From a virus, in IMG/VR virus record IMGVR_UViG_3300031788_000002, positions 103,482 through 167,481 of that record: a stretch of 64,000 nucleotides of DNA; one strand, written 5' to 3'. The notes beneath the pieces are model-generated. The model had not been told where the DNA came from. It saw nothing but the letters and a program-made list of their open reading frames with translations, and did not search any database. Of this stretch, positions 1-64,000 are shown in pieces (within the stretch, counting starts at the first letter, position 1; each line of letters begins with the position of its first letter). A program made the position numbers and the translations under genes.

Positions 1-1
1 G

Positions 2-487
2 TACGCGGTTAGCGAAGGGGATTTCAAGCTCTCGGCCGTTAGCTGCAATATCTGGGGGGTTCATTGCGAGAACAATGCGTACACCCGGGGGCAGCTTGTA
101 CTCACCGATGGTGCGCTCATTCATCAAGGAGAGAAGCGCTGCCTGTACTGCGCGCGGCGCGGATGAAATCTCGTCGAGAAAAAGAATGGCACGTTCGTCG
201 TTGATGGCAGCGCGAATCTGGGGCAGCGCGCATTCGAGAGAGAAGCCAACGGGCGTCATAACCGGGTAGCCCCCGATGTGCTCCGGGATCTTCGTGGAGG
301 CGAAGATCGGGTAGACGTGCAAGCCCAGCATCTTTCCGATGGCGTAGATGCGCTCGCTTTTGCCAACGCCCGACCCTCCAATGGAGCATAAATTGATGCC
401 CCAATTGCCTTCTTGGAAGGGCGCCATCGGCCCTTTGGCGAGCGGCGTGGACATGCTAGCCACCAGCAAACTCTCAAAGCGATCCAT
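2..487 (-). CDS. MoxR/AAA_5-type AAA+ ATPase (C-terminus runs off the window edge)
   Basis: Not in ORF track. Manual translation from ATG 487: MDRFES...GGSGVGKS (Walker A)...ILFLDEISSAPRAVQAALLSLMNERTIG (Walker B)...RIVLAMNP (sensor 1)...FANR (Arg finger). Confidence 0.85.
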   Translation of the reverse strand, partial: MDRFESLLVASMSTPLAKGPMAPFQEGNWGINLCSIGGSGVGKSERIYAIGKMLGLHVYPIFASTKIPEHIGGYPVMTPVGFSLECALPQIRAAINDERAILFLDEISSAPRAVQAALLSLMNERTIGEYKLPPGVRIVLAMNPPDIAANGRELEIPFANRV

Positions 488-776
488 GTTGTTTTCTTTC
501 TTCGATGAATGCGACAACGTCAGGACAAAAACGAGCCGGCATGGCCGTTTTCAAGAAACTACCCCGTACAACAAGAAACCCGTCTTCATCCGCCAAGGTG
601 AAGGGCACGTAGAGTCCCCCGGGAATACGCACAGCTGTTTTGCGGTTCTCTGCTTCTTGTAAACTAGCCCTAAAAAGGGCGCGTAGCGCTTCGTCGTCGA
701 GAGCGCTAGCGGCCTGCCAGCGCTCTCGAGCACGACGAAAGGCATGCGGGTCCACGAGAACGTGGGTCAACCGCAC
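474..776 (-). CDS. hypothetical protein
   Basis: 100-aa ORF overlapping the ATPase start; AGGAG 9 nt upstream; HAFRRARERW motif. Confidence 0.6.
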   Translation of the reverse strand: MRLTHVLVDPHAFRRARERWQAASALDDEALRALFRASLQEAENRKTAVRIPGGLYVPFTLADEDGFLVVRGSFLKTAMPARFCPDVVAFIEERKQHGSL

Positions 777-785
777 ACGGATCTC

Positions 786-1037
786 CTAGGCACTCTCGGT
801 GGGCTCACTTTGCACAACGCGAATATCAATGCGCATGGGTTCTACCGCAGCGATTAGACCGAATAGAACGTTCAGCTCCCGTTGCTTGAGCAGTGAATCC
901 TGCTCCTTGATGTCTTCAGTGCCTTCATACAGGCCGACGTTAACGCCGTATTCCTTAAGAAACCGGTAGAGAAGCTGCGCCAGCGTTCGTTTGTCGCTAT
1001 GCGCTTTACCACTGACCGTTACCGTGAGTGTGTTCAT
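786..1037 (-). CDS. hypothetical protein with degenerate P-loop-like N-terminus
   Basis: LTVTVSGKAHSDKRTLAQLL resembles a GxxxxGKT loop with G replaced by D; ATGA overlap with the upstream gene. Confidence 0.6.
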   Translation of the reverse strand: MNTLTVTVSGKAHSDKRTLAQLLYRFLKEYGVNVGLYEGTEDIKEQDSLLKQRELNVLFGLIAAVEPMRIDIRVVQSEPTESA

Positions 1038-1663
1038 GTATTCCTTCGTGCAATGCAGTACCCGGCCGCCCGGTTACAAGGCCCGTTGCGCCAGCAGCGC
1101 GTGGTGATTCCTTCCACGCATTCGTTGTTCTGTAGAATGTGCTCCCCGGTACCCCACAGCCCTTCCAAGAGGTTCAGGTTGATGTCGTTGCAGCATACGG
1201 AACAGATGTACTCAAAAGGCGGTATCGTAATAAAATCCAGGGCCCATTCGCGGTTGGGGGCGCGATCGGAAAGAACGAAGCTACCGTCATAGACGATCCC
1301 CGTTTTTTCCCCCTGAAGAATGTCGGAGCCGCACCCTGTGCAAGCGGCCACAACAAATGCACCGCTTACGAGCACGGGAGGCTGGTCCTTGTAAATGTAG
1401 CGAAGGGTTGAGCGTGTTTCATCCCAGCAATCTTCATGCAGATAGTAGGGATGGTACTGATACTCGCCATCTGCGGCCAGAAGGGGCAGAGGTACTTCGA
1501 AGACCCGCCCACAGTCATCTTGCGTAACGTTCGCAATGACAATGTGCAGTAGACAAATTGGCGTCTCAGCCGCTACGAGTTTGCTGCAGCTGTTGCACAC
1601 GTGGTCACTTTGCATGACGACGCGGTTCGCCAGTGTTTCCCTAGCCAGGCTGCTCATTGCCAT
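1034..1663 (-). CDS. Cys-rich multi-zinc-finger protein (start may be ATG 1657)
   Basis: CNSC...HEDC, CTGC...CSVC and further C-terminal Cys; coupled to its neighbours. Confidence 0.65.
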   Translation of the reverse strand: MAMSSLARETLANRVVMQSDHVCNSCSKLVAAETPICLLHIVIANVTQDDCGRVFEVPLPLLAADGEYQYHPYYLHEDCWDETRSTLRYIYKDQPPVLVSGAFVVAACTGCGSDILQGEKTGIVYDGSFVLSDRAPNREWALDFITIPPFEYICSVCCNDINLNLLEGLWGTGEHILQNNECVEGITTRCWRNGPCNRAAGYCIARRNT

Positions 1664-2172
1664 GTCATTACCTCCCGTTGAATGTGCAGCCAGCGTTTAC
1701 TGAGCGCTTCGAGGCTCAAGTCGCGGGGGCACCCTAAGGGGTCGAAATCCCCCAAATAGGTATCGAGGAATTGTTCATCGACGCGCTCCCCCGTGTGCAA
1801 GTAACGTGGGAGATCAAAACCATGAAGCAACAAGTCAGATACGCGATAGTCATTTTGTTGGCGTAGTTCAAGCTCACGCAGAAAGAGATCGTCTTCAACG
1901 TCGTCTGGGTAGGCATGCAGCCCTACCCACCCACGGCGCCTATCTCCGATTTCGTAGCGTTCTTCTTGTGTCCAAGGATTGATGTCCCCCGGTTTTGCAT
2001 CCCCGCAGAGTAATTCGAAGTCGAACTGCCCGATGAAAGACACGATTCCATATTGATCAACCACGCGCAGGCGCAGGGGGTCTTTGCTGCGCACAGAGCG
2101 CGTAAGAAGCGTGGTGCGCTCTTCGAGTACAGGGCACAGCGTGTTCTCAACGGTCCAGCGGCGCTGCGGCAT
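1654..2172 (-). CDS. hypothetical protein
   Basis: Track ORF 1654..2319. ATG 2172 (MPQRRW) avoids overlap with the upstream small ORF; start uncertain. Confidence 0.55.
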   Translation of the reverse strand: MPQRRWTVENTLCPVLEERTTLLTRSVRSKDPLRLRVVDQYGIVSFIGQFDFELLCGDAKPGDINPWTQEERYEIGDRRRGWVGLHAYPDDVEDDLFLRELELRQQNDYRVSDLLLHGFDLPRYLHTGERVDEQFLDTYLGDFDPLGCPRDLSLEALSKRWLHIQREVMTWQ

Positions 2173-2191
2173 GATGGGGTCTTGGAAGGTT

Positions 2192-2380
2192 CTACCCCAC
2201 AGGCCCAATAGTGATGTTAATAGACGGGTGCCGGGAATGACTTCGAACTCTTTTGTTAGCGGCACGACGAGCCTCCTCTTGGGGTAAAAAACCACTGTGG
2301 TCTGCGAGCCACCAGGCAATGCCCTGGAGAACGCCGACCACCGCGGCTAATAGGAAGAGGGGGACCTCTCCCTGTTTCAT
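2192..2380 (-). CDS. small protein with N-terminal transmembrane helix
   Basis: VPLFLLAAVVGVLQGIAWWL hydrophobic stretch; ATGA overlap with the 2377..2535 ORF. Confidence 0.5.
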   Translation of the reverse strand: MKQGEVPLFLLAAVVGVLQGIAWWLADHSGFLPQEEARRAANKRVRSHSRHPSINITIGPVG

Positions 2381-2535
2381 GCAGCGTTGCTTCCTTTCTT
2401 CGGTACAGTTGGGGGTTCTTCGCTGTCGGGTTCTCCTTCGTCGAAGGTCATGTAGAGCTCCGCAACGTCCTGGGAGAGCTGTGACGTTTCCGGGGGTATC
2501 GGCGGTGTTTCTTTCTTGGGGGTTTGCTTTCTCAT
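2377..2535 (-). CDS. small acidic/proline-rich protein
   Basis: ATG 2535 (MRKQTPKK) lies just downstream of the GGGATAACAA motif. Confidence 0.45.
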   Translation of the reverse strand: MRKQTPKKETPPIPPETSQLSQDVAELYMTFDEGEPDSEEPPTVPKKGSNAA

Positions 2536-2540
2536 CGTGA

Positions 2541-2550
2541 TTGTTATCCC
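2541..2550 (-). promoter_or_regulatory. GGnATAACA promoter-like motif (copy 1)
   Basis: Minus strand reads GGGATAACAA; the same motif precedes three other minus-strand genes at about 55.7-56.7 kb. Confidence 0.55.
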
Positions 2551-2587
2551 TGCGAAACTGCGTTTCTTGTAGGAGCGAACCTCCTCG

Positions 2588-2596
2588 CGGTACGCT
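2588..2596 (+). promoter_or_regulatory. -10-like element (cggTACGCT) 8 nt before the RNAP start
   Basis: TAnnnT hexamer; similar elements precede several plus-strand starts. Confidence 0.4.
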
Positions 2597-2604
2597 AGGC
2601 GGCC

Positions 2605-5600
2605 ATGGCCTACCTCAATCCCAAGGAAGCGTTCGCCGACTTGAAGCAGAACGTCATCGAGGGGTTGCAAGCGCACTTCCCCATCACGGGGTCAAAGCAG
2701 AGCATCCATCTCGAGGGCGTCGACGTGCGTGAGCACGCACGGGATTTCAATGATCTAACGGAGCAACACAAGGCCAAAGTCGAGGGGCGCTCCTGGACGG
2801 TACCGGTCTTTGGGGCGCTGGCTCTGAAGAACAATCAAACGGGAGAGGTCCTCGATCGAAAGAGCATTCAGCTGGCGGACTTGCCGTACATGACCCAGCG
2901 GCACGCCTACATCGTTGATGGGCGGGAATACCAGGTGGATAACCAGTGGCGCCTTAAGCCAGGCGTGTACACGCGCCGTAAAGAAGACGGGGAGCTGAAG
3001 TCTCAGTTCAACGTGCAGGGAAAGCGCCCCTTCGACATCACGTTGGATCCAGAGACCAAGGTTTTTTCCATGATACGCGGGGACTCAAAGAACATCCCCG
3101 TCTACCCCCTCATGAAAGAGCTCGGTGTCGACGACGACACGCTTCAAGCATCCTGGGGGAAAGAGGTCTTGGCGGCGAACCGAGGCGCCCGCGCAGCGGG
3201 TACGGCGCTTGAGCGCTTCTACAAAGCTGACAAGAAGCGTGCACCGACGAGCACCGAAGAAGCGCGGCAGCACTTCATCGATACGATGGAGGGTTCGAAG
3301 ATACGCCCCGAGGTGACGCAGATAACGCTTGGGAAGCCCTATGACCACGTGAACGGGAATCTATTGCACGACGTTACGACCAAGATGATTGGCGTGCAAC
3401 GCGGCGAGATTCCTGAGGATGAGCGAGACAGCCTCGTCTTCAAGGATTTGCACACGGTGGCCGACTTCGCCAAGAAGGGCCTGACCGACTGGAAGACGAA
3501 GAAAGCGCTCCAAGCGCGCACGGCACGTAAGATCAATACCGCCACCAGCATCCGCCAGGTGATTCACGGCAACATGTTCAGCAGGCCGGTTAAAGCTACA
3601 TTCACCGAGAACGCGCTGGCGCGTACGGCCGATCAGGTCAACCCCGTCGAGATGCTGACTTCGAGCTTTCAAACGACCATCATGGGGCCCGGGGGAATCC
3701 AGAGCGACAACGCCATCAGTGAGTCGGCAAAGCTCATAAACCCTAGTCAAATCGGGTTTTTGGATTCCATACATACCCCCGAAGGGTCCAAAACTGGGGT
3801 AACTTTGCACCTTCCGATGGGTGTCATTAAACGCGGGAACACGCCTCTCATCCCGGTGTACAACCTGCGCACGCAGCAGATGGACCACATTGATCCTGTG
3901 ACGTACCACAAGTCCGTGGTGATGATGCCCGACCAGGTAACGTGGAATAAGAGCACGCCCATCCCCGTGGGTAAGCGCGTGATGGTGTCGCAGAAGGGCA
4001 ACGAGCTGGTAGAGGCCGACGCTTCTTCCGCGGACTACGTGATGCGAAGCCCAAGTCAGCTTTTCAGCATGACTTCGAACTTGATTCCTTTTCTAGGAAA
4101 CAATTCAGGTAACCGCGCGAGCTACGCCACCCATCATATCGAGCAGGCGATCAGCCTGCACGATCGGGACGCTCCCCTAGTCCAATCGGGAACAGGGCGG
4201 GCGACGGGTGTGCGTACCTTTGAAGAATTCATGGGACGGCAGTCTGCCCACATCGCGCCTACGGCGGGTACGGTGACAAAGGTCACGGCCGACGCGATCA
4301 CCGTGCAGGATAAGGAGGGTAAGGACCACCACGTCACCATCTACAACAACTTTCCCCTCAATGATCCAAAGGCAGTTCTTCATAGTACGCCGGCTGTAAA
4401 GGAGGGGGATGCGGTTACACCGGGGCAGCTTCTGGCCGATAACAACTTCACGCGCAATGGTCAGTTGGCACTCGGAAAGAACTTGCTGGTCGCCTACATT
4501 CCTTTTAAGGGACACAACTTCGAAGACGGCATCGCTATTAGCCAGACCGCCGCCGCCAAAATGGCGAGTGAGCACATGCATAAGCCGTCGATTACGTTGG
4601 GGCCTGATGCCATTACGGGCCTCGCGAAGTACAAGGCGTTGCACCCAACATCCTTCGAGACGCAGCAGCTAGAACACCTGGATGACGCAGGGGTCGTACG
4701 CGTTGGTCAAACCGTGCGTACGGGCGATCCGCTGGTGGTGGCATCCCGCCCGTTTGACTCCAAGGGGTCGTACTCTCTGAGCAAGATTCGTAAGAGTCTA
4801 AGCAGTCAAACGCTGGACTCCAGCTTGACGTGGAAGAGTGAGCATCCCGGTGAAGTGGTGGGCATTCATCGAGATGAAGAGGGTAATGTCACCGTACATG
4901 TGCGCACCGTAGAGCCTATGCAAGTAGGCGATAAAATGTGTTACGACGAAGAAACGGAGATGCTTACCGCGCGCGGGTGGCTTCCAGTGGCGGATGTAAC
5001 GTGTGCCGACGAAGTCTGCTCTCGTGTTGACGGGCACATTGTTTATCAAAGTCCCGATGCGGTTTTTGCTTACCCAACCGGCGGGCGTATGTACCGCATC
5101 AAAAGCCGGCAGGTCGACTTACTCGTTACCGATAAGCACGACATGTTTGTCAAGGAGCGGGGGGCCTCCGACTTTTTGTTGACGCCGGCGGCTACGCTTT
5201 TTGGTCGTCGCATTCGCTACGCCAAGAGTGGGCTCTGGCAAGGGCATGACCCGGAGTACATTGCCTTCCCCGCTCTGTGCGTTCGTGCCGGTCAGTACGG
5301 TAACGGTTCTCGGATGTTGCCCGAAGTACGGTTGCCCGTCTCGGTGTACTGCATGCTCTTGGGGGCCTACGTGTCTAACGGGCACACGTTTGATCAGCCG
5401 GGGGACTACGGCATCGCCATTGACAAAGCAACGGGACCGCAATTCGAAGAACTGTGCCGTGCGCTAACCGAGGCGAACATCGCCTTCAGTCGTACGAACG
5501 GCGCGACCTGCTCCCGCGTTACCATCCATTCCAAGCAATGGCTTGAGCACTTTCGTGTTCTTGGGCGTGCACGCGTCAAGTACATCCCGGAGCACATCTT

Positions 5601-8600
5601 CAGTTTTTCGCGGGACAGCCTCTGCATTCTCTTTAAGTGGTTGATGTGGGGGAATAGTTCTTCAATGATGACGGGGCGTCCTGTGGCGTACTTTACCTCG
5701 TCAAAACGTCTAGCCGATGATGTTCAGCGTTTGGCTCTGCACGTGGGCTACGCCGGTAACGTCCGTATTCACGCCGAGGAAGGGTGGCAAACGATCAAAG
5801 GTAAGCCCTCGTGGTGTGCGCGTTCCTACGAGGTGCGCATCGTTACAACGAAGCTGGAGCCTCAGGTTAATAACGGCCACGTAAAGAAGCAGCGTGCTCA
5901 AGAAGAATACTTCGTCGAGAACTACACCAAGCCGGTGTACTGCGTCCGTGTTCCCGGGCACGTTGTCTACGTTCGCCGAAACGGTAAAGCTGTTTGGTCG
6001 GGCAACTCGGGGCGTCACGGGAACAAGGGGGTCATCACCACTATCCTTCCCGACAAAGAGATGCCGCACACAGCGGACGGGCGTCCAATTGAAGTCGTCT
6101 TGAATCCTAGCGGCGTTCCCGGGCGCATGAACATGGGTCAGGTCTTGGAAACGGCGGCCGGTAAGATTGCAGAGAAGACGGGGCAGACCTACATCGTCAA
6201 CAACTTCGAGCACGGTGTAGACCAACTCGATCGTGTGAAGAAGGCGCTCAAAGAACACGGGCTTACGGATACCGAAGAAGTAATTGACCCCGTGAGTGGG
6301 CAATCCCTCGGTAAAGCTTTGGTAGGTCCTCAGCACCTTCTGAAGTTGAACTTTCAAATTGATAAGAAGGTGAGCGTGCGCTCTGGTATGCCTCTTGAGG
6401 GTGCCGAACCAGAGCATTATGATGCGGACACGCTCATTCCCGCGCAAGGGGGTAAGACGGGCGGGCAGTCCATGGGTAACCTGGGATTGTACGGGATGCT
6501 CGCGCACGGTGCGAAGCACAATATCCGGGAGATGCAGACTTGGAAGAGTGAGGGTGCGGATCGAAAAGAGCGTTGGGACAGCCTTCACAATGAAGTGTGG
6601 CGTGCCATTCAAACGGGGGAAACACCACCCCCTCCGAAGAAGACCTTCGCGTTCCAAAAGTTCGAGGACATGCTGACGGCTGCGGGTATCAACGTCACGA
6701 AGCGCGGGCATACACTTCAGTTGACTCCCCTCACCAATCAACAGATTCTCGCGCAAAGCGCGGGGGCGTTACCCAATCCGGGCTACAGCGTCATTTCGAA
6801 GAAGGGTAAAGCAGGGGATGAGCCCGTCGCGCGTAAAGGCGGCGTCTTCGACCCCGCGATTACGGGAGGACATGGGGGGCAGAACTGGTCGCACATTGTT
6901 CTTCCGGAGCCCGTCCCCAACCCCGTATTCGAGCATGCGATCCAGCGTGTTCTTGGCCTTAAAGAGGGGCAGTACGCGGACATCGTTAACGGTGAGGCCG
7001 CGGTTAAGGACGGCAAGGTTGTTCCCTTGGGAACAGAGGGCTCTAAAGCGGGGGGTGCCGCCATCGCGCATATGCTGGGTGAGCTCGACGTAAAAGAGGA
7101 GCTCAAGAAAGCTAAGGACGCTCTCGACAAGCTCAAGGTACCCGCGAACCTCGCGCATCGAGATGTTACTCCAAAACTTGATCAGCTTTCGAAGCAGGTG
7201 CGCTACCTGTCCACTTTGGACAAGGCAGGGATTCATCCAAAGGACGCCTACGTTCTCGAAAACCTGCCCGTGATCCCACCCATCATGCGGCCCGCAAGTT
7301 TTTTGCCGAACGGTAACGTACACGAAGCGGATCTGAACAGCTTGTACACGCGCGCTGGGCAGCTCGCGTCCGCAATGCAATCCCCCAACTACAAGTACTT
7401 GAGCGACCATGACAAGAAGGAGGATCGCTTCAATTTGTACGACAGCGTGAAAGCGCTCATGGGGGTGGGGGAAGATTGGGCGACCCGGGGCAAGCAAGGC
7501 AAGGGAGTGCTCCTTCAAATCGCGGGCTCTGCACCCAAAGAAGGTTACTTCCAGAATACGCTCTTATCGCGTCGTCAAGACATGACCATGCGCGCCACCA
7601 TCACGCCAGATGCATCCATGGGGCTTGACCAGGTGGGCCTACCGGAAAAGAAGGCGCTCGACTTGTTCCGCCCGTTTGTAGTGAACAAGCTGCAAGAAAT
7701 CGGAGCCGCTAGTACACCACGGGAAGCGCATGCGCTTTTGTCTGAACCGGGGAAGAAAGATCCCGCGGTGTACCAGGCGCTCGATAAGGTGATGGCGGAG
7801 CGCCCCGTGCTGCTCAAGCGCGATCCGGTACTGCACAAGCACGGCGTGCAAGCTTTTTGGCCGCAGCGCGTCCCGGGGAAAGCCATTCAGATTCACCCCT
7901 TAACTACCGGGGGCTTCACGGCCGATTTCGACGGCGACACCATGGCACTCTACGTACCCATCGGGCGCGACGCTGTTGAAGAAGCCAAGGGCATGGTGCC
8001 TTCCCGAAATGTATACAACGAAGCCAGCGGCAAGGTTATTTACCAGCCGAGTCTGGAAGCCAGCCTGGGCTTGTTCAAACTCTCGCGTGTTACAGGGGAT
8101 AGCGGAAAGACATTCGACTCCCATGCCGCCTTACTCAAAGCGGCACAAGCGGGAAAGCTGACGGTGACCGAAACCGCAACGGTCGATGGGAAGCCCACGA
8201 CGGCCGGGCGTATCTTGTTGGCGTCCGCCGTTCCGGAATCGATGCAGCACGACATGTTGCACAACATGAATCTGTCCTTGAATAAAAAGGGTACGGATCG
8301 CGTGTACACGCAGATCGCCAAGGAACACAAGGCCGCTTTCGCGGATTCGGCGGTCAAGCTGATGCGCCTCGGGTACGACGCCGCCTTCGGTGTTCTCAAG
8401 ATCCCTAACCCGGCAACGCAGGGAACGGCGGCGGCTGTCGAGAAAGATGGGGAACACCCCAAGGACAACGTTCAGTACTTGCCTATGGGTACGCATTCCT
8501 TGAGCTTGAACGACTTTACGCCGGACAAGGCCACGCGGGATCCTATCGTGGCGGCTGCAACTAAAAAGGTGGAACAGATCAATGCGCGCACGGATCTTAG

Positions 8601-10152
8601 TGACGCCGAGCGAGAACAGCATGTGGTCAACACCTGGCACGATGCAACGGACCAGATGCTGAAAGAGCATGATACGAAGATGACGGCCAATCCCAATAAC
8701 CTGTACCTGATGCAGCAAGCGGGTGTGAAGCCGGGGCCTATTCAATACCGGCAGCTTCGCCTGGCCCCGATGCTCATGGTGGACAGCCAGAACCGTGTGA
8801 TTTCGACGCCGGTAACGAAGAGTTACTCCGAGGGGTTGGACGTGAGCTCCTACTGGACGCAGATGGCCGGTGCGCGCCGAGGATCAGTACTCAAAGTTCA
8901 AGAGGTGCGCGAACCGGGGTACTTTACGAAGAAGCTCATCAACGTAACGATGGGCCTACAGGTTACGAAGCATGATTGCGGTACGGATAACGGGCTGCAC
9001 TTGCCTATCCACTCCCAGGATATCTTTGACCGTACTCTGGCACAGGAACACACCATTGGGGGTGTGACGTACGCGAAGGACACGGTGATTACGCCGCAGG
9101 TAGCGTCCACAATCAAAGCCGCGGATAAGAACGCAACTTTGTTGGTCCGCTCAACATTGAAGTGCGACAACGGAACCGGCGTTTGTCAGAAGTGCGCGGG
9201 CCTGGCGCCCGATGGGCAGCATTATTCCTTGGGAACGAACGTTGGGATTTTGGCTACGCAAGCTCTTGGGGAACGCGCTACTCAGCTCACGCTCAAAGCT
9301 TTTCATGGAGGCGGTGTAGCGGAGCGTGGCGCAAACTTGGTCAACGATTTTATTCGCGTCCAGCAGTTGACGTCTCTGCCCAAGGAAATCCCGAACGCGG
9401 CGCGTTTGGCTGCGAAGGATGGTGTGGTTGAGAAAATTGAAGAAGATCCCACGGGTCACGTGGCGTGGATTGGTGGCGTCAAGCACCACATCGCCAACGA
9501 TGATCAGGGTAACCCGCTCTTCAAACCGCTCCCTGGGCAGACCGAGTCCACCTTACCCGGGGGCACGAAGTGGACGGGGTTGCAAGTCGGTATGAAGGTG
9601 CGCGCGGGAGACCCTTTGACGGATCCGGCGCGCACCTATGTCAATCCCCATGACTTGTACGCCGTCACGGGAAGTATGGCTCAAGTGCAAAACCACTTGG
9701 TGACGGAGCTGCATGACATTTACGGTCGCGAGGGCGTTCGCCGTCAGAACACGGAGACTGTGGTGCGCGCCCTTAGCGACCTGACCCGTGTCATTAACCC
9801 CGGGGATCATGAAACCATGATCAAGGGACAGTACGCGTCGCGTGCCAAAGTGCAAGAAGCCAACCGACAGCTTATAGCGCAGGGTCTTCAGCCGATTCAG
9901 CACACGCCGATTATGAAAGGTATCAGCGTGATGCCCCTTGAGGTACAAGAGGATTGGATGGCCAAGTTGAACCATGAGCGCTTGCGGGATCCAGCGCAGG
10001 GACTGCCCGCGAGTGCCGCCCTCGGGGCTTCCTCTGATCTGCACGGGAACAACCCGGTAGCAGGCATGGCTTACGGAGCCGAGTTTGGAATGACCAACGT
10101 CAACGTCTTCGACAAGCCGCACCTTAAAGACGTCGCGTCCCACGCATACTGA
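2605..10152 (+). CDS. rpoBC: DNA-directed RNA polymerase, fused beta-beta' single polypeptide, intein-containing
   Basis: Beta motifs: TPEG; LIPFL..N.GNRA; GQLALGKNLLVAY.PFKGHNFED; GDKM/SGRHGNKGV; VLNPSGVPGRMNMGQVLE; GGQSMG. Beta' motifs: LPVIPP.MRP; VLLKRDPVLH; ADFDGD (Mg2+ site, TADFDGD at 7918-7938); bridge helix GARRG...PGYFTKKL; Zn site DCGT...C...CQKC; trigger loop QALGERATQLTLKAFHGGG. Confidence 0.96.
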   Translation: MAYLNPKEAFADLKQNVIEGLQAHFPITGSKQSIHLEGVDVREHARDFNDLTEQHKAKVEGRSWTVPVFGALALKNNQTGEVLDRKSIQLADLPYMTQRHAYIVDGREYQVDNQWRLKPGVYTRRKEDGELKSQFNVQGKRPFDITLDPETKVFSMIRGDSKNIPVYPLMKELGVDDDTLQASWGKEVLAANRGARAAGTALERFYKADKKRAPTSTEEARQHFIDTMEGSKIRPEVTQITLGKPYDHVNGNLLHDVTTKMIGVQRGEIPEDERDSLVFKDLHTVADFAKKGLTDWKTKKALQARTARKINTATSIRQVIHGNMFSRPVKATFTENALARTADQVNPVEMLTSSFQTTIMGPGGIQSDNAISESAKLINPSQIGFLDSIHTPEGSKTGVTLHLPMGVIKRGNTPLIPVYNLRTQQMDHIDPVTYHKSVVMMPDQVTWNKSTPIPVGKRVMVSQKGNELVEADASSADYVMRSPSQLFSMTSNLIPFLGNNSGNRASYATHHIEQAISLHDRDAPLVQSGTGRATGVRTFEEFMGRQSAHIAPTAGTVTKVTADAITVQDKEGKDHHVTIYNNFPLNDPKAVLHSTPAVKEGDAVTPGQLLADNNFTRNGQLALGKNLLVAYIPFKGHNFEDGIAISQTAAAKMASEHMHKPSITLGPDAITGLAKYKALHPTSFETQQLEHLDDAGVVRVGQTVRTGDPLVVASRPFDSKGSYSLSKIRKSLSSQTLDSSLTWKSEHPGEVVGIHRDEEGNVTVHVRTVEPMQVGDKMCYDEETEMLTARGWLPVADVTCADEVCSRVDGHIVYQSPDAVFAYPTGGRMYRIKSRQVDLLVTDKHDMFVKERGASDFLLTPAATLFGRRIRYAKSGLWQGHDPEYIAFPALCVRAGQYGNGSRMLPEVRLPVSVYCMLLGAYVSNGHTFDQPGDYGIAIDKATGPQFEELCRALTEANIAFSRTNGATCSRVTIHSKQWLEHFRVLGRARVKYIPEHIFSFSRDSLCILFKWLMWGNSSSMMTGRPVAYFTSSKRLADDVQRLALHVGYAGNVRIHAEEGWQTIKGKPSWCARSYEVRIVTTKLEPQVNNGHVKKQRAQEEYFVENYTKPVYCVRVPGHVVYVRRNGKAVWSGNSGRHGNKGVITTILPDKEMPHTADGRPIEVVLNPSGVPGRMNMGQVLETAAGKIAEKTGQTYIVNNFEHGVDQLDRVKKALKEHGLTDTEEVIDPVSGQSLGKALVGPQHLLKLNFQIDKKVSVRSGMPLEGAEPEHYDADTLIPAQGGKTGGQSMGNLGLYGMLAHGAKHNIREMQTWKSEGADRKERWDSLHNEVWRAIQTGETPPPPKKTFAFQKFEDMLTAAGINVTKRGHTLQLTPLTNQQILAQSAGALPNPGYSVISKKGKAGDEPVARKGGVFDPAITGGHGGQNWSHIVLPEPVPNPVFEHAIQRVLGLKEGQYADIVNGEAAVKDGKVVPLGTEGSKAGGAAIAHMLGELDVKEELKKAKDALDKLKVPANLAHRDVTPKLDQLSKQVRYLSTLDKAGIHPKDAYVLENLPVIPPIMRPASFLPNGNVHEADLNSLYTRAGQLASAMQSPNYKYLSDHDKKEDRFNLYDSVKALMGVGEDWATRGKQGKGVLLQIAGSAPKEGYFQNTLLSRRQDMTMRATITPDASMGLDQVGLPEKKALDLFRPFVVNKLQEIGAASTPREAHALLSEPGKKDPAVYQALDKVMAERPVLLKRDPVLHKHGVQAFWPQRVPGKAIQIHPLTTGGFTADFDGDTMALYVPIGRDAVEEAKGMVPSRNVYNEASGKVIYQPSLEASLGLFKLSRVTGDSGKTFDSHAALLKAAQAGKLTVTETATVDGKPTTAGRILLASAVPESMQHDMLHNMNLSLNKKGTDRVYTQIAKEHKAAFADSAVKLMRLGYDAAFGVLKIPNPATQGTAAAVEKDGEHPKDNVQYLPMGTHSLSLNDFTPDKATRDPIVAAATKKVEQINARTDLSDAEREQHVVNTWHDATDQMLKEHDTKMTANPNNLYLMQQAGVKPGPIQYRQLRLAPMLMVDSQNRVISTPVTKSYSEGLDVSSYWTQMAGARRGSVLKVQEVREPGYFTKKLINVTMGLQVTKHDCGTDNGLHLPIHSQDIFDRTLAQEHTIGGVTYAKDTVITPQVASTIKAADKNATLLVRSTLKCDNGTGVCQKCAGLAPDGQHYSLGTNVGILATQALGERATQLTLKAFHGGGVAERGANLVNDFIRVQQLTSLPKEIPNAARLAAKDGVVEKIEEDPTGHVAWIGGVKHHIANDDQGNPLFKPLPGQTESTLPGGTKWTGLQVGMKVRAGDPLTDPARTYVNPHDLYAVTGSMAQVQNHLVTELHDIYGREGVRRQNTETVVRALSDLTRVINPGDHETMIKGQYASRAKVQEANRQLIAQGLQPIQHTPIMKGISVMPLEVQEDWMAKLNHERLRDPAQGLPASAALGASSDLHGNNPVAGMAYGAEFGMTNVNVFDKPHLKDVASHAY
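4939..6006 (+). mobile_element. intein (356 aa) with degenerate LAGLIDADG endonuclease domain
   Basis: Begins CYDEETEMLTARGW (block A), has VTDKHDM (block B TxxH) and ends VYCVRVPGHVVYVRRNGKAVWSGN followed by Ser+1. Removal restores GDKM-SGRHGNKG. Confidence 0.93.
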
Positions 10153-11432
10153 TGGGCCGCTACATCACCGATCCCCATACGGATGCGCGTACGCCGCTCG
10201 AGCGTACCAGCATGCGCAGTTCGTGGACGCAGCCCCACGGGGCTTCGCCCGCGTTTATTCACGAATCTCGCGTCTTAGACTTTAATTTGGCCACCTGGAC
10301 CGTCGATGTACGCTCTCAGTTTGACCAGAAGTTCTACCCGAACATTCAGGTTGCGGGCCCTTACCTTCATCCTAATCGCGGAGAAGGTTGGTCGGTTGTT
10401 CCCGAAGTGAACGCAAAGTGCGTGGTATGTTTACCCAGTGACGGGCCCCCGCCTTTTGTGCTGGCTTTCATCATGCCTATGGAGACCCCCGAGGATCCCT
10501 CCTCGAGCGCTGCGGCAGAAGACGCAGCGGATACCACAGGTACTAACCAGGGTGCGGTTTTCTCTGGAGGTCGTGCACGGGGTAAGCCCGGGGACATGAT
10601 ATGGCAAGGGCGGGACGGCAACTTCGTGATTATGCATCGCGGGGGCGTTCTCCAGGTGGGGTCGACGGAGCTCGCCCAGCGCATTTACATACCGCTCGGC
10701 AATATCATTACGGACATCAGTCAAAACTACGAGCATCACAATACTGGGGGTTCCATTAACTGGGGACTGTCCACAAGCTACACCGACGATAATCCTCAGA
10801 CCGAGTTTCGTCAGACGTTCCGGTTGTTTGCCAACGATGCCCAGGCGGATCTACGCATTGCTGTTGGGCAAGTGCATCAGCCTGTTCCAGAACCTTCGGG
10901 GGATGCAGGCGAGACCTCGAACAACACGGCGATGGGTGTAGGGGCCGACACTATCGTTGCTGAGTTCGTGATCGCACCGGCCGGCTTCAACGTGGAAGCG
11001 GGTTCGCCGGTGAGCGGCGTAGAGAACCTGACCAAGTTGAAGATGTTTTTTGACCGGTCAGGGTCTGGGTTCTTGCGCGCTGAAGCAAGCGTCAACATCC
11101 GCGTCAAAAATCAACTTCGTATTACGGCAGATCAGGGGATGACGCTGACCTCGGGTAAGTCACTGCAATTGCAGGCGACAGAAAATCTACGGTTGGTGGG
11201 AAGTACTGGGGTTCAGATTACGTCGGATAAGGGCGCGGTAACCATTAACGGAGGGGACACCCCCGTGGCCACCGTCGGCTCAGCGGTGAGCATTGTTATC
11301 GCAACGCCCGTACCTATTATCCTGAGCGCACCCGTACCGGGGACGCCAGGTGTCATCTCAGCGGGCGCGATGTTCACCGGCTTTATCACCAACGGATCCA
11401 GCACGGTGTTGGTCCCGGGGCCGCAAGGCTAA
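10152..11432 (+). CDS. baseplate spike / gpV-gp5-like protein
   Basis: N-terminal OB-fold-like segment (RVLDFNLATWTVDV...GEGWSVVPEVNAKCVV) and C-terminal short beta repeats (ITADQGMTLTSGKSLQLQATENLRLVG); TGATG overlap with RNAP. Confidence 0.65.
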   Translation: MGRYITDPHTDARTPLERTSMRSSWTQPHGASPAFIHESRVLDFNLATWTVDVRSQFDQKFYPNIQVAGPYLHPNRGEGWSVVPEVNAKCVVCLPSDGPPPFVLAFIMPMETPEDPSSSAAAEDAADTTGTNQGAVFSGGRARGKPGDMIWQGRDGNFVIMHRGGVLQVGSTELAQRIYIPLGNIITDISQNYEHHNTGGSINWGLSTSYTDDNPQTEFRQTFRLFANDAQADLRIAVGQVHQPVPEPSGDAGETSNNTAMGVGADTIVAEFVIAPAGFNVEAGSPVSGVENLTKLKMFFDRSGSGFLRAEASVNIRVKNQLRITADQGMTLTSGKSLQLQATENLRLVGSTGVQITSDKGAVTINGGDTPVATVGSAVSIVIATPVPIILSAPVPGTPGVISAGAMFTGFITNGSSTVLVPGPQG

Positions 11433-11435
11433 GCG

Positions 11436-12068
11436 ATGGCTCTGGGTGCGCTCAAAAGCGGTACGTTGGGCGGCTTCAACGTGGGCCTCGCGGTGGCGGT
11501 TGGGTTTTTGGTACCTCTTGGCATCCAAATCGACGCGCTCATCGCGGCGGGCCTAGGCCCCTTTCAGCTCGACATCAGCGCGCGCCTCATGGCGACGCTG
11601 TCCATGTCGGTGGGCCTGAGCATTCAGGTGGGTAACCCCTTCGCTGGGATTCAAGCGGTGCTCATGGCGCTCGCCAACATTCAAGTGGCGTTGTCCCTAG
11701 CCCTCGAATTTCCTATCCCCTCAATTCAAATTGGTGTGCAGCTCAGCGCTTCCATCGCGTTGGCGGGCACGCTGTCGATTCAGCTGGGGGGCTTGCAATT
11801 GGCTATTCAGCTGGCTCTCGCGATCAAAATCCCTGCGCTACGTGCTACGGCGCAACTCGCCGCCAGTTTAAACGCCGGCCCCGTATTCGCGTTTACCTTC
11901 GCCGGGGATTCCTTGGCGACCACGGGCACGGAGGTGAACGGCTTATTTGCCGGGGGTCTTATTGACGGTACCAACGTCATTCAGCCTAGCGATCCCGTTT
12001 TTGGTATCGTGCTGCTAAGCGCAGCGCCTTCAGTTCAAGCATCGTTCGATGTACTCTTTCAGGTATAG
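11436..12068 (+). CDS. very hydrophobic virion-associated protein
   Basis: Nearly uncharged Ala/Leu/Ile/Gln-rich 210 aa directly after the spike gene. Confidence 0.65.
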   Translation: MALGALKSGTLGGFNVGLAVAVGFLVPLGIQIDALIAAGLGPFQLDISARLMATLSMSVGLSIQVGNPFAGIQAVLMALANIQVALSLALEFPIPSIQIGVQLSASIALAGTLSIQLGGLQLAIQLALAIKIPALRATAQLAASLNAGPVFAFTFAGDSLATTGTEVNGLFAGGLIDGTNVIQPSDPVFGIVLLSAAPSVQASFDVLFQV

Positions 12069-12073
12069 AAACC

Positions 12074-14401
12074 ATGATGCAGCCTCTTTTCTACGCCCCC
12101 GAAGTGTTCATCGAGAAAAGCGCGGGCGAGGTCGATCTTCCAGACGATCCGAATCAGTGGCCGCAACAGATTCTTCAAGAGCTCTACAAGCAAGTCCCCT
12201 ACATTACCGATTACCAACCCCATGTGCGCATGGCGAGCGTGGACGCGGAACGGGGGTACGGGCTAGGGCACGTCGAGATCCAGAACCAAACAGAAGCCCC
12301 GATGGATACGCCGCAGGATCAATTGGATTCGGCGGGCATCCGTACGGTGCGCATCCCCTTCATCATCCGGGAAAAGAAGCTCAGCCCCTTCGACTTGCTG
12401 ATCAATGATACCGGCGCGACCATCCCGCTGACGGAAAACCGGCTGCGTCAGGCGCTCTTTCGGCCCCAGGCATTTGACGTCACCAGCCGAACGCCGGGGG
12501 ATCAGAGCATGATTGGTCAGCTCTACCCACCCTACCGTCAGAACTACGGGTTTGGTGGGGGCGGCATCGCGATGAACGCGGCCGGCGGGATGGGCATTGG
12601 CAAGGTGGGCATGAAGCTCGCGGCCGCGGACGAAGCGTCCAGTGCCTTCGAAGCGTTCATTCTGAGCGCTGCGGAGAAGGACGCGAACGTCCTCACACAA
12701 TCAGCGCGCGAGCACATCAAGCCGAAGAACTTTGCAATCCCGAAGGGCGAAGGCCCCGGCGGTACAGGCAAGTACCCTATCGAGAACGCGACCCATGCGA
12801 AGGCTGCGCTGTCGATGGTCGGCGCTCACGGCTCACCCGCGGAGAAGACCAGGGTCTATTCGGCGGTGGCCAAGAAGTATCCGGGGATTGCCGCGAGGTC
12901 GTTGGTGCCTGCGGTCAAAGTGGATGCAAAAAAAGAAGCCTCGGTGCTGCTTGCCATCCTCCCCACCTTGGACGGTTTCGATGCGGAGCATGCCGCAAAC
13001 GAAGTAAATGCCCTAGGCCCCAACGCATTTTCTCGGATCAAGGTAGCGTCCTCTCGTTTCTACGACGCGCTGCGACTGGTACTTGCCGCGCAGGAGCAGA
13101 CGAAGCACGCGGCGTGGGAGCAGTGGCTCAAGCCCGACGTGGTCCAAGTGCAAAAAGCCGTGGAGGGCTACAAGGTAAAGACGGCGAGCCGCCGGTACTG
13201 GGATCCGCAAGAAGCGTTGATGAATCGCGGGGACGTGGTGCGGAGCTTCGGGACCAAGGTGGCCATGCAGGCGGATCTGACCGGTTGCTGCACACTAGGT
13301 ACGAACCTGCAGAAGACGGCGGAGGACGCACCCGCGACGGCATCGGTGGTGACCAAGCCCGGGATGTACAAGGTCATGGACAGCGGGGGCAAAGAGCAAT
13401 TGGGGTACGTGGTGCCTCAGCTGGTCGATGTGCATGGATCCGAGATTCCGATCGCCTTGTTCACCAACGGCAGCACGGTCGCGGTGCAGAGCGACATTCA
13501 TGGCGTACCTGCGGGGGGCGCCAACGTGAGCTTGCCTTCGGGGCCCATTGGGCAGCACGGCACGTTTTACACCGAGCGCGACGGGGGCGTTCGTATGACG
13601 GTGCCCTTCGATTTGCAGGACTCGGTGACGCAAGGCGATCAACCCCGAGTGTACAACGGCACGACGTTCGGGGGCGACAAGGTCACGCTGTCCGTGCAGC
13701 CCAACCTGGTCGACGTGACCCCCGTGGACAACGGCCGGGTGTTGATCCCCGCGGAGTGGAAGTGGCTGCCCCTTGATGGCGCCGATCACATTTCGCTCTT
13801 GAGCAGTGAGGAAGCCACGGCAGCCAACCCCGAGAGCAAGCTGGCGCACGTTGAGGTGGTCTCCGACGGAATGTCCTTTACTCTGCGGGGGACGCCTCTG
13901 ACCAAGATCGCGACGGAGCAGCGCAGCTTCTTGTCCCTGGATGACGCGATCTTTCTCCTCGCGGGGCTTGGGGTGGAGATGAATTACGCCGCGGAGAAGC
14001 TGGCCGCGGCGGTGGCCTTCAGCCGGCCGGAGCCGATCAAGGTGGCGTGCTTGGTTGCTCCGAAGGGCGATCAGATGAAGCAGGCCCTCGAGAAGGCGGC
14101 TGGAATTGTGGGTGCCATAGCCGGTTTCAAACAGCCGCTCCTTCTCAAAGAAGCGGCGAGCTTCCCCGATCCGCAGATGGTTGACACGGTCTTGAGCCTC
14201 GGGTTCATCAATCCCGAGAACATCATGACCTTTGTTAGCTACCTTCCGGACATCGAAGACGTGCAGACGAAGATGTGTGAGTTGCTCTTCGCCGTGCGCT
14301 GCGGTCTCTCGAACGTGCCGCAGTCGGCACTCGAGCGCGCAGTGCGGTCGACGGAAGAGGTCATTGAGGGTCTCAAGATCCTCGGTTTCCAAGGTTCCTA
14401 A
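12074..14401 (+). CDS. large head-associated protein with K-x-A motifs and a DUF6582-like domain
   Basis: 775 aa; REHIKPKNFAIP...KYPIENATHAKAALS segment; many KxA sites. Confidence 0.75.
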   Translation: MMQPLFYAPEVFIEKSAGEVDLPDDPNQWPQQILQELYKQVPYITDYQPHVRMASVDAERGYGLGHVEIQNQTEAPMDTPQDQLDSAGIRTVRIPFIIREKKLSPFDLLINDTGATIPLTENRLRQALFRPQAFDVTSRTPGDQSMIGQLYPPYRQNYGFGGGGIAMNAAGGMGIGKVGMKLAAADEASSAFEAFILSAAEKDANVLTQSAREHIKPKNFAIPKGEGPGGTGKYPIENATHAKAALSMVGAHGSPAEKTRVYSAVAKKYPGIAARSLVPAVKVDAKKEASVLLAILPTLDGFDAEHAANEVNALGPNAFSRIKVASSRFYDALRLVLAAQEQTKHAAWEQWLKPDVVQVQKAVEGYKVKTASRRYWDPQEALMNRGDVVRSFGTKVAMQADLTGCCTLGTNLQKTAEDAPATASVVTKPGMYKVMDSGGKEQLGYVVPQLVDVHGSEIPIALFTNGSTVAVQSDIHGVPAGGANVSLPSGPIGQHGTFYTERDGGVRMTVPFDLQDSVTQGDQPRVYNGTTFGGDKVTLSVQPNLVDVTPVDNGRVLIPAEWKWLPLDGADHISLLSSEEATAANPESKLAHVEVVSDGMSFTLRGTPLTKIATEQRSFLSLDDAIFLLAGLGVEMNYAAEKLAAAVAFSRPEPIKVACLVAPKGDQMKQALEKAAGIVGAIAGFKQPLLLKEAASFPDPQMVDTVLSLGFINPENIMTFVSYLPDIEDVQTKMCELLFAVRCGLSNVPQSALERAVRSTEEVIEGLKILGFQGS

Positions 14402-14414
14402 ATCAGGAGCTAAC

Positions 14415-14457
14415 GTTCGTGCTCCGAGCCCCGCCACCGGCGGCGTGGAGCACGAAC
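14415..14457. other. intergenic stem-loop
   Basis: GTTCGTGCTCC...GGAGCACGAAC 11-bp stem with inner CCGCC/GGCGG stem. Confidence 0.6.
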
Positions 14458-14477
14458 ACCAATTCACCTCTTTCGCA

Positions 14478-14486
14478 GTGTAGACT
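14478..14486 (+). promoter_or_regulatory. -10-like element (gtgTAGACT) 6 nt before GTG
   Basis: Leaderless-type spacing shared with 27069 and 44585. Confidence 0.45.
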
Positions 14487-14492
14487 GCCCAG

Positions 14493-15428
14493 GTGATTCG
14501 AAGAAGCCCCGCGGAGTACTACATCAAGTACCTCATGCTGCTACCCGACAAGCTGTCGGACGCCGACATTGTTCGGACCTTGAGGGAACACCAACTGGAT
14601 TACCCAGGAGCGAGTTACTTGACGAAGCTGCGCGCGGGCTTGCGCCCGCCGACGCCCTTTCGTCCGCTGATGGCGAGCGATGTCCCTTCCTACCGCTTTT
14701 TACAGAGGCATCGGGTCCACCATCTCTTCTTCCGAAATACCTACACGTTCGAAGCGCTGGAGATGTTGACCACGCCCCGCTCGAAGGAGCTGATCGAGTC
14801 CCTCATCTTGGCGGAAGAACCCTTAATGAGCATCTGCCTTCGCTTGCGACGGTTTGGCGTTCATGTGAATCCTAAGTCGGTGGAGTACTACGAGCACTTC
14901 TTCTTCAACACGAGCCTCGTAGACCACACGGAGCTTCGCGCGCTCATATCGATTCGCGTGGAAGACATGGCGGCCGGAAGCAACCCGGATGCGGAGACCC
15001 TGGTGCGCTACAAAGCGATGCAGCGGGCTTTGTACAACGACCCGCGCTACGTAGCGGTGAACGCTGTATCCCCTCAGATCGCAGCGATGCGTCTTCAGAT
15101 GCGCCACGGCTTGATGCCAAATCGCATTGAACGAATGAAGCTAGCGCAGAGCGTTCAGCAAATGGCGATGACCGCGTTGTCCGACACGTTGCAGCGAGGG
15201 GGTCCGGAGTACACCACGCAGGCGCGGGATCTTGCGTCGGTGGCAAAAGACTTGAGCACCATCATTCGTGAAGCGGGCGGGGAGAACACGCAGCTCAACG
15301 AAAGCTTGCAGCGAATTGCGCTCAGTAACGATACGACCGAAGTGCAGAACATCCGACAGTTGCCCGGGGGGCAATATGAAGATAGTGTCACGATCACTTC
15401 CGTTGAGGTGATGAATGACAAGCGCTGA
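14493..15428 (+). CDS. hypothetical protein (helical; upstream of terminase)
   Basis: 311-aa ORF with coding-like composition. Confidence 0.7.
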   Translation: MIRRSPAEYYIKYLMLLPDKLSDADIVRTLREHQLDYPGASYLTKLRAGLRPPTPFRPLMASDVPSYRFLQRHRVHHLFFRNTYTFEALEMLTTPRSKELIESLILAEEPLMSICLRLRRFGVHVNPKSVEYYEHFFFNTSLVDHTELRALISIRVEDMAAGSNPDAETLVRYKAMQRALYNDPRYVAVNAVSPQIAAMRLQMRHGLMPNRIERMKLAQSVQQMAMTALSDTLQRGGPEYTTQARDLASVAKDLSTIIREAGGENTQLNESLQRIALSNDTTEVQNIRQLPGGQYEDSVTITSVEVMNDKR

Positions 15429-15882
15429 GCGTACGGTGCAGGTGTCGCAGGTAGATAAGGGCAATGCTGCTACCGCGTTTTCGGGTACGGGGGACATGCT
15501 TTTGCCCGCAGTGCTGTCCTTTGTATCCACGGGCTACCGCTACTTCTTAGAGGAGCACGCCCTCGTGGAGCGTGACCTCGTGGTGCATTTCTTTACGACG
15601 GAGCAGCAACAAAAAACGTGGGATGTTAATGCGCTGGAGCAATGGTGGTTGAACACATTTGCGTGCACATTGAGCGCGGTCGCCTGTGATTACTTTCAAG
15701 CGGGGCCCCCGCGCATTATGGCCAAGTACACAAAGGAAGTAGCGAGCTGGTGGTTTAAGGCGCAGGGGTTTGACCACCTTCTGGATTTGTCCGCGTTCCT
15801 TCACGTTTTCTTCGAGCGGCTTGACGAAACACTTCACGCTGAGCTTCTTGCACCTGGCGCACTTCCACCCGGTAGGGTTTAA
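15415..15882 (+). CDS. hypothetical protein
   Basis: 155-aa ORF overlapping the upstream stop; GAGGTG SD-like. Confidence 0.6.
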   Translation: MTSAERTVQVSQVDKGNAATAFSGTGDMLLPAVLSFVSTGYRYFLEEHALVERDLVVHFFTTEQQQKTWDVNALEQWWLNTFACTLSAVACDYFQAGPPRIMAKYTKEVASWWFKAQGFDHLLDLSAFLHVFFERLDETLHAELLAPGALPPGRV

Positions 15883-16147
15883 GAGCAAACTCCACGTGCT
15901 CTCTTGTGAAACGTACATGCACGGCGCGCCAGCCAAGCCCCAAAGCAACCTGTCGGATAATGGCGCGGATGGACGTGTGTAGGTCCTTGGGCAATGAGGC
16001 AATCTGAAGCTTGGCGTGGTGCTCGCGTTTCTTGTCGTCGGTATCGAGGGACCAGCCACCAGGAAAGTGAGGGCCGCCGGAGCTCAACCAGCGCCAAACT
16101 TCCTGAAGGGCCTCTTGGGGGTCGGCTGTTTCTTCTTGAGGTTCCAT
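15755..16147 (-). CDS. hypothetical protein
   Basis: 130-aa ORF filling the gap before terminase; its start shares CATG with the terminase start. Confidence 0.45.
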   Translation of the reverse strand: MEPQEETADPQEALQEVWRWLSSGGPHFPGGWSLDTDDKKREHHAKLQIASLPKDLHTSIRAIIRQVALGLGWRAVHVRFTREHVEFALKPYRVEVRQVQEAQREVFRQAARRKREGTRTNPEGGQTPAP

Positions 16148-17921
16148 GGGTAACGCAGCTTTAGCCTACGATGACGATGATCTGGACGACACGTGGGATG
16201 GGGAAGAACCCTGGACACCCGAAGTCTTACCCGAGGAAGAGCCCCTTGAAGTAACCGCGCTTCAAAAGGTTGCGCCCGTCTTACCCATGATGCGCCCGTC
16301 ACAATTCACGGCGCGGGCGTTCGTCCTACCAAAGGATGATGGAATGGGGTCAGGTCCTTTCTCTTTCAAAGGGAGACGGCATCTTCCTCGCCTTTACGAT
16401 ACGCCCGCACGCCGCGTTCTTCTATGCTGCGCACGACAAGTTGAAAAGTCGACAGCGTTAGGTAACCGCGCGCTGTGTTACTCAGCGCTCGTTCCTTCCA
16501 TCCGCATTCTATACGTGAGCCCCTCGGGGTCGCAGACCAAAAACTTCTCACGGGATCGTATTAAGGAGCCTATCGAGACCAGCGAGCTTTTGCGCCAATT
16601 CACGACGCGCATGCTGTCGCAAAACGTCTTCGATAAGCAGTTCATCAACCGGTCGATGATCACGATGCGCTACGCGTATCTGAATGCAGACCGCGCCCGC
16701 GGTATCCCCGCCTGGCAGCTTTACTTGGATGAGATCCAGGATATTTTGCGCAGTTGCATCCCTGTTCTTGAGCAGTGCACGTCCCACGCACCCGATCGAT
16801 GGAAGAGCTTTGTGTACGCCGGTACACCGAAGAGCCTCGACAACGTAATCGAGGAATACCGGGCCAATAAAAGCACGCAGGGGGAGTGGGTTGTTCCTTG
16901 CGAAGGGTGTAACACGTGGAACGTCCTCGGCGAGAAGAACATTGGTAAGAAGGGGCCCATTTGTAGCAAGTGCGGTAAGGCGATTGACCCGCAAGGAGAG
17001 CGCGCCCAGTGGGCCTGGATGGTTACGCCGGATGAAGAGCGTATCCATGTTCCCTTTGAGAGCTACCGCATTTCGCAGTTGATGGTGCCTTGGAAGATTC
17101 GAAACTGGCACGAAGTTCTGCACGACTACGTTAACCATCCCCGCGCGCAGTTCATGAACGAATGCCTCGGCATTTCGTTTGAGTCGGGGACCCGGCCGCT
17201 AAATCAAGCGCAGCTTCGCGTGCAGTGCGGTACGCACTCCATGAGCGAGCTTGAATCCTTGCGGCATCGCTCCTTGGCGGAGCCTTTTTTCTTTGGCGTG
17301 GATTGGGGGTCTGGGGATAGCGCTTACACAGTTCTGACCATCGCGACGTACGTGAACGATCGCTTTCGGGTGATCTTCATGCACCGCTTCGTCGGCGAGG
17401 ATGCGGACCCCGACGTTCAGGTTAAGAAGATTATCGAGATGGGGCATCACTTCAACGTGGCCACCATCGGTGCCGACCGTGGGTATGGCTTTGGTATGAA
17501 CAGCCGCCTTGTACGCGCTTTTGGTAACAAACGCGTTCATCAATTTCAGCACTTGGGCAAGCTTACGAAGAAGGTGATCTTCGATCCCAAGTTGATGTAC
17601 TGGAAGATGCACCGCACCGCGGTGATGAGCGATATCTTCGAGGCTATTAAAAAAGGCAAGGCGGAGTTTCCCCGATGGGATGAGTTCAAGAAGCCTTATG
17701 CCGAAGACTTCACGAGCATCTACAGTGAGTACAACGAACGCCTACGAATGATCCAATACGACCATAAGCGTGGGAGCCCTGACGATTCATTTCATTCGTT
17801 TATGTACGCGTGGCTTTCCTCTATGATCATGATCCCACGCCCGGACATCATTGCGCCGTCGCAGGAAAGCGAAGACGGTAAAGTGCTATCGCCTTACACG
17901 GGCCCCGTTTATCAGGGCTAA
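16146..17921 (+). CDS. terL: terminase large subunit (GpA-like)
   Basis: Walker A-like ARQVEKST, Walker B LYLDEIQD, coupling motif AGTP, Zn CEGC/CSKC, RNase H-like FFGVDWG and PDDSFHS. Confidence 0.88.
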   Translation: MGNAALAYDDDDLDDTWDGEEPWTPEVLPEEEPLEVTALQKVAPVLPMMRPSQFTARAFVLPKDDGMGSGPFSFKGRRHLPRLYDTPARRVLLCCARQVEKSTALGNRALCYSALVPSIRILYVSPSGSQTKNFSRDRIKEPIETSELLRQFTTRMLSQNVFDKQFINRSMITMRYAYLNADRARGIPAWQLYLDEIQDILRSCIPVLEQCTSHAPDRWKSFVYAGTPKSLDNVIEEYRANKSTQGEWVVPCEGCNTWNVLGEKNIGKKGPICSKCGKAIDPQGERAQWAWMVTPDEERIHVPFESYRISQLMVPWKIRNWHEVLHDYVNHPRAQFMNECLGISFESGTRPLNQAQLRVQCGTHSMSELESLRHRSLAEPFFFGVDWGSGDSAYTVLTIATYVNDRFRVIFMHRFVGEDADPDVQVKKIIEMGHHFNVATIGADRGYGFGMNSRLVRAFGNKRVHQFQHLGKLTKKVIFDPKLMYWKMHRTAVMSDIFEAIKKGKAEFPRWDEFKKPYAEDFTSIYSEYNERLRMIQYDHKRGSPDDSFHSFMYAWLSSMIMIPRPDIIAPSQESEDGKVLSPYTGPVYQG

Positions 17922-18622
17922 TGCACATAGTGATTGAGTCGGCGTAAGACGTTGGTGTCGGTTTCAGGAAAGATTGTGGTAGCTGCGGTGCGCCCGCGCC
18001 GGCGGAGCACGTAGATGTAGGCTGCTTCGCGCAAAGAGCGTCGAGCGGCGGCAAGCTCCGCTTGTGCTTCTTTTAGCTCGAGATCCATGAACGGGACGCT
18101 GAAGCGCTGGTAGAGGCGCTCGGCCAATTCCAGGAGCTCTCGCCAGGGTTCGGGGTTGCCTGTGTACAGCTCCAGCAAATCGAAGAGCTCTTCATGAATG
18201 CCGAACAAGAGGGTGCACCAATCCGCCACTTCCAGGACTTCTGTGGGTACGTCGGCGAGCGCATCATGAACGCGGCCCGCGAGGTCGAGGATGCTTTCTC
18301 GGTCGTACGGAAGCGTGGGCGCGTTCAATCCGTGAAGGCGTTCGAGTCGGATAAGCCGGCGCTCCAAGCGGTCTTCGCGAGCATGCTCTAATAAGCGCCG
18401 CGTCTCACTGGGCGCATTGACCACCCCGGTTTGGCGCAGAGCCGCCAGCATCTGCACTTCATCTCTCTCCAGGTAGACCGTAACTTCGATCGGGTTGTTG
18501 CAGCGACGCAGCTCTCCTGTACGCACGAATCGCCGCGCTTGCCGGTAACTTATATGAAGAATCTCTGCGGCTTGCGCGAGCGTTACCCAGTTTGGATTTC
18601 TTCCCATGCGTTCTTGGGACAT
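17918..18622 (-). CDS. helix-turn-helix (excisionase/MerR-like) DNA-binding protein
   Basis: WVTLAQAAEILHISYRQARRFVRTGEL N-terminal HTH. Confidence 0.75.
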   Translation of the reverse strand: MSQERMGRNPNWVTLAQAAEILHISYRQARRFVRTGELRRCNNPIEVTVYLERDEVQMLAALRQTGVVNAPSETRRLLEHAREDRLERRLIRLERLHGLNAPTLPYDRESILDLAGRVHDALADVPTEVLEVADWCTLLFGIHEELFDLLELYTGNPEPWRELLELAERLYQRFSVPFMDLELKEAQAELAAARRSLREAAYIYVLRRRGRTAATTIFPETDTNVLRRLNHYVH

Positions 18623-19613
18623 GTACCCTCTAGTAGCACCTATGAGCCAGTACGATCTACCGCCGCAAACCCTGTTGCAACAATCCTCGGCGCGGCCTGT
18701 CAGCGGGGAAGAACTGGAGACATACGGAAAGCATGCGGCCGATGCTTACGGGCGGGGAGATTACGAAACCCTCAGCGAGGCCATTGTGGACACGGTGAAG
18801 ACCGCGGGTCTTTCTCCTGCGCAGGTTCAACGCGTGGTGGAGTTTACGAACACCGCGGCTTTTTTGACGGAGTTCAATAAGGAGGGCGCCGCAAGTAAGT
18901 ACGTTGTATTCAACGGAGGGCCGGCGCGCTTCAACGAGGTTATTCAAGACTTGAACGATGGGGGTGGGGGCACGGTGTTCGATCGGGGAATACTCGATTA
19001 CTCACACACCCCCGACGTGAAGACGGCGTCGCGGAAGCAACAGGCGTTGGAGAAGACGGCGGCGGCAGAAGCCGACGATGTCTTGGCGCGCGCTTTCCGT
19101 GTTGAATGCGCTGCGTCCCCTTTGCCTTACGCAAACCCCCTCGCGGATGTTCATGATCTTTGCGAGAAGCTGGCCGCGGCACGGGACGGGCACACCGCGC
19201 AAATAAATGAGCTCGAGCTTGATCTGAGCGCAGTGTCCGAAGAGATGTACCAGCACGTAAAACAGGCAGCCCTCGAGGGTGTTTCCCTTGGCTCGGTAGT
19301 GCAGGCGTGGGACTTGGCATTGCAACCTGACCCAGTCCTGGTCAAGGCGGCCTTTGCGCTGATGGGACCTCGACTTCAAGCCGACGTGTTCGGTTCGTGG
19401 AATGCACTGGGTGCCTCCTTTGAGAAAACCGCAGCGGTGGGGGCAATGGTTAACGCGGAACACCCTATTGTGGTGGCCTTCGATGCCTACTGCGACCTCG
19501 TTACCAAGCTCGCGCACCTGCGCGCGGCGCAGGGCGACATGCTGGCGGGCATCGATCAGCTTCAGGCGTTCGAACGTTCCGTAGCGCGTAACTACAGTGA
19601 GGTGGTGGCGTGA
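18606..19613 (+). CDS. head-associated protein with K-x-A motifs (start may be 18621 or 18642)
   Basis: KHAA, KTAG, KTAS, KTAA, KLAA, KQAA; coiled-coil segments. Confidence 0.7.
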   Translation: MRSWDMYPLVAPMSQYDLPPQTLLQQSSARPVSGEELETYGKHAADAYGRGDYETLSEAIVDTVKTAGLSPAQVQRVVEFTNTAAFLTEFNKEGAASKYVVFNGGPARFNEVIQDLNDGGGGTVFDRGILDYSHTPDVKTASRKQQALEKTAAAEADDVLARAFRVECAASPLPYANPLADVHDLCEKLAAARDGHTAQINELELDLSAVSEEMYQHVKQAALEGVSLGSVVQAWDLALQPDPVLVKAAFALMGPRLQADVFGSWNALGASFEKTAAVGAMVNAEHPIVVAFDAYCDLVTKLAHLRAAQGDMLAGIDQLQAFERSVARNYSEVVA

Positions 19614-20116
19614 ACCCGTTGGATCTGTACTTGCTGAGCAAACACGCTGATGCGCCACAAGCAGGGGGTTGGGGGCCAACGCTGCGCAATGCTGCCATTC
19701 AAACCGGCGTGGGGTTGGCGGTAGCGGGTGCTCCCCTGGCCGCCAGTCATGTGTACAACGCGGTAACCAAGCGCCATCACTTCAACAAAATGATGGAGCA
19801 CAACGAAGACTTGCAGGCGTACCACGCGCAAGACCCGGCGCGCTTCAATCAGCTCTTCACGTCATTGCACGGCATGAACCCCGAGTTCGCCGCCGACCCT
19901 ATTGTGGCGGGTTCTTACATGCGCCAGATGGCCGCCCACCCCGCAGGCGCGGGCAAAGCCTTGGTTGAAGCACGCGGTGCAGCCAAAGCGTTGCCCACGC
20001 ATCCTTTGTCTGACGTGATGAAGGGGATGGCGCCCACGATGGGTAAGGCCATTGCAGAGGGTACGGCGCCCAAGGCGCGGGCGGCACAAGTTCCTCCTGA
20101 TGTAGCCACGGGCTGA
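19610..20116 (+). CDS. head-associated protein
   Basis: GTGA overlap; KHA at the N-terminus followed by a hydrophobic Gly/Ala helix. Confidence 0.7.
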   Translation: MNPLDLYLLSKHADAPQAGGWGPTLRNAAIQTGVGLAVAGAPLAASHVYNAVTKRHHFNKMMEHNEDLQAYHAQDPARFNQLFTSLHGMNPEFAADPIVAGSYMRQMAAHPAGAGKALVEARGAAKALPTHPLSDVMKGMAPTMGKAIAEGTAPKARAAQVPPDVATG

Positions 20117-20125
20117 GCACGGCGC

Positions 20126-21718
20126 GTGATTAAAGTCAGTACCTTCCTTCATCAGAACGCGTTCGGCTACACCGCCATACCGCTTTTCGGTGCGGCGGAT
20201 CGGGAGTTCGAAAAGAACGCCAGCGCGCACTTGTTGACGCCTGTGGCGCAGTACATTGCGTCTTTGCGCCCGATGAACAGCGCTCAATATGTTTTGGTGA
20301 ACGCCCTAGGCGCGGGGGAGTACTTCGGTTCGAATATAAATGGCGATAACTTTCCCGAAGCAGGATTGATCCATTGTCCCGCGGGATGGACGGGTACGCC
20401 TGGCGTCGATCGCGCCTTAGCCGCGGATTGGCCTTACGGCTTTCCGACGTTCTACAACGCGTACCCCTTCGCGCATCACAAGAATAAGGACGCCAGCCGC
20501 GCGTATGGGGTTGTGGAGCTCGCCGCGTGGAACGACCACATGAAGCGGGTCGAATTGGTGGTGCGCGTCGATTACGACAAGTGCCTTCAGTACGGCGGTG
20601 TTCCTGTTTGGGACAAGCTGAAAGCAGGTCAGTACGCCGACGTCTCCATGGGAAGCCGCGTCCCTTTTGATACCAGTTCCATCACGTTGGATTGGAACGC
20701 GTACAACGACGCTAAGGCAACGTACGACCCGAAGAAGCACCGTTCCCCCGGCCAAGCTGTCCTCGAGGTGCATAAGAAGACGCCCATTAAAGGGCTAAGC
20801 ATCACGCGTGACGATTACGACGAGTACTGCCTCAAGTACATGAACCGTATTCTGCCCGATGGGCGGAAGGTGTTCGTCTGGAATGACTACCCGCGGTTCT
20901 TCGACATCAGCTTCGTCTTTATTGGTGCCGACCGTACCGCGAAGGTCATGGTGTACATCGCCCGGGAGGGGTCCTTTCCCGAAGCGATGCAAACCAAGAC
21001 CGCCTCTGTCGCCGAAGGGTTCTCTGGGTTTCTTGAGAAGACGGCCAGCGTTAAGGGAGCGGGGCTTAAGCGGGCGGAAATCGATAAAGAGGTTACCCCC
21101 ATTCCCGATGCGGCCAAGGCCATCCCTCTTCTGACGAAGAACGAACCGCCCCTTCCCCACGACTTGTTGAACGCCTTGTCTGCGGTACCCACAGCGAGCG
21201 CACTGAGTACAACCAGCGGCCTTGGGATGGTTCTGCGCCCTCAAGAATTTCAGCGCATGGTTCTTGTGCGTGCCGGCCAGGGTTCTCTGGCGGACAGCTT
21301 GGATAGGCAGAACAAGGTATTTCCTTCTGGAGAACCTCCTTCATCGTGTGGTTTATCTCCGGAGTTGTTTCTTCCGGCGCTGGCGCGCTTACTTCTTCCC
21401 TTGTTCGATCAGCGCACCGCACTCGCTCCCGCTGTTGAGCGCCGCGTTGTTATTCTTAGCTCAGGTTCTGCGGATCCCGTGAGCGCACCTACTTCCGATA
21501 CCTCGGAGCTTCTTCGTAAGATTGGTGCGGCCTACAATGGGTATCGTGAACAACTTCTGGAGATAGCCCCCTACAGCCAAAGCTTGATCCAGAAAGTAGC
21601 GACAGCTAGAAACCACGACCTAACAAAGCTTGCTGAGTGTTCCCCAGAAGATGTGTTTACCCCCCTATCATTCTGTTACTTACGCGACGCGTATTTGCAT
21701 ACTTGCCGCGCAGGATGA
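20126..21718 (+). CDS. prohead (maturation) protease, HK97/assemblin fold, with C-terminal extension
   Basis: NGDNF, AHHKNKD (catalytic His candidate), DVSMG (catalytic Ser candidate), FFDISFVFIGAD; followed by KTAS...KTAS; lies upstream of scaffold and capsid genes. Confidence 0.78.
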   Translation: MIKVSTFLHQNAFGYTAIPLFGAADREFEKNASAHLLTPVAQYIASLRPMNSAQYVLVNALGAGEYFGSNINGDNFPEAGLIHCPAGWTGTPGVDRALAADWPYGFPTFYNAYPFAHHKNKDASRAYGVVELAAWNDHMKRVELVVRVDYDKCLQYGGVPVWDKLKAGQYADVSMGSRVPFDTSSITLDWNAYNDAKATYDPKKHRSPGQAVLEVHKKTPIKGLSITRDDYDEYCLKYMNRILPDGRKVFVWNDYPRFFDISFVFIGADRTAKVMVYIAREGSFPEAMQTKTASVAEGFSGFLEKTASVKGAGLKRAEIDKEVTPIPDAAKAIPLLTKNEPPLPHDLLNALSAVPTASALSTTSGLGMVLRPQEFQRMVLVRAGQGSLADSLDRQNKVFPSGEPPSSCGLSPELFLPALARLLLPLFDQRTALAPAVERRVVILSSGSADPVSAPTSDTSELLRKIGAAYNGYREQLLEIAPYSQSLIQKVATARNHDLTKLAECSPEDVFTPLSFCYLRDAYLHTCRAG

Positions 21719-21813
21719 TACAACTTTCCTATTAGGCACACGCCAGCGTGGAGAGGGGTAGCGCCCTTCGAGGAACACGTGAACACGTCCCACTACTTCG
21801 GAGAAACGCATCC

Positions 21814-22578
21814 ATGATGAACGCCACGCTCGCGGCCATGTACAATACGGCAGGGTACGGAGCGCAAACCCGTGAACAGGAGAAGGTTGCACACCTTGAG
21901 CTGTTCGCCAAAACGGCCGCGGCCAATGGGATTGACCTGACGGCGCTTTCTCAAGGTGATCGGGTCGCGCTCTACAACGAGTTCACCCAGAAGCTGGCTG
22001 AAGAGGGGGGCGAGTTCCCCCCGAAGGGTGAAGAGCACGAGGAAGAGTCCGAAGAGGAAGAGTCCGAAGAGGAAAAGAAGAAGCGCGAAGAGAAGGACAA
22101 GGAAGAGGGCTCCGAGGAAGAGAAGAAGGAAGCCCAGGCGCAGTTCGCAGCCATGCGTCAGTGGCAAGAGAAGAACGCCGAGGTCGATTTCCTTGGCCGC
22201 CGTATGGCGCACGCATTCGAAGACGAGCGCCGGCAGATTCAAGCTGCGAAGACGGCGTCGGCCAAGCCGGGAGCGGCGCAACCGGCAGTGCCGGCCGTTG
22301 CTCCCATGCCGAAGACGGCGTCGGTTAAGCAGCCCGCGACGCCGTTTGATACCCAGGCCGCGCGTCTTGCGGTGAAGCTGGCTTCCGACGCCAAGCTCAA
22401 TACGAACTCGGTCATCGACAAGCTGAACGCGTTGCTGACCCTCGGGGTACCCCCGTTGGACAAGACGGCATCGGTCGCTTCAGCGAGTGATTACACCCAC
22501 ACCCTTAACGTGCGGGCCCTCGAGCTGTTGGAAGCGTCGGGGTACCCGGTCAACTGGAACGCGGTCTTCGGGCAGTAA
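21814..22578 (+). CDS. scaffold/internal head protein, acidic, K-x-A rich
   Basis: GGAG SD before ATG 21814; Glu/Lys tract; about nine KxA sites. Confidence 0.7.
   Translation: MMNATLAAMYNTAGYGAQTREQEKVAHLELFAKTAAANGIDLTALSQGDRVALYNEFTQKLAEEGGEFPPKGEEHEEESEEEESEEEKKKREEKDKEEGSEEEKKEAQAQFAAMRQWQEKNAEVDFLGRRMAHAFEDERRQIQAAKTASAKPGAAQPAVPAVAPMPKTASVKQPATPFDTQAARLAVKLASDAKLNTNSVIDKLNALLTLGVPPLDKTASVASASDYTHTLNVRALELLEASGYPVNWNAVFGQ
22039..22074 (+). repeat. 15-bp tandem repeat (GAGGAAGAGTCCGAA x2.4) encoding EEESE
   Basis: Read directly from sequence. Confidence 0.8.
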
Positions 22579-22585
22579 ACACGCC

Positions 22586-24832
22586 ATGACACGGAGCAGA
22601 AACAAGTACGCGGACGCTTTGGGATCGGGAACACCGGATCCCAGTACCGCCCCGGCACGTTCTGCGTCTGTGCCTCAAATCGCTATCGCGAACACCCCGG
22701 CCCCTGGTCAACGGGGGCCTGTGGGTCTTGGCGGTCGCACATCGTATTCGCGTGTCAATACGGGAACCCCACCCATCCCCGACATGGGAACCAGTGCTCA
22801 GAAGAGCCAAGCTCCTCGGGGGATGGAGTTCCTACCCAAGACGGCAGCCCAGGAGAATTATCACATGACGACTACGGTCGCGGGACGACCCGCGCTGCAA
22901 GAGATTATCAAACAGGCCATGGAAGGGGCGGCTGCTCGGGTTGACATCAGCCTGGAGTCGGCGCGCCAAATCGCTAATGCTGGGGGAACACCCCCCGCGG
23001 TTGAGAAAACCGCTTCGGCACTTCCTTCCGTACGTTCCTTGCCAACGGATTTGACCACGAAGTTGGCCAGCGCCCTTGATTACGTCGCGGTTCAGATGGA
23101 TCCCAAGCTGGCAGCCATCGACATCGACGCCAAAACCACCGACGGCGTCGGCCCGGGGGAAGGACCCAATGCGCTTGATGTGACGCACGCGATTAGCAGC
23201 GACGCTCCCCTTCAGCCCAATGCGTCGGGAAAGGCGATTGAACAACCGCCCAAAAACCCGGCACAGCAAAAGGATCCAACCCGTCCGGCCGACCCGGGTA
23301 CGGGGCTCGAGACCAACGACAGTACCGAGCACAGGGAGCAGCCGATCGAGCCCATCCCAAATCAAAAGACCACGCTCTCCAATGAGCAGGCCAAAGAGTC
23401 GTCGGCGTACGCCAACAACCTGCTTGCTCTTGGGCTGGCGCGTGTTGAGTACGACACCAAAGGCCAGCCGCAAATTGTTAAAGCAGCTGGAATCGGGGGC
23501 GCTATTACGGGTGCTCTTGGCGGCGGTGCTCTTGGCGCAGGGTTGGGTGCCTTGGCCGGGCATGCGCTGGGTATCGGCGCGGGGACCGGCGCGAAGTGGG
23601 GCGCTACCCTCGGTGCCGCCGGCGGTGCCCTTCATGGATCAGACGTGCTTCAAGGCGTGGGCGCTCCCCCTGCCGCCGAAGCGCAACCCAAGGTTGCCGC
23701 GGAGGAAACCACGCTTGAGCGCAAGGGGCGCAAAGGCGGTGCATTGGCCGGCACGATTGCAGGCAGTGTCGGTGGGGAACGCGCGGGGAGAGCTCTGGCC
23801 GAAGTGCTGGGCGCGGGTGCTCTTCGAAGTGGTCTTGCCCGTGCAGGCGGTTCTGTTCTCGGAGCGGGTATCGGTCATCACATCGGTGGGCGCCTTGGGC
23901 GCGCGGCCGGCGGCGCGGCGGAACATCGTCTCGACATGATCGACCCCAAGGGGAAGAAGGAAGCGTCGGCCGCGCTCAAGAACCTGGCGCTTCGCATGGC
24001 GAAGACCGCCTTGGATCCGGAAATGATGACTCCCGAACAGATCGATGCAGCGCAAGCCTACGGAGCGGCGCGCGCGCCACAAGTTCATGGCGCGTTGGTG
24101 GGCGGTGCTCTTGGGGCTCTCGGTGGGGGTGCCGCGGGATATTACTTTACACCTCTCAACTTTGCCGGGAAGATGATGGGTGGCACCTTGGGCGCGATTC
24201 ACGGTGGTTTGGCAGGAGCGGATATCGGCTCAGCCGTTGACGCGGCGCGGATGACTCCTGAACAGCACGCGCAGATGACCTTGAACGCGGAAGATGCCGC
24301 GCAGGCTAACAAGCAAGCGTCAGTGTACGCCCGCAATCTTCTGGCCCTCGGGCTGAAGAAGCAGGCGGAAGATGCCATCAACCCGGCGCAGATCAGCGCG
24401 GGTAAGATCGACGACATCGGCGTCAATTCTCCTGACGGTGCCACCCCGGCGGGCGTTGGTGTTCCTTCGGAACCGAGCGACGTCAATTCACAGAAGCGGC
24501 TCATCGAGTCGAACCTGGCCGCCATCGGGTACACCCGGCGGGAAGCCAAGAGCGATCCGAAGAAAGACCTAGGCGCGGTGCTCAATGAGCCGGCCCTGTC
24601 CGCGGAACATGATCGTACGCTGAACGAAGCGTTCGATCACACGGAGGAAGCGGGCGCCAAGATTGGTAGCGCTCAGACGTTGAAGATTGCTGCCGCGCGC
24701 GCGGTTTTGAACAAGCTCGCGCAGCAACAGGTGGTCGGCAAGAAGACCAAGAAGAGCATGATGGGAGGCGCTGGTGGCGCACCCAATACCCCTCAAGCCG
24801 CCAGCGGATTTACCGCCGGCGCGCAGATGTAA
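22586..24832 (+). CDS. internal head polyprotein-like protein with glycine-zipper segments
   Basis: ATG 22586 after the upstream stop; second in-frame ATG 22865 with AGGAG; three GxxxG-rich blocks, each preceded by KxA. Confidence 0.72.
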   Translation: MTRSRNKYADALGSGTPDPSTAPARSASVPQIAIANTPAPGQRGPVGLGGRTSYSRVNTGTPPIPDMGTSAQKSQAPRGMEFLPKTAAQENYHMTTTVAGRPALQEIIKQAMEGAAARVDISLESARQIANAGGTPPAVEKTASALPSVRSLPTDLTTKLASALDYVAVQMDPKLAAIDIDAKTTDGVGPGEGPNALDVTHAISSDAPLQPNASGKAIEQPPKNPAQQKDPTRPADPGTGLETNDSTEHREQPIEPIPNQKTTLSNEQAKESSAYANNLLALGLARVEYDTKGQPQIVKAAGIGGAITGALGGGALGAGLGALAGHALGIGAGTGAKWGATLGAAGGALHGSDVLQGVGAPPAAEAQPKVAAEETTLERKGRKGGALAGTIAGSVGGERAGRALAEVLGAGALRSGLARAGGSVLGAGIGHHIGGRLGRAAGGAAEHRLDMIDPKGKKEASAALKNLALRMAKTALDPEMMTPEQIDAAQAYGAARAPQVHGALVGGALGALGGGAAGYYFTPLNFAGKMMGGTLGAIHGGLAGADIGSAVDAARMTPEQHAQMTLNAEDAAQANKQASVYARNLLALGLKKQAEDAINPAQISAGKIDDIGVNSPDGATPAGVGVPSEPSDVNSQKRLIESNLAAIGYTRREAKSDPKKDLGAVLNEPALSAEHDRTLNEAFDHTEEAGAKIGSAQTLKIAAARAVLNKLAQQQVVGKKTKKSMMGGAGGAPNTPQAASGFTAGAQM

Positions 24833-24843
24833 AAGGAGCGGCC

Positions 24844-25236
24844 ATGGCAACCCAAAAGATGGATCAAGTCAAAGTCGCTCGCGTCATTAAGGATGCGGCG
24901 GTCGCCTTGCGTACCGTGTCGCAAGAACGGGACGCATTGCAAACCGAGAACGCCAAGTTGGCTCAGGCCAACCGGGTGTTGACGACGCGCATGCAGGCCG
25001 AGAAGGTAGCGATGGACATGCACGACAAGGGTGTGCACACCGCTATGCCTTTCGCGGACCTGGTCGACACGCTCGAGAAGCGTGCGCATCAAGACCCGAA
25101 GGGCTTTGAGGTTCTCAAAGAAGCCGTCAACCTTACGGGTCCGGACATGATGAAGACCGCGTCGGTGGGCACTACAGCCGCTGCCCATCTCGGTGCTTCG
25201 GATTTCGAACAGTACATCCTCGGAGACATCGGCTGA
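24844..25236 (+). CDS. small coiled-coil head/scaffold protein
   Basis: AAGGAG SD; coiled coil; KTAS near the C-terminus. Confidence 0.75.
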   Translation: MATQKMDQVKVARVIKDAAVALRTVSQERDALQTENAKLAQANRVLTTRMQAEKVAMDMHDKGVHTAMPFADLVDTLEKRAHQDPKGFEVLKEAVNLTGPDMMKTASVGTTAAAHLGASDFEQYILGDIG

Positions 25237-25276
25237 CCGCGGCGCTTCTTCAACAGACTGCACTAGGAGAATTTCA

Positions 25277-25819
25277 GTGACCACACTTCGCGAAAACTTC
25301 AAGCCGGTTTCCGACGTTATGCCCATTGTTCGAAGGGACTGGATCCTTGCGGACAAGACCCTGGCCAACCCGTCCAACCCGCTGTCGCTCATCGATGGCG
25401 AGTGGATGACGCTGAATGGCGTCGGCCAAATGATCCGCGCGGTTGACATCACGCAGACGTTGGGGACGTCGGCGCTCAATGTGCTGTCGTGGCCCTTGTG
25501 GGCGGAGAACGGCCGTTATGATGTGCAGGCTATAGCCGACTGCAAGATGCCCCTTCTATGGCTCAACGCCTGGGAGTTCGAGACGCGCATCTACGATCCG
25601 GCCGAGGTCTCGGGGGCAAACGGCGCGCCCATCGCCGCCATGCTGCAACCCCTCAAGGTGGCCAGCATTTCGGTGGGTGGCGTGTACGGGGTACGGACCC
25701 TGAGCGGCCTCGTGGGCCATGGCGGTTCGAACGACACCGACCGCATCGTTGGGTACGTCACCAAGTTGCCCGCTGCCAACAACGGTTGGCTGCGTCTTCG
25801 CGGAGGCAACCTCTTCTAA
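25277..25819 (+). CDS. putative capsid decoration/cement protein
   Basis: AGGAG plus GTG 25277; beta-rich small protein immediately before the MCP. Confidence 0.6.
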   Translation: MTTLRENFKPVSDVMPIVRRDWILADKTLANPSNPLSLIDGEWMTLNGVGQMIRAVDITQTLGTSALNVLSWPLWAENGRYDVQAIADCKMPLLWLNAWEFETRIYDPAEVSGANGAPIAAMLQPLKVASISVGGVYGVRTLSGLVGHGGSNDTDRIVGYVTKLPAANNGWLRLRGGNLF

Positions 25820-25862
25820 GCCGTGTGGTGAACAACGGCCTACTTAACTAAAGGAGAATCAG

Positions 25863-26984
25863 ATGGCATCGGCACGGCAAGTCAACGATCTGTTCAACAC
25901 ACGCCTCGGCGAACCCGGGGGCAAAGAAAAGCTCGCCCAGTTTGGCGGCTCTTACATTCGCGATCGTCTTCGCGAGGTTTCGTTCGTTCGCAAGATCGTG
26001 CCCCCGGAGCAGGTTACGCGTACGGACTGCCAGCGTTCAACGCGGCATGACACGCTGGTCAAGATCGTCGACATCGAGCCCAAGAGCCGGGCCATGGCGA
26101 TCAGCTTCCGGGGACAGCCCACGGCCCGGTTTATCCGGGGTGAGCGCGCCGAGGTAGCTTTCTTCACGATCAGCTCGGAGGTCTTTCAGAAGACCGAACA
26201 AGAGCTACTAGCGTATGAGATGCCCATCACCAAGATCATCGAGGAGAATTCGGTGAAGGACATCCAGGAGATCGAGGATCGCGAGTTCGTCATCCATATC
26301 GAAGCCGCGGTTCAGGCGCTTCAGCAGGAAGCCAACGGTGGAACGATCGTGTCGTTGAACGCTTCAGCTCTTCAAGGCAGTGCGCCTCCGGTCGAGTTCT
26401 CGGTTCGTAAGGGGGAGCTTGCGCGCGCCGCCAATACGAACGACGCGGTAATCCGCCCGGTTCAGCGCAAGGACATCGTGGAGGGCTTCAAGATCATCGA
26501 CGGAAGACGCCTGCGGTGCGCACGCTTCCTTCTGACCGAAACTGACTTCGACGATGTCCTGTCCTGGACCGTGGAAGACACCGGCGATCGGATTCAGTCG
26601 GAGACCACCGTCGACGGGTACAAGTACAATTTGCTCGTGGGCCGCCCGTACATCCGGACTGTGAAGACCGACATCCTGCGCCGTGGGAACATCTACTTCT
26701 TCGCGGAACCCGAGTTCTTCGGGAAGTTCTACGTGCTTAACCAGACCAAGTTCTACATCGACAAGGTCGCCAACACGATCACCTTCCAGGCATGGGAGGA
26801 CATCGCGATGGCGGTCATCAACATCGCCAGCGTTGGCAAGATCGAGCTCTACTCGGCGGACGCTACGGCCAACGATGAGGACACGCTGCTCGACAACTTC
26901 ATTCCGGTGGCTGAGGATAGCCTTGGCGCCATCAACAACCGCGTGAACGAAGGGCTCAAATTCCCCCAGATCGTCGCCAATTAA
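25863..26984 (+). CDS. major capsid protein (HK97 fold)
   Basis: AAAGGAG SD, strongly C/G-ending codons, 373 aa, YIRDRLREVSFVRKIVPP motif, position after protease/scaffold, strong terminator downstream. Confidence 0.82.
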   Translation: MASARQVNDLFNTRLGEPGGKEKLAQFGGSYIRDRLREVSFVRKIVPPEQVTRTDCQRSTRHDTLVKIVDIEPKSRAMAISFRGQPTARFIRGERAEVAFFTISSEVFQKTEQELLAYEMPITKIIEENSVKDIQEIEDREFVIHIEAAVQALQQEANGGTIVSLNASALQGSAPPVEFSVRKGELARAANTNDAVIRPVQRKDIVEGFKIIDGRRLRCARFLLTETDFDDVLSWTVEDTGDRIQSETTVDGYKYNLLVGRPYIRTVKTDILRRGNIYFFAEPEFFGKFYVLNQTKFYIDKVANTITFQAWEDIAMAVINIASVGKIELYSADATANDEDTLLDNFIPVAEDSLGAINNRVNEGLKFPQIVAN

Positions 26985-27020
26985 CCTGAGGGAACTCGCG
27001 TAGTTCTGTCGGCCCGGATT

Positions 27021-27057
27021 AAGAGGGCACCGGCGCCGGTCGTCGGTGTCCTCTTTT
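27021..27057 (+). terminator. rho-independent terminator after MCP
   Basis: AAGAGGGCACCGGCG-ccggt-CGTCGGTGTCCTCTT stem followed by T run. Confidence 0.75.
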
Positions 27058-27065
27058 GCGTTTCA

Positions 27066-27074
27066 AGGTAGGCT
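27066..27074 (+). promoter_or_regulatory. -10-like element (aggTAGGCT) 6 nt before ATG
   Basis: Directly after the terminator; no SD before ATG 27081. Confidence 0.5.
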
Positions 27075-27080
27075 ACGATC

Positions 27081-27575
27081 ATGCCGCAAGATGTGTTTTT
27101 CATTTTCAATACCACCCGGTCGATTCACACCGGCTCTGTGCGCCGGGCACTGCTGGGTCCTGAGAGCAGCACCAAAAACCTTTTCTTGGCGGGGGGTCTG
27201 GTCCGTGTTGTTCGGGGCCGCCCCTCTCCGGTAACCGGCGACTTTCTTCGAAAGCACATTCATGAAGTGCAAGACAAGGAGCGCAAGGGACTGGTGCGCG
27301 TGTACAACGCCCGAAGCCAACGGGTGGATCTGACAACCCTCGCGGCGGTTACCGAAGACGCTCTGCGAGAAGACGCAACCCTCGAGGACGTTGTGCCTCC
27401 TGAGGTACCTGAAGTACCCACGGAAGAAGGGCTTACTTCTACCCAGGAAGTCGCCGTGGATACGGCGGAGCTTTCGGTCGAGGAAATTTTTGAAGAAGGC
27501 ACGACGGAAACTACACCCGTTGCGTCAGAAGAAGTGCACACGAGCGCGGGCAGTCGACGGCGTCGACGAGGGTAA
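27081..27575 (+). CDS. hypothetical protein with acidic tail
   Basis: 164-aa ORF. Confidence 0.65.
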   Translation: MPQDVFFIFNTTRSIHTGSVRRALLGPESSTKNLFLAGGLVRVVRGRPSPVTGDFLRKHIHEVQDKERKGLVRVYNARSQRVDLTTLAAVTEDALREDATLEDVVPPEVPEVPTEEGLTSTQEVAVDTAELSVEEIFEEGTTETTPVASEEVHTSAGSRRRRRG

Positions 27576-27580
27576 GCGCT

Positions 27581-28096
27581 ATGGCCAACGGTGAAAAGCT
27601 GCAGGGCGTTCAGGCGATGAGCCAAACGATGCAGGCGTTTGTTCAGACTGTGCGGCTTTTTACGCGGGATCACCCTCAGCTCAATCGTTTACTGACCGGG
27701 GAAGAGTCCACGGATCGCATCATTGCGTGGGCAGTGATGGACGCCCTTTCGGATTTCAATGGGACGCCCCCTTTTTTGGGAGCGTTCAGCCTTGAAGATT
27801 TGCTTCAATGGCATCAACAGGCGCTGCTCACACGCATGACCACGTGTTCGCTGCTTGAGTCCGTAGGGCTCCTTCAAACGCGAAACCACATCAATTATTC
27901 AAACGGCGGCATCAACGTAGGCGTGAACGATAAAACGCCGCTCATCATGAACTGGCTCCAGTACTTCAAAGGGACGACGGAGCAGATGAAGCAGCGGGTT
28001 AAGGTCTCGCTGAACATCGGGCAGATTATCGGCCCCATGAACACCGGTTTGCATTCAGAACTCTGGAGTGTGAACGCTTCGTACCTCAGTTACTAG
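27581..28096 (+). CDS. putative head-tail adaptor/neck protein
   Basis: 171-aa helical protein after MCP; INYSNGGINV segment typical of connector proteins. Confidence 0.55.
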   Translation: MANGEKLQGVQAMSQTMQAFVQTVRLFTRDHPQLNRLLTGEESTDRIIAWAVMDALSDFNGTPPFLGAFSLEDLLQWHQQALLTRMTTCSLLESVGLLQTRNHINYSNGGINVGVNDKTPLIMNWLQYFKGTTEQMKQRVKVSLNIGQIIGPMNTGLHSELWSVNASYLSY

Positions 28097-28127
28097 TGGT
28101 AGAGTTTGCATTACCTAAGGAGCACCC

Positions 28128-28583
28128 GTGTCTCTTCATACCTATGAGTTCGACAACCTAAAGGACATGGAGTTCTTCCTTCAGGGAGGGGTTTCGGGCG
28201 GTAAAGAGGTTGTTACCCAAAACGGGCGCATCTACGGGTTGAACGGTTCGACCCTGATCTTTACGTTGCCCGCAGGCACGGTACAGTTCTCTGATGTTTT
28301 GGAGCAGGGGCTGACGTTCCAGCAGATTTCTCAGCAGATCGCTGCTGTACTCCCGGCGCTCGCCACCTTTTGGCGCGACAAGTACATTCACATCCTGCAG
28401 AAAGCATTGGGGGGTGGGATTTCCCTGAGTAAGAGTGGAACCGCGAATCCTTTCTTCGGGTTCAGCTCCGCAACGGACGCGATCGGTACCTTGTTCAACG
28501 GTCCTTCGGGGGCTACGCCGCGCTACATCGACAGTAGTGGTAAAGCACGGCTCGAGGGCTACTACGTGGTAGTGGAGTTCTAA
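28128..28583 (+). CDS. hypothetical virion protein
   Basis: AAGGAG SD plus GTG. Confidence 0.65.
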   Translation: MSLHTYEFDNLKDMEFFLQGGVSGGKEVVTQNGRIYGLNGSTLIFTLPAGTVQFSDVLEQGLTFQQISQQIAAVLPALATFWRDKYIHILQKALGGGISLSKSGTANPFFGFSSATDAIGTLFNGPSGATPRYIDSSGKARLEGYYVVVEF

Positions 28584-30863
28584 ATGACGAACAGTTTTGA
28601 GCGAGCGCTTTTCGGCGAAGACGCGCAGATCCCCCTCCACATGGCAAGTGCTTACTTCGTGTCCATGAAGCAGCCCCTTCAGGTCAAGGTGGCGCGCGTT
28701 TCGACGAAGACCGCAGGGTGGCAAGACGCGCCGGATGAGACCGGGCTTCTCGAAGGGCAATTTGAAGTACCCCTCGAGTTCGCGGTGCAGCTTATGGGTA
28801 CGTGCGCCATGCACTTGCTACGGCTGATGACCGCAGGGCTCATCTACTCGAAAAGCATTCGAGGCCCCTACGCCGGTGAAGTTCTACGCGTCATTTGTGA
28901 CACGGAGTGGGATCACAAGAACGCCTTTCAGTATTTGGTGGAGCGCATGGCGGTCTTGGCCGGTGCACCGCACATCCCAGAATCGGAGATGCCCCCGTCG
29001 AGTACCGATCCTCTCGCGGTAGCGCAACGTATGATCCGCGCTGAACAAGAAATGATTCAGAGCTATCACGAGTTGTGCGCAGTCCTCGGGCACAACCCGA
29101 TGAAGTTCAAGATCAAGTCGTACATGGGCGAATGCCAGGCCCACTTGGATAAGTATTGGCGGGCACTGCCACCCGAGTATGGGAACAAGCCTATGATTCC
29201 TACGCCGCCCGTGATGCTCGAGCGGCACGAGGAAAATGAGACCCCCGAACAAGAGGCCATCGAAAGCCCCGAGTTTCAACAGGCGGAAGAAGCCGCGGGC
29301 GTCGAACAACCTGGTGAAGACGAAGGGGCCGAGGATCAAGAGCTCCCTGAAGGTGGGGAGGACACGCCGCAAGAAGCGTCGGAGGCGCCTTCGGAAGAAG
29401 CTGTAGAGGAACCCGCACCGCCAGACCAAAAGACAGCCAGTGGTTTTTCCAAGGTCGCTGCCTTGATGGCGAAGTGGGCCAAGGAGAACGCAACCGATGC
29501 AGAGCTCAAAGAGACCGGGCGGCAGCGGGCGGTGACCACCATTTCTGCGGAGCACCACCGGGAGTCCGCGCGCCGCGGGGAGCGGGCAGGGCGAACCCTC
29601 GGTATGTTAGGGGGTGCAGCGGCCGGGGGCGTGCTTGGGCATGCGCTCGGTAAAGGCCATCCGATGGCGACGCTAGGGGGCGCCGCTCTGGGTGGCGCCG
29701 CGGGCCATCGGGTGGGGGGTGAGCTCGGAACCGAGGCGGACATTGCGCGGCACAAGAAGGCGAACATCGCCAAGTTGGCTATGCGCATGGTGCGTTCTTT
29801 AACGAAGACCGCTGATGAGCTTCAGGGCATCCCCGATGCGGAAGCCCCCATGGCTTCCCCGACCGATGATCCGGAGCTGACCCCGGTCAATTACCTGCAA
29901 GCCGAGCAAGTGGGGCAACAGTTTCAGGATCGAAACGAGGCCAACTTCTACCGTTCGAAGCTGCACGCGACCGAGCAGCAGGTGGCGCAAGCGCAGCAAG
30001 AAGCGCAAATGCAGGTGCAGCAGATGCAGCAGGCGGCGGCTCAAGCTCAGGCTGATGCCGCCTCGGCAGCGCCGCGCATCAAGTCCGCGCTTGATGAAGC
30101 GGTCAACGCCAAGAACGACGCGCTCAAGCAAATGGAGACCGCGTCGCGCATGCGGATCGCGCAGCAGAACCTACGCATGCAATTGATGGAGTTGGCATCC
30201 CAAGATCCCGATGCCCAAGCCGCCATGGATTTGGCGCAAAGTACGGGGCAGGGAACGCCCATGGGCACACCGCTCGGAACGGTGCCCCCGGCCGCTCCCG
30301 ATGCTGGCTTAAATGCGGGCCCACCGCAGCCTCCGGCTCAAGGGGATTCGGGTGGGGGCCCCCCGGGGGGGCCCGCCGGCGCGGCCCCTGATGCGCAAAC
30401 CGCCCCTGGCGCGGCGCCGCCCGCGGGGTCGCCTGACATGAATGCCACTGCGGGCGGCCCGCCGGGGCCTGACCCGTCCATGGCCCAAAGCCTGACGCAG
30501 GTGGGAAAGACGGCGTCGGTGCTTCGTCGCGGGTTGCAGAAGCACGCAGCGCTCGGCGGCGCTTTGCTGGGCGGCTTGGTGGGCGGTGCGGACCAAGCCT
30601 ACCGAACCCATCAGGGAATTCAGGGGGGCCTTGACCCGGTGCAAAGCCGCATTGACGCCCTGATGGGAAGCCAAGACGGCAGCTATGGCAGCGCCGCCGC
30701 CTTGGCCATGGCTAAGACCCAGTTGGCTCAGCGGGAGCTGGCCTTGGCGCATCCGACCCAGGCCATGCTGCGCAATACAGGGAAGGGCGCTGTGCAAGGG
30801 GCGCTGCTCGGCAGCGGTATCGAGGACAAGGGCCGCCAACTTCAACGACTGCTGACGCAGTAG
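28584..30863 (+). CDS. multi-segment head protein: ferritin-like domain, glycine zippers, Q/P-rich linkers
   Basis: EWDH...LVERMAVLAGAP...AEQEMIQSY...ECQAH four-helix pattern; KxA-delimited segments. Confidence 0.72.
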   Translation: MTNSFERALFGEDAQIPLHMASAYFVSMKQPLQVKVARVSTKTAGWQDAPDETGLLEGQFEVPLEFAVQLMGTCAMHLLRLMTAGLIYSKSIRGPYAGEVLRVICDTEWDHKNAFQYLVERMAVLAGAPHIPESEMPPSSTDPLAVAQRMIRAEQEMIQSYHELCAVLGHNPMKFKIKSYMGECQAHLDKYWRALPPEYGNKPMIPTPPVMLERHEENETPEQEAIESPEFQQAEEAAGVEQPGEDEGAEDQELPEGGEDTPQEASEAPSEEAVEEPAPPDQKTASGFSKVAALMAKWAKENATDAELKETGRQRAVTTISAEHHRESARRGERAGRTLGMLGGAAAGGVLGHALGKGHPMATLGGAALGGAAGHRVGGELGTEADIARHKKANIAKLAMRMVRSLTKTADELQGIPDAEAPMASPTDDPELTPVNYLQAEQVGQQFQDRNEANFYRSKLHATEQQVAQAQQEAQMQVQQMQQAAAQAQADAASAAPRIKSALDEAVNAKNDALKQMETASRMRIAQQNLRMQLMELASQDPDAQAAMDLAQSTGQGTPMGTPLGTVPPAAPDAGLNAGPPQPPAQGDSGGGPPGGPAGAAPDAQTAPGAAPPAGSPDMNATAGGPPGPDPSMAQSLTQVGKTASVLRRGLQKHAALGGALLGGLVGGADQAYRTHQGIQGGLDPVQSRIDALMGSQDGSYGSAAALAMAKTQLAQRELALAHPTQAMLRNTGKGAVQGALLGSGIEDKGRQLQRLLTQ

Positions 30864-30872
30864 GAGACCATC

Positions 30873-31754
30873 ATGCTGGATGCATTTCTGAACGTGTTGG
30901 TGAAGAAAGCTTCGGACAAGAAAACCGAAGATGAGTTGACGGCGCATCTGACGCGCTTGCCTCTGAACGAGATTCAAAAGATTGCGCGGCTGGGCTCGGT
31001 TAAGAAGGCATTCTGCGGCGACGGTGACGATGGGAAGTGGCTCGCGCGCTACGAAGACACGGCGCTGTATGAGAAAGCGTTGGCGCTTGAGGAAGAGCTG
31101 CTCAAGATCGAAGCGCAGCGCATTGAGCGTCGGTTGAAGCCGGAACCCGAGATCGACAACCTCTATGCCCAAGAGGACATGGTTCGGTTGAAGAAGCGGC
31201 AACTGGACCTCGAGTTGTCCAAGCTGCGCGCGGGGGGCGAGGCGGAGCCGGCGGCAAACGATCTGGAAGAAGAAAACGATCTGGAAGAAGAGGAAGAGCC
31301 GGCAGCGGAAGACGGAAGCATGAAGTCCGCGCATTTGGCCTTCGTGCGTAAGCTGGCGGCGTGCTCGGATCCCACCCAGGGGCTGAAGGCGCCCGCGGTA
31401 AAGCGACCCCCGGTTCCTTCGATGGCCGTGAAGACAGCGAGTGTCCTGCGCCCCTTTCTTCCGGCCTTCCCAGGACTGCCCAAGGAAGCGTGCTTCGATC
31501 TGGCGGGGCGAGCGTTGGCGCACGCAGAGGCACAGCAAGCATCTTTGCGCGCCAAGCATGCGGGCATCGGCGGCGCTATCAAGGGCGCGCTGCGCGAAGG
31601 GGCCATTCAAGGGGGTACGGGTGCAGCCGGGGGCGCCCTTGGAGGCGCATTGTTTGGTGGTGTTGGGGCTTTACCCGGGGCTGCCATCGGAGGCGCCGGC
31701 GGCGCTATCAACGGTATTATTTCAGGCGCAGCCAAAGGTTTTAACGACAAGTAG
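30873..31754 (+). CDS. head-associated protein ending in a glycine zipper
   Basis: AGGAG SD; KHA followed by GIGGAIKG...GGALFGGVGALPGAAIGG. Confidence 0.72.
   Translation: MLDAFLNVLVKKASDKKTEDELTAHLTRLPLNEIQKIARLGSVKKAFCGDGDDGKWLARYEDTALYEKALALEEELLKIEAQRIERRLKPEPEIDNLYAQEDMVRLKKRQLDLELSKLRAGGEAEPAANDLEEENDLEEEEEPAAEDGSMKSAHLAFVRKLAACSDPTQGLKAPAVKRPPVPSMAVKTASVLRPFLPAFPGLPKEACFDLAGRALAHAEAQQASLRAKHAGIGGAIKGALREGAIQGGTGAAGGALGGALFGGVGALPGAAIGGAGGAINGIISGAAKGFNDK
31256..31291 (+). repeat. perfect 18-bp tandem duplication (AAACGATCTGGAAGAAGA x2)
   Basis: Read directly from sequence; encodes NDLEEE twice. Confidence 0.85.
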
Positions 31755-31764
31755 GGCTCCCTAA

Positions 31765-32667
31765 ATGCCGGGTTTGGCGATTACTAAAGCGCGCGTTCTG
31801 TCGTTGTCCCTCGACTACAACCAGTTAACTTGGGAAGTCGGAGATACAGCGGAAGACCTTCTTGATTACACCTTTCTTGTTCTGCGCGCTGAGTCCGCCT
31901 CGGGCCCCTTCGACCCCATTTCGCAGGAGCTCGAAGACGCGTTCTTGTTCATCGACAACCTGGTCAAGGTTGGGAATATCTACCGGCAGTACCACTACAA
32001 GATCCAGATCCGTAATAAGCAAACCGGGGAAGTTAAGCTTTACGGACCCTACGCTAAGACCCCCGAGCCGACGCTCATCGCTCAGGAATTGCGGCTGCAT
32101 CTGAACCTGCTGATGCACGAGTTCATCGGGCGCCGCTGTTGGCTTTTACCCGTGCGTACGTTTGGGCAGCGTTGTGCAGATTGCTGGAACCCCCGCCTTC
32201 AAAAGCGGAAGTTCAGTGGTTGTCGTAGCTGCTTCGATACGTCGTTTGTACGGGGGTACCACAAGCCTATTGAAATTTGGGTCAGCATTGATCCAACACC
32301 GGCCAATCAACAGCCGACCAACTCGGGTAAGCTTCAGCAGCAATCCACCACAGGGCGCATGTCGTTTTACCCACCGGTAAAACCCGATGACGTGCTGGTT
32401 GAACCCGAGAATATTCGGTGGACCGTGCGTACTATTTCCACCACGCAAGAACAGCGCGCGGTGGTGACGCAAGAGCTTCAGATGCGGCGTGCTGAGACGA
32501 CGGACATGGAGTACCTCATCCCCTTGGATTTGGGGGCGCCCATGCAAGACTTGTTTTATACCCCTGCTCGCAATTACACGAACCCGACCACACTGACGGA
32601 TTTGCCTAAAGACGACATCGACTTCGAGGGGATCTATTCCCTGTACCCCCCGTGGTACGGTCGTTAG
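31765..32667 (+). CDS. putative neck/head-closure protein with Zn motif
   Basis: N-terminal FN3-like beta pattern; CADC...CRSC; position between head and tail genes. Confidence 0.55.
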   Translation: MPGLAITKARVLSLSLDYNQLTWEVGDTAEDLLDYTFLVLRAESASGPFDPISQELEDAFLFIDNLVKVGNIYRQYHYKIQIRNKQTGEVKLYGPYAKTPEPTLIAQELRLHLNLLMHEFIGRRCWLLPVRTFGQRCADCWNPRLQKRKFSGCRSCFDTSFVRGYHKPIEIWVSIDPTPANQQPTNSGKLQQQSTTGRMSFYPPVKPDDVLVEPENIRWTVRTISTTQEQRAVVTQELQMRRAETTDMEYLIPLDLGAPMQDLFYTPARNYTNPTTLTDLPKDDIDFEGIYSLYPPWYGR

Positions 32668-33075
32668 GTGATGAACGAGCTTTTCTACGCTGCTTTCGCT
32701 GATGAGCTCGTGAAGATTGCCGAGGCGGATGCCGTAACAGACGCTGCGTCGGCGGTGAATGAAGGGCAAACGCCACCCCCTTATCGAGAACACCCGGCGT
32801 TGACGCTGGCGAAGGGGGTCGGTGGCTACGCCCTTGGCGCGGGGGCAGGGTACGTGGGTATGCACGGCCTGAACCGCGGTATCCAGGCGTTGGGGGGTGA
32901 TGGGTTACCCCTCGCCGTAATGAAATACGGCCCCCCGGTAGCGGCGGGCGCCGCGGGTCTTGGGTTTGGGTTGTTGCAGCACCGTATGATGGATCGTCTA
33001 AAGAAGTCGGGGGCACCCCCGCAGAACCCCCTGACGGAGCCACACGGTGGACTCGATCAAGACCCCGAAATTTGA
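32668..33075 (+). CDS. small glycine-zipper protein with N-terminal AFADELVKIA leader
   Basis: KIA at about residue 16-18, then two GxxxG helices. Confidence 0.65.
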   Translation: MMNELFYAAFADELVKIAEADAVTDAASAVNEGQTPPPYREHPALTLAKGVGGYALGAGAGYVGMHGLNRGIQALGGDGLPLAVMKYGPPVAAGAAGLGFGLLQHRMMDRLKKSGAPPQNPLTEPHGGLDQDPEI

Positions 33076-33928
33076 GGACACGAGCGCCTTTCCCGGAAGC
33101 TTCAAGTACACCCCGCTCGAAGCCCTAAGAAACCTATTCGTCGGGTTCATGCAGGGCTTGTTCAATGCAGCGCCCCCAGGGGCGTATCACTGGGATCCCG
33201 ACCCGGCGACCACGGACATCATCATTCAGGATGAAGCGCCGGTAAAGACTGAGGTGATGCAGCGCCGACCGCTCATCACGCTGACCCGGGGACCCATCCA
33301 GTTCTATTCCTTTGGAATGGACGATTTGCTTCAGTACGACGCGGCCATCAATCGTAAGACCAAGAGCATCTTGGCGACGGGTACGATGACGATCAATTGT
33401 TGTTCGCGCGTACCGCTTGAGGTCGAGAATATTGGCTGGGTTGTAGCGGAGCACATCTGGCTTTTGCGCGACCTTCTTCTACAGCACGGCTTGTTCGATA
33501 CGGGGCGCCAGATTCAGCTGGGGTCGCCCTCTCCCGCAGGGTCTATTATTGCGGATGACAATGGGGATACGTGGACGGCAGTAGCCATCAGTGTACCGTT
33601 TCAATTTGTGCGTACGAGTGCGTTTACACCCCTCGGAAAGCAGATCGTTCAAAGCATCGAGCACCGCATGCGCACGCAATTTCCGGCGCCTACTACCGTG
33701 GGGGGTCCCCCGCCGTACAACGGGTTTGACCGTCCGTTTGCCGTGCATCCGGTACCCGTGCCGCCTCTTATCAATGCCCCCGATGCCCACGGGGGTACGG
33801 CTACGTTTTCGAACAGGCCCACCTTTCTGCCAAAGCAGCGGCACCCCCTCGACCCGACGCGGGAAGTGTACGTACGAACGGTGCGCCCCTTCCGTGCGGG
33901 TAGCCTGCAGCTACCCTCTTCTCTGTAG
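33047..33928 (+). CDS. putative tail terminator/completion protein
   Basis: RPLITLTRG motif; position directly before sheath. Confidence 0.5.
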   Translation: MDSIKTPKFEDTSAFPGSFKYTPLEALRNLFVGFMQGLFNAAPPGAYHWDPDPATTDIIIQDEAPVKTEVMQRRPLITLTRGPIQFYSFGMDDLLQYDAAINRKTKSILATGTMTINCCSRVPLEVENIGWVVAEHIWLLRDLLLQHGLFDTGRQIQLGSPSPAGSIIADDNGDTWTAVAISVPFQFVRTSAFTPLGKQIVQSIEHRMRTQFPAPTTVGGPPPYNGFDRPFAVHPVPVPPLINAPDAHGGTATFSNRPTFLPKQRHPLDPTREVYVRTVRPFRAGSLQLPSSL

Positions 33929-34007
33929 TGCAATTCCCATACACGCGCGCCGCGTGGAAGAATCGCTGAAGTAGCAGAGCACTTACGCATCCAAAGGAGC
34001 GCGCTAC

Positions 34008-37000
34008 ATGGCGAATAGTACACCGGCGTCTATCCCGCGCCCCGGCACCCAGGTCATCCAACAATTTAGGGCGGTAACGCCCACGGTCATCACGCCCACG
34101 CTCGTGCCCAACGTGGTCGGCGTGTGCAAGCAGATTGTGGATTTGCTCGTGACCGACAGTACCGGCGGGCAGACCCTCAATGCTGATGCGCTGATTGACC
34201 TTCCGGCCTTTTTCTTTTCGGCGGCTGCTACCGGAAGCCCTCCCGTATACACGGGTCTCGATGGGCTTCAATTGGCGGTGAGCATCAACGAGTCGGTTGA
34301 GGTTGATTTGCCGTTCTCGGACCCTTCGGCGGAGGGGTTGACCCCTGCGACCATGGTGTCGCAGATCATGGCCGCTTTGAGTCAGCAGGGCGTAACGTCG
34401 GCCCAGGCTATCCTGGTCAGCGACACCTACTTCGAATTTGCGACCCTCGGTAAAGGGCAGTTTGAATCCATCACCATCCTTGACACGACGTCGCCTGTGG
34501 TTGCATCGGCACTCGGAATTGGTATCGGGCAGACCTACCTGGGCGTTTCCAACTACAATCAGTACACGCTGACCATTCCGGAAGAAGCCTTTCCCGATCC
34601 GCGCAATAACCTGGCGGAGTTGGTGATTGAGCAAAACACCGTGCGCGTGTTCCTGGCAACGGGGCACAGCACGGACATCACGGAAGCCACGCGAACGGCG
34701 TCGTTCCTGATGAAAGGAACCGTGGCCATTTCGGGGTCCGTGCAATCCCCCACGGATTTGTCGGGCCTGGTGTACCCCACGGCCATTGGCACGAAGAACC
34801 TCATTATCAACGTGGACAATGGTACTGACCAGACGATCGCGTTCACGAGCCCCGCAAGTGACACGGCGTTTTTGAGTCAGCTCCAAGCGGGCTTGTCCGG
34901 CGCAACGCCGTCGCTGGTCTCGGGTAAGTTTTTGGAGATCACCAGCAACAGCGAGGGTGCGAATAGCTCCGTTACGATCCGCCCGGCAAGCACGCTTTTG
35001 ACCACGAACGGCGGGCCCCTGTCCTTTCCCGTTTTGGCAGGTACTGGGACAAGTATCGCGGCTGTAAGCGATGGCAGCGGCGGCGCCTACACCTCGCTTC
35101 TGGATTTCGCTAGCATGAACTTTACGGCGGCAGCGACGCACGCGGTGTTGACCGCCTCGGCCCCCCCGACGTTCTCTGCGCTGACCACTGGCAGCACGTT
35201 GATTCTGAGCGATGGGCATGCGCCGCAGACCATCACGTTTGCGGGTAACGAGACTACGGTGGTGGGGGCGACCAACAGCCTACAAGCCACCATTCAGGCG
35301 CTGGTGGGTACCGAAACGGGCGGCAACGTTGTGGTGTCTTCGACAGGGGGCGCGCTGACGTTGACCAATGAAACCGTTGGCGATGAGTCGATGCTCCAAA
35401 TTGTTGGGGGCACGGCCTTGGCGGCGCTCGACCCGGGTACAACGCCCACGTTGATCGCCGGTGCGCAGACCAACGGTAACCCCTTCCCTCCCCAGGCCGG
35501 CGACCAGATTTGGATCGACGGGACGTTGTTCGCGTTGGTGAACAAGGTGGCACCGGGGGGCATCACCACGCGTCTCAAGATCAACCAGCAGGTACCGATC
35601 AGTACGAATGTCGGTACGAGCTTCTACATTGAAGCGCAGAACCTGGTGTCCCCCGCGCCCCCGAATCGACCCACGCCTGACTTGGTGGTGGATCTTACGG
35701 ACAACATCACCATCAAGCACAGTCTCCTGCGCGACTTCGTGGGAAACCCTCTGGCGGTTCAGGCCCCTATTTACGTGGCGTACACAGCGCTTCGGCTCGA
35801 CACTACGGCCTTGGCAACGAACCCGGGTCTTTTGCGCTTCGGCAATACCACGGACCTCGAGGCGGCGATCGGGCCAACGACCGCGGACAATCCGCTGGCG
35901 CTCGGGATGTACTTCGCACTCATCAATGGGCCCGGCATTCAAGTAACGGGATTGGGCGTCGACGCAATTGCATCCGAAGAGCCCTTCGGTACCGTCGAAG
36001 CGTTCACGAGGGCCGCGGAATACCTCGAGGGCTTCGAGGTGTACGCCATTGCGCTTCTAACCCATGACGAGTCCGTGGCGCAGGTGTTCAACACCCACGT
36101 ACAGTTTATGAGTCAGCCCGAGCAACACGGCGAGCGCATCTTGCTGTGGAACCCGGTCATCCCCACCAACGCGCTCGACACATTGATTACGAGTGGCACC
36201 AACGGTGACGGGCTGAGTACCATCACGTTCGATACCAAGATCACGAGCCTGAGCACGCTCTTGCAAGCGGCGGGTGTTAGCCCGGTGGGAACCATCCCGG
36301 TGGCGTCCGGGTTGTTCCTAGCTCTGGCCGCGGATGGGAACAATTACTCGATCGCCAGCATCGTGGGCTCCCGCGTTACGGTGCGCGTGAGCGCGGGTAG
36401 CTTCCCCAACGGTTCGAACGACGATGGCTTCTATGCAGAGAACGTTCTGCCTTCGCCGCTCATTGGGGAATTGTTCTCGATTCGTGTGCGGGGACTGCCC
36501 CTCGTGACGCTGGCGGGAACCCCCGATAAGAATGCGATTGCAGCCAATGTCAACGCCATGGGGCAGTCGTTTCAGAACCGTCGGTTTTGGATGACGCTTC
36601 CCGATCGGTGTGTGGCCACCATCTCGGGCGTCAGCCAGGTCCTCGACGGCTTCTACATGAACGCGGCTACCGCCGGCGCGATCGGGCAGCAGCCGCCACA
36701 GCAGTCCTTTACCCAGTTCCCCATCACGGGGTTCACCGGGGTGAAGGGTAGCAACGATACGTACAGCGAGAGCCAGCTGAACGTGATGGCAGGCGGTGGC
36801 GCCTACATCTTTGTGCAGGATGTTGCGAACGCGCCCATCTATGCACGCATGGCGCTGACAACGGATTTGACCAGTGTCGAAACCCGCACGGACTCCGTGA
36901 CCAAGATCGTCGACTTCACTGCGAAGTTCGTTCGGGGGAGCCTGAAGAACTTCATCGGGCGCTTCAATATCACGCAGGGCTTTTTGGATACCCTGGGCAC

Positions 37001-37166
37001 CGTGGGTCAGGGGCTCTTCGGCTTCCTTACGGAGAACGGCGTGTTGATTGGGGGAAGCCTCGACAATATCATCCAGGATGAGAACAACCGAGACACGGTC
37101 ATCATGGATTCGACGTTGGATGTTCCTATTCCGTGCAACTACCTAAAATTGACCTTACTCATTTGA
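34008..37166 (+). CDS. contractile tail sheath protein
   Basis: N-terminal RPGTQVIQQF; C-terminal SVTKIVDFTAKFVRGSLKNFIG...VPIPCNYLKLTL; 1052 aa with inserted beta domains. Confidence 0.85.
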   Translation: MANSTPASIPRPGTQVIQQFRAVTPTVITPTLVPNVVGVCKQIVDLLVTDSTGGQTLNADALIDLPAFFFSAAATGSPPVYTGLDGLQLAVSINESVEVDLPFSDPSAEGLTPATMVSQIMAALSQQGVTSAQAILVSDTYFEFATLGKGQFESITILDTTSPVVASALGIGIGQTYLGVSNYNQYTLTIPEEAFPDPRNNLAELVIEQNTVRVFLATGHSTDITEATRTASFLMKGTVAISGSVQSPTDLSGLVYPTAIGTKNLIINVDNGTDQTIAFTSPASDTAFLSQLQAGLSGATPSLVSGKFLEITSNSEGANSSVTIRPASTLLTTNGGPLSFPVLAGTGTSIAAVSDGSGGAYTSLLDFASMNFTAAATHAVLTASAPPTFSALTTGSTLILSDGHAPQTITFAGNETTVVGATNSLQATIQALVGTETGGNVVVSSTGGALTLTNETVGDESMLQIVGGTALAALDPGTTPTLIAGAQTNGNPFPPQAGDQIWIDGTLFALVNKVAPGGITTRLKINQQVPISTNVGTSFYIEAQNLVSPAPPNRPTPDLVVDLTDNITIKHSLLRDFVGNPLAVQAPIYVAYTALRLDTTALATNPGLLRFGNTTDLEAAIGPTTADNPLALGMYFALINGPGIQVTGLGVDAIASEEPFGTVEAFTRAAEYLEGFEVYAIALLTHDESVAQVFNTHVQFMSQPEQHGERILLWNPVIPTNALDTLITSGTNGDGLSTITFDTKITSLSTLLQAAGVSPVGTIPVASGLFLALAADGNNYSIASIVGSRVTVRVSAGSFPNGSNDDGFYAENVLPSPLIGELFSIRVRGLPLVTLAGTPDKNAIAANVNAMGQSFQNRRFWMTLPDRCVATISGVSQVLDGFYMNAATAGAIGQQPPQQSFTQFPITGFTGVKGSNDTYSESQLNVMAGGGAYIFVQDVANAPIYARMALTTDLTSVETRTDSVTKIVDFTAKFVRGSLKNFIGRFNITQGFLDTLGTVGQGLFGFLTENGVLIGGSLDNIIQDENNRDTVIMDSTLDVPIPCNYLKLTLLI

Positions 37167-37170
37167 TCTA

Positions 37171-37229
37171 ATGCGGCGCGTGCTCGATGCGCCGCATAAG
37201 AGGAGCCCCACCCCGGGCTCCTCTTCTTT
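37171..37229 (+). terminator. double hairpin/terminator after sheath
   Basis: ATGCGGCGCGT/ATGCGCCGCAT stem, then AAGAGGAGCCC/GGGCTCCTCTT stem followed by CTTT. Confidence 0.7.
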
Positions 37230-37274
37230 AGCCTACCTTTGCTAGACTCGAAGAGCTTTCGGTAGGAGCTCTAC

Positions 37275-37385
37275 GTGCTGGCAACGATTTACAATTCACC
37301 AAGCATAGCAACTACGCATGAGGAATTAGCGGTGCGCAATAATGCAACAACCCGCACGGTGAGTCGCGTGCTGAATGGCAAGTGA
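37275..37385 (+). CDS. 36-aa helix-turn-helix miniprotein
   Basis: Not in track. AGGAG plus GTG; MLATIYNSPSIATTHEELAVRNNATTRTVSRVLNGK; TVSRVLNG matches the LacI-type recognition helix. Confidence 0.55.
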   Translation: MLATIYNSPSIATTHEELAVRNNATTRTVSRVLNGK

Positions 37386-37391
37386 CGAGGT

Positions 37392-37413
37392 AGAGGCCCA
37401 GCGGTCTCTTTTT
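37392..37413 (+). terminator. terminator-like hairpin before tail tube gene
   Basis: AGAGGCC-cagc-GGTCTCT followed by TTTT. Confidence 0.55.
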
Positions 37414-37436
37414 AGCCATAGATTAGGAGGCGGACA

Positions 37437-38234
37437 TTGAGCGGGAATTACTCTGATTGGGCCCCGTACAATAACTACGTACAGGCCGGGATGGTTGACG
37501 GCCAGTACGTCAACGCGGGCTTCATGCTATTGGCTGCAGGGCCGCCGCGTATCGCGAACATCGGCGGCGCGGCTTCCTTTGCGCAAGCCTTGAGTGGCAA
37601 TGGTCAATCGGCCAATCAGATCGTGCTGCCCATTGGTGTACTGCAGAGCTTCAACGTCAGCCACAACCGGCAGTTCAGCCGTATCTTCGAAATCGGTTCC
37701 GAGCGAAGTTACTTCATCTCGGGGCGTACGGTAGGTCAGCTGAGTTTGGGGCGCGTGTACTACCACGGTGCGTCCCTCTTGCGCATTCTTTATGCGTACT
37801 ACCAAGACGATATTGGACCGACCATCGTCCCGTCGATGTGGCCGAACGCGGGTTCTGCCTCAATGGCGAACCCCCACGACGTCATCATCCCGCCGGGGTA
37901 CGAGAACCTTTACTTCAACCTCGCTTCAGACTTGTTCGCACAGCCCATCGGCATCTTGATGTACATCCGCGACATCAACCAAGATGCGCTCGGCGCCCTC
38001 TACTTCGAATCGAGTTACTTGCCGAATCACTCATTGGCTACGGATAGCCAAGGGGTTCTTCTGCAGGAGAACGTCGCGGTACAGTTTGAGCGCGCAGTCC
38101 CTGTAGCTATCAGCGCGCTGACCCTTATTTCGACGGCATCCAACGCGGGGGGCTCGAATATGTCGAGTACCTTCCTTGGAATTCCTGACGCGTCGACCCA
38201 GGCCAACGCGTCCACATCGGCCGCGGCGGCGTAA
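37437..38234 (+). CDS. tail tube protein
   Basis: AGGAGG plus TTG; IGVLQSFNVSHNRQFSRIFEIGS; follows sheath. Confidence 0.78.
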   Translation: MSGNYSDWAPYNNYVQAGMVDGQYVNAGFMLLAAGPPRIANIGGAASFAQALSGNGQSANQIVLPIGVLQSFNVSHNRQFSRIFEIGSERSYFISGRTVGQLSLGRVYYHGASLLRILYAYYQDDIGPTIVPSMWPNAGSASMANPHDVIIPPGYENLYFNLASDLFAQPIGILMYIRDINQDALGALYFESSYLPNHSLATDSQGVLLQENVAVQFERAVPVAISALTLISTASNAGGSNMSSTFLGIPDASTQANASTSAAAA

Positions 38235-38243
38235 GGAACTCCC

Positions 38244-38630
38244 GTGTCCACGCCGTTCACGACAACGCTTACCGTTCAAACGCCCATGGCGGCGGGGCAG
38301 CCGCCGCTCCCCATCGTGGCCGCTCTCTCCGCTGCTTATGACAGCCGCACCGAGTATCGACTGTCCTTTACAGTGTCGGGAACCAAGACGCTCGACATGG
38401 GAACGTTGGGCCCCAACGGCGCTAAGCTTTTGCTGGTGACGATGGATGCCAGCGTTGACCCCACGGTTCAACCCGTGCTTCTTTCCCTTAATGGAGCCAC
38501 ACCCGGTATCGAAGTATCGCCCGGGGGGTTTTTTGCTTTAGGGAGTCCTCAGCCAACCACCGCCGGTGTCCTTTCCATCACGATCACACACGCTTCCACC
38601 GCCGCTATGAGCGTGTGGGTTTTTGGATAA
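38244..38630 (+). CDS. small beta-rich virion protein
   Basis: AAGGA SD plus GTG. Confidence 0.65.
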   Translation: MSTPFTTTLTVQTPMAAGQPPLPIVAALSAAYDSRTEYRLSFTVSGTKTLDMGTLGPNGAKLLLVTMDASVDPTVQPVLLSLNGATPGIEVSPGGFFALGSPQPTTAGVLSITITHASTAAMSVWVFG

Positions 38631-38633
38631 CTT

Positions 38634-39122
38634 ATGCACCGTCAAGTCATCGAGCGCGTTACTGAAGTGGCTGCGGGGTCTGCTTCTAATGTAATCAAGG
38701 ACAGTGTATTCGGCGCGCTGCTGACCGTAGCGGTCGTTTGCATCATTTGGTTGCTGAAGCGCTTGATGAGCGTGCAGGATCAGAGGGTCGAAGATCAAGT
38801 ACGCGCCAACGAGATGATGGAGCACAGCCGCGAGAAGACATCTAGCCTGATTGCGCAAGTGAACCAAGCGTCCGTGGGGGTCAACGCGACGCTGGACAAA
38901 TTGGTAGATGCGCAATGCGACAGCACGCGTTCGTTGGGCGATTTGCGCTCGTCTATTCAGTCATTACAGGTGACCACGGACAGCGTCATCCGCGACGCTG
39001 TCCGTGGTCGGTCTCAACCGGAAGTCGCACCCATGTCGTCTGTTCGACAGGAGGTACCCCGCGGAGGGAGTTACTCGCATCTTGATCCTGGGTTGTACGA
39101 CCGAGGAGAGAGAGGACGGTGA
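38634..39122 (+). CDS. holin-like membrane protein
   Basis: Single N-terminal TM (VFGALLTVAVVCIIWLL) followed by coiled coil. Confidence 0.45.
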   Translation: MHRQVIERVTEVAAGSASNVIKDSVFGALLTVAVVCIIWLLKRLMSVQDQRVEDQVRANEMMEHSREKTSSLIAQVNQASVGVNATLDKLVDAQCDSTRSLGDLRSSIQSLQVTTDSVIRDAVRGRSQPEVAPMSSVRQEVPRGGSYSHLDPGLYDRGERGR

Positions 39123-39466
39123 CTGTGATCGCCTTCTTGCAAAGGTTGACAGGGACGTCACGCCGTGGCGTACAAGAAAGTCAACGTTTTGAGCACAACA
39201 TTCGTTGCGTTATTCAACAGGTCAAACAGTTGGAACGCTTGTGCGAGGACATGGATGGCGTCTGCCATCAAGTGGAAGAAACGCAGAGGCGCATCCGTAC
39301 GTCGCCCCGCTCCTCGGGCTACTCGGGGGAGCACGCTAAAACCATTCCGGCGTCCCGTCCGCCAGGAGAAGCAGAGTATGGAAACGCCGAACGAGAAGCG
39401 CCTATTACAGCGCGAGGGATGTCCCTTTGCGCGGCTGGACGAGAGCTCCCAGATCATCCGGCGTAA
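39119..39466 (+). CDS. hypothetical protein
   Basis: GTGA overlap; GAGGA SD. Confidence 0.5.
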   Translation: MTVIAFLQRLTGTSRRGVQESQRFEHNIRCVIQQVKQLERLCEDMDGVCHQVEETQRRIRTSPRSSGYSGEHAKTIPASRPPGEAEYGNAEREAPITARGMSLCAAGRELPDHPA

Positions 39467-39698
39467 GGACTTGGTTTCGCTCGGCGATTCGTTTCGAGCG
39501 TCCACGATCCCCTTCGACACTCTGGCGCGCCACGTGCAGCGCCAGGTTATTCTTGTCAACCGTTTGCAATACGGCCTTTTCGCGCTATTCGTAGTGAGTA
39601 TTGCACTTTTGGTAAGTACGCTTTGGTTGATTCATCGCGTCGAGACCCGTGCGGTGCCCCCTTCCTCAACAACTTCGCGGCCCCTGGAAACAGCGTGA
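39378..39698 (+). CDS. membrane protein (C-terminal TM)
   Basis: AGGAG plus ATG 39378; YGLFALFVVSIALLVSTLWLI. Confidence 0.55.
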   Translation: METPNEKRLLQREGCPFARLDESSQIIRRKDLVSLGDSFRASTIPFDTLARHVQRQVILVNRLQYGLFALFVVSIALLVSTLWLIHRVETRAVPPSSTTSRPLETA

Positions 39699-40456
39699 CG
39701 TTGGGCTGGCAAAAAGTAGCGGATGAATACCGCTTGGCGCCATTCGGCCAAGGGCGCACGCTGCCCCGGGATCGACTGCAAGCGCAGGCGGAAGAGTTCA
39801 ACGATCAGTTTCGACAACGCGAGGCGTTGACCATGTCCCAAACGGTAGAGAACCTAGGGGGTCCCGGCAGCGGCCGTGCCCGCTACTTGCGCGCGATCAT
39901 GACAACGCCGTACGCGGTGCATCCTCTTCTGCCTTTTGCGGGGCCCCCGATGATGCACCCCATGGGTTACGGGGCGGGCGCCGCGTACAGCGCGCCCAAC
40001 GATCAGGATCTGCGCGCGGGGGAACCCGACCCAGAAATGACGGCGCTTGAAACGGGCATCACGCACACCGCGTCCGTACGGTTTGCGGAGGCTATGGGGC
40101 GCGTGCTCGCGGAGAAGCGCGCGCAAGAGGAGCCCGCGTACATGTACGGCCCCGAAGCCTATGCACCGTACGAGGAAGCGCCCTCACCGCAGTACGTGCG
40201 TGCACTGGCATCCCCGCCGGTTGCGCCCCATGCACAAGCGGCCCGGCAGAACGCGGTACGCGCCTTAACGCACGTGGGGCAAGGTCTCGGGGAATCCGCG
40301 ATGGCAGCGGGGCATGGTCTTCAAGCCGCTGCGGGTGCGGTAGGGCGGGGACTTCAGGGTTTCATGGGACAGGAAGCCACCAGCGATCAGCGGTGGGGAA
40401 CAGGGTTTAGCCCCGCGCCTGTGACTAACGAATACGGTCAACCGCTTCGAATGTAA
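39695..40456 (+). CDS. hypothetical protein with K-x-A motifs
   Basis: GTGA overlap; QKVAD near the N-terminus, EKRAQ internally. Confidence 0.6.
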   Translation: MTLGWQKVADEYRLAPFGQGRTLPRDRLQAQAEEFNDQFRQREALTMSQTVENLGGPGSGRARYLRAIMTTPYAVHPLLPFAGPPMMHPMGYGAGAAYSAPNDQDLRAGEPDPEMTALETGITHTASVRFAEAMGRVLAEKRAQEEPAYMYGPEAYAPYEEAPSPQYVRALASPPVAPHAQAARQNAVRALTHVGQGLGESAMAAGHGLQAAAGAVGRGLQGFMGQEATSDQRWGTGFSPAPVTNEYGQPLRM

Positions 40457-40885
40457 CTACGGCAGGTGGTTCCACCAGCCGGTGGCTACGGGGGGCGCGA
40501 CGTCGTCGTCTTCGTGGGGAGCGGGGTCTTCATTAAAAGAGAGCAGTGGATCCTCCTGAGAATCACGCCAAGGTTCTTCATCAGTCTCTTCCTCGTCTTC
40601 GTCCTCGTCGTCGCGGGGTGGGCGTGTTTGAAACGGTAAGGCGTCCGGGGGTTTGGTCGATGAGGTGGTAGAGGAGTTGGGCTGTTCGGCGTACGTCGTC
40701 GTGCTCTGGTTGAGTAGGTCCCGTTCCTCGTTCGTCAGGCTGGCCAGAGTTTTGTTTCCGGAGAGAAGTGAGGTCAGCGTTGTGAGGAGCTCCGGTTCGT
40801 AGTGGGTGGGGTGTTCCAGGTAATCGCGCAGAAGAATCCGGGGGTCTCCCAGGAGCGCCTCGAATAAACCAGGCGTCGACGGCAC
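40457..40885 (-). CDS. acidic hypothetical protein (start uncertain)
   Basis: Protein-like only from GTG 40885 within track ORF 40457..41113. Confidence 0.5.
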   Translation of the reverse strand: MPSTPGLFEALLGDPRILLRDYLEHPTHYEPELLTTLTSLLSGNKTLASLTNEERDLLNQSTTTYAEQPNSSTTSSTKPPDALPFQTRPPRDDEDEDEEETDEEPWRDSQEDPLLSFNEDPAPHEDDDVAPPVATGWWNHLP

Positions 40886-41252
40886 GCTGCTGGGCGACGT
40901 TAGCGTCGGGTCGAAGGTTGGAGAGCTCAGGGCCGGCAGAGTCGGTAAGACCGGCAGCGGCGGCAAGGTACTCGGGAAGTACTTTTTGGGCGTACGCCCG
41001 GATAACAGCTGTTTGAGCGATTGCGTAGCGTTCCAGGAGTTCTTCGTGGTGCTCGTCACAGTACGCGGCGAAGACAGCCCCGAGGGCTTGGGCCATGTCA
41101 ATGGGCGGCTCATTGTTCTGGGACCTGTCGTAGTTGAGGGCGGTTACCAGGTGTTCCGCTTGTAACCATGTCGCGTCGGGAAGCGCCACAGGCAAGAGGC
41201 GTACGTGTAATCGGGGGTCTCGCGTAGTGTCCGGCGCAAACTTCTTAGTCAT
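40581..41252 (-). CDS. hypothetical protein
   Basis: N-terminal 130 aa or so look protein-like; the tail overlaps the previous ORF. Confidence 0.5.
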   Translation of the reverse strand: MTKKFAPDTTRDPRLHVRLLPVALPDATWLQAEHLVTALNYDRSQNNEPPIDMAQALGAVFAAYCDEHHEELLERYAIAQTAVIRAYAQKVLPEYLAAAAGLTDSAGPELSNLRPDANVAQQRAVDAWFIRGAPGRPPDSSARLPGTPHPLRTGAPHNADLTSLRKQNSGQPDERGTGPTQPEHDDVRRTAQLLYHLIDQTPGRLTVSNTPTPRRRGRRRGRD

Positions 41253-41341
41253 TGCGGCACAAGAGGCTCAGAGGTGTACACCATGGTTTTTCTACTTGAA
41301 CCACAAGATATACGACTGTATACAACACACGGCACTGATCA

Positions 41342-41602
41342 TTGAACATGCGCAGCATCGTGGTGGTTACAGCAACTGTCCCTTTCTGCGTAGACGACCC
41401 TCGGTTCTATGGCTCAGTACGCGTGGTCGAGGTGGTCCCTCTCCACGGGCATAAAACCATTGGGTTGCGGCTCTACCTGAAAGAAGATCGCTACGTCATC
41501 TTGCCACGACATCGCTTGGACGAGGTGATCGCAGCCCAACGGGCCGCAGGTGTGATCGCAGCCGACCAGTACAGAAACGTGATTAGGGAGATGAATCCAT
41601 GA
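41342..41602 (+). CDS. hypothetical protein
   Basis: 86-aa ORF coupled by ATGA to the next gene. Confidence 0.55.
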   Translation: MNMRSIVVVTATVPFCVDDPRFYGSVRVVEVVPLHGHKTIGLRLYLKEDRYVILPRHRLDEVIAAQRAAGVIAADQYRNVIREMNP

Positions 41603-42192
41603 CTGACGTGAACAATGTGATCGCGACGTTCAAGAGCCGGCTGGCGGCAGGGCACTACAAGGAGCTGTCGGGTGCCCGCCGAGGCATCGGCAAGTTCCAG
41701 GGTATCGAAGACGCGGACCGCAAGAAAATGCTCGTTATCGCGGAGCGTCACTTTGCGGCGGGCGCGCCCGCGGTCAGTGCGCCAGTGGCTGAGGTGGCTT
41801 CGGCGGCTCCCAAGGCGAAGCGAGGGCGCAAGCCCAAGGCGGTGGTCGAAGGTGCTGCCCCGGAAGCCCCCAAGGCGCGTCGGGGGCGTAAGCCCGCCAC
41901 GGCTGCTAGCACGATGTCGCTTGCCGAGGACGCCAATCAGCAGCTGGGCATTTGCGAGAAGGCCGTGGATCAGCTGTCGCGCATCGGGGATCGCAACGTC
42001 GACGTGGCTGTGGAGATGACGGCGGCGAAGGAGTGCATCGGCCGCGTCATTCGCAACTTGCGCAGCACGCTCGGAGAGGACATCACGTCGCCCGCGCCTC
42101 AGGCGCTCGTTGGGCACGTTGTTCCTCAGAGTCTTCCGGCCATGCCCCCCAACGGGGCGGGTGCCGTGCTAGGCGCTCCCGCGCATCGGTGA
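41599..42192 (+). CDS. AT-hook-like nucleoid/DNA-binding protein
   Basis: GGGAG SD; two basic motifs KRGRKP and RRGRKP in an Ala/Pro linker. Confidence 0.65.
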   Translation: MTDVNNVIATFKSRLAAGHYKELSGARRGIGKFQGIEDADRKKMLVIAERHFAAGAPAVSAPVAEVASAAPKAKRGRKPKAVVEGAAPEAPKARRGRKPATAASTMSLAEDANQQLGICEKAVDQLSRIGDRNVDVAVEMTAAKECIGRVIRNLRSTLGEDITSPAPQALVGHVVPQSLPAMPPNGAGAVLGAPAHR

Positions 42193-42609
42193 CCATAGAA
42201 GACCGATGTAATCCACGTCGGTCTTTTCTTCAGCGTCGTCAAGCACACGCACATTCCCCTGATTTCGGATCGGCACGTGCCACGACACGGTGCCGTGAGG
42301 GGACTCCAAAATAACCACCACTTCTTGAACATGTTGCTCGACGAGCAGCAAAGCGTACGCGCCGTATACTTTTACGATGCGTTTTAGCTCGTTTGGCCAT
42401 GCGGCTTTCTCGGGGGGCAGATCCACAGGGATGATGCCCTCAGTTCGCCGTCCGTGAAAAACTACAGGGGACGCCGGCCACACCAGTACAAACGGCGTGA
42501 TAGACGCTCGTGCAGTCCACGAAGTGTACAGTGACGCCAATCCTTGGCGTGCTTCGCGCACCAGGTCTTGATGAATAAAACGTTCTTTGGCAAAGTAGGA
42601 AACCGCCAT
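42169..42609 (-). CDS. hypothetical protein
   Basis: Track ORF 42169..42630; ATG 42609 likely. Confidence 0.6.
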   Translation of the reverse strand: MAVSYFAKERFIHQDLVREARQGLASLYTSWTARASITPFVLVWPASPVVFHGRRTEGIIPVDLPPEKAAWPNELKRIVKVYGAYALLLVEQHVQEVVVILESPHGTVSWHVPIRNQGNVRVLDDAEEKTDVDYIGLLWSPMRGSA

Positions 42610-43099
42610 GACTGATGACTGTAACAGCAACGCCCGCGACCGACCTGGCTTTCAAGAAATTATGCTACGCATGGCGCAATTGGTTGCGCAGCGCTCAACG
42701 TGTCTGCGTCTTCAAGTGGGTACGGTGATTTCGAGTAAGGACTTTCGTCAGGTGTACTCGATGGGCTACAACGGTAATGCCAGCGGCTTACCGAACGCGT
42801 GCGACAAGACGGGCCCCGAAGCGGTGGGAAACTGCGGTTGTTGTCACGCTGAGCTCAACGCGATTGTGAATTGCAGCGCCTCGCGCGAGGTAGAAAAGCT
42901 TGTGTTTTCTACGGATTCGCCCTGCATCATGTGCGCTAAATACCTCATCAATCTGGGGGGTGTTACCGCCATTTACTTCCTGCGCCCCTACCGAACGCAG
43001 GAAGCTGCATCGCTGCTCGAGCGAAGCAACATTACCCTTCATCACGTTTACGCTTTTTCCAAGCAAGCCCCTGTCGGGGAAGAGATTCATGGGCGGTAA
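42608..43099 (+). CDS. dCMP deaminase (ComEB-like)
   Basis: RSTC...VG, GYNG, HAELNAI and SPCIMC zinc-binding motifs. Confidence 0.9.
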   Translation: MTDDCNSNARDRPGFQEIMLRMAQLVAQRSTCLRLQVGTVISSKDFRQVYSMGYNGNASGLPNACDKTGPEAVGNCGCCHAELNAIVNCSASREVEKLVFSTDSPCIMCAKYLINLGGVTAIYFLRPYRTQEAASLLERSNITLHHVYAFSKQAPVGEEIHGR

Positions 43100-43171
43100 G
43101 AAGGCAGGCGTCTTCTGCAACTTTGGGCATCGGTCGAGTGATGACAAACCCGTAACGCGAAAGAGAAGTTT

Positions 43172-43381
43172 ATGACGCAAGAACGCATGGTGGCCTGGAG
43201 CCGCCTCTTTTTGAAGCGTGAGTCGTTGTCTGCGGATGACCCGGAACGCGAAGTATGTGACAAGGCCCTCGACGACTTTTTGCACGAGGCCACCCCCGAG
43301 CAACGCACGCACATGATCAAGCTCATGGAATGCATTGATCGTGCGCTGGAGATCGCAACGTCGACGTGGCTGTGGGGATGA
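43172..43381 (+). CDS. hypothetical protein
   Basis: 69-aa ORF in a coupled run. Confidence 0.5.
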   Translation: MTQERMVAWSRLFLKRESLSADDPEREVCDKALDDFLHEATPEQRTHMIKLMECIDRALEIATSTWLWG

Positions 43382-43506
43382 GCATCAGGGGCATGGAACA
43401 CTCGAAGGATGCTGTTTACGTGGCACGCTGTGAGACGTGTGGCTACCTTCTGGGCGCGCAGGATCCAGGGCGGCCTTGTTGGTATTGCAAATGGGTGAGT
43501 CGATGA
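43378..43506 (+). CDS. 42-aa zinc-ribbon miniprotein
   Basis: Not in track. MSIRG...CETCG...CWYCKWVSR; ATGA overlaps at both ends. Confidence 0.55.
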   Translation: MSIRGMEHSKDAVYVARCETCGYLLGAQDPGRPCWYCKWVSR

Positions 43507-44573
43507 TCATCGGAATCAGCGGACTCGTCTTCGACGAGCAGGGTAACAAGGGGAGCGCGGGGGCTGGCAAGAGTACGGTTGCGGACCGTCTGGTCGCGCG
43601 CCACAAGTTCGTGGCGGTGGGCCTCGCCGACGTCATGAAGCGCTTCGTTCAGGAAGTTCTAGGCTTCAGTGATGAGCAACTGTGGGGACCAAGCGAGAAG
43701 CGCAACGAGCCCGATAAGCGCTTTTCCCGGCGCTTACGGCCATTTCCCCCGGGCACAGAACGCGCGGTGGCTGCCATTCAAAAGTTCGTAGAAGCTATGC
43801 CTTATTTAGATAGTACGGAGCACGCGGTTAAGGAAATTAGCGAGCGACTTACAGAGTTTCTTACCCCTCGCTACGCTCTTCAGGCACTCGGTACGGAATG
43901 GGGCAGGCACTGCTACGAAGACATGTGGGTTGCGTACGCGATGAAGGTGGCGCAGAAGCTTATTCTGCAAGACGTGACGTACAGCGCGCGTTATGGCGTT
44001 TGCTATACCTCAGGTGAGGTTAAAGGCGTAGTTTTCAGCGATCTGCGCTTCAAGAACGAGATCGATTACATCAAGAAGAACGGTGGGAAGATTGTTCGCG
44101 TGCGCCGCCCTGTTGAGAAGTTTATTGCGTCGGAACATCAGTCCGAGATGGATCTGAACGACGTACCCGATGATGCCTTCGACTACGTCATCCACGGGCT
44201 ACCCGCGGACGTGCACGATCTTCAGCTCAAGACCGACCAGATGCTGGATTGGTTCAAGGGCCGCATCATTCCCTACGACGAAAAGAGCGTCGACGTCCCA
44301 CCTTTCCTGCGAAAGGGTGCGGTGCTTCCTCTCGGTACGGGAATCCTTGTCGAAGAGAACGTAACTGTAGCGGACAGCGTTGAGCTCAAGCTGACATCTT
44401 CCCTGGGATCGTCTCCGCCGTTTGAAGGAACAATCAGCGATGGCGGACAGGTAGACCTGGATGCACAGCACTATCTACCCATTATCAGTGTTTCTGGGAA
44501 AGATATTCGCTGTTGCCCCCTCGATACTGACAACGATGGCAGCTGCCCCATCCATCCGAAGGGTTGCGATTGA
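43503..44573 (+). CDS. deoxynucleoside monophosphate kinase (T4 gp1-like)
   Basis: IIGISG...AGAGKST, PRYALQALGTEWGR, SDLRFKNE, HQSE. Confidence 0.88.
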   Translation: MIIGISGLVFDEQGNKGSAGAGKSTVADRLVARHKFVAVGLADVMKRFVQEVLGFSDEQLWGPSEKRNEPDKRFSRRLRPFPPGTERAVAAIQKFVEAMPYLDSTEHAVKEISERLTEFLTPRYALQALGTEWGRHCYEDMWVAYAMKVAQKLILQDVTYSARYGVCYTSGEVKGVVFSDLRFKNEIDYIKKNGGKIVRVRRPVEKFIASEHQSEMDLNDVPDDAFDYVIHGLPADVHDLQLKTDQMLDWFKGRIIPYDEKSVDVPPFLRKGAVLPLGTGILVEENVTVADSVELKLTSSLGSSPPFEGTISDGGQVDLDAQHYLPIISVSGKDIRCCPLDTDNDGSCPIHPKGCD

Positions 44574-44581
44574 AGTAGATG

Positions 44582-44590
44582 ATGTAAGCT
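44582..44590 (+). promoter_or_regulatory. -10-like element (atgTAAGCT) 6 nt before ATG
   Basis: Same spacing as 14481 and 27069. Confidence 0.45.
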
Positions 44591-44596
44591 AGCGGA

Positions 44597-45073
44597 ATGC
44601 CGCAGCCGCAGCTTACCCTCAACCTACAGCAGTACGAAGCCCTGGTGTACCTCGCGCGCATCGGGGCGCGGCTCAAGGGCTTTTTGGATGCCATCGCGAA
44701 GGATGCGCGCTTCCGACAGCTTCTGGAAGCCGCCGTTCATTACGCCGGGCAGGATGCGAATAGGGCGCGCGATCTTGAAGCCTTTCTGAAAAGCATCGAA
44801 GAGCCGAACGGCATCCACCGCTACTTTCTTGCGGTGCGCTGGCAAGAATTGGCCGCTCCGTTGCCCCCACGGGTCGCGGGAGCGGCCACGCGCTTTCCAG
44901 AAAACTGGCCCCCGAATCTTCAGGGCATCATCGAGCTGATGACCCGTCCCATTGCACGGGCGGACGTTGATGCGTTTCTACTAGCCAACGCGAAGAGTCC
45001 GGTAACCGTCGTGGTGACGGCCGATCCCGGGCTTACGGTGGGATGGACCGCCGTGGAGGACTATTTCGTATGA
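44597..45073 (+). CDS. hypothetical protein
   Basis: 158-aa ORF. Confidence 0.65.
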   Translation: MPQPQLTLNLQQYEALVYLARIGARLKGFLDAIAKDARFRQLLEAAVHYAGQDANRARDLEAFLKSIEEPNGIHRYFLAVRWQELAAPLPPRVAGAATRFPENWPPNLQGIIELMTRPIARADVDAFLLANAKSPVTVVVTADPGLTVGWTAVEDYFV

Positions 45074-45336
45074 TACAAGAAGCACAAGCTGTGTTCAGTC
45101 TACCGGAGCAACAACTCGGGGCGATTACAGTCCAAGACTTCGCCGGGTCGACGTATGCTTTTCCCGACGTCAACGTGACCGCGCTCAAGAACATGCTTCC
45201 CCCTTCGGGGCGTCGGCCGGAAAACTTGCCGTGCTTGATGATCGTCAACGTATCCGTGGCGGTACTCAGCATTCCTTTCAAGAACATTCAAAGTATCTGC
45301 GTAGGTACGGAAGTGCTGTGGAATGCAACCGCCTGA
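45070..45336 (+). CDS. hypothetical protein
   Basis: GGAGG SD; ATGA overlap. Confidence 0.6.
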   Translation: MIQEAQAVFSLPEQQLGAITVQDFAGSTYAFPDVNVTALKNMLPPSGRRPENLPCLMIVNVSVAVLSIPFKNIQSICVGTEVLWNATA

Positions 45337-45673
45337 CAAGCCAGCGGATTTTCGACACACCGATCCGGCGTTTGTCGATCCAATGAAGGAACGCATCGAA
45401 CTTCAGTGCCTCAAGTGCGCTATGCACGTGCACCTGTTCGTGCAGAAGTCGATGCGCCTTAAACCGGGCGATAAATTGTATGTAGACCCTGAGCAGCCTG
45501 AATGGGGGCGATGCCCGCGATGCCGACGAAAAACACTTCAAGTGCTCCACGTGCCAGCTATTACGCCTACACCGAGTGCTATCGGCTTTTGGAAGCTACC
45601 GGCGGGACCGGCCACTGGAAACTCGTCGGCTACCAAGACCGACCCCTCGGTTACGCCGAAAGAGTCCAAGTAA
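45323..45673 (+). CDS. zinc-ribbon protein
   Basis: CLKC...CPRC. Confidence 0.6.
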   Translation: MQPPDKPADFRHTDPAFVDPMKERIELQCLKCAMHVHLFVQKSMRLKPGDKLYVDPEQPEWGRCPRCRRKTLQVLHVPAITPTPSAIGFWKLPAGPATGNSSATKTDPSVTPKESK

Positions 45674-45948
45674 CGCCCTTCGCGCAGACGACAGGGAAAG
45701 GGGTTGTAGCTGGCGTGCTGTACACCCTCGAGCGCCTTTACCTTGAAATGGGGCACGCCCTGCTCCTTCTTCAGGGAGAACTGTTGCAAAAGCTCGTGGG
45801 TCCAAACTATGTCTTTTGCGGGGGTCAACCCGCACCGGCGTACGAGCCGCGACCGCATCTACGAAACGTACGGCTCGCGAGCATCACCCAAGTTCCCGCG
45901 GAGATGACGCTGCCTGAAGTGGCCTTGCTTCTTCGTGCGAAGGAATGA
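45502..45948 (+). CDS. hypothetical protein (start uncertain)
   Basis: The C-terminal part fills the gap to 45948. Confidence 0.4.
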   Translation: MGAMPAMPTKNTSSAPRASYYAYTECYRLLEATGGTGHWKLVGYQDRPLGYAERVQVTPFAQTTGKGVVAGVLYTLERLYLEMGHALLLLQGELLQKLVGPNYVFCGGQPAPAYEPRPHLRNVRLASITQVPAEMTLPEVALLLRAKE

Positions 45949-45983
45949 ACCGTCTCTCTTTTTTCTAGCTAACGCTTAGTGCG

Positions 45984-46002
45984 TGGTGCACACTGTGCAC
46001 CA
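45984..46002. promoter_or_regulatory. operator-like inverted repeat TGGTGCACA-C-TGTGCACCA
   Basis: Perfect 9-bp arms with 1-bp spacer just upstream of the GGAGG SD of 46016. Confidence 0.5.
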
Positions 46003-46015
46003 ACTACGGAGGATC

Positions 46016-47329
46016 ATGGCGATTCCTGGTGCTCGTGTTCTTTCTCTGGATAACCCCCGCCCGCCGCAAGCGGCTCCCTACGTACAACCGGGAGCCGGTG
46101 CGCACGCTACGGGGTACGCCGCGGGGGTCGCTGCGCGACGCTCCGGTACGTTACCCAAGTACAACGGTCCTGTTGGAGGGCTTCCCTCGCCCCCCATGCC
46201 GGCGCTTGAACAACCGCATCGCGATGGCATGACCATGGCGGCGCAAGCGCAGATGACGCGCGGCCCTGATGCCAGCCGTAATGTTCAGCGGGCAATGGCG
46301 GGGCACGCGCAAACCGGCAGCATCGTAATCCCGGAAGATGCCATGCCTCCTCCCCCGCAAATGCCTATGGCAGGGCCGCGGCTTCATCCGCTGGACACGC
46401 TGCCTGAGGAAGCCATCCAAGATCCCCAGTTTCATCGGGGTACGGGAAGCTTGATGGCCCAATCCCAACCTCACCTGGCCATGAAGTACGGGGTGATTCG
46501 TGACGGGCAGCGGTTGACGCCCAACGACGTGATGGGAGGTCCCACCGCTTCCCCCGGAGGGATGCGCGGGAACAAAGCGCGGCGGTCTCCCGACGTCATT
46601 GCGCGGGAGCTGAAACAAGCCTTGATGGCGCCCCCGGGAGCGCCAGGGGAAACCGATGCGGGTCCTGAGCCGCCCCCGGGTATTCCCCGTTCTGTCGCCG
46701 AGGCTGAAGCGCAAGCGGCTCAAGGGCCTGGGGGTGCGGCCAGCCGCGCGGGAGCTTCCCCGGTGGTCCCGGGCTTGGATGCCAGCACGCCAGAATCTGA
46801 GGCCAAGGCCAAACGGCTTTTGAACGAAATGGATGACTTCGACTTCGAGCGCCTACGGCGCGAGATGTTGTCCGACATCCTGAAGAACCCAAAGCAGCGC
46901 GAGGACGTTGAAAAGCGCCTCGAAGCGCTCGACATCGGGGAGCTCATTACGCGCAATGTCATTCAGCAACGCGTCCCGATTCTTCCCGGTAAGTTCATGC
47001 CGACGTTCGAGTCAATGCAGGGAGGTATTGAGCTGCGCCTGAAACAACTCTTGGTACGTGAGTCTAGCAGCGTTGCCGTAACGGAAGCGTACCTGCTCGA
47101 CAAGTACGCTGTCATGACCACCACGGCGGGAACGGTCGCGATCAATGGTGTGCCTTTGCCCCCCATGTACGACGAGCGCGGCGACTTCAGTGAAGACCTT
47201 TTTTGGGCCAAGTTTGAGTGGATGCTCAAGCGCAACATTCACATGTTGGCGTCGCTCGGTGTGCATTACTCCTGGTTCGAGCAACGCGTGCGTAAGTTGT
47301 TCGTAGCCTCTGAGGGAAAAGATGGTTGA
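46016..47329 (+). CDS. putative tail assembly chaperone (G-like) with long Pro/Gly-rich N-terminus
   Basis: GGAGG plus ATG 46016; ends GAG GGA AAA GAT GGT TGA containing the slippery heptamer G_GGA_AAA. Confidence 0.6.
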   Translation: MAIPGARVLSLDNPRPPQAAPYVQPGAGAHATGYAAGVAARRSGTLPKYNGPVGGLPSPPMPALEQPHRDGMTMAAQAQMTRGPDASRNVQRAMAGHAQTGSIVIPEDAMPPPPQMPMAGPRLHPLDTLPEEAIQDPQFHRGTGSLMAQSQPHLAMKYGVIRDGQRLTPNDVMGGPTASPGGMRGNKARRSPDVIARELKQALMAPPGAPGETDAGPEPPPGIPRSVAEAEAQAAQGPGGAASRAGASPVVPGLDASTPESEAKAKRLLNEMDDFDFERLRREMLSDILKNPKQREDVEKRLEALDIGELITRNVIQQRVPILPGKFMPTFESMQGGIELRLKQLLVRESSSVAVTEAYLLDKYAVMTTTAGTVAINGVPLPPMYDERGDFSEDLFWAKFEWMLKRNIHMLASLGVHYSWFEQRVRKLFVASEGKDG

Positions 47330-47760
47330 ACACCACGGAAGGGTGGTTCAAGGCGCAGCTTCTGTTTCATACGCTGCAGAAGATGCCGCCTGCTGGTTCC
47401 CTTCAAGAGTGGGTTCTCATCTTATACCTCGACAAAACGGAGGATATTGAGCATTCGAAGTTCAGAGCACTCGTACAGGTAGTGCTGACCGTTGGAGCCG
47501 AAAACCAGGACGCCGGTCTTGAAGCCTTCGAAGAGTACATGAATAAGGCATTCCCAAGTTTGAAGACCAAGAAGAAGAAGAAACGCGACGAGCTCATGGA
47601 CGTACTGAAGCAGTGGGTAGGGCAAGGGCCCTTGCGTGTGTCGCCAATGGGCGACGGCCAGGTACGTGGACGCAGCAAAATGGTTAAGCGCATCGCAAGC
47701 GTTGAAACAGGCGCGGTAGCCCGCGCGACAGCCCGTATTGGGAATATTCGACCCCGATGA
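47314..47760 (+). CDS. -1 frameshift extension (T-like part of tail chaperone GT)
   Basis: The -1 frame from GGGAAAA reads GKRWLNTTEGWFK..., i.e. track ORF 47326..47760, which has only a TTG start. Confidence 0.6.
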   Translation, partial: GKRWLNTTEGWFKAQLLFHTLQKMPPAGSLQEWVLILYLDKTEDIEHSKFRALVQVVLTVGAENQDAGLEAFEEYMNKAFPSLKTKKKKKRDELMDVLKQWVGQGPLRVSPMGDGQVRGRSKMVKRIASVETGAVARATARIGNIRPR

Positions 47761-48167
47761 ACAAGGATGAAGCCAAGTATTGCCCTCAGTGTGGCGCGGC
47801 CTCCCTCGACATCAGTGCCCTCGCGAACACGCCCGTTCATTGCCGGGCGTGTGCCTGGACGGGCGCTGCCGAAGCGCTGTACACCGTACCCTTCTTCTAT
47901 GCCCAGGGTAGCCGGGAGGGTATTGCCAACGAACTGCTCAACGACCTGAGGCGCTTTCTGAGCAGTGAGCGTTTCATGGTGGGCTTCGTCGGTTTTCTTG
48001 GACGTTGGGGCTTCGTGAATCTGCAGCAGGAAAAGAAGCTTCTGGCGATCAACGTCGCACGGTACGCCGCCGCTACGGCGCGCGCCGTTTTGACATCCGT
48101 CATTGAAGAGCGCGAAAAGGTTGAGAAGGAGGCATGCGGCAATGGCCGACCCGAGTCCCGCGGATAA
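47757..48167 (+). CDS. zinc-ribbon protein
   Basis: CPQC...CRAC; ATGA overlap. Confidence 0.65.
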   Translation: MNKDEAKYCPQCGAASLDISALANTPVHCRACAWTGAAEALYTVPFFYAQGSREGIANELLNDLRRFLSSERFMVGFVGFLGRWGFVNLQQEKKLLAINVARYAAATARAVLTSVIEEREKVEKEACGNGRPESRG

Positions 48168-48423
48168 GCTCACGTGTTTCTTGGATCAGGGACGCTTCTG
48201 CGACGCGGATTGCATGGCCTACAAGGTTGTACCGGATGGAAATCAGCAACTGGACGGAGGGCAACAGCATTGCGTGCTCCTTTCTGCGCTCGAGCGTACG
48301 GGGCGCGCTCTGCAGGGAATCGGGGGTCTGATGAATGCATTGAATACGCGCTGGCGTAAGCAAAGCGAAGATGCACAAAGGGGCGGGCCTCTTGCACCCC
48401 CGGACCCCTTGGGTAAACGCTGA
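48142..48423 (+). CDS. small Cys-containing protein
   Basis: AGGAGG upstream; CFLD...CDADCMAY...C. Confidence 0.55.
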   Translation: MADPSPADKLTCFLDQGRFCDADCMAYKVVPDGNQQLDGGQQHCVLLSALERTGRALQGIGGLMNALNTRWRKQSEDAQRGGPLAPPDPLGKR

Positions 48424-49013
48424 TGTTGCACGCACAAATCGTTGGGTACTGGCGCGGGGGTTCTTTCGATGGAAAGAGTTTTCCGACGGCCAAAATAAGC
48501 TTGATGCTTCCCGGGGATTACCCGGTCGACGTTACGGTTACCGAGAGCTATTTGCAGCAGCTTTTGGAGAACCAAAGCGCTCTCGTTGAGGAACCGCGTG
48601 CTCCCGGCGGGGACATGCTGAGCGTTCCTAACGAGTCAACGCTCATTGCTTGGGCTTCCTTACCGGACGCTACCTGCCCTGCGCGCGTCAAGCTGGCAAT
48701 GCGGGATCATCAGCTTCCTGCGCAGCTTCCTTCCGATAAGTTGGCGCAGATCGTCGCGACTATTTTGAAGGAGTATACAGAAGCTGATTGGGCCGCGCTT
48801 GAGACGAAGTACGCCTCACCTCGTCCGGCGGCACCGCAGCCGCCCAATGTAGGTACGGTGGAATGGGGGGAGGGCAGCATCATGCGCCCGAGCGTACCTT
48901 CGCGAACCGTACCCAAGAACGATGCGGGGTGGCCGCTGGTGTCGGACCCCCAAAGGGAGGATCCCGGGGAGGTATCCACCCCCAGTGATGAGGACGGGGT
49001 TCCCGAGTTCTGA
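48423..49013 (+). CDS. hypothetical protein
   Basis: TGATG coupling. Confidence 0.6.
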   Translation: MLHAQIVGYWRGGSFDGKSFPTAKISLMLPGDYPVDVTVTESYLQQLLENQSALVEEPRAPGGDMLSVPNESTLIAWASLPDATCPARVKLAMRDHQLPAQLPSDKLAQIVATILKEYTEADWAALETKYASPRPAAPQPPNVGTVEWGEGSIMRPSVPSRTVPKNDAGWPLVSDPQREDPGEVSTPSDEDGVPEF

Positions 49014-49471
49014 TGTACTTCATTTGCCCCGAGCTTCACTTTGCTTTACGCGCGGTGGGCGGCGATGCCAACGAGGTCGCCGCCCTTTTGGGGCCGACGT
49101 CACCTCAAGCGAACGCAGCGTGCCCTGAGTGCCATAAGCTCCTCAAGCAAGGCGTCTTCATCGACGCTTCACTGCTAGCACGTGTTACGCCCGTGCTGCG
49201 GGAGGTAACGCCCTTGGAAGCCCACCTTGCTCTTGAGGGGCTGGGCTTTCCCGATGAGAGGGATTGTGCCGAAGAGATTGTGCGGGGTGTTCTCCTTGGT
49301 AAGTCCATCCGATCTGTGCAAGCCCACGGCATTCGAGGAACACACCGCACCGTCATCGATAGCATCACGTTCGAGGATGGTACCACCATGTTCTTCAGCG
49401 GTAGCCAATGGGGTGCCCTCGTTTACCGCTTGCGAAAACCCAACCCCTTCTTGAGTAAGGAGAGCCCGTGA
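49013..49471 (+). CDS. hypothetical protein (Cys motifs)
   Basis: TGATG coupling; CPE, CPEC. Confidence 0.6.
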   Translation: MYFICPELHFALRAVGGDANEVAALLGPTSPQANAACPECHKLLKQGVFIDASLLARVTPVLREVTPLEAHLALEGLGFPDERDCAEEIVRGVLLGKSIRSVQAHGIRGTHRTVIDSITFEDGTTMFFSGSQWGALVYRLRKPNPFLSKESP

Positions 49472-50172
49472 CAGTTCTCGAGGTACGTTACCGGCGGTTA
49501 CAAACCAAGGACAACGGGGAGTACCCCTACGCCGGCTGCTTTGTTTTTGAGGGTGTAACCGAAGAGTTCCCGGCGCTCTTCTACCGGCAGCTCATCGGGC
49601 GTTTGCACGATCTGCTGAAGGAGCACCCTACCCTTGACCGCCTTCTGTTTCAGCGAACAGAGCGCAGGGGCATCCTTCCCTTTGAGCTCGGCCCCGGTAC
49701 GTTTCAGCTCCTGCGCGAGGACCCCGTTGCGGCGTACCGTGCGATGACCGTGGAGATTGACCGAGGGGCTTCGGTTAGCGCGGCCACGCTGGGTACGGAG
49801 GGAGCTACGTTTGGGCGTTACCTTTACCTGCGCATTCAGCGCGGCGAAGTTTCGGACCCGTTAACGGGGCAACGGCTCAACCTGGCCTATGGGGAGAAGC
49901 AGGGCTGGAAGATCCGCGCGCAGAACAGCGCCTCGGACACGTGGCTTCCTTTGTTCTCCGTGATTGATGATGCGCCCTTGGGCGCTACGGCGATCGAGCG
50001 CATCGCGTACATGCACTGGGCGCTGCTTGACGTCGAGTATCTTCTTAAGCTGGATCATCCAGCGTTTTACTTGCCTTGCCCGTGGAACACGACGGGCCCT
50101 TGGGTTACACGGGAAGAGCTTCAGCAACGTTACGCGCAATGTTACGCGCAAAGTAAGGAAGGTATGTCATGA
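49468..50172 (+). CDS. hypothetical protein
   Basis: AAGGAG plus GTGA overlap. Confidence 0.65.
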   Translation: MTVLEVRYRRLQTKDNGEYPYAGCFVFEGVTEEFPALFYRQLIGRLHDLLKEHPTLDRLLFQRTERRGILPFELGPGTFQLLREDPVAAYRAMTVEIDRGASVSAATLGTEGATFGRYLYLRIQRGEVSDPLTGQRLNLAYGEKQGWKIRAQNSASDTWLPLFSVIDDAPLGATAIERIAYMHWALLDVEYLLKLDHPAFYLPCPWNTTGPWVTREELQQRYAQCYAQSKEGMS

Positions 50173-50555
50173 CGACTGGTGTTCGTATTCCGCGTGATCA
50201 GATGAACGACCCGGAGGATCGGGGAACTCCTTTTGCTGCGGGCGCGGGTGTTCCCGCTTTGATGGTTCCTGCCAAGTGGTACGACGAGCAGGGGCGCCCT
50301 CATCAAGAGTACGTTTTCGTGGTGGGAAACGTTGCCTACAGGGATCCTAACGGGGAAGCGTGGGCAGACAGCTTGCAGGTATTTAAGGATCCGGTGGCCA
50401 CGAAGGTTGTGCAGCAGGCCAACGCGCAATTTGAAGCCATGGTGCTGGCCGTTATCCGAAAGTCCAAGCTGCAGATGCCCCTGCCCGCGGGCAGCGACGG
50501 GGTCGAGGTTCTTGCTGATGAAACGGATCGAAGTGTCGTTGCACCCGCTTCATGA
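50169..50555 (+). CDS. hypothetical protein
   Basis: ATGA overlap. Confidence 0.6.
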   Translation: MTTGVRIPRDQMNDPEDRGTPFAAGAGVPALMVPAKWYDEQGRPHQEYVFVVGNVAYRDPNGEAWADSLQVFKDPVATKVVQQANAQFEAMVLAVIRKSKLQMPLPAGSDGVEVLADETDRSVVAPAS

Positions 50556-50862
50556 TTGGACGCTCGTGCAGATGGACCCGGCGCTGCACGAGGGGGTATC
50601 CCCCGGGGGTTTGCTTCTAGTGCGACCGCCCCTTGTGCGCACGGGGACGGTTGTTGCCGTAGGCGTTGGCCGCCTTTTCGTGGACGAGGTTTTTCGCGCG
50701 ACGGAGGTAAAGGTCGGGGAACGCGTGGCTTTCCTCGCCGCCACGATGGACACCAAGCAAGGACATCAGATGCAGGGTACCCTTGGGGAAGAACGCGCGC
50801 TGATCCGCGAGAGCGACATCCTGTTCGTCATTGAAGAGGGGAACCCCCACCTCGACAAGTAG
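50518..50862 (+). CDS. groES: GroES/Cpn10-like co-chaperonin
   Basis: LHPLHDWTLV...SPGGLLL...GTVVAVGVG...VKVGERV...LIRESDILFV. Confidence 0.85.
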   Translation: MKRIEVSLHPLHDWTLVQMDPALHEGVSPGGLLLVRPPLVRTGTVVAVGVGRLFVDEVFRATEVKVGERVAFLAATMDTKQGHQMQGTLGEERALIRESDILFVIEEGNPHLDK

Positions 50863-50867
50863 GAAGC

Positions 50868-51152
50868 ATGCTGCTGGTAAACCAAACGAGCCCGGGCCAC
50901 TTCGAGCTTAATTACATGTGGTTGCCGACTTGGCTCGGTATGAATGCAGAGCGTAAGCGCCAGGTAGAAGAGCACATCTGCGCCGTCTTCGTTGGGAAGG
51001 AAGCGACCCCCGAAGACCTTCATCGCGAAATCATCGACCACCTCTGTCAACAGTTTCCGCTCATCGATGGGCTTTCTGCCTATCTGCATGCGGTGGAAGG
51101 CATCGTGTTGTGCGCCGAGAAAGAATCGAGGGCGTGTGGACCGCAAGGATGA
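50868..51152 (+). CDS. hypothetical protein
   Basis: AGGA SD. Confidence 0.6.
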   Translation: MLLVNQTSPGHFELNYMWLPTWLGMNAERKRQVEEHICAVFVGKEATPEDLHREIIDHLCQQFPLIDGLSAYLHAVEGIVLCAEKESRACGPQG

Positions 51153-51315
51153 CCGCCTTCACCTGCGCATCAGCGTACAGTTGAAGCGGAGCATTCAAGC
51201 GTACTGCACGAAGTACAACATTGATGTTTCTACCCTAACCACACGCTTTTTTGAACGGGTGGTCGCTAATGAACGAGCGCGTGAACAACGCGAACAAGCC
51301 GCGTCCCGTGAATAA
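51136..51315 (+). CDS. ribbon-helix-helix DNA-binding protein
   Basis: KDDRLHLRISVQLKRSIQAYC...VSTL pattern; GAGG plus GTG. Confidence 0.6.
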   Translation: MDRKDDRLHLRISVQLKRSIQAYCTKYNIDVSTLTTRFFERVVANERAREQREQAASRE

Positions 51316-51886
51316 GAGCGACGCAGGTGCTTCGCGCACCATCAACATCCCTGAAAATCTGGGGGTGGAGGGATTTATTCACGGGCTGCGGGAAGTGCTT
51401 CGTCTACCTCGCGTTCAACGCGTCGTTATTGAGGTCGGGCACCTAACGTTCTTTCAAACAGTACCAAAAGATGCGGCGGAGATTACGCCGAACGTCAACG
51501 TGTCGTTTGATCACCTGCGCCCTTACAACATCATCCGAAACGCGCCAACGCGGGAGCTTCAGTACCCCTTGACCCTGGGGGCGTCGGCGGTGCTGACCGC
51601 GATGTTGGATGTGACGTGCTTGAGCGGCTACACCCCGATTGCCTTCGTTGTTTCAGTTAACACGACACTGTGGAATTGGTTGTATTTCCGCGATGACCTC
51701 GAGGTAAAGAGCCGCGATACCTTGCTTGGTTACCCCGTGTTAACCGATACGCAGATACCGGAGACCGCACTTGTTCTTTGCGTCGGCGTTGACGGTACGA
51801 CGGCGCTCTTGGACACGCGCTTGTCCCTGAAAGCAGAGATGCTGAACGCACCCAGCGTCGGCAGAGAAGAGGTGGATGTTCTATGA
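51251..51886 (+). CDS. hypothetical protein
   Basis: 211-aa ORF; start may be 51269 or 51308. Confidence 0.6.
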   Translation: MNGWSLMNERVNNANKPRPVNKSDAGASRTINIPENLGVEGFIHGLREVLRLPRVQRVVIEVGHLTFFQTVPKDAAEITPNVNVSFDHLRPYNIIRNAPTRELQYPLTLGASAVLTAMLDVTCLSGYTPIAFVVSVNTTLWNWLYFRDDLEVKSRDTLLGYPVLTDTQIPETALVLCVGVDGTTALLDTRLSLKAEMLNAPSVGREEVDVL

Positions 51887-52374
51887 GACCCTTGGCGCTG
51901 GCCGCAATTCAAGCGGGCTTGATCGATGACGATACCCTGGCGCAGTTCCAGCGATGGGGCTTCGTCCCCCGCACGTTGGACAAGCGCGTTCAGGAAGACC
52001 CTGACCTCATCGTGGAGCGCATTCAGTTTGCGCTCGAGGCTGAAGAACAAGTTCGCATGCAGAGCACGGATCTCGATCTGCTCAAGTTTTACCTGGACCC
52101 GAAGAACCAGATACAGGGGCAGATGGTCATCGCTACGGAAGATGCCAAGGCGACCAAGGCCGTGACCTTTGCAAAGCGCGAGCGCAGCGCGGTCGTTCAG
52201 TACATCATCCCCTGGATCTCCGAGAGCGTTGTGGATATCGTGACCAATGGCAAGACGTACCTACGCTATGTCCTGGAGAACCGGCACGTGAAAGTGTATT
52301 TCGACCATGTTGAGGAGCTTTACTTCGGCGATGTCAAAGCGTTCATGGTCGGTACGGGTATGGAATCATGGTAG
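51883..52374 (+). CDS. hypothetical protein
   Basis: ATGA overlap. Confidence 0.65.
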   Translation: MRPLALAAIQAGLIDDDTLAQFQRWGFVPRTLDKRVQEDPDLIVERIQFALEAEEQVRMQSTDLDLLKFYLDPKNQIQGQMVIATEDAKATKAVTFAKRERSAVVQYIIPWISESVVDIVTNGKTYLRYVLENRHVKVYFDHVEELYFGDVKAFMVGTGMESW

Positions 52375-52835
52375 CCGTTGACACCATGCTTCAAGTGCTC
52401 CACGCAAAGTACGGCTTTGAACCGGCGGAGAAAGGGGTCACAACGCTTGCTGAGGGAAAGCAGCAGCTGCGCCTCTTCGCTCGAGTTCAGCGCGTTGCTA
52501 ATTGGCTTCTCTTCATCGATAAGCTTCTCGGCGAAGAGCTCAGCCATTCTTGGCGTTTGCTCCTCGCGCAGAAGTACATCAAACGCGTCCCGCGCAAGGA
52601 CGCCCAGATGGTCAAGGGCTGGCTCTTTATTCTCTCAGCGCAGGACTTAGAGGCAGCGTGTGTGGAGATTGCGGCCATTGCGAAGGCGGCGCCCACTCCG
52701 CGGGCAAGCGTGGATGAAATGCCCTTGCCTGGGGGTGGGTTGCACCGCAATCTCAGTTCAACGCGTGGTAAGGGCGCTCGTCCAACGGTCAGTAGTGGGG
52801 GCCAACCCTCCTTTGAGTTTTTCGGGCGTAGGTAA
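52368..52835 (+). CDS. hypothetical protein
   Basis: Coupled ORF. Confidence 0.6.
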   Translation: MVAVDTMLQVLHAKYGFEPAEKGVTTLAEGKQQLRLFARVQRVANWLLFIDKLLGEELSHSWRLLLAQKYIKRVPRKDAQMVKGWLFILSAQDLEAACVEIAAIAKAAPTPRASVDEMPLPGGGLHRNLSSTRGKGARPTVSSGGQPSFEFFGRR

Positions 52836-52840
52836 AGCGC

Positions 52841-53524
52841 ATGTCCATCAATGAAACCGCATTCGACGCACGGGCTTTTCGTCAAGTCGCTGGCGACTTG
52901 TACGCATCAGCCGCTGTAACCGAGGCCGAGGTCGAAGCGGCGCGCCAGAACATGCTGACGCTTAAGAAGGCCGCCGCGGAAAAGAGGGTGGCCCTCTATA
53001 AGATTGAGGTGCAGTTCGGCCGTAATCATCACGTCAACGGTGAGTCCACCTACGGCATGCTGACCTTGTGGGAAAGCGGTACGAAGCTTCACGGCGGGGG
53101 CGACGCCATGCTTTATGTGTGTCCGGGGAAGTACATGAAGCGCAACGACTGCGAACATGTCATCCCCGACGCCGTCAATGGCCGTTCCGTTGTTGTTTGC
53201 CCGAGCTGTTTGACTGCCTGGAGTAATCAACAGCTTATTGGGCAGCACGCCTACCGCTTTTCAATTCAAACGTGGGCCGAGGTCATTCAAACGTGGTTTC
53301 TGCGCTTGGATATGAACGCCGACCTTCGCATAAAGTACTTTTACGATGATATTCGTGCCGCCTCAGCGGCAGAGCAAGAAAAGGAACTGCGGGGCGAGCT
53401 ACTTGAAAAGGCGCGTGCAGCGCCTCGCCGTATCTCGCGCGTGTACTTGCTCAATGATCTCATCAAAGATGTCAATGCGGGCGCAAGCATGTACACTAGG
53501 ATCCTCGCCTTTTTGAGGACGTAG
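52841..53524 (+). CDS. hypothetical protein with Zn motif
   Basis: CP...C...CPSC. Confidence 0.65.
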   Translation: MSINETAFDARAFRQVAGDLYASAAVTEAEVEAARQNMLTLKKAAAEKRVALYKIEVQFGRNHHVNGESTYGMLTLWESGTKLHGGGDAMLYVCPGKYMKRNDCEHVIPDAVNGRSVVVCPSCLTAWSNQQLIGQHAYRFSIQTWAEVIQTWFLRLDMNADLRIKYFYDDIRAASAAEQEKELRGELLEKARAAPRRISRVYLLNDLIKDVNAGASMYTRILAFLRT

Positions 53525-53528
53525 CCCT

Positions 53529-53891
53529 ATGTTTACGCTGGAGCCCGAGAAAGAACCCGACGAGTACGTACGCAAGATGCACTTGCTGGCTGTCAGCGAG
53601 CACATGATCACGTATTTGAGCGAGAACTACGATTCGGGTACCGACGCTCCGCCGGCCAAAGTTATCGAAACACATGCGCTTCCTGTCGCGCAAAGTGTTG
53701 TACCCGGTGGAATCATTGCGGAGTTCATCGCGAATCTTTCCCGTTACAGCGACGAGCTTCGGGGGGATATTCGGCTGTACCACCGCACTAAGGAAAATGC
53801 TCATGTCCTGGGAACCCCCGCCCCAATCCCCGCTGCTGCTCAATCGAAAGCAGCGAAGAGCCCGCGCCGCGCAAGAACGGCGAAAAAATAA
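53529..53891 (+). CDS. hypothetical protein with basic tail
   Basis: 120-aa ORF. Confidence 0.55.
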   Translation: MFTLEPEKEPDEYVRKMHLLAVSEHMITYLSENYDSGTDAPPAKVIETHALPVAQSVVPGGIIAEFIANLSRYSDELRGDIRLYHRTKENAHVLGTPAPIPAAAQSKAAKSPRRARTAKK

Positions 53892-54318
53892 ACCACCCAT
53901 CGGAGAACGAATGCCTGACAGCGCTGATCTACCGCAACGTGTGCGCCAACTGGACTTGGTTGTTGATTCCATGCGCACCGCTTTCAACCGTAACCATCGC
54001 GCCTACAGTGAGGCGCTGAGCGCCGTGGACGGTCACCTCGCTGTACTGCGCGCTGTCATCAATGACTTGGTGCGCAACGAAGTCACCGTCATCAAGGAGG
54101 GTGAGAGCACGGGGAGCGTTGACTGGGACACCTACTACGGGTGGTACAACGATTTCATCAAGAGGCAGGCTGCAGCGGATGCCGCCGCGAAAGAGGGCGC
54201 GGCACCCGTCGTAGAATCCCTGCCCACGAGTGAAGAGCTTTTTGGAGGAGACCATGGCAGTCGGGATCGATCGGTATCTGAAGGCATCGCGGACGCGGGC
54301 GTCGAAGCCCGCCCGTAA
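53674..54318 (+). CDS. hypothetical protein (true start likely near 53911)
   Basis: GGAG before ATG 53911. Confidence 0.5.
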   Translation: MRFLSRKVLYPVESLRSSSRIFPVTATSFGGIFGCTTALRKMLMSWEPPPQSPLLLNRKQRRARAAQERRKNKPPIGERMPDSADLPQRVRQLDLVVDSMRTAFNRNHRAYSEALSAVDGHLAVLRAVINDLVRNEVTVIKEGESTGSVDWDTYYGWYNDFIKRQAAADAAAKEGAAPVVESLPTSEELFGGDHGSRDRSVSEGIADAGVEARP

Positions 54319-54484
54319 CTTGCAAGACGGCTCGGTGGTGTTGGCGACCACGACGGTGCATGGCCCGCGGCAGATGCGCTGCATGCACTGCCATGGGATG
54401 GCGGGGCCCGCGCGTAACGGCGCCGGTCAAGAGGTTCTGCGTTGCTCGGGCTGTGGCACCGAATCAGTGCTGAGGCCCCTGTGA
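54254..54484 (+). CDS. zinc-ribbon protein
   Basis: GGAGGAG SD; CMHC...CSGC. Confidence 0.6.
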   Translation: MAVGIDRYLKASRTRASKPARNLQDGSVVLATTTVHGPRQMRCMHCHGMAGPARNGAGQEVLRCSGCGTESVLRPL

Positions 54485-54735
54485 CGCTTTTGTTGGAGTC
54501 CGACGCGTCTTCCCCCGCCGAAGCGGAGCGGCAAGTGGACGCGGCCCTTGATGAATTCGATGGCTACTTCCGCACCATCCAGACCGACGCCTACGAGGGG
54601 GCTGCCCTTGGCCTTAGTCCACCCGAGCGCGCCATCATCAAGACCTTCTGCGCGTACTTTCTTGGGTTGGGCCCCCGTAATCCCCGTGCTGCGTCCAAGG
54701 AAGGAGCCGCCCATGCCGCGCCGCATCGCCGCTGA
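54481..54735 (+). CDS. hypothetical protein
   Basis: GTGA overlap. Confidence 0.55.
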   Translation: MTLLLESDASSPAEAERQVDAALDEFDGYFRTIQTDAYEGAALGLSPPERAIIKTFCAYFLGLGPRNPRAASKEGAAHAAPHRR

Positions 54736-55147
54736 GATGACCTGCGACCGCTGTGGGCGTATTTGGTACGCCGACTTCAGCGTGGAAAAGCAGGACGTGA
54801 CTTGCGCGTCCCTCGAGCTCTCCATTCGGGAAGCGAACGGGGAGGAGCGCAAGGTGTGCTTCGAGGCCCTTTGCGATGTGTGCGCCGCGTCGGTCGCGGG
54901 GTACTTGACGGCCATCACGCGCAAGATGAAGAAGGCCAGCCCGCAGCGCAAACCGAAGGCTAAAAAGGAGGGAGCGGTCGCGACCCCCTCCCCTTTTGGT
55001 ACCCTTCCAGCGTCTACGCCGTCGCCCCTGGGGTCACCTGGGGGGCATACCGTCGCGGCGCCGGCAGTACCTGCCGCTCCAATTCCCACCCGTTCCACCG
55101 GAACACCGCCTCGAGCCACGGCGCGCCCAGGGCACGCCGCACCTTAA
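54713..55147 (+). CDS. zinc-binding protein with basic/Pro-rich tail
   Basis: AAGGAG SD; CDRC...LCDVC. Confidence 0.6.
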   Translation: MPRRIAAEMTCDRCGRIWYADFSVEKQDVTCASLELSIREANGEERKVCFEALCDVCAASVAGYLTAITRKMKKASPQRKPKAKKEGAVATPSPFGTLPASTPSPLGSPGGHTVAAPAVPAAPIPTRSTGTPPRATARPGHAAP

Positions 55148-55685
55148 ACGACGCTCCACGCATCAAGCGCACCAAGTGCTCCACGCCCCCTTCGCGCGCC
55201 GCGGAGTACAGCACGCTCACACCCGTGGCTTGTTCGAAAGGCCCGTAGGTCACGCGAACGCGCCCTCCCTCGAGGGTTTTGACGGGGTCGCCGAGCAGCG
55301 TGTGCTCGTCTGGGATAGCGAGGTGAACCAACGCTTGTCCCCCGGAAGGGTGGGGCTTGCCCGCGTGACAGAGGGAGGAATGATCCCCCTCTTCATACAG
55401 AGAGAGGTGGTCGACGCGCCAGCCAAAGAAGGTTTGGCCCAGCGCGACCAGGGCCACTTCCTTAGAGACGCCGGTAAAAGACTTTTGCGGCAGCCCTTTG
55501 GCGGCTGCGCGCAGGTCTTCATCCAGGCGTCCAATGTACGTAGCGAGGGCGCGATGCACTGGAATGAAGATTTCTTCGGACCCTTCGGACCCCATGTGCA
55601 GGTGCCAAACGGCTTGTTCTTTTTCGGGGGGCGCAATGAGCAGCCCCGTCGTGACCGTATTGTTGATCGTATAGTTGCGCATCAA
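55014..55685 (-). CDS. hypothetical protein
   Basis: GAGGAG SD; downstream of a GGnATAACA motif. Confidence 0.6.
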   Translation of the reverse strand: MMRNYTINNTVTTGLLIAPPEKEQAVWHLHMGSEGSEEIFIPVHRALATYIGRLDEDLRAAAKGLPQKSFTGVSKEVALVALGQTFFGWRVDHLSLYEEGDHSSLCHAGKPHPSGGQALVHLAIPDEHTLLGDPVKTLEGGRVRVTYGPFEQATGVSVLYSAAREGGVEHLVRLMRGASFKVRRALGAPWLEAVFRWNGWELERQVLPAPRRYAPQVTPGATA

Positions 55686-55712
55686 GCTCTCCTCTCGAGA
55701 AGTTCAGTACCC

Positions 55713-55729
55713 CCAGTACTGTTATTCCC
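55713..55729 (-). promoter_or_regulatory. GGnATAACA promoter-like motif (copy 2: GGGAATAACAGTACTGG)
   Basis: Intergenic; shares ATAACA-R-TACTGG with copy 4. Confidence 0.55.
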
Positions 55730-55750
55730 GATTAAGAGGAGAACTTCGTG

Positions 55751-55999
55751 TTAGGCGTCGCCGTAGGGTTCGGACGACTGAATAGCGGCTTCAAGCGCAC
55801 TCAGCGTGAACGACTTGGCGAGCTCTGCCGCTTTGCCTGTCACCCGCGTGCCACGAAGAATACCCAGCGCTAGGCGTGCCGCTTCAACATTGTGCAGTTC
55901 CAGACCGCATAGATTTTCGGATGCGCCGGCTTCACCGGTTTGTGCCAGGGTGGCCCGACACAGCTCGAGGCTGACCTCGGCGTTGTGCAAGTGATTCAT
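55751..55999 (-). CDS. hypothetical protein
   Basis: GGAGG plus ATG 55999 within track ORF 55751..56059. Confidence 0.55.
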   Translation of the reverse strand: MNHLHNAEVSLELCRATLAQTGEAGASENLCGLELHNVEAARLALGILRGTRVTGKAAELAKSFTLSALEAAIQSSEPYGDA

Positions 56000-56121
56000 G
56001 AGGGCCTCCATTGCGCGTATAATGCGTCGCTTTAGCTTGATAGCAAGAATAAAGTGCACTTACACGTGCAGATGTAGTGCGTTTCCTTCATTGAACCGAG
56101 GGCTACTTGTTGAAGAATAGC

Positions 56122-56139
56122 CCCGGGCGTACGCCCGGG
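56122..56139 (-). terminator. perfect palindrome CCCGGGCGTACGCCCGGG, probable terminator
   Basis: Downstream of the 56161 stop; T-rich flanks on both strands. Confidence 0.5.
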
Positions 56140-56160
56140 CCTTTCCCAACAAGCGAGCCA

Positions 56161-56490
56161 TCACGTGGCAGACGCGTCGTTCGCTGTGTCATCACCGCTG
56201 ACCCAACCGCCGACCAGGCAGCCGATGGAGTACAGCCCGTAGAGAACGCCGCCGGCCACCGCGATGCTGGCAGCGCCTTTACCCACGTCAACCGCGTGAT
56301 CCCGCAAGGACTTCGGGCCGGGGGCTTCCAAGGCCACCGTAACCTTGACCCGCTCTGCCAAGATTTGGCCGAGGGTGAACGTCTCTTCCGCCGCGTGTTG
56401 CTGTGTCGAAATCGGGATGTTCAGGCTGGGGGCCTCGACGCGGGTGGGTTGAGTCGAGCGCTGCGAAACCACGGTGTTGTTCGTGTCCAT
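56161..56490 (-). CDS. small membrane protein (start 56490 or 56616)
   Basis: AAGGA SD before ATG 56490; C-terminal hydrophobic helix. Confidence 0.55.
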   Translation of the reverse strand: MDTNNTVVSQRSTQPTRVEAPSLNIPISTQQHAAEETFTLGQILAERVKVTVALEAPGPKSLRDHAVDVGKGAASIAVAGGVLYGLYSIGCLVGGWVSGDDTANDASAT

Positions 56491-56542
56491 GTTGTTGTTT
56501 CCTTGATCAGAGGTTGTTGTAGATGCGTTCCTCTGCTCATTG

Positions 56543-56552
56543 TTGTTATGCC
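56543..56552 (-). promoter_or_regulatory. GGnATAACA promoter-like motif (copy 3: GGCATAACAA)
   Basis: About 50 nt upstream of ATG 56490. Confidence 0.5.
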
Positions 56553-56612
56553 TGCTATCCGCGAGCTTTTGCAGCGCTTCGGGCAACAGAACACCGAAGC
56601 ACAGATCACTGT

Positions 56613-56696
56613 TCATTTCTTTCCCTTCTTGATGGCTTTAGCGATGATGAGCGCCAGGCCCAACGTTTTCGAGATGATCGACATGGCTGAAAGCAT
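56613..56696 (-). CDS. 27-aa cationic amphipathic peptide
   Basis: GGAGA SD plus ATG; MLSAMSIISKTLGLALIIAKAIKKGKK. Confidence 0.55.
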   Translation of the reverse strand: MLSAMSIISKTLGLALIIAKAIKKGKK

Positions 56697-56704
56697 AGGT
56701 CTCT

Positions 56705-56720
56705 CCAGTATTGTTATACC
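56705..56720 (-). promoter_or_regulatory. GGnATAACA promoter-like motif (copy 4: GGTATAACAATACTGG)
   Basis: Immediately upstream of the peptide SD. Confidence 0.55.
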
Positions 56721-56773
56721 TTGTAGATCCGCAGGTTTTCTCGTGAGCTCCCGTGGTAAAGTGTTGACAACCC

Positions 56774-59700
56774 ATGCCTTTCTCCTCGACAGATATCGCT
56801 TCTCTGACCGGCGGCTTCTCTCAGCAGACAATGTTGCAGCAGCAGCAAGCGGCGATGCTGACGCAACAATTTGGTGGGTACTCCCCCAATTCAATGGCGC
56901 ATCCCGTAGCGTCGACGGGGGAACAATTTTCCGGAATGTTGATGCAGAACATGAGCCAGATGGGCATGTCTGCAATGGGCAGCCAACGACTCAATGGAAT
57001 GGGCTGGGGTATCGCAGCGCCGTTTACGCAAACAGGCCAATTCATGATGGGTCAAATGGCATACGGCGCTCAACAACAGCAGATGCTGGATTCCAACCTG
57101 CGCCAGTCCTACCGCTTCCCTAATTCCTTTGGCGGCCGAGGTTTTTCTGGAACGGATACCGCTTTAATCGGTTCGAGTTTGCGACAGGCATCGCATCAGC
57201 GGGGTCCGGGCGGGGAGAGCGCAAGCTTCGAAGAGCTTGGGCAGCTCGCATCCAACATGGGCCGTATGGGCATGGCCGAAGGGGTACGCTCGGTCAAAGA
57301 TTTCAACGAGAAGTTCAAGACGATGCTGAGCACGGTCAAGACCATCGCGACCGAGCTGGGCACGTCCCTAGAGGAAGCGCAGAAGGTCATGGCTTCCTTG
57401 AAAGGCACCGGCATCTTCAAAGGCCAAGGGCAGTTCACCTCCTTGATGCGCCAGGGAGCGCTTGCCGGGAACATGTCGATAGCGGAGATGAGCTCGGCGG
57501 CCATGATGGGCGCGCAAATCTCCCGGTCCGTTGGTGGCCTTGGTAAATCCGGAGCTTATGCGGGCGTGCACACGCTCTCCAACATCGGCGCCGCGACACA
57601 AGCCGGGGTCATGAGCGAAGAGGACATCTACAACGCTACCGGATTGACGGGCGCTGAAGGGCGGCAAGCCATGGCGCAGAACATGATGAGCACCGACGCG
57701 CACTTCTTTAGTGGGCAACTCGGGCGGCGCGCTCTGGCGGCCATGGCCGGCAAAAACGGTCAATTGGACCTTTCTGCCATGCGCACTTTCATGAGTGGGG
57801 GCGTGGGCACCGGGGGAACCATGGCGATGGCCCGGCAGCACACCGGGGGTCTTGGGGGGCGCGCCAACTTCATTCGAAACGAAGGGCGTCTGCGCGGCGA
57901 AGCCATGAAGGCGTTTGGGGGATTGGGCACGGCCATGGTGGCCAAGAACTGGCTCGAGTCCCAGGGCAAGGACATGGACGCGATGGACGACCGGTCCATG
58001 CTCTTCTTCCAACGCAAGTTCGGCGTTGGGCGCGATGAAGCCGATCAGATGATCAAGATGGCCCGCAACATGGACACCATCTTGGCGCAACGGCAGAAGT
58101 CCCAAGAAAACGATCAGTACCTACGCCGGGCAGATCAAGCCGATCGCGCCAGCAAACCCGAAGAGATCGTTAAGCGTTTGGAGATGGCGCGCAACGAGAT
58201 CAATGACGGTTTACGGGAAGTGGGCGCCAGCTTTTATAAGAGCATGGCGACGAGCATTGGCGAGTTCATGGGCAAGATGTCCGGCGAATACGTTCAGCGT
58301 CGGCGCGCGGCCATGGCGGGCATTGTCAATCAAATGCTGAAGGGCGGCCCCGGTACTGACTCGATGATGGCGAAGGAGCTCGGTATTGTAAAGGGCGCCC
58401 ATGGGTACGAAGCCCTCGGGGGACAGAGCGCTGGTAGTAAAGCCATAGGGGCTGACTTGTTTGGAGATAGCAAACTCTCCGGAGCGCAGTTCAATCGGTT
58501 TTTGGGCTCTAACGCGCAGCGCTTTCGTGACGCTGGGTATGACATTACGGGCGCCAAGAGCATGGGGGATGTCAACGCCATTCAGCAGCAAGCGTTTCAA
58601 GCGGCGCTGGGCTTCTCCGTGGGGGGTTCCAAGAGGGGCGGCGAAGGCTTTGATGAAAAGACCCAAGCGGCTTTCGGTGCTTTGGCGGGCAATGGCATCA
58701 AAGGCTACGGCGCGGAGTTCACCAAGAGCTTTGAGACCATATTGGGTCAGCTGGATACTTCTGGGGGGAAGATGCTGGCGCGGAAGTTCAAGGATGCGAG
58801 CGCAAAAGAACGCGGACGCATGATGAGCGACATCTTGGAGAAATCCGGTCTGAAAGATGTGTACGCGGACCGTTTGCAGGCGCCAAGTGCGTTTGGCAGC
58901 AGTGCGATGGGAAGCAAGTACGCAACGCTTGATGCAGAGAACCGTGCCGTCGGCGGTCTCATTCTGGGGGATCGCTCGCGCTACGGCGCAGAGGGGCCGG
59001 AAGGTATCGGACACCGCATTCAATCCCTTGGCGGGGACATGTCGCTTTTGATGGGCGGCGATCAATCCCGTGGGGGGCGCGGGGTTGCAAAGGCGACCAA
59101 CTGGTTGTCTAAGCAATTCAGCGGCGTCGACGCTTTCATGAAGGACTACATGTCCGATACTGCAAAGGGTGCGGAGAACCGCAACCAAGTGGGTGGCGCG
59201 GTAAGCGATTCCGTCGAAGCGATGACTCTTGGAATAACCGGGGGGCGTCTTGGGGGTTGGTTCGGGGATAAGGCCAAGAGCTTGTTGGGGGGCGCCACCG
59301 ATACGGAGCGACAAGGCGTCACGGAGTTTTTGAAGGGAGATTCCGCGCGCACGATGGCCGGTACGCTACTGACCGGGGACTCCAAAGCGGTAAACCAAAC
59401 CCTGGGGGACATTAGTAAGCGCCGCGGTTCGTTGGCGGGTATGAAAAACCGAACGGCCATTGAGGGTGCAGAGATGGAAGGGCTTCAAGCGCTCGAAGCC
59501 ATGGGGCGCATTCGGGCGGCGGGGGGACAACCCACCAAAGACCAGTTGGCTCAAATTGCGCAGCAAACTGGGTATGGGGACGTTGCTTCCATGTTGAATG
59601 CATCTGGGGGCGCAGACGCTACAGCGCGTCATGAATGGTTGCGGGATCGCGCCCAAGCGTTTGAAGGTATGGGAATGCAAGCCCAGGGGGATGCGCTCGC

Positions 59701-60469
59701 AAGCGCAGCTTCTAACAAAGACATCGATGCGTCCCTTGCTTCAGGCGACATCAAGGTTAGCCGAGAAGCCTTGGCGTACCGCAAAGCTGCGCAGGGAATT
59801 CGGCAGCAACAAACGGGGTACACAGGGGATACGTCAGAAGAGGGCGTACGCGCGAACTTTGCCCGTCTGAACAGTGTCACGGGGGCTCAGGATGTTCTTG
59901 CGAAGAATAGGGCAGGGATGTCCGTCGCGCAAAAGCGCAAGATGGCGGGAGAACTTTCTCAAGTGGGTGAAGGGGATGAAGCCTCCCGTATGGCGGCTGA
60001 GGCGAACGCCGAGGGTAGGTTGACGAAGGGGCTTCAGCGTGGATCGGGTGGGGTTCTCGAAGTTGTTGCGGGAGCCCTCGGTGCTGAGCATCAAAAAGGT
60101 GAGTTCAAGAACGTGAAGGGGGGCGCCGGCGTTCAAGCATTGATGGAACGCCTGGGTCTTGGTAAGGGGTCCAATGTACAAGGGCGTGAAGACATCGAAA
60201 AAGACTTGATGGCGGTCGTAACGGGAAAGGATGCGGGGGGTAATGCGCTGTCCCCCGGTGCCCGCGGACAACTATTGGCCAGTCTTCAGGGACGTTCCCA
60301 GCTTCAAGAAGGCCAGAAGGAAAATCAAGATAAGAAGTCTGAAGGCAATGATCCGTCCTATCGGCGTTTGGGGGACATCGAAAAAACGTTGGGGGAAGTA
60401 AAGAATGGCATCTCCATGGTCAACACATCGCTCCAGAGCAACCTGAAGGTTGAGGTGGTACAACACTGA
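56774..60469 (+). CDS. tail tape measure protein
   Basis: 1231 aa, Gly/Ala/Met/Gln-rich and helical; precedes baseplate initiator and hub genes. Confidence 0.72.
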   Translation: MPFSSTDIASLTGGFSQQTMLQQQQAAMLTQQFGGYSPNSMAHPVASTGEQFSGMLMQNMSQMGMSAMGSQRLNGMGWGIAAPFTQTGQFMMGQMAYGAQQQQMLDSNLRQSYRFPNSFGGRGFSGTDTALIGSSLRQASHQRGPGGESASFEELGQLASNMGRMGMAEGVRSVKDFNEKFKTMLSTVKTIATELGTSLEEAQKVMASLKGTGIFKGQGQFTSLMRQGALAGNMSIAEMSSAAMMGAQISRSVGGLGKSGAYAGVHTLSNIGAATQAGVMSEEDIYNATGLTGAEGRQAMAQNMMSTDAHFFSGQLGRRALAAMAGKNGQLDLSAMRTFMSGGVGTGGTMAMARQHTGGLGGRANFIRNEGRLRGEAMKAFGGLGTAMVAKNWLESQGKDMDAMDDRSMLFFQRKFGVGRDEADQMIKMARNMDTILAQRQKSQENDQYLRRADQADRASKPEEIVKRLEMARNEINDGLREVGASFYKSMATSIGEFMGKMSGEYVQRRRAAMAGIVNQMLKGGPGTDSMMAKELGIVKGAHGYEALGGQSAGSKAIGADLFGDSKLSGAQFNRFLGSNAQRFRDAGYDITGAKSMGDVNAIQQQAFQAALGFSVGGSKRGGEGFDEKTQAAFGALAGNGIKGYGAEFTKSFETILGQLDTSGGKMLARKFKDASAKERGRMMSDILEKSGLKDVYADRLQAPSAFGSSAMGSKYATLDAENRAVGGLILGDRSRYGAEGPEGIGHRIQSLGGDMSLLMGGDQSRGGRGVAKATNWLSKQFSGVDAFMKDYMSDTAKGAENRNQVGGAVSDSVEAMTLGITGGRLGGWFGDKAKSLLGGATDTERQGVTEFLKGDSARTMAGTLLTGDSKAVNQTLGDISKRRGSLAGMKNRTAIEGAEMEGLQALEAMGRIRAAGGQPTKDQLAQIAQQTGYGDVASMLNASGGADATARHEWLRDRAQAFEGMGMQAQGDALASAASNKDIDASLASGDIKVSREALAYRKAAQGIRQQQTGYTGDTSEEGVRANFARLNSVTGAQDVLAKNRAGMSVAQKRKMAGELSQVGEGDEASRMAAEANAEGRLTKGLQRGSGGVLEVVAGALGAEHQKGEFKNVKGGAGVQALMERLGLGKGSNVQGREDIEKDLMAVVTGKDAGGNALSPGARGQLLASLQGRSQLQEGQKENQDKKSEGNDPSYRRLGDIEKTLGEVKNGISMVNTSLQSNLKVEVVQH

Positions 60470-60738
60470 TGCGCTCTTTGCTTGCCCAAGGGCTAACCCC
60501 ATTTACAACACCGGCCGGGTGTACCTTCGTACCCTGCCGCACCGAAGTGACGTTTTCTTTTCGCGCCAACGGGCGTCTTTACAACTTCGTCGCGCGGGAC
60601 AAAGTCATCCCTGAGGACCCCTACTTTGTTCTTGTAAAAGCCGTTGCTTTCGCCATCCGTCAAGGAGAGCCGTACAATGGGCGTACCCCTGACCGTGCCC
60701 TCAAAGACTTCCTCATCAAGAGTAACCTGGTGATCTAA
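60469..60738 (+). CDS. hypothetical protein
   Basis: TGATG coupling. Confidence 0.55.
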   Translation: MRSLLAQGLTPFTTPAGCTFVPCRTEVTFSFRANGRLYNFVARDKVIPEDPYFVLVKAVAFAIRQGEPYNGRTPDRALKDFLIKSNLVI

Positions 60739-61040
60739 TGTCGCTTTCTATTGTGATCCAGGATGACGGCCAAGCTCTTATCAGCGTCAATGGCGTTGTT
60801 ATCAGCTACGTCAAGTCAATCAACATTGTCATCGACGAGCGGGAACACCCTGTTCCTCATATCGCGATTGCCCTCCACGACCCCGACGACATTAAAGACT
60901 CTACGCTGCGTGTTAGCCTGCGGCGTATGCTTCTGAATTACAAGATGGCGCTGGCGCTACATCCTCTGATTCGCATAGCAGGGTACCGCAATACTCTCAG
61001 GGAATTTCCCGCAGTACCCCCTTCAGAGCCGAAAGTGTAG
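60738..61040 (+). CDS. hypothetical protein
   Basis: TAATG coupling. Confidence 0.55.
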   Translation: MSLSIVIQDDGQALISVNGVVISYVKSINIVIDEREHPVPHIAIALHDPDDIKDSTLRVSLRRMLLNYKMALALHPLIRIAGYRNTLREFPAVPPSEPKV

Positions 61041-61068
61041 GTGCGTCATCGCTATCTATATTGAGCTG

Positions 61069-63303
61069 GTGACCTCGGCGTTCAACGCCAATTTCGCGCA
61101 GCAAGCGCGAGCGCTTCAAAATGGGGGTGGGGGTAGCCGCGCCAGTCGCGCAGGGAAGACGGTTGCGCGCCGCCCGGTACGCGGCATCGAAATAAAAGAC
61201 GACACCTACGCCAACCTAAAGGTCATCATGGCCGATGGGTCGGCCCTTCCCCTCCTTGACTCCAGTTCGAGCACGGGCACCAACACTGACGGCTACACCA
61301 ATTTCATTCTTCAAACGGTGCAAGAGCAACGTATGGAGAAGCATCAAATTGTTGAGACCTTCGGGGACTCCTACGTCTTCTTCTTTGGTGAGAGCCCCCG
61401 CTTTCTTGATTGCCAAGCGCTCCTCATCAACACCAATGATTTCAACTGGCGCGCAGAGTGGTGGTACAATTACGAGAAATACTTGCGAGGAACCAAACTC
61501 GTAGAACTCGGCGCGCGCTGCTACATGGCGTGGGATGACATTGTTCTCGAAGGCTACATGCTCATGGCGGTGGCCGATGAGGCAGCGGATCAGCCTTATT
61601 CCGTTACTCTTCAGTTCAAGTTCTTTGTTACCAATTATCAGAACGTAAGCTTGAGCAACGTGGCGCAGTTTCCGGTGCGTTCGAGCGTGCAGCTCCCACC
61701 AGGTGTAGAGCTCACCCAATCCGATGCGTTCAGCCAACTGCAGGCGTACTACCGCGGTGCGGCGGCGAGCCAAGGGGCTTCCGACGCCCTACCTCAGGGT
61801 CAGGCGCTGCTCGGATTCGAGTTGCAGCAGGGAGGTTTGCCCGTTGGTTCCCTCGCGTCCCCGGTTCTGACGTCCACAGGCCCGACGTCCTATGCGTTTG
61901 GGGCTTCCGCCGGCGCGAGCATCAGTGCGAGCTTGGGCGCTGGGGTCGGTGGTGGGTTTGGCGCTAGCGCCGTGGCCAGCATCGGGTTCGGCGCTAGCGC
62001 GTCGGCGTCCACCGGGGCGGGAGCTTCCATGAACCTTGGTATCGGGGCAGGCGCCCAAGCCACCGCGGGGTTTGGCTCGGCTACCACCATTTCTCAGCAA
62101 ATTCGACAGCTGCCCCCCGCGGCTGTAACCGACCCGTCCATCTGGAATGCCGTCCAAGGGACCCCAGCGGCAGGTGACGCGGGACAATACTTTACGCAAC
62201 GCGGCGCTCTACGCGGGCTCATCGCGGAAAACGTAGATGAGTACCTCGGGGGTTCCGGCGACTCCGTCGCGCTGCGCCCGGGGTTGCAAGATCCCAACGA
62301 CCCCACCGCGAGCGCGCTGAGCGACGTACAGATGGGTCCTCAAGAGCTTGACGCAGGGTTGCCTTTCAGTGTGATGAGTACGCTGGCGTCTTTGGGGGTA
62401 ACCACGGATCAAGACACGCTCGATGCCCTTGGTCTCGGCCCCAATTTCTCCCTGGCGTATCAGATGAGCGTCTCCGCGTACGTGACGTCGTCGGGCTACG
62501 GCGCCACGGTGGGCACCAGCACATCCTTCGGGGGCGCCTCGGCGCAAAACGTCAGCTTCAGCCCGTTGAACAACGCGTCACTAGGGACGTCACCGGCCAA
62601 TACTGTTGGACTGAGTGCGCTCGCTGGGTATTACGCGAACACCGCGGACAACAGCAGCTTCATCGCGGCATCACCCTATTACAAATACCGCGATCCCCTG
62701 GGTGCGGTGTATGGCAGTACCAGTGCCACGACGACAGGGTTTGACCCTGCGCGTTACCAATTCGTTGAGGGCGCTGGGAACCCCACGTACGGGTATGACA
62801 GTCCCTATGGGGACGTGGGATACGGCCAGGCAGGGTACGGAGACTTCGGGGGTACTGGCTTCGGATCGGGTAATTCAACGGGGGATCCGGGGTACATGAA
62901 CGCGCAAGCGGTTAGTGTCACCAGCGCAGATTCTTCCGTGATGTCAGCGCTCTCTCGTCTCAAGTTTGACGGCACCGCGCTCACCCCGGGCCCCTCGTTG
63001 GGGAGCACTGCGACGTTGGGCGCGGCGTCGTCGCATGTACCGGGCGTCAGCTCCGCGTTTTCCGTGACGTCGTTTGAAGGCTCCTTCAGCGATTGGGTTT
63101 TGGCAGCTACGGCCGAGCCAGTTCCTGTGTACGGTCAAACGCCTACAGGCCCTGGCGCGGGACAAGATACGGGCCCTGACTTGGGTTACTCTGCCTACCG
63201 ACGCAGCAAAACCCCCTTGGCGCAGCCCTACGTGTCGACCGTACAACCTCCGGCCATTCCTCTTTCTCAATCCCCCGGCTTTTCGTACTTTGGCTTTTCC
63301 TGA
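61069..63303 (+). CDS. putative tail-tube initiator/baseplate protein with low-complexity Gly/Ala/Ser tail
   Basis: N-terminal TNFILQTVQEQRMEKHQIVETFGDSYVFFFGE domain; position between TMP and hub. Confidence 0.55.
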   Translation: MTSAFNANFAQQARALQNGGGGSRASRAGKTVARRPVRGIEIKDDTYANLKVIMADGSALPLLDSSSSTGTNTDGYTNFILQTVQEQRMEKHQIVETFGDSYVFFFGESPRFLDCQALLINTNDFNWRAEWWYNYEKYLRGTKLVELGARCYMAWDDIVLEGYMLMAVADEAADQPYSVTLQFKFFVTNYQNVSLSNVAQFPVRSSVQLPPGVELTQSDAFSQLQAYYRGAAASQGASDALPQGQALLGFELQQGGLPVGSLASPVLTSTGPTSYAFGASAGASISASLGAGVGGGFGASAVASIGFGASASASTGAGASMNLGIGAGAQATAGFGSATTISQQIRQLPPAAVTDPSIWNAVQGTPAAGDAGQYFTQRGALRGLIAENVDEYLGGSGDSVALRPGLQDPNDPTASALSDVQMGPQELDAGLPFSVMSTLASLGVTTDQDTLDALGLGPNFSLAYQMSVSAYVTSSGYGATVGTSTSFGGASAQNVSFSPLNNASLGTSPANTVGLSALAGYYANTADNSSFIAASPYYKYRDPLGAVYGSTSATTTGFDPARYQFVEGAGNPTYGYDSPYGDVGYGQAGYGDFGGTGFGSGNSTGDPGYMNAQAVSVTSADSSVMSALSRLKFDGTALTPGPSLGSTATLGAASSHVPGVSSAFSVTSFEGSFSDWVLAATAEPVPVYGQTPTGPGAGQDTGPDLGYSAYRRSKTPLAQPYVSTVQPPAIPLSQSPGFSYFGFS

Positions 63304-64000
63304 TGCAAGCTGCCCACGCTCAGACCCTTCACCTTCGCTTGTTCTTGGAAGGCATTGAGGTTCCTGTCATCGGCGCCCAGGTGCAATGCGCACCGAACAG
63401 CCCGGCGGTGGCTACCATTCAAATCGCGCCGTTGGTGGAAGCCACGCGATTGCACCCGCGCACCACGGTGCACTTGTTCTTCTTGGACTTGTACGCCACC
63501 CCGCTCGCGATCAGCGGCAACACCCACCAAGGACAAGCCGCTACCAGTCCTACGGACGCAGAAGCCACAAGCCAAGGAACCAGCGACGATACCCGCTGGA
63601 AGCTTCTTTTTGGTGGGGAAGTGGTGGGCTTTACCTGGACTAAAGACGCGCTCAACCGTTCCGTGATTCTGCAGTGTGAGGATTGGAGTAATTACTGGGA
63701 TTACGCGCTGCAAGCAGAGAACACAGACATCTTTGGGCCGGGGATGAAGGCCATCTTCAGCGGGGCCTCCACCAATCTCTTTACGGACTTCTTACAGAGC
63801 AACGGCGAAGTTCTGACGCAAATCGTTACCAGTGGTAAGTGCAACACGTTCCCCACGTTGAAGGGACTGGCCGCCGGTGTCATCCGTTTGATGGAAGCGG
63901 TGGGTGGAAGTTACTACGTGTTTCCTACGGGCAATAGCAGCGCGCCCCCGAAGCGCTGTGCCGGCCAGAACATTTTCTTTAGCTACAACGAACTGCGCCT
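63303..64000 (+). CDS. putative baseplate hub protein (runs off window edge)
   Basis: Not in track. TGATG coupling; MQAAH...LRLFLEGIEVPV...ATIQI...LLFGGEVVG...RSVILQCEDWSNYWD. Confidence 0.65.
   Translation, partial: MQAAHAQTLHLRLFLEGIEVPVIGAQVQCAPNSPAVATIQIAPLVEATRLHPRTTVHLFFLDLYATPLAISGNTHQGQAATSPTDAEATSQGTSDDTRWKLLFGGEVVGFTWTKDALNRSVILQCEDWSNYWDYALQAENTDIFGPGMKAIFSGASTNLFTDFLQSNGEVLTQIVTSGKCNTFPTLKGLAAGVIRLMEAVGGSYYVFPTGNSSAPPKRCAGQNIFFSYNELR

Follow-up and report, generated by a model that had tools for sequence, protein, structure and literature searches.

A gene in the DNA of a tailed phage encodes both large subunits of a cellular-type RNA polymerase (RNAP), beta followed by beta-prime, in one open frame of 2515 amino acids that also contains an intein. 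The stretch analysed, hereafter the window, comprises 64,000 nucleotides, positions 103,482 to 167,481 of IMG/VR virus record IMGVR_UViG_3300031788_000002. From sequence and structural modelling, the product is best explained as an active RNA polymerase that is DNA-dependent and has the two-barrel architecture of cellular enzymes. It belongs to a phage family whose placement as a clade outside Bacteria, beside and not inside the two-chain mReC enzymes, is supported by sequence-based trees. We consider it probable that this polymerase and a phage-encoded sigma factor form a two-protein holoenzyme that lacks alpha, is packaged in the virion and serves early transcription.

The fused polymerase gene and its genome

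The record is 167,481 bp long and is described in IMG/VR as linear and 89% complete. Since its first 127 bp are repeated near its end, and the genes flanking the resulting join are neighbours in two relatives, the genome appears effectively closed. It belongs to a tailed phage: its terminase, capsid, portal and baseplate genes have homologues in Salmonella phage Arash, and it carries replication genes for PolA, primase, DnaB and ligase; no tRNA genes were found in the genome. The start codon of the baseplate spike gene overlaps the stop codon of the polymerase gene, which places the latter in a structural, late operon (Table 1). Contigs of the family that have been placed in MAGs fall into unrelated bins; these assignments are probably misbinned, and the hosts of the family seem diverse.

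Table 1. Features of the polymerase gene, its surroundings and its predicted partner. Coordinates are window positions except in the last row.
Feature	Position	Strand	Details
Phage-type promoter, predicted	2536..2569	-	CAA 2569-2567; GGGATAAC 2550-2543; predicted +1 at 2536
Host sigma70-type promoter of RNAP gene, predicted	2567..2596	+	TTGTAG, 18 nt, TACGCT
Single-chain beta-beta-prime two-barrel RNAP gene	2605..10152	+	2515 aa precursor; 2159 aa after intein removal
Beta half	2605..6696	+	aa 1-1364, intein included; flap retained
Rifampicin-pocket cluster I equivalent	3613..3687	+	from sequence comparison with E. coli
LAGLIDADG-type intein	4939..6006	+	aa 779-1134, 356 aa; Cys1 to Asn356, +1 Ser
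Fusion junction	6688..6729	+	last beta strand and first beta-prime strand; hairpin with two-residue turn
Beta-prime half	6697..10152	+	aa 1365-2515
Site of deleted beta-prime N-terminal four-Cys zinc-binding domain	6865..6879	+	from alignment
Clamp helices	7351..7446	+	aa 1583-1614; predicted docking site for phage sigma region 2
Catalytic DFDGD triad	7924..7938	+	aa 1774-1778; D1774, D1776, D1778
Second zinc site (Zn2)	8977..9195	+	Cys2125, 2187, 2194, 2197, all four retained
Baseplate spike (gp5/gpV-like) gene	10152..11432	+	ATG overlaps RNAP stop
Terminase large subunit	16146..17921	+	phrog_675; Arash gp1 orthologue; best Pfam match PF05876
Major capsid protein	25863..26984	+	phrog_2522; Arash gp226 orthologue, E 1e-32; no Pfam match
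Sigma70-family factor gene	G000:7339-8151, outside the window		regions 2-4; from profile and model

The original prediction had described beta motifs followed by beta-prime motifs in a single frame, a junction near 6696-6714 and a mature length of 2159 residues. All three were borne out. Pfam domains occur in the order Rpb2_3, Rpb2_6, Rpb1_1, Rpb1_2, Rpb1_5, which is the cellular order; the junction motifs are at residues 1359 (nt 6679), 1365 (nt 6697) and 1370 (nt 6712); and removal of the 356-residue intein leaves the predicted length. The NCBIfam models for rpoB, rpoC and fused rpoBC all match the frame, each below its cut-off. The structure prediction that had been proposed as a check, made with AF2 on the core of an intein-less homologue (P0002, 84% identical) and not on the window's own copy, gave a cellular-type fold, clamp, bridge helix and trigger loop included (pLDDT 86, pTM 0.80), in which the two halves meet in a tight hairpin (pLDDT 85-93). 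In a Foldseek search of the PDB with this core, all 50 of the 50 matches listed were bacterial beta-prime chains (E 1e-44).

A fused frame in an uncultivated virus could reflect an error of sequencing or assembly, or an rpoBC locus recently captured from a host. However, a search with the junction-spanning region matched 1169 of 8000 scored proteins, and all 120 among the matches listed run across the junction in one chain, most of them about 2150 residues long, so the fusion is not an assembly artefact. At 75 viral loci, about 51 have a full-length single chain, 12 encode beta with the N-terminal two thirds of beta-prime and have a second gene for the remainder, and the rest are truncated at contig ends or interrupted by in-frame stops; a clean split at the beta/beta-prime boundary was found at none of the 75. 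Recent capture is further opposed by an identity to bacteria of merely 34-39% in core columns and by the trees and AU tests described below, which set the family outside Bacteria. The fusion is a family trait, and the family data already refute the artefact or recent-capture reading, whose chance we regard as negligible.

The intein is identified by its termini, by matches to the intein stretches of the DnaB, GyrA and PolD models in NCBIfam, and by allelic copies at the same insertion site in two homologues (P0006 and P0111, 54-56% identity); it has no match in Pfam or the PDB. Its insertion site lies between two catalytic lysines, K777 and K1141. Because the intein separates these residues, splicing would rebuild the active site and is expected to be required for activity.

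Catalytic and structural anatomy

We counted residue conservation over 68 family sequences. The DFDGD triad is invariant (68/68), as are Lys777 and Lys1141, the equivalents of E. coli K1065 and K1073, and the equivalents of R425 and Q929; the H936 equivalent is conserved in 67 of the 68. Both trigger-loop residues, Q929 and H936, have their equivalents in the window's copy. This copy departs from the cellular consensus at two positions: that of E. coli N458 is Thr (giving TADFDGD), where 48 of the 68 relatives have Asn, and that of H1237 is Phe.

The N-terminal zinc-binding domain of beta-prime is absent in all 68 sequences. The flap and the clamp helices, which are the two main docking surfaces for sigma, are both kept. 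The rifampicin pocket differs from that of E. coli at Q513, H526, R529, S531 and L533, and further on at I572; because these six main positions differ, the enzyme is predicted to be insensitive to rifampicin.

Phylogenetic position of the family

Trees were built on 754 confidently aligned columns with FastTree and IQ-TREE (LG+C20 PMSF, quick search, SH-aLRT only), rooted on two archaea only and with 23 rows dropped; the HMM alignment was built on family seeds, which may bias it towards the family, and long branches are present. Bacteria (99), mReC (100) and the core fused family (99) form separate clades, and the viral enzymes together form one clade (99), with YerA41 and Carin-5 on a long branch near the family. 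Phylogenies of the separate halves, another check suggested at the outset, each recover the same family clade. AU tests rejected a union of the family with the closest-scoring bacteria (p 0.0005; the union tested was with Patescibacteria) and a union with one mReC subclade (p 1e-6). The trees and AU tests thus support the original prediction of a compact enzyme of a distinct lineage. Its description as close to the bacterial pattern holds for architecture, at the core identity given above, but does not imply recent capture from a bacterium.

Two assignments were rejected on this basis. A host-derived rpoBC does not fit, with Bacteria behind a branch of support 99 and the zinc domain lost in 68/68 sequences. 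Nor does membership in mReC, given the single chain, a clade outside mReC (union with one mReC subclade rejected, AU p 1e-6) and other capsid and terminase families. The cellular fused copies in the tree (L107, L117 and L132) group with Bacteria, and the fusion in the phage family appears to be a different one, independent of cellular fused RpoBC.

mReC is the closest described lineage; neither it nor the cultured relatives treated below figured in the original prediction. Its enzymes are phage-encoded, alignable to COG0085/COG0086 and deep-branching outside the cellular clades (PMC7481178), and they neighbour the family inside one viral clade (99). mReC contigs are defined by matches to both COG0085 and COG0086 and by an NADxDGD motif; here both halves match rpoB/rpoC models, the window's copy reads TADFDGD, and 48 of 68 relatives have the Asn. 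However, the mReC clade (100), which includes L091 and L216, paired with contigs of PMC7481178, excludes the family. In all rows compared from Supplementary Data 2 of that paper, beta and beta-prime are separate genes; at the mReC loci examined beta-prime precedes beta, and identity to the family is only 30-33% in core columns. Many mReC enzymes keep the N-terminal cysteines, whereas the family lacks the beta-prime N-terminal zinc domain. With Pfam and PHROG families compared, mReC phages have capsid PF07068/VOG11186 and terminase PF03237/VOG01069, where this phage has a phrog_2522 capsid and a PF05876 terminase.

The closest cultured relatives are Salmonella phage Arash (OQ632216; Gp206 and Gp216, with sigma Gp10) and Vibrio phages D69, D148 and D181, which fall in the same clade as the window's enzyme (SH-aLRT 99). 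The Arash/D69 type shares with it the beta/beta-prime fusion, the zinc-domain loss, an orthologous sigma, the same promoter class, and the terminase, portal and capsid. Arash is about 31% identical to the window's RNAP. In these relatives the chain breaks within beta-prime, past the catalytic barrel (1525 + 606 aa) and close to the site of the cyanobacterial rpoC1/rpoC2 break, whereas beta-prime here is uninterrupted. Arash also has an RNAP-adjacent helicase and a second sigma, Gp196, which has no counterpart here. The Arash-type split copies form one nested clade (97) and the deepest family members are single-chain, so the single chain looks ancestral and the split derived. The passages compared from the Arash paper name the proteins beta and beta-prime, with no mention of a fusion (PMC10585845).

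A phage sigma factor, with no alpha or omega gene

According to the original prediction, no alpha, omega or sigma gene was recognisable. This stands for the window, but a search of the rest of the contig, as had been suggested, revealed a sigma70-family factor elsewhere in the genome. Orthologues of this factor occur in Arash (Gp10), Vibrio phage D69 and 12 of the 13 near-complete virus records from the family. Individual sequences score below curated cut-offs; the profile of the orthologues aligns with sigma70 proteins of solved structure across regions 2-4 (E 1e-20), and the model of the factor (pLDDT 86) has a helical sigma fold with matches to sigma structures. A second sigma like Arash Gp196 was not found in the genome; a Sigma70_r4 match at G000:82977 was rejected as a candidate, being weak and not recovered by the family profile.

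In complex prediction, a clamp fragment paired with the phage sigma scored 0.77, compared with 0.01 for the best control, with contacts between the clamp helices and sigma region 2; of 80 solved complexes, 58 attained the score mark, as did 2 of 110 mismatched pairs. The runs agree in at least 39% of contacts, with partner pLDDT of at least 73. As this is a textbook pair, the pass may reflect likeness to solved holoenzymes, and it speaks for likeness rather than binding.

No alpha or omega gene was found in the genome by a search that was positive in 14 of 14 control genomes, and no alpha gene was found in 15 family genomes. One explanation would be a hybrid core, in which the single chain depends for its activity on alpha, and perhaps omega, from the host. 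The fold of the chain is indeed close to that of bacterial RNAP, beta region H, an alpha contact in bacteria, is still partly conserved in the family, and cellular fused beta-beta-prime enzymes still use alpha. However, the family has a near-invariant Pro in place of beta G1215, which like D1084 we take to be an alpha-assembly residue, and the C-terminal tail of beta-prime is divergent; both are presumably contact sites for alpha and omega. The apparent diversity of the hosts means, moreover, that no single alpha would co-evolve with the enzyme. We therefore consider a hybrid core quite unlikely, as jumbo-phage RNAPs also assemble without alpha (PMC7598289). With that precedent, the lack of an alpha gene and the covalent junction, alpha-independence is plausible from the sequence data. 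The junction would probably replace the assembly platform otherwise provided by the alpha dimer, so that alpha and omega would be unneeded.

Promoters

The family has a predicted promoter of the form CAA(-33..-31)..GG-N-ATAA-S(-14..-7)..YG(+1). Words of the type GGNATAA lead, or rank among, the top-enriched upstream words in five genomes of 49-60% G+C, including Arash, the Salmonella phage. In the aligned sites, CAA lies 17-19 nt upstream and TG 13-14 nt downstream of GGNATAA, and the CAA and +1 positions are enriched relative to intragenic controls (Fisher p 1e-15 and 3e-10). The motif alone is weakly enriched in this genome (8/95, with a shuffle maximum of 7). With a matrix from the other four genomes, 18 of the 25 top matches here are intergenic, where intergenic DNA makes up 13%. 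Judged by its sequence, the promoter has sigma70 geometry and A at -11, but departs from the host consensus with C/G at -7 and no fixed base at -12; it presumably resembles FliA-type promoters. Two other candidate signals were rejected: CTAA as a -35 element, which has no fixed spacing, and TTTAGCC as a promoter, which is a terminator tail.

The genes that follow the family promoter are mainly non-structural; in Arash, the non-structural strand carries 24 of the 25 top matches. The copy next to the RNAP gene points away from it; across the family, the core motif lies antisense upstream of 20 of 54 RNAP genes and sense upstream of none of them. In the sense direction we predict a promoter of host sigma70 type, whose TTG comprises the same three bases as the CAA of the phage promoter. 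Because it stands 8 nt before the ATG, the RNAP transcript is predicted to be near-leaderless. Similar signals are not confined to this gene: TAnnnT or TGnTAnnnT is enriched, here and in one relative (G019), just before the starts of units without the phage motif, among them several structural ones, and TGnTAnnnT occurs 5-12 nt before 6 of 87 unit starts (0.4 expected). The host-type signal was not seen in three more distant phages (Arash, G018 and G010). There is a somewhat better than even chance that transcription of the structural genes, the RNAP gene included, would start at host sigma70-type promoters, with the host RNAP as the probable enzyme.

The phage sigma could instead redirect the host core RNAP, as in SPO1 and T4-like phages, while the fused enzyme starts by another route. 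Complex prediction cannot separate phage core from host core, and many phages that lack an RNAP encode sigmas that act on the host core (PMC7598289). Yet sigma and RNAP co-occur across the family and both are found in Arash particles, the promoter is common to five phages of such different G+C content, and the RNAP has kept both docking surfaces, which together make redirection of the host core very unlikely. A two-protein holoenzyme of the fused enzyme and the phage sigma, by comparison, would very likely form, and would probably read the family promoter before the mainly non-structural genes.

A proposed role in the virion

Support for packaging comes largely from Arash. In its particles, Gp206 was the most-detected protein (3516 spectra), above the capsid protein, and Gp216 (1210 spectra) and the sigma Gp10 (467) were also present (PMC10585845). 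The same authors caution that enzymes present in abundance could stay with the particles through purification (PMC10585845). We propose packaging of the window's enzyme because of these particle proteins and because its gene is coupled to the spike gene; the lack of a sense phage promoter at the RNAP gene is counted with this support. The phage sigma and several close orthologues have an N-terminal K-x-A like that of the capsid protein; this leader is absent from the RNAP itself. In the proposed scheme, RNAP and sigma would be made late, packed into the head and injected, and would then drive early transcription, a sequence of events that we think likely.

Alternatively, the polymerase could be a non-virion enzyme, made after infection and transcribing middle and late genes with the phage sigma, while host RNAP starts the infection. 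The genome holds one RNAP and one sigma only, the sigma gene has a phage-type motif upstream (GGCATAAC, low-scoring), and the detection in Arash particles could be carry-over. This reading nevertheless seems unlikely to us, as the genes behind the phage promoter are mainly non-structural, the copy next to the RNAP gene is directed away from it, that gene lies within a structural operon, and Gp206 exceeds the capsid protein in spectra.

The virion holoenzyme, which we prefer, would combine properties of several known systems. With the bacterial holoenzyme it has in common the fold, catalytic residues, flap, clamp helices, Zn2 and sigma70-type initiation geometry. Compared with bacterial RNAP, including the fused RpoBC of Helicobacter, Wolbachia and Dependentiae, the phage chain is about 350-700 aa shorter, lacks the zinc-binding domain, is accompanied by no alpha or omega gene and has an altered rifampicin pocket. 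The proposed mode of action parallels that of the N4 and crAss phage phi14:2 (gp66) virion polymerases, which are single-chain enzymes delivered in the virion for early transcription, but here with a bacterial-like core and a true sigma; the N4 enzyme has a T7-type fold. To our knowledge, none of the crAss phi14:2, P23-45 and N4 polymerases uses a sigma70 factor. P23-45 gp64/gp96 is likewise a single-chain, virion-delivered early polymerase (bioRxiv 10.1101/2022.12.01.518664), and the crAss enzymes have no detectable match to COG0085/86 (PMC7481178). The phiKZ/AR9 RNAPs are also two-barrel enzymes lacking alpha and omega, with one set packaged in the virion for early genes; however, they consist of four or five chains, in two sets, are far more diverged and have a sigma-like subunit that is not recognisable by sequence (PMC7598289). 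They were absent among the best 40 phage matches listed.

Significance

In a literature search that covered few subscription papers, we found no published description of the fusion, the lineage or the promoter. The family is apparently undescribed and the unsplit form of the Arash/Vibrio D69 clade. Each element has a separate precedent, in virion polymerases, in cores without alpha and in fused RpoBC. We offer the whole combination, a complete sigma70-dependent machine in two polypeptides (a bacterial-like single-chain core with no need of alpha or omega, and its own sigma), injected from the virion and using one promoter across a large lineage outside all cellular RNAPs, tentatively, at a little under an even chance.

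In cells, RNA polymerase requires a platform of the alpha type for its assembly; the phage enzymes so far studied that lack alpha are either split into pieces or so diverged that they cannot use a recognisable sigma70. If the proposal is true, a natural one-chain core with a sigma would show what alpha, omega and the zinc domain are for, and would provide a simple model of initiation and possibly a two-gene orthogonal transcription system. With this family the RNAP tree gains a deep and widespread branch next to mReC, and the cultured member Arash, together with the predicted promoter, makes the idea testable now.

Inteins and breaks in the RNA polymerase genes

At least six intein sites occur in the RNA polymerases (RNAPs) of the phage family with a fused beta-beta′ enzyme (homologues P0008, P0020, P0098, P0013, P0017 and P0019), and the catalytic loop is the site of several of these inteins. 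The C-terminal end of several catalytic-loop inteins appears to be Trp-Asp, followed by Thr. In three of these cases, the intein Cys is preceded by an Asn at the position expected for the third catalytic Asp, so that plain splicing would yield DFDGN, unless the Asp comes another way. The portal gene of the phage also has an insertion, of LAGLIDADG type, whose sequence shows no relationship to that of the intein in the RNAP.

The RNAP genes at loci L054 and L079 are interrupted by in-frame stops, without a frameshift, as would be expected if these phages recode a stop codon. The beta′ split of the type seen in Salmonella phage Arash (L009) lies at about the same position as the cyanobacterial rpoC1/rpoC2 break (L201), as does, approximately, the split in YerA41 (L200); this shared position is probably convergent.

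Cellular and host-type genes among the compared loci

Fused rpoBC genes of cellular origin were found at eight loci (L117, L121, L125, L130, L149, L132, L107 and L111). They derive from a Vermiphilus (Dependentiae) MAG, with similar copies of 2510 aa, and further from one Paceibacterota and two Pseudomonadota MAGs, and those copies that were placed in the tree fall with Bacteria. An IMG/VR contig from the viral collection (L276) carries ordinary bacterial rpoBC as two genes, which group with Staphylococcus in the tree, and is probably host DNA.

Neighbouring genes and candidate signals

A MoxR-like AAA ATPase and a VWA/metallopeptidase pair, which lie upstream of the RNAP gene and downstream of the divergent phage promoter, are also kept in relatives. 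An N-terminal K-x-A resembling that of the capsid protein is present in the phage sigma factor and in about eight of its close orthologues, and is missing from distant ones; it may be a packaging or protease leader.

Coordinates of the features (G000, the whole phage record; L008, a compared locus)
Feature	Position	Strand
N-terminal K-x-A, sigma	G000:7339-7400	
N-terminal K-x-A, capsid protein	window 25863-25940	
MoxR-like AAA ATPase and VWA/metallopeptidase pair	window 1-517 and G000:101459-103968	opposite to RNAP
Portal gene with LAGLIDADG insertion	G000:97686-101084 = L008:11687-15085	
Intrinsic-terminator-like hairpins with TTTAGCC tail	window 37227, 37411, 54964; several sites outside window	
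Palindrome GTGC-N5-GCAC	window about 42549, 45415, 45979, 63381; G000:30705, 43141, 82613	

The palindrome, present at seven intergenic sites, is the top spaced-word signal of the genome, and could act as an operator or form a hairpin. The several intrinsic-terminator-like hairpins in the table share a terminal tail, TTTAGCC, which may mark terminators used by the phage enzyme.

Follow-up and report, generated by a model that had tools for sequence, protein, structure and literature searches.

Glycine-zipper cassettes in candidate prohead-protease substrates of an uncultured phage distantly related to Salmonella myovirus Arash

The cut motif of the T4 prohead protease is (L/I)-x-E and that of phiKZ and SPN3US is (S/A/G)-x-E, and the assemblin-scaffold precursor of herpesviruses (pUL26-type) undergoes self-cleavage between Ala and Ser (Ala|Ser), at a release site and a maturation site. 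The T4 internal proteins (IPI-III and Alt, with their capsid-targeting sequence) and the ejection proteins of phiKZ and SPN3US are substrates of assemblin-fold prohead proteases (PMC5694885, PMC7411985, PMC10052503, PMC9026906), SPN3US being the case in which processing of giant-phage ejection proteins has been described (PMC5694885, PMC7411985, PMC10052503). T7 gp14/gp15/gp16, P22 gp7/gp20/gp16 and N4 gp51/gp52 are trans-envelope conduit proteins with predicted membrane helices, which the head stores in a soluble or semi-soluble state until ejection (PMC8954989, PMC13434306); transmembrane helices are predicted for T7 gp14 and gp16 (PMC8954989), and bilayer insertion with channel formation has been shown for N4 gp51 and gp52 (PMC13434306). 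The glycine-zipper domain of SlyB has been described as transmembrane, with SlyB 11-mer rings surrounding lipid nanodomains (bioRxiv 10.64898/2025.12.22.696046). GxxxG repeats also permeabilise or cross the target cytoplasmic membrane in soluble proteins delivered by secretion systems, for example Tde1 of the T6SS (PMC10240207) and LXG-T2 of the T7SS (PMC12955049), and in Tde1 the glycine zipper is required for both membrane permeabilisation and prey entry (PMC10240207).

We analysed a window of 64,000 nt (positions 103,482 to 167,481 of IMG/VR record IMGVR_UViG_3300031788_000002) from a viral contig of 167 kb that is 89% complete, the source being an uncultured phage with a genome of about 190 kb in which TerL and the major capsid protein (MCP) were both identified. 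The window is the head-gene region of a phage from a large uncultured family distantly related to Salmonella myovirus Arash, the nearest cultured relative; IMG/VR holds 253 MCP relatives, many of them from 185-195-kb contigs. Since Arash is a myovirus and a VgrG-like spike was weakly matched, the phage is probably a myovirus. The features discussed here, in window coordinates, are as follows.

19610..20116, plus strand: p168, a small protein of the same kind as the cassette proteins, beyond the span of the initial annotation
20126..21718, plus strand: g530 (530 aa), probable prohead (capsid maturation) protease
21748..22578, plus strand: g276, acidic and scaffold-like, with seven K[TVIL]A sites, a density of 25 per 1000 aa
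22586..24832, plus strand: gA, 748 aa when translated from the ATG at 22586, with eight K[TVIL]A sites
23483..24220, plus strand: zipper block of gA, six cassettes in three groups
24844..25236, plus strand: g130, a short coiled-coil, scaffold-like protein with four K[TVIL]A sites, a density of 31 per 1000 aa
25863..26984, plus strand: MCP (phrog_2522, E 3e-14)
28584..30863, plus strand: gB (759 aa), with seven K[TVIL]A sites
29595..29708, plus strand: zipper hairpin of gB, the cassette closest to a known family
30543..30590, plus strand: C-terminal zipper of gB, HAALGGALLGGLVGGA, with KTA|SVLRRGLQKHA just before it
30873..31754, plus strand: gC (293 aa)
32668..33075, plus strand: gD (135 aa)

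All seven amino-acid strings quoted in the initial annotation were found where it had placed them, in the plus-strand ORFs gA, gB, gC and gD, and the glycine zippers it reported proved real. GxxxGxxxG occurred 25, 13 and 7 times in gA, gB and gC, compared with shuffle means of 1.9, 0.8 and 0.35, and the observed count was reached in 0 of 2000 shuffles for each protein. By count, gD taken by itself was not significant, but its GxxxG (G57, G61) is invariant across 17 relatives. Within cassettes, Gly-Gly pairs were in excess at lags 4 and 8, with observed/expected ratios of 1.5-1.7, and too few at lags 2 and 6, with ratios of 0.5-0.7, and this period-4 spacing was found in the window and in 62 gA, 40 gB and 31 gC relatives. 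The zippers are of the SlyB, or Pfam 2TM, type. With the PF05433 profile (Glycine zipper 2TM; cut-off 24.2 bits), residues 325-385 of gB reached 33.1 bits when excised, compared with only 18.5 bits for the whole protein; this hairpin alone passed a Pfam threshold, and only as an excised piece, the other cassettes staying below the cut-offs (e.g., gA residues 520-590 against Gly-zipper_Omp, 24.4 bits, cut-off 25). Residues 293-399 of gB align with the SlyB hairpin (7ojf residues 55-106, E 5.5e-4), and the likeness to SlyB and the PF05433 outer-membrane lipoproteins (PDB 7ojf, 7ojg) extends to Gly/Ala/Leu composition and to hydropathy, which is as marginal in the SlyB hairpin as in the cassettes. 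Unlike in SlyB, lipobox, signal peptide and periplasmic beta domain are all missing, and the hairpin is embedded in large phage head proteins. Zipper pieces also gave weak PHROG matches to tape-measure and tail-associated lysin segments.

The cassettes occur in proteins of different design. In gA, alignment shows conservation over ~300 aa at the N-terminus and ~180 aa at the C-terminus, with a hypervariable zipper block (cassette groups at ORF residues 333-385, 417-468 and 533-578) in between, and the block is flanked by a duplicated motif, S(A/V)YA(N/R)NLLALGL. gB runs from a ferritin-like four-helix domain (~54-207; ESM Atlas model TM 0.78-0.86 by target, Pfam Ferritin E 0.009) through an acidic linker, the SlyB-like hairpin (338-375), a Q-rich coiled coil and a P/G-rich tract to the C-terminal zipper (654-669). 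gC, for which 14 database relatives were found, has a conserved N-terminal domain with the leader MLDAFL..L.K.A, then an acidic linker, KTA|S at residue 189 and a C-terminal zipper region (~231-287); cassettes are present in 29 of the 35 members of its family. gD consists of a leader helix ending K16-I-A18, a P/E-rich spacer, a Gly/Ala-zipper hairpin (43-74, 82-115) and a charged tail. Its AF2 model (pLDDT 73) has helices at 4-27, 43-74 and 82-115, with pLDDT 74-86 in the predicted helical hairpin, and a fold search with gD returned no match. Relatives carry a syntenic small protein in the gD position, and in their alignment only K16, G57 and G61 are invariant, A18 being kept in at least 90%. 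In p168 an N-terminal leader (..DLYLLSKHA|D) precedes a Gly/Ala-rich hydrophobic helix; about 40 relatives keep both this helix and the leader, in the form NP-x-[DE]-[DE]-[YF]-L-x-x-K-x-A, and relatives have a cassette at residues ~34-60.

The cassettes had been called modular, and comparison of related genomes agrees with this. Their number ranges from 3 to 20 per genome. Across 26 related genomes the gA interval holds 0-14 cassettes, with none in 15 genomes and 3-14 in the zipper block of close relatives; the gB-gD interval holds 3-9 and is without cassettes in none of the 26. Growth in number is by tandem duplication of a 112-aa zipper module, and one relative (L005) carries such a duplication, 336 nt long and recent, of a module ending KEAS..RKT[S/A].

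The initial annotation also placed the cassettes directly downstream of K-x-A sites, which fails as a rule: in 138 related (family) proteins, K-x-A lay within 12 aa upstream of a cassette at 0.55 times the frequency expected from uniform placement. In the window, K-x-A abuts three of about seven cassette clusters (KAA|GIGG, KHA|ALGG and KHA|GIGG) and is 12-34 residues from the rest. KAA (1.2-fold) and KHA (1.7-fold) were barely enriched compared with KTA, KVA, KIA and KLA (4-7-fold), and the abutting KHA of gB and gC is not conserved in alignments. Conserved K-x-A positions mark the borders of cassette blocks in the gA family alignment, and the invariant K-x-A leader of gD lies 30-45 aa upstream of the zipper. 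The real motif is K-[T/V/I/L]-A, mostly with S or A after it, and is likely a capsid-protease site. KTA was enriched 6.7-fold and KVA, KIA and KLA 4-5-fold in six head protein families, and KTA[SA] 10-25-fold in head protein families (~15 times expectation in that of g276), these counts being taken from related sequences and hence not independent. Enrichment of K-[T/V/I/L]-A is seen in a subset of the head-module proteins, and shell and tail proteins nearly lack the motif: KTA was absent from the MCP, g164, g300 and g293b families and almost absent from that of g208 (0.09 per 1000 aa). A K-x-A site fell within the first 45 residues in 39/39 members of the g530 family, 26/26 of gC, 40/42 of g130, 31/34 of gA, 23/26 of gB and 53/54 of MCP, compared with 0/56 for g208, 0/55 for g171, 1/25 for g300 and 1/21 for g1052. 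In the MCP, K-x-A occurs at residues 22-25 in 53 of 54 relatives, and an N-terminal propeptide may be cut off at the conserved K-L-A of residues 23-25 (GGKEKLA|QFGG).

The putative enzyme is encoded beside these genes. From its model, the N-terminal ~290 aa of g530 have the assemblin/T4 gp21 fold, making it a probable prohead protease. The AF2 model (pLDDT 76) was aligned by VIA-align with T4 gp21 (5jbl; Z 8.2, rmsd 2.8 A, 133 aa) and with six herpesvirus proteases (Z 5-7.3), at sequence identities of only 13-16%, and the top Foldseek rows were T4 gp21 and herpesvirus protease families at E 0.2-0.4; we consider the fold match to be of moderate strength. H83, H117, H118, S174 and H216 are invariant in 22 relatives, and g530 is homologous to Arash gp222 (E 9e-28). 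The protease domain is followed by two KTA|S sites (residues 291-293 and 305-307) and a C-terminal extension, in which KVA and KLA lie 27-38 residues before the end. This arrangement resembles that of pUL26-type precursors, as does the predicted P1 Ala with mostly Ser or Ala at P1'; unlike in those precursors, Lys is required at P3 of the predicted sites, and the fold-match identity is low.

The cassette proteins had been proposed to be stored as precursors and freed at head maturation. Motif statistics and fold support the view that the proteins resemble substrates of a prohead protease with the assemblin fold, encoded by the phage itself, and the cassettes are hence probably inside the prohead; their release would follow from such cleavage. 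The products were described as peptides, a term that does not fit: in the window, cuts at K[TVIL]A would give fragments of 104-227 aa (195-227 aa for two of the gA blocks), and the predicted products are basic and mostly of 104-230 aa. The median net charge is +4 for predicted fragments that bear a cassette, compared with -1 for the others. As in T4, phiKZ and SPN3US, head-module proteins here have short N-terminal leaders ending at a protease motif, the motif also occurs on scaffold, protease and MCP N-terminus, a T4 gp21-like protease gene is nearby, and the mature parts predicted from the genes are basic. Unlike in those phages, the motif is K-[T/V/I/L]-A with S or A as the next residue, and the cargo is made of repeated glycine-zipper hairpins; Pfam and PHROGs revealed no sequence homology to the T4, phiKZ or SPN3US proteins. 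Virion mass spectrometry found Arash gp224, which is encoded in the head module and has a Gly cassette (PMC10585845); since the Arash 'virion' proteome comprises 116 proteins, including ribonucleotide reductases, it is not stringent. Taken as head-internal protease substrates, the cassette proteins are placed with good confidence. If they are such substrates, we lean slightly towards membrane activity after ejection. The complete reading, that gA, gB, gC, gD and p168 are protease-processed internal head cargo, possibly membrane-active once ejected, is tentative and falls a little short of probable. A likeness to the T7, P22 and N4 ejection proteins is proposed on this basis; those are podovirus systems of fixed stoichiometry and conserved sizes, whereas copy number is highly variable in this probable myovirus, and no homology to their proteins was detected. 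Tde1 and LXG-T2 differ in their delivery machine, and neither homology to them nor a toxic domain was identified here.

The strongest alternative, though unlikely, is that these proteins serve only as scaffold, core or inner body: zipper helices would pack against each other in the prohead assembly core or DNA-spooling body, and after cleavage the pieces would be expelled or kept as inert structural or charge-neutralising filler, without acting on the host membrane. gA lies between protease and MCP, the usual place of a scaffold gene, and the cassette proteins share their cut motif with the acidic, coiled-coil, scaffold-like g276 and g130. The basic fragments would fit DNA binding, as for T4 internal proteins, and the cassettes are only marginally hydrophobic (best 19-residue windows with Hessa deltaG of +3.6 to +8.9 kcal/mol; Kyte-Doolittle maxima of 0.9-1.45, under the usual transmembrane thresholds). 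The copy number is plastic, and 15 of 26 relatives have no cassettes in gA, which is more in keeping with an accessory or filler role than with a channel of fixed stoichiometry. However, period-4 GxxxG zippers of the SlyB/2TM type typify membrane-embedded hairpins, and known scaffolds are charged coiled coils rather than Gly/Ala-rich uncharged helices. Moreover, the persistence of gB-gD cassettes in 26 of 26 genomes, together with the invariant GxxxG of gD, indicates selection on the zipper and not on bulk.

It is improbable that gD and p168 are instead membrane proteins of the infected cell (holin, pinholin or superinfection-exclusion) with a coincidental N-terminal K-x-A, and not virion cargo. 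Both are small, gD has two predicted helices before a charged C-terminal tail, as in class II holins, and pinholin transmembrane domains use glycine-zipper packing. However, ordinary membrane insertion would call for more hydrophobic helices than theirs (gD Kyte-Doolittle maximum 1.04, Hessa deltaG +7.2), the K-x-A leader is the top conserved feature of both families and recurs at the protease, scaffold and MCP N-termini, and the two genes lie among head genes with no adjacent endolysin or spanin. We regard as very improbable that gB is a tape measure protein, belonging to the tail and not to head cargo, with zippers as a membrane-inserting end like that of T5 Pb2. gB is long, partly coiled-coil and three small genes downstream of the MCP, its zipper piece weakly matches a PHROG tape measure (phrog_794, E 0.028) and a tail-associated lysin, and g171 has very weak P2 gpE-like matches; yet the PHROG matches are limited to the zipper segment, gB has a ferritin-like N-terminal domain and acidic and P/G-rich low-complexity tracts, its seven K[TVIL]A sites are as in head proteins, its length ranges from 474 to 982 aa in relatives with 70-90% MCP identity, and the tail fibre and other large-protein genes are ~50 kb distant. 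Least credible is that the cassettes are functionless Gly/Ala tracts produced by replication slippage, for although the genome is GC-rich (55-63%) and L005 has short GC-rich DNA repeats and its recent tandem duplication, the period-4 spacing is kept in divergent relatives, G57 and G61 of gD are invariant, cassettes are confined to few of the ~190 encoded proteins and the gB-gD interval never loses them.

Under the reading as internal head cargo, gA, gB, gC, gD and p168 would be synthesised in soluble form, because their zipper helices are only marginally hydrophobic, and taken into the prohead along with the scaffold-like proteins. There g530 would use K-[T/V/I/L]-A as its cleavage site, the cut probably following the Ala, and would so strip them of short N-terminal leaders and acidic linkers and leave mostly basic fragments of ~100-230 aa, each with one to three SlyB-like glycine-zipper helical hairpins and presumably retained on the DNA. 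At infection the fragments would exit with the DNA, insert into the envelope of the host and form oligomers by contact between GxxxG faces, and the oligomers may help to open or line a path across the cytoplasmic membrane, or permeabilise it. By analogy with the described systems, the zipper cargo of this phage is best read as a new variant on the internal proteins of T4 and SPN3US and the ejection proteins of T7 and N4.

The contig (167,481 bp; IMG/VR; 89% complete) ends with the window, its final 64 kb, and its major capsid protein (MCP) has 253 relatives in IMG/VR at 70-90% identity, many of them on contigs of 185-195 kb. The only cultured relatives, Salmonella myovirus Arash and three Vibrio phages, are all distant (MCP identity 26-28%). 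The order of the genes flanking MCP is kept over 80 loci, and the genes of interest in the window, including those of the glycine-zipper proteins gA to gD, are as follows.

16146-17921, large terminase (phrog_675, E 5e-53)
19610-20116 (+), p168, Gly/Ala-rich protein with a conserved leader
20126-21718 (+), g530, probable prohead protease
22586-24832 (+), gA, glycine-zipper protein
25863-26984, HK97-type MCP (phrog_2522, E 3e-14)
28584-30863 (+), gB, glycine-zipper protein
30873-31754 (+), gC, glycine-zipper protein
32668-33075 (+), gD, glycine-zipper protein

Pfam and PHROG scans of the neighbouring genes were mostly uninformative, and a tblastn search of 50,697 phage records with gA gave zero matches. 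DUF2345, the spike region at the C-terminus of VgrG, is weakly matched by an ORF at 10152-11432 (E 5e-4, under threshold), which hints at a contractile-tail spike protein adjoining the head genes.

The initial annotation had described glycine zippers in gA to gD, and all of the strings that it quoted were found in the translated ORFs of the window. Cassettes were defined as stretches of 14 or more residues with at least 30% Gly, at least 30% aliphatic and zero charged residues. We counted six in gA (three pairs), three in gB, one long one in gC and one in gD; none of the neighbouring head-module proteins, among them the protease, the scaffold-like proteins and the capsid protein, had any. GxxxGxxxG occurred 25, 13 and 7 times in gA, gB and gC, respectively, compared with means of 1.9, 0.8 and 0.35 in shuffled sequences, and the observed count was reached in 0 of 2000 shuffles. 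Within the cassettes of the window and of the gA, gB and gC families, Gly-Gly spacing was enriched at lags 4 and 8 (observed/expected 1.45-1.72) and under-represented at lags 2 and 6 (0.5-0.9) and at lag 10, i.e., the repeated GxxxG places glycines on a single helix face with period 4. Since the same spacing recurs in the window and in all three families, these are true glycine zippers as opposed to generic Gly-rich tracts, as the initial annotation had proposed. When excised, gB 325-385 scored 33.1 bits against PF05433 (Glycine zipper 2TM; cut-off 24.2) and so passes, while whole gB scored 18.5 bits against this family, under the cut-off; gA 520-590 fell narrowly short against PF13488 (Gly-zipper_Omp; 24.4 bits, cut-off 25), and the remaining cassettes were far under Pfam gathering thresholds. 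In addition, gB 293-399 aligned with the hairpin of the outer-membrane lipoprotein SlyB (7ojf; E 5.5e-4). A leader helix and a two-helix hairpin (residues 43-74 and 82-115, with a G-D-G-L-P turn between) are predicted for gD by AF2 (pLDDT 74-86), and the cassettes of gA and gB come paired, with 1-3 residues between. A fold search with the gD model returned nothing from the PDB and only ESM Atlas entries at TM<0.45, and a literature search found no open paper describing "glycine zipper" virion proteins of phages.

The statistically real motif in these proteins is narrower than K-x-A, namely K-[T/V/I/L]-A. Across six head families (g530, gA, gB, gC and the scaffold-like g276 and g130), KTA, KVA, KIA and KLA were enriched over composition 6.7-, 5.0-, 5.4- and 3.9-fold, whereas KAA (1.2-fold) and KHA (1.7-fold) were close to expectation. 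The residue following the motif Ala was S in 29%, A in 24% and G in 12%, and KTA[SA] was enriched 10-25-fold in the same families. No KTA occurred in the MCP, g164, g300 and g293b families, and the g208 family had 0.09 per 1000 aa. Early K-x-A sites divided the families cleanly, even though the counts come from kin sequences and hence are not independent.

Sequences with K-x-A within the first 45 aa, by family
g530: 39/39
gC: 26/26
g130: 40/42
gA: 31/34
gB: 23/26
MCP (window: KLA at residues 23-25): 53/54
g208: 0/56
g171: 0/55
g300: 1/25
g1052: 1/21

A short motif is thus common to the presumed cargo, the scaffold-like proteins, the probable protease and the MCP N-terminus and is avoided by shell and tail proteins. 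In MCP, GGKEKLA↓QFGG (the arrow marking the proposed cut; window 25929-25937) is conserved in 53/54 relatives, which suggests, from the sequence, that a 25-residue N-terminal propeptide is removed at the same motif. N-terminal leaders ending at the motif were also found in gD, gC (MLDAFL..L.K.A) and p168, which lies beyond the span of the initial annotation and has a conserved NP-x-[DE][DE][YF]L-x-x-K-x-A leader followed by a Gly/Ala-rich helix. Among 17 diverse relatives of gD, the only invariant columns were leader K16 and zipper G57 and G61, with A18 kept in at least 90% and a leader-to-zipper distance of 30-45 residues. Because a strict regular expression for a common N-terminal leader retrieved only 2 proteins genome-wide, a single shared leader consensus is not established. 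Nor did the cassettes prove to lie directly downstream of K-x-A, as had been claimed. This adjacency was tested twice against cassette starts, for any K-x-A at several distances and for each K-x-A type within 12 aa; enrichment was seen in neither test, K-x-A occurring 12 or fewer residues upstream of a cassette at 0.55 times the uniform-placement expectation, and the rule was therefore dropped. The three abutting sites in the window are of the non-enriched KAA and KHA types, and those in gB and gC are not conserved; the abutting KHA sites showed no column conservation, in alignments that are unreliable in variable regions. Conserved K-x-[A/G] positions do occur at the borders of three cassette blocks of gA (alignment A1). 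Remote from the head module, two other parts of the same genome encode K[TVIL]A-dense proteins, with 9 sites (L085:259-1695; genome 94258-95694) and 6 sites (L086:524-2146; genome 3523-5145), and these are candidates for further protease substrates or cargo.

The N-terminal ~290 residues of g530 are well conserved, with H83, H117, H118, S174 and H216 invariant. The best structural match of its AF2 model (pLDDT 76) was the T4 capsid assembly protease gp21 (Z 8.2, rmsd 2.8 Å, 133/164 residues), and the proteases of six herpesviruses matched at Z 5-7.3. Foldseek ranked the same families at the top with non-significant E-values of 0.2-0.4, and support for an assemblin-fold prohead protease in the head module is for that reason moderate; a sequence-based PDB profile search with g530 gave nothing useful. 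On its fold, a portal identity for g530 was rejected in favour of protease. g208 (25280-25819) was rejected as the protease, since it has neither invariant His or Ser nor a PDB profile match, and may be a decoration protein; the g171 profile had no match in the PDB. Past its protease domain, g530 carries KTA↓S at 293 and 307, and then a C-terminal extension with KVA and KLA 27-38 residues before the C-terminus. The herpesvirus protease-scaffold precursor is cut Ala↓Ser at its release and maturation sites, and the site layout of g530 resembles these. K-[T/V/I/L]-A↓[S/A] is the predicted cut site. In some relatives (L005, L017, L049) the g530 gene is longer (935-1223 aa) and may contain inteins. 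Upstream of the window, a 1132-aa ORF (L085:3687-7085; genome 97686-101084) holds a LAGLIDADG_3 domain (E 6e-7, over threshold), probably an intein or homing endonuclease within a large gene.

The zipper proteins are composite. The ends of gA are conserved, and its zipper-bearing middle, flanked by two copies of the motif S(A/V)YA(N/R)NLLALGL, is hypervariable. In gB a ferritin-like four-helix domain is followed by an acidic linker and the SlyB-like hairpin, after which come a Q-rich coiled coil and a zipper at the C-terminus; the ferritin-like domain (residues ~54-207; window 28743-29204) matched ESM Atlas models at TM 0.78-0.86, depending on the target, and Pfam Ferritin at E 0.009, and recalls the ferritin-like cargo of encapsulins as the N-terminal domain of a probable head-internal protein. 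The ferritin-like region contains an ExxH (TEWDH). gC combines a conserved N-domain with an acidic linker, a KTA↓S site and, C-terminally, a zipper; an ESM Atlas feature search with gC gave no usable match. A further zipper protein (389 aa, basic, 20% Gly, 4 cassettes, 16 GxxxGxxxG, N-terminal leader ..HEALQKEA↓FLGG) is encoded 7 kb upstream of the window (L085:2521-3690; genome 96520-97689). Cutting in silico at K[TVIL]A yielded zipper-bearing fragments of 104, 107, 115, 104 and 117 aa, plus two longer ones from gA (195 and 227 aa). These products, 104-227 aa in the window, are not short peptides. Four of the 104-117-aa fragments have a predicted pI of ~10 and the gD piece one of 5.7; family-wide, the median net charge was +4 for cassette fragments and -1 for other fragments (Mann-Whitney p ~7e-8, on non-independent data).

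That the cassettes are modular was upheld by comparing their number over 26 distinct related genomes. The gB-gD interval holds 3-9 in 26/26, and gA holds 0-14, with zero in 15 and expansions limited to the window's own clade; the window has six in gA and five in gB-gD. A gA homolog in a close relative (L005:6612-7232) contains a recent 336-nt (112-aa) tandem duplication with copies 85-92% identical, which is direct evidence of how cassette number grows. The duplicated module consists of zipper hairpins ending KEAS..RKT[S/A], and the cut motif therefore lies within the duplicated unit, whose size agrees with the fragment sizes predicted in the window. Tandem Repeats Finder detected no long-period DNA repeats in the zipper genes of the window, and module duplication is visible in L005 only.

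A check for transmembrane helices had been suggested for these fragments, and it was made by hydropathy. For the cassettes, Hessa deltaG of the best 19-residue windows ranged from +3.6 to +8.9 kcal/mol, and the Kyte-Doolittle maxima lay between 0.9 and 1.45. These values are under classical transmembrane thresholds but in the range of the SlyB hairpin (+4.4; 1.51). The SlyB glycine-zipper domain is reported to span the membrane, and the protein assembles into 11-mer rings that surround lipid nanodomains (bioRxiv 10.64898/2025.12.22.696046). With hydrophobicity this marginal, the proteins could be made and packaged in soluble form, which is permissive and not positive evidence. The reading that we favour, tentatively and with somewhat less than even confidence, is that these are internal head proteins that would be processed by the protease, that their basic zipper fragments would remain with the DNA in the head, and that the fragments would be ejected and would then insert and oligomerise in the host envelope; we infer every functional step of this chain. 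Precedents exist in the prohead-protease-processed ejection proteins of giant phages (PMC5694885, PMC7411985, PMC10052503), N4 gp51 and gp52, which make channels in bilayers (PMC13434306), the transmembrane helices predicted in T7 gp14 and gp16 (PMC8954989), and Tde1, which needs its glycine zipper to permeabilise and enter (PMC10240207). Weak PHROG matches of the zipper pieces to parts of tape measure proteins and tail-associated lysins point the same way. When gA-gD were scanned against Pfam and PHROG, none of the podovirus ejectosome families (T7 gp14-16, N4 gp51/52) was found; a remote homology to them may exist.

With the sub-threshold hydropathy for it and the SlyB-like hairpin against it, a role inside the head only, as scaffold, core or DNA coat, is unlikely, if a serious contender. 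That gD and p168, small proteins with Gly-rich helices, act as a holin or exclusion protein is a much poorer prospect: their 19-residue Kyte-Doolittle maxima are 1.04 and 1.33 and their Hessa deltaG +7.2 and +6.6, respectively, and their neighbours are head genes, not a lysis cassette. We find it barely credible that gB is a tape measure. The weak phrog_794 (tape measure) match of gB is confined to the zipper segment, gB contains a ferritin-like domain as well as low-complexity tracts, its length ranges over 474-982 aa among close relatives, and profile scans of its neighbours identified no tube or sheath gene. Given the period-4 glycines, we attach almost no credence to the cassettes being functionless low complexity.

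A distant cultured phage offers the only hint from virions on the favoured reading, processed and ejected head cargo. In Arash (OQ632216), gp222 is a g530 homolog (E 9e-28); gp220, gp223 and gp225 have 31-35 K-x-A-[S/A] per 1000 aa, compared with 0-6 in Arash tail proteins, and gp224 is a basic protein with a Gly cassette. The sole annotation of gp220-gp225 is "structural protein", and all were found in the loose virion proteome of this distant relative (PMC10585845). With its protease homolog, its head proteins rich in K-x-A-[S/A] and one head protein bearing a Gly cassette, Arash makes the idea directly testable. The most abundant protein of that proteome was the RNA polymerase beta subunit (PMC10585845). 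In the window, a 2515-aa ORF (2605-10152), a putative single-chain beta-beta' RNA polymerase, starts MAYLNPKEA↓F, resembling the NP..K.A leaders of p168-type proteins; taken with the abundance in Arash, this leader means that the polymerase may be packaged in the head.

Capsid-targeted, protease-processed internal or ejection proteins are of a known kind, with examples in T4 (internal proteins) and in phiKZ and SPN3US (ejection proteins); what differs here is the cut motif, the repeated, duplicable glycine-zipper hairpin module and the protease layout, which is like that of herpesvirus precursors. A further-reaching idea, which we regard as distinctly improbable, is that the ejected basic hairpins would form a new class of virion-delivered, protease-released membrane-remodelling proteins, whose SlyB-like rings or pores in the host envelope would pass the DNA of a large myovirus and possibly a packaged 2,500-residue RNA polymerase; module number would be tuned by tandem duplication in an arms race against host envelope defences. 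The passage of the DNA, and sometimes of large proteins, of large myoviruses across the cytoplasmic membrane is poorly understood, and most head genes in the "dark matter" of large uncultured phages lack an assigned role. If the favoured reading is true, phages would be shown to have a prohead protease whose Ala↓Ser specificity is herpesvirus-like, this widespread ~190-kb phage family would gain an ejection-protein signature in the form of a K-x-A leader plus a GxxxG hairpin, and glycine-zipper hairpins would constitute a portable, duplicable module for membrane insertion.
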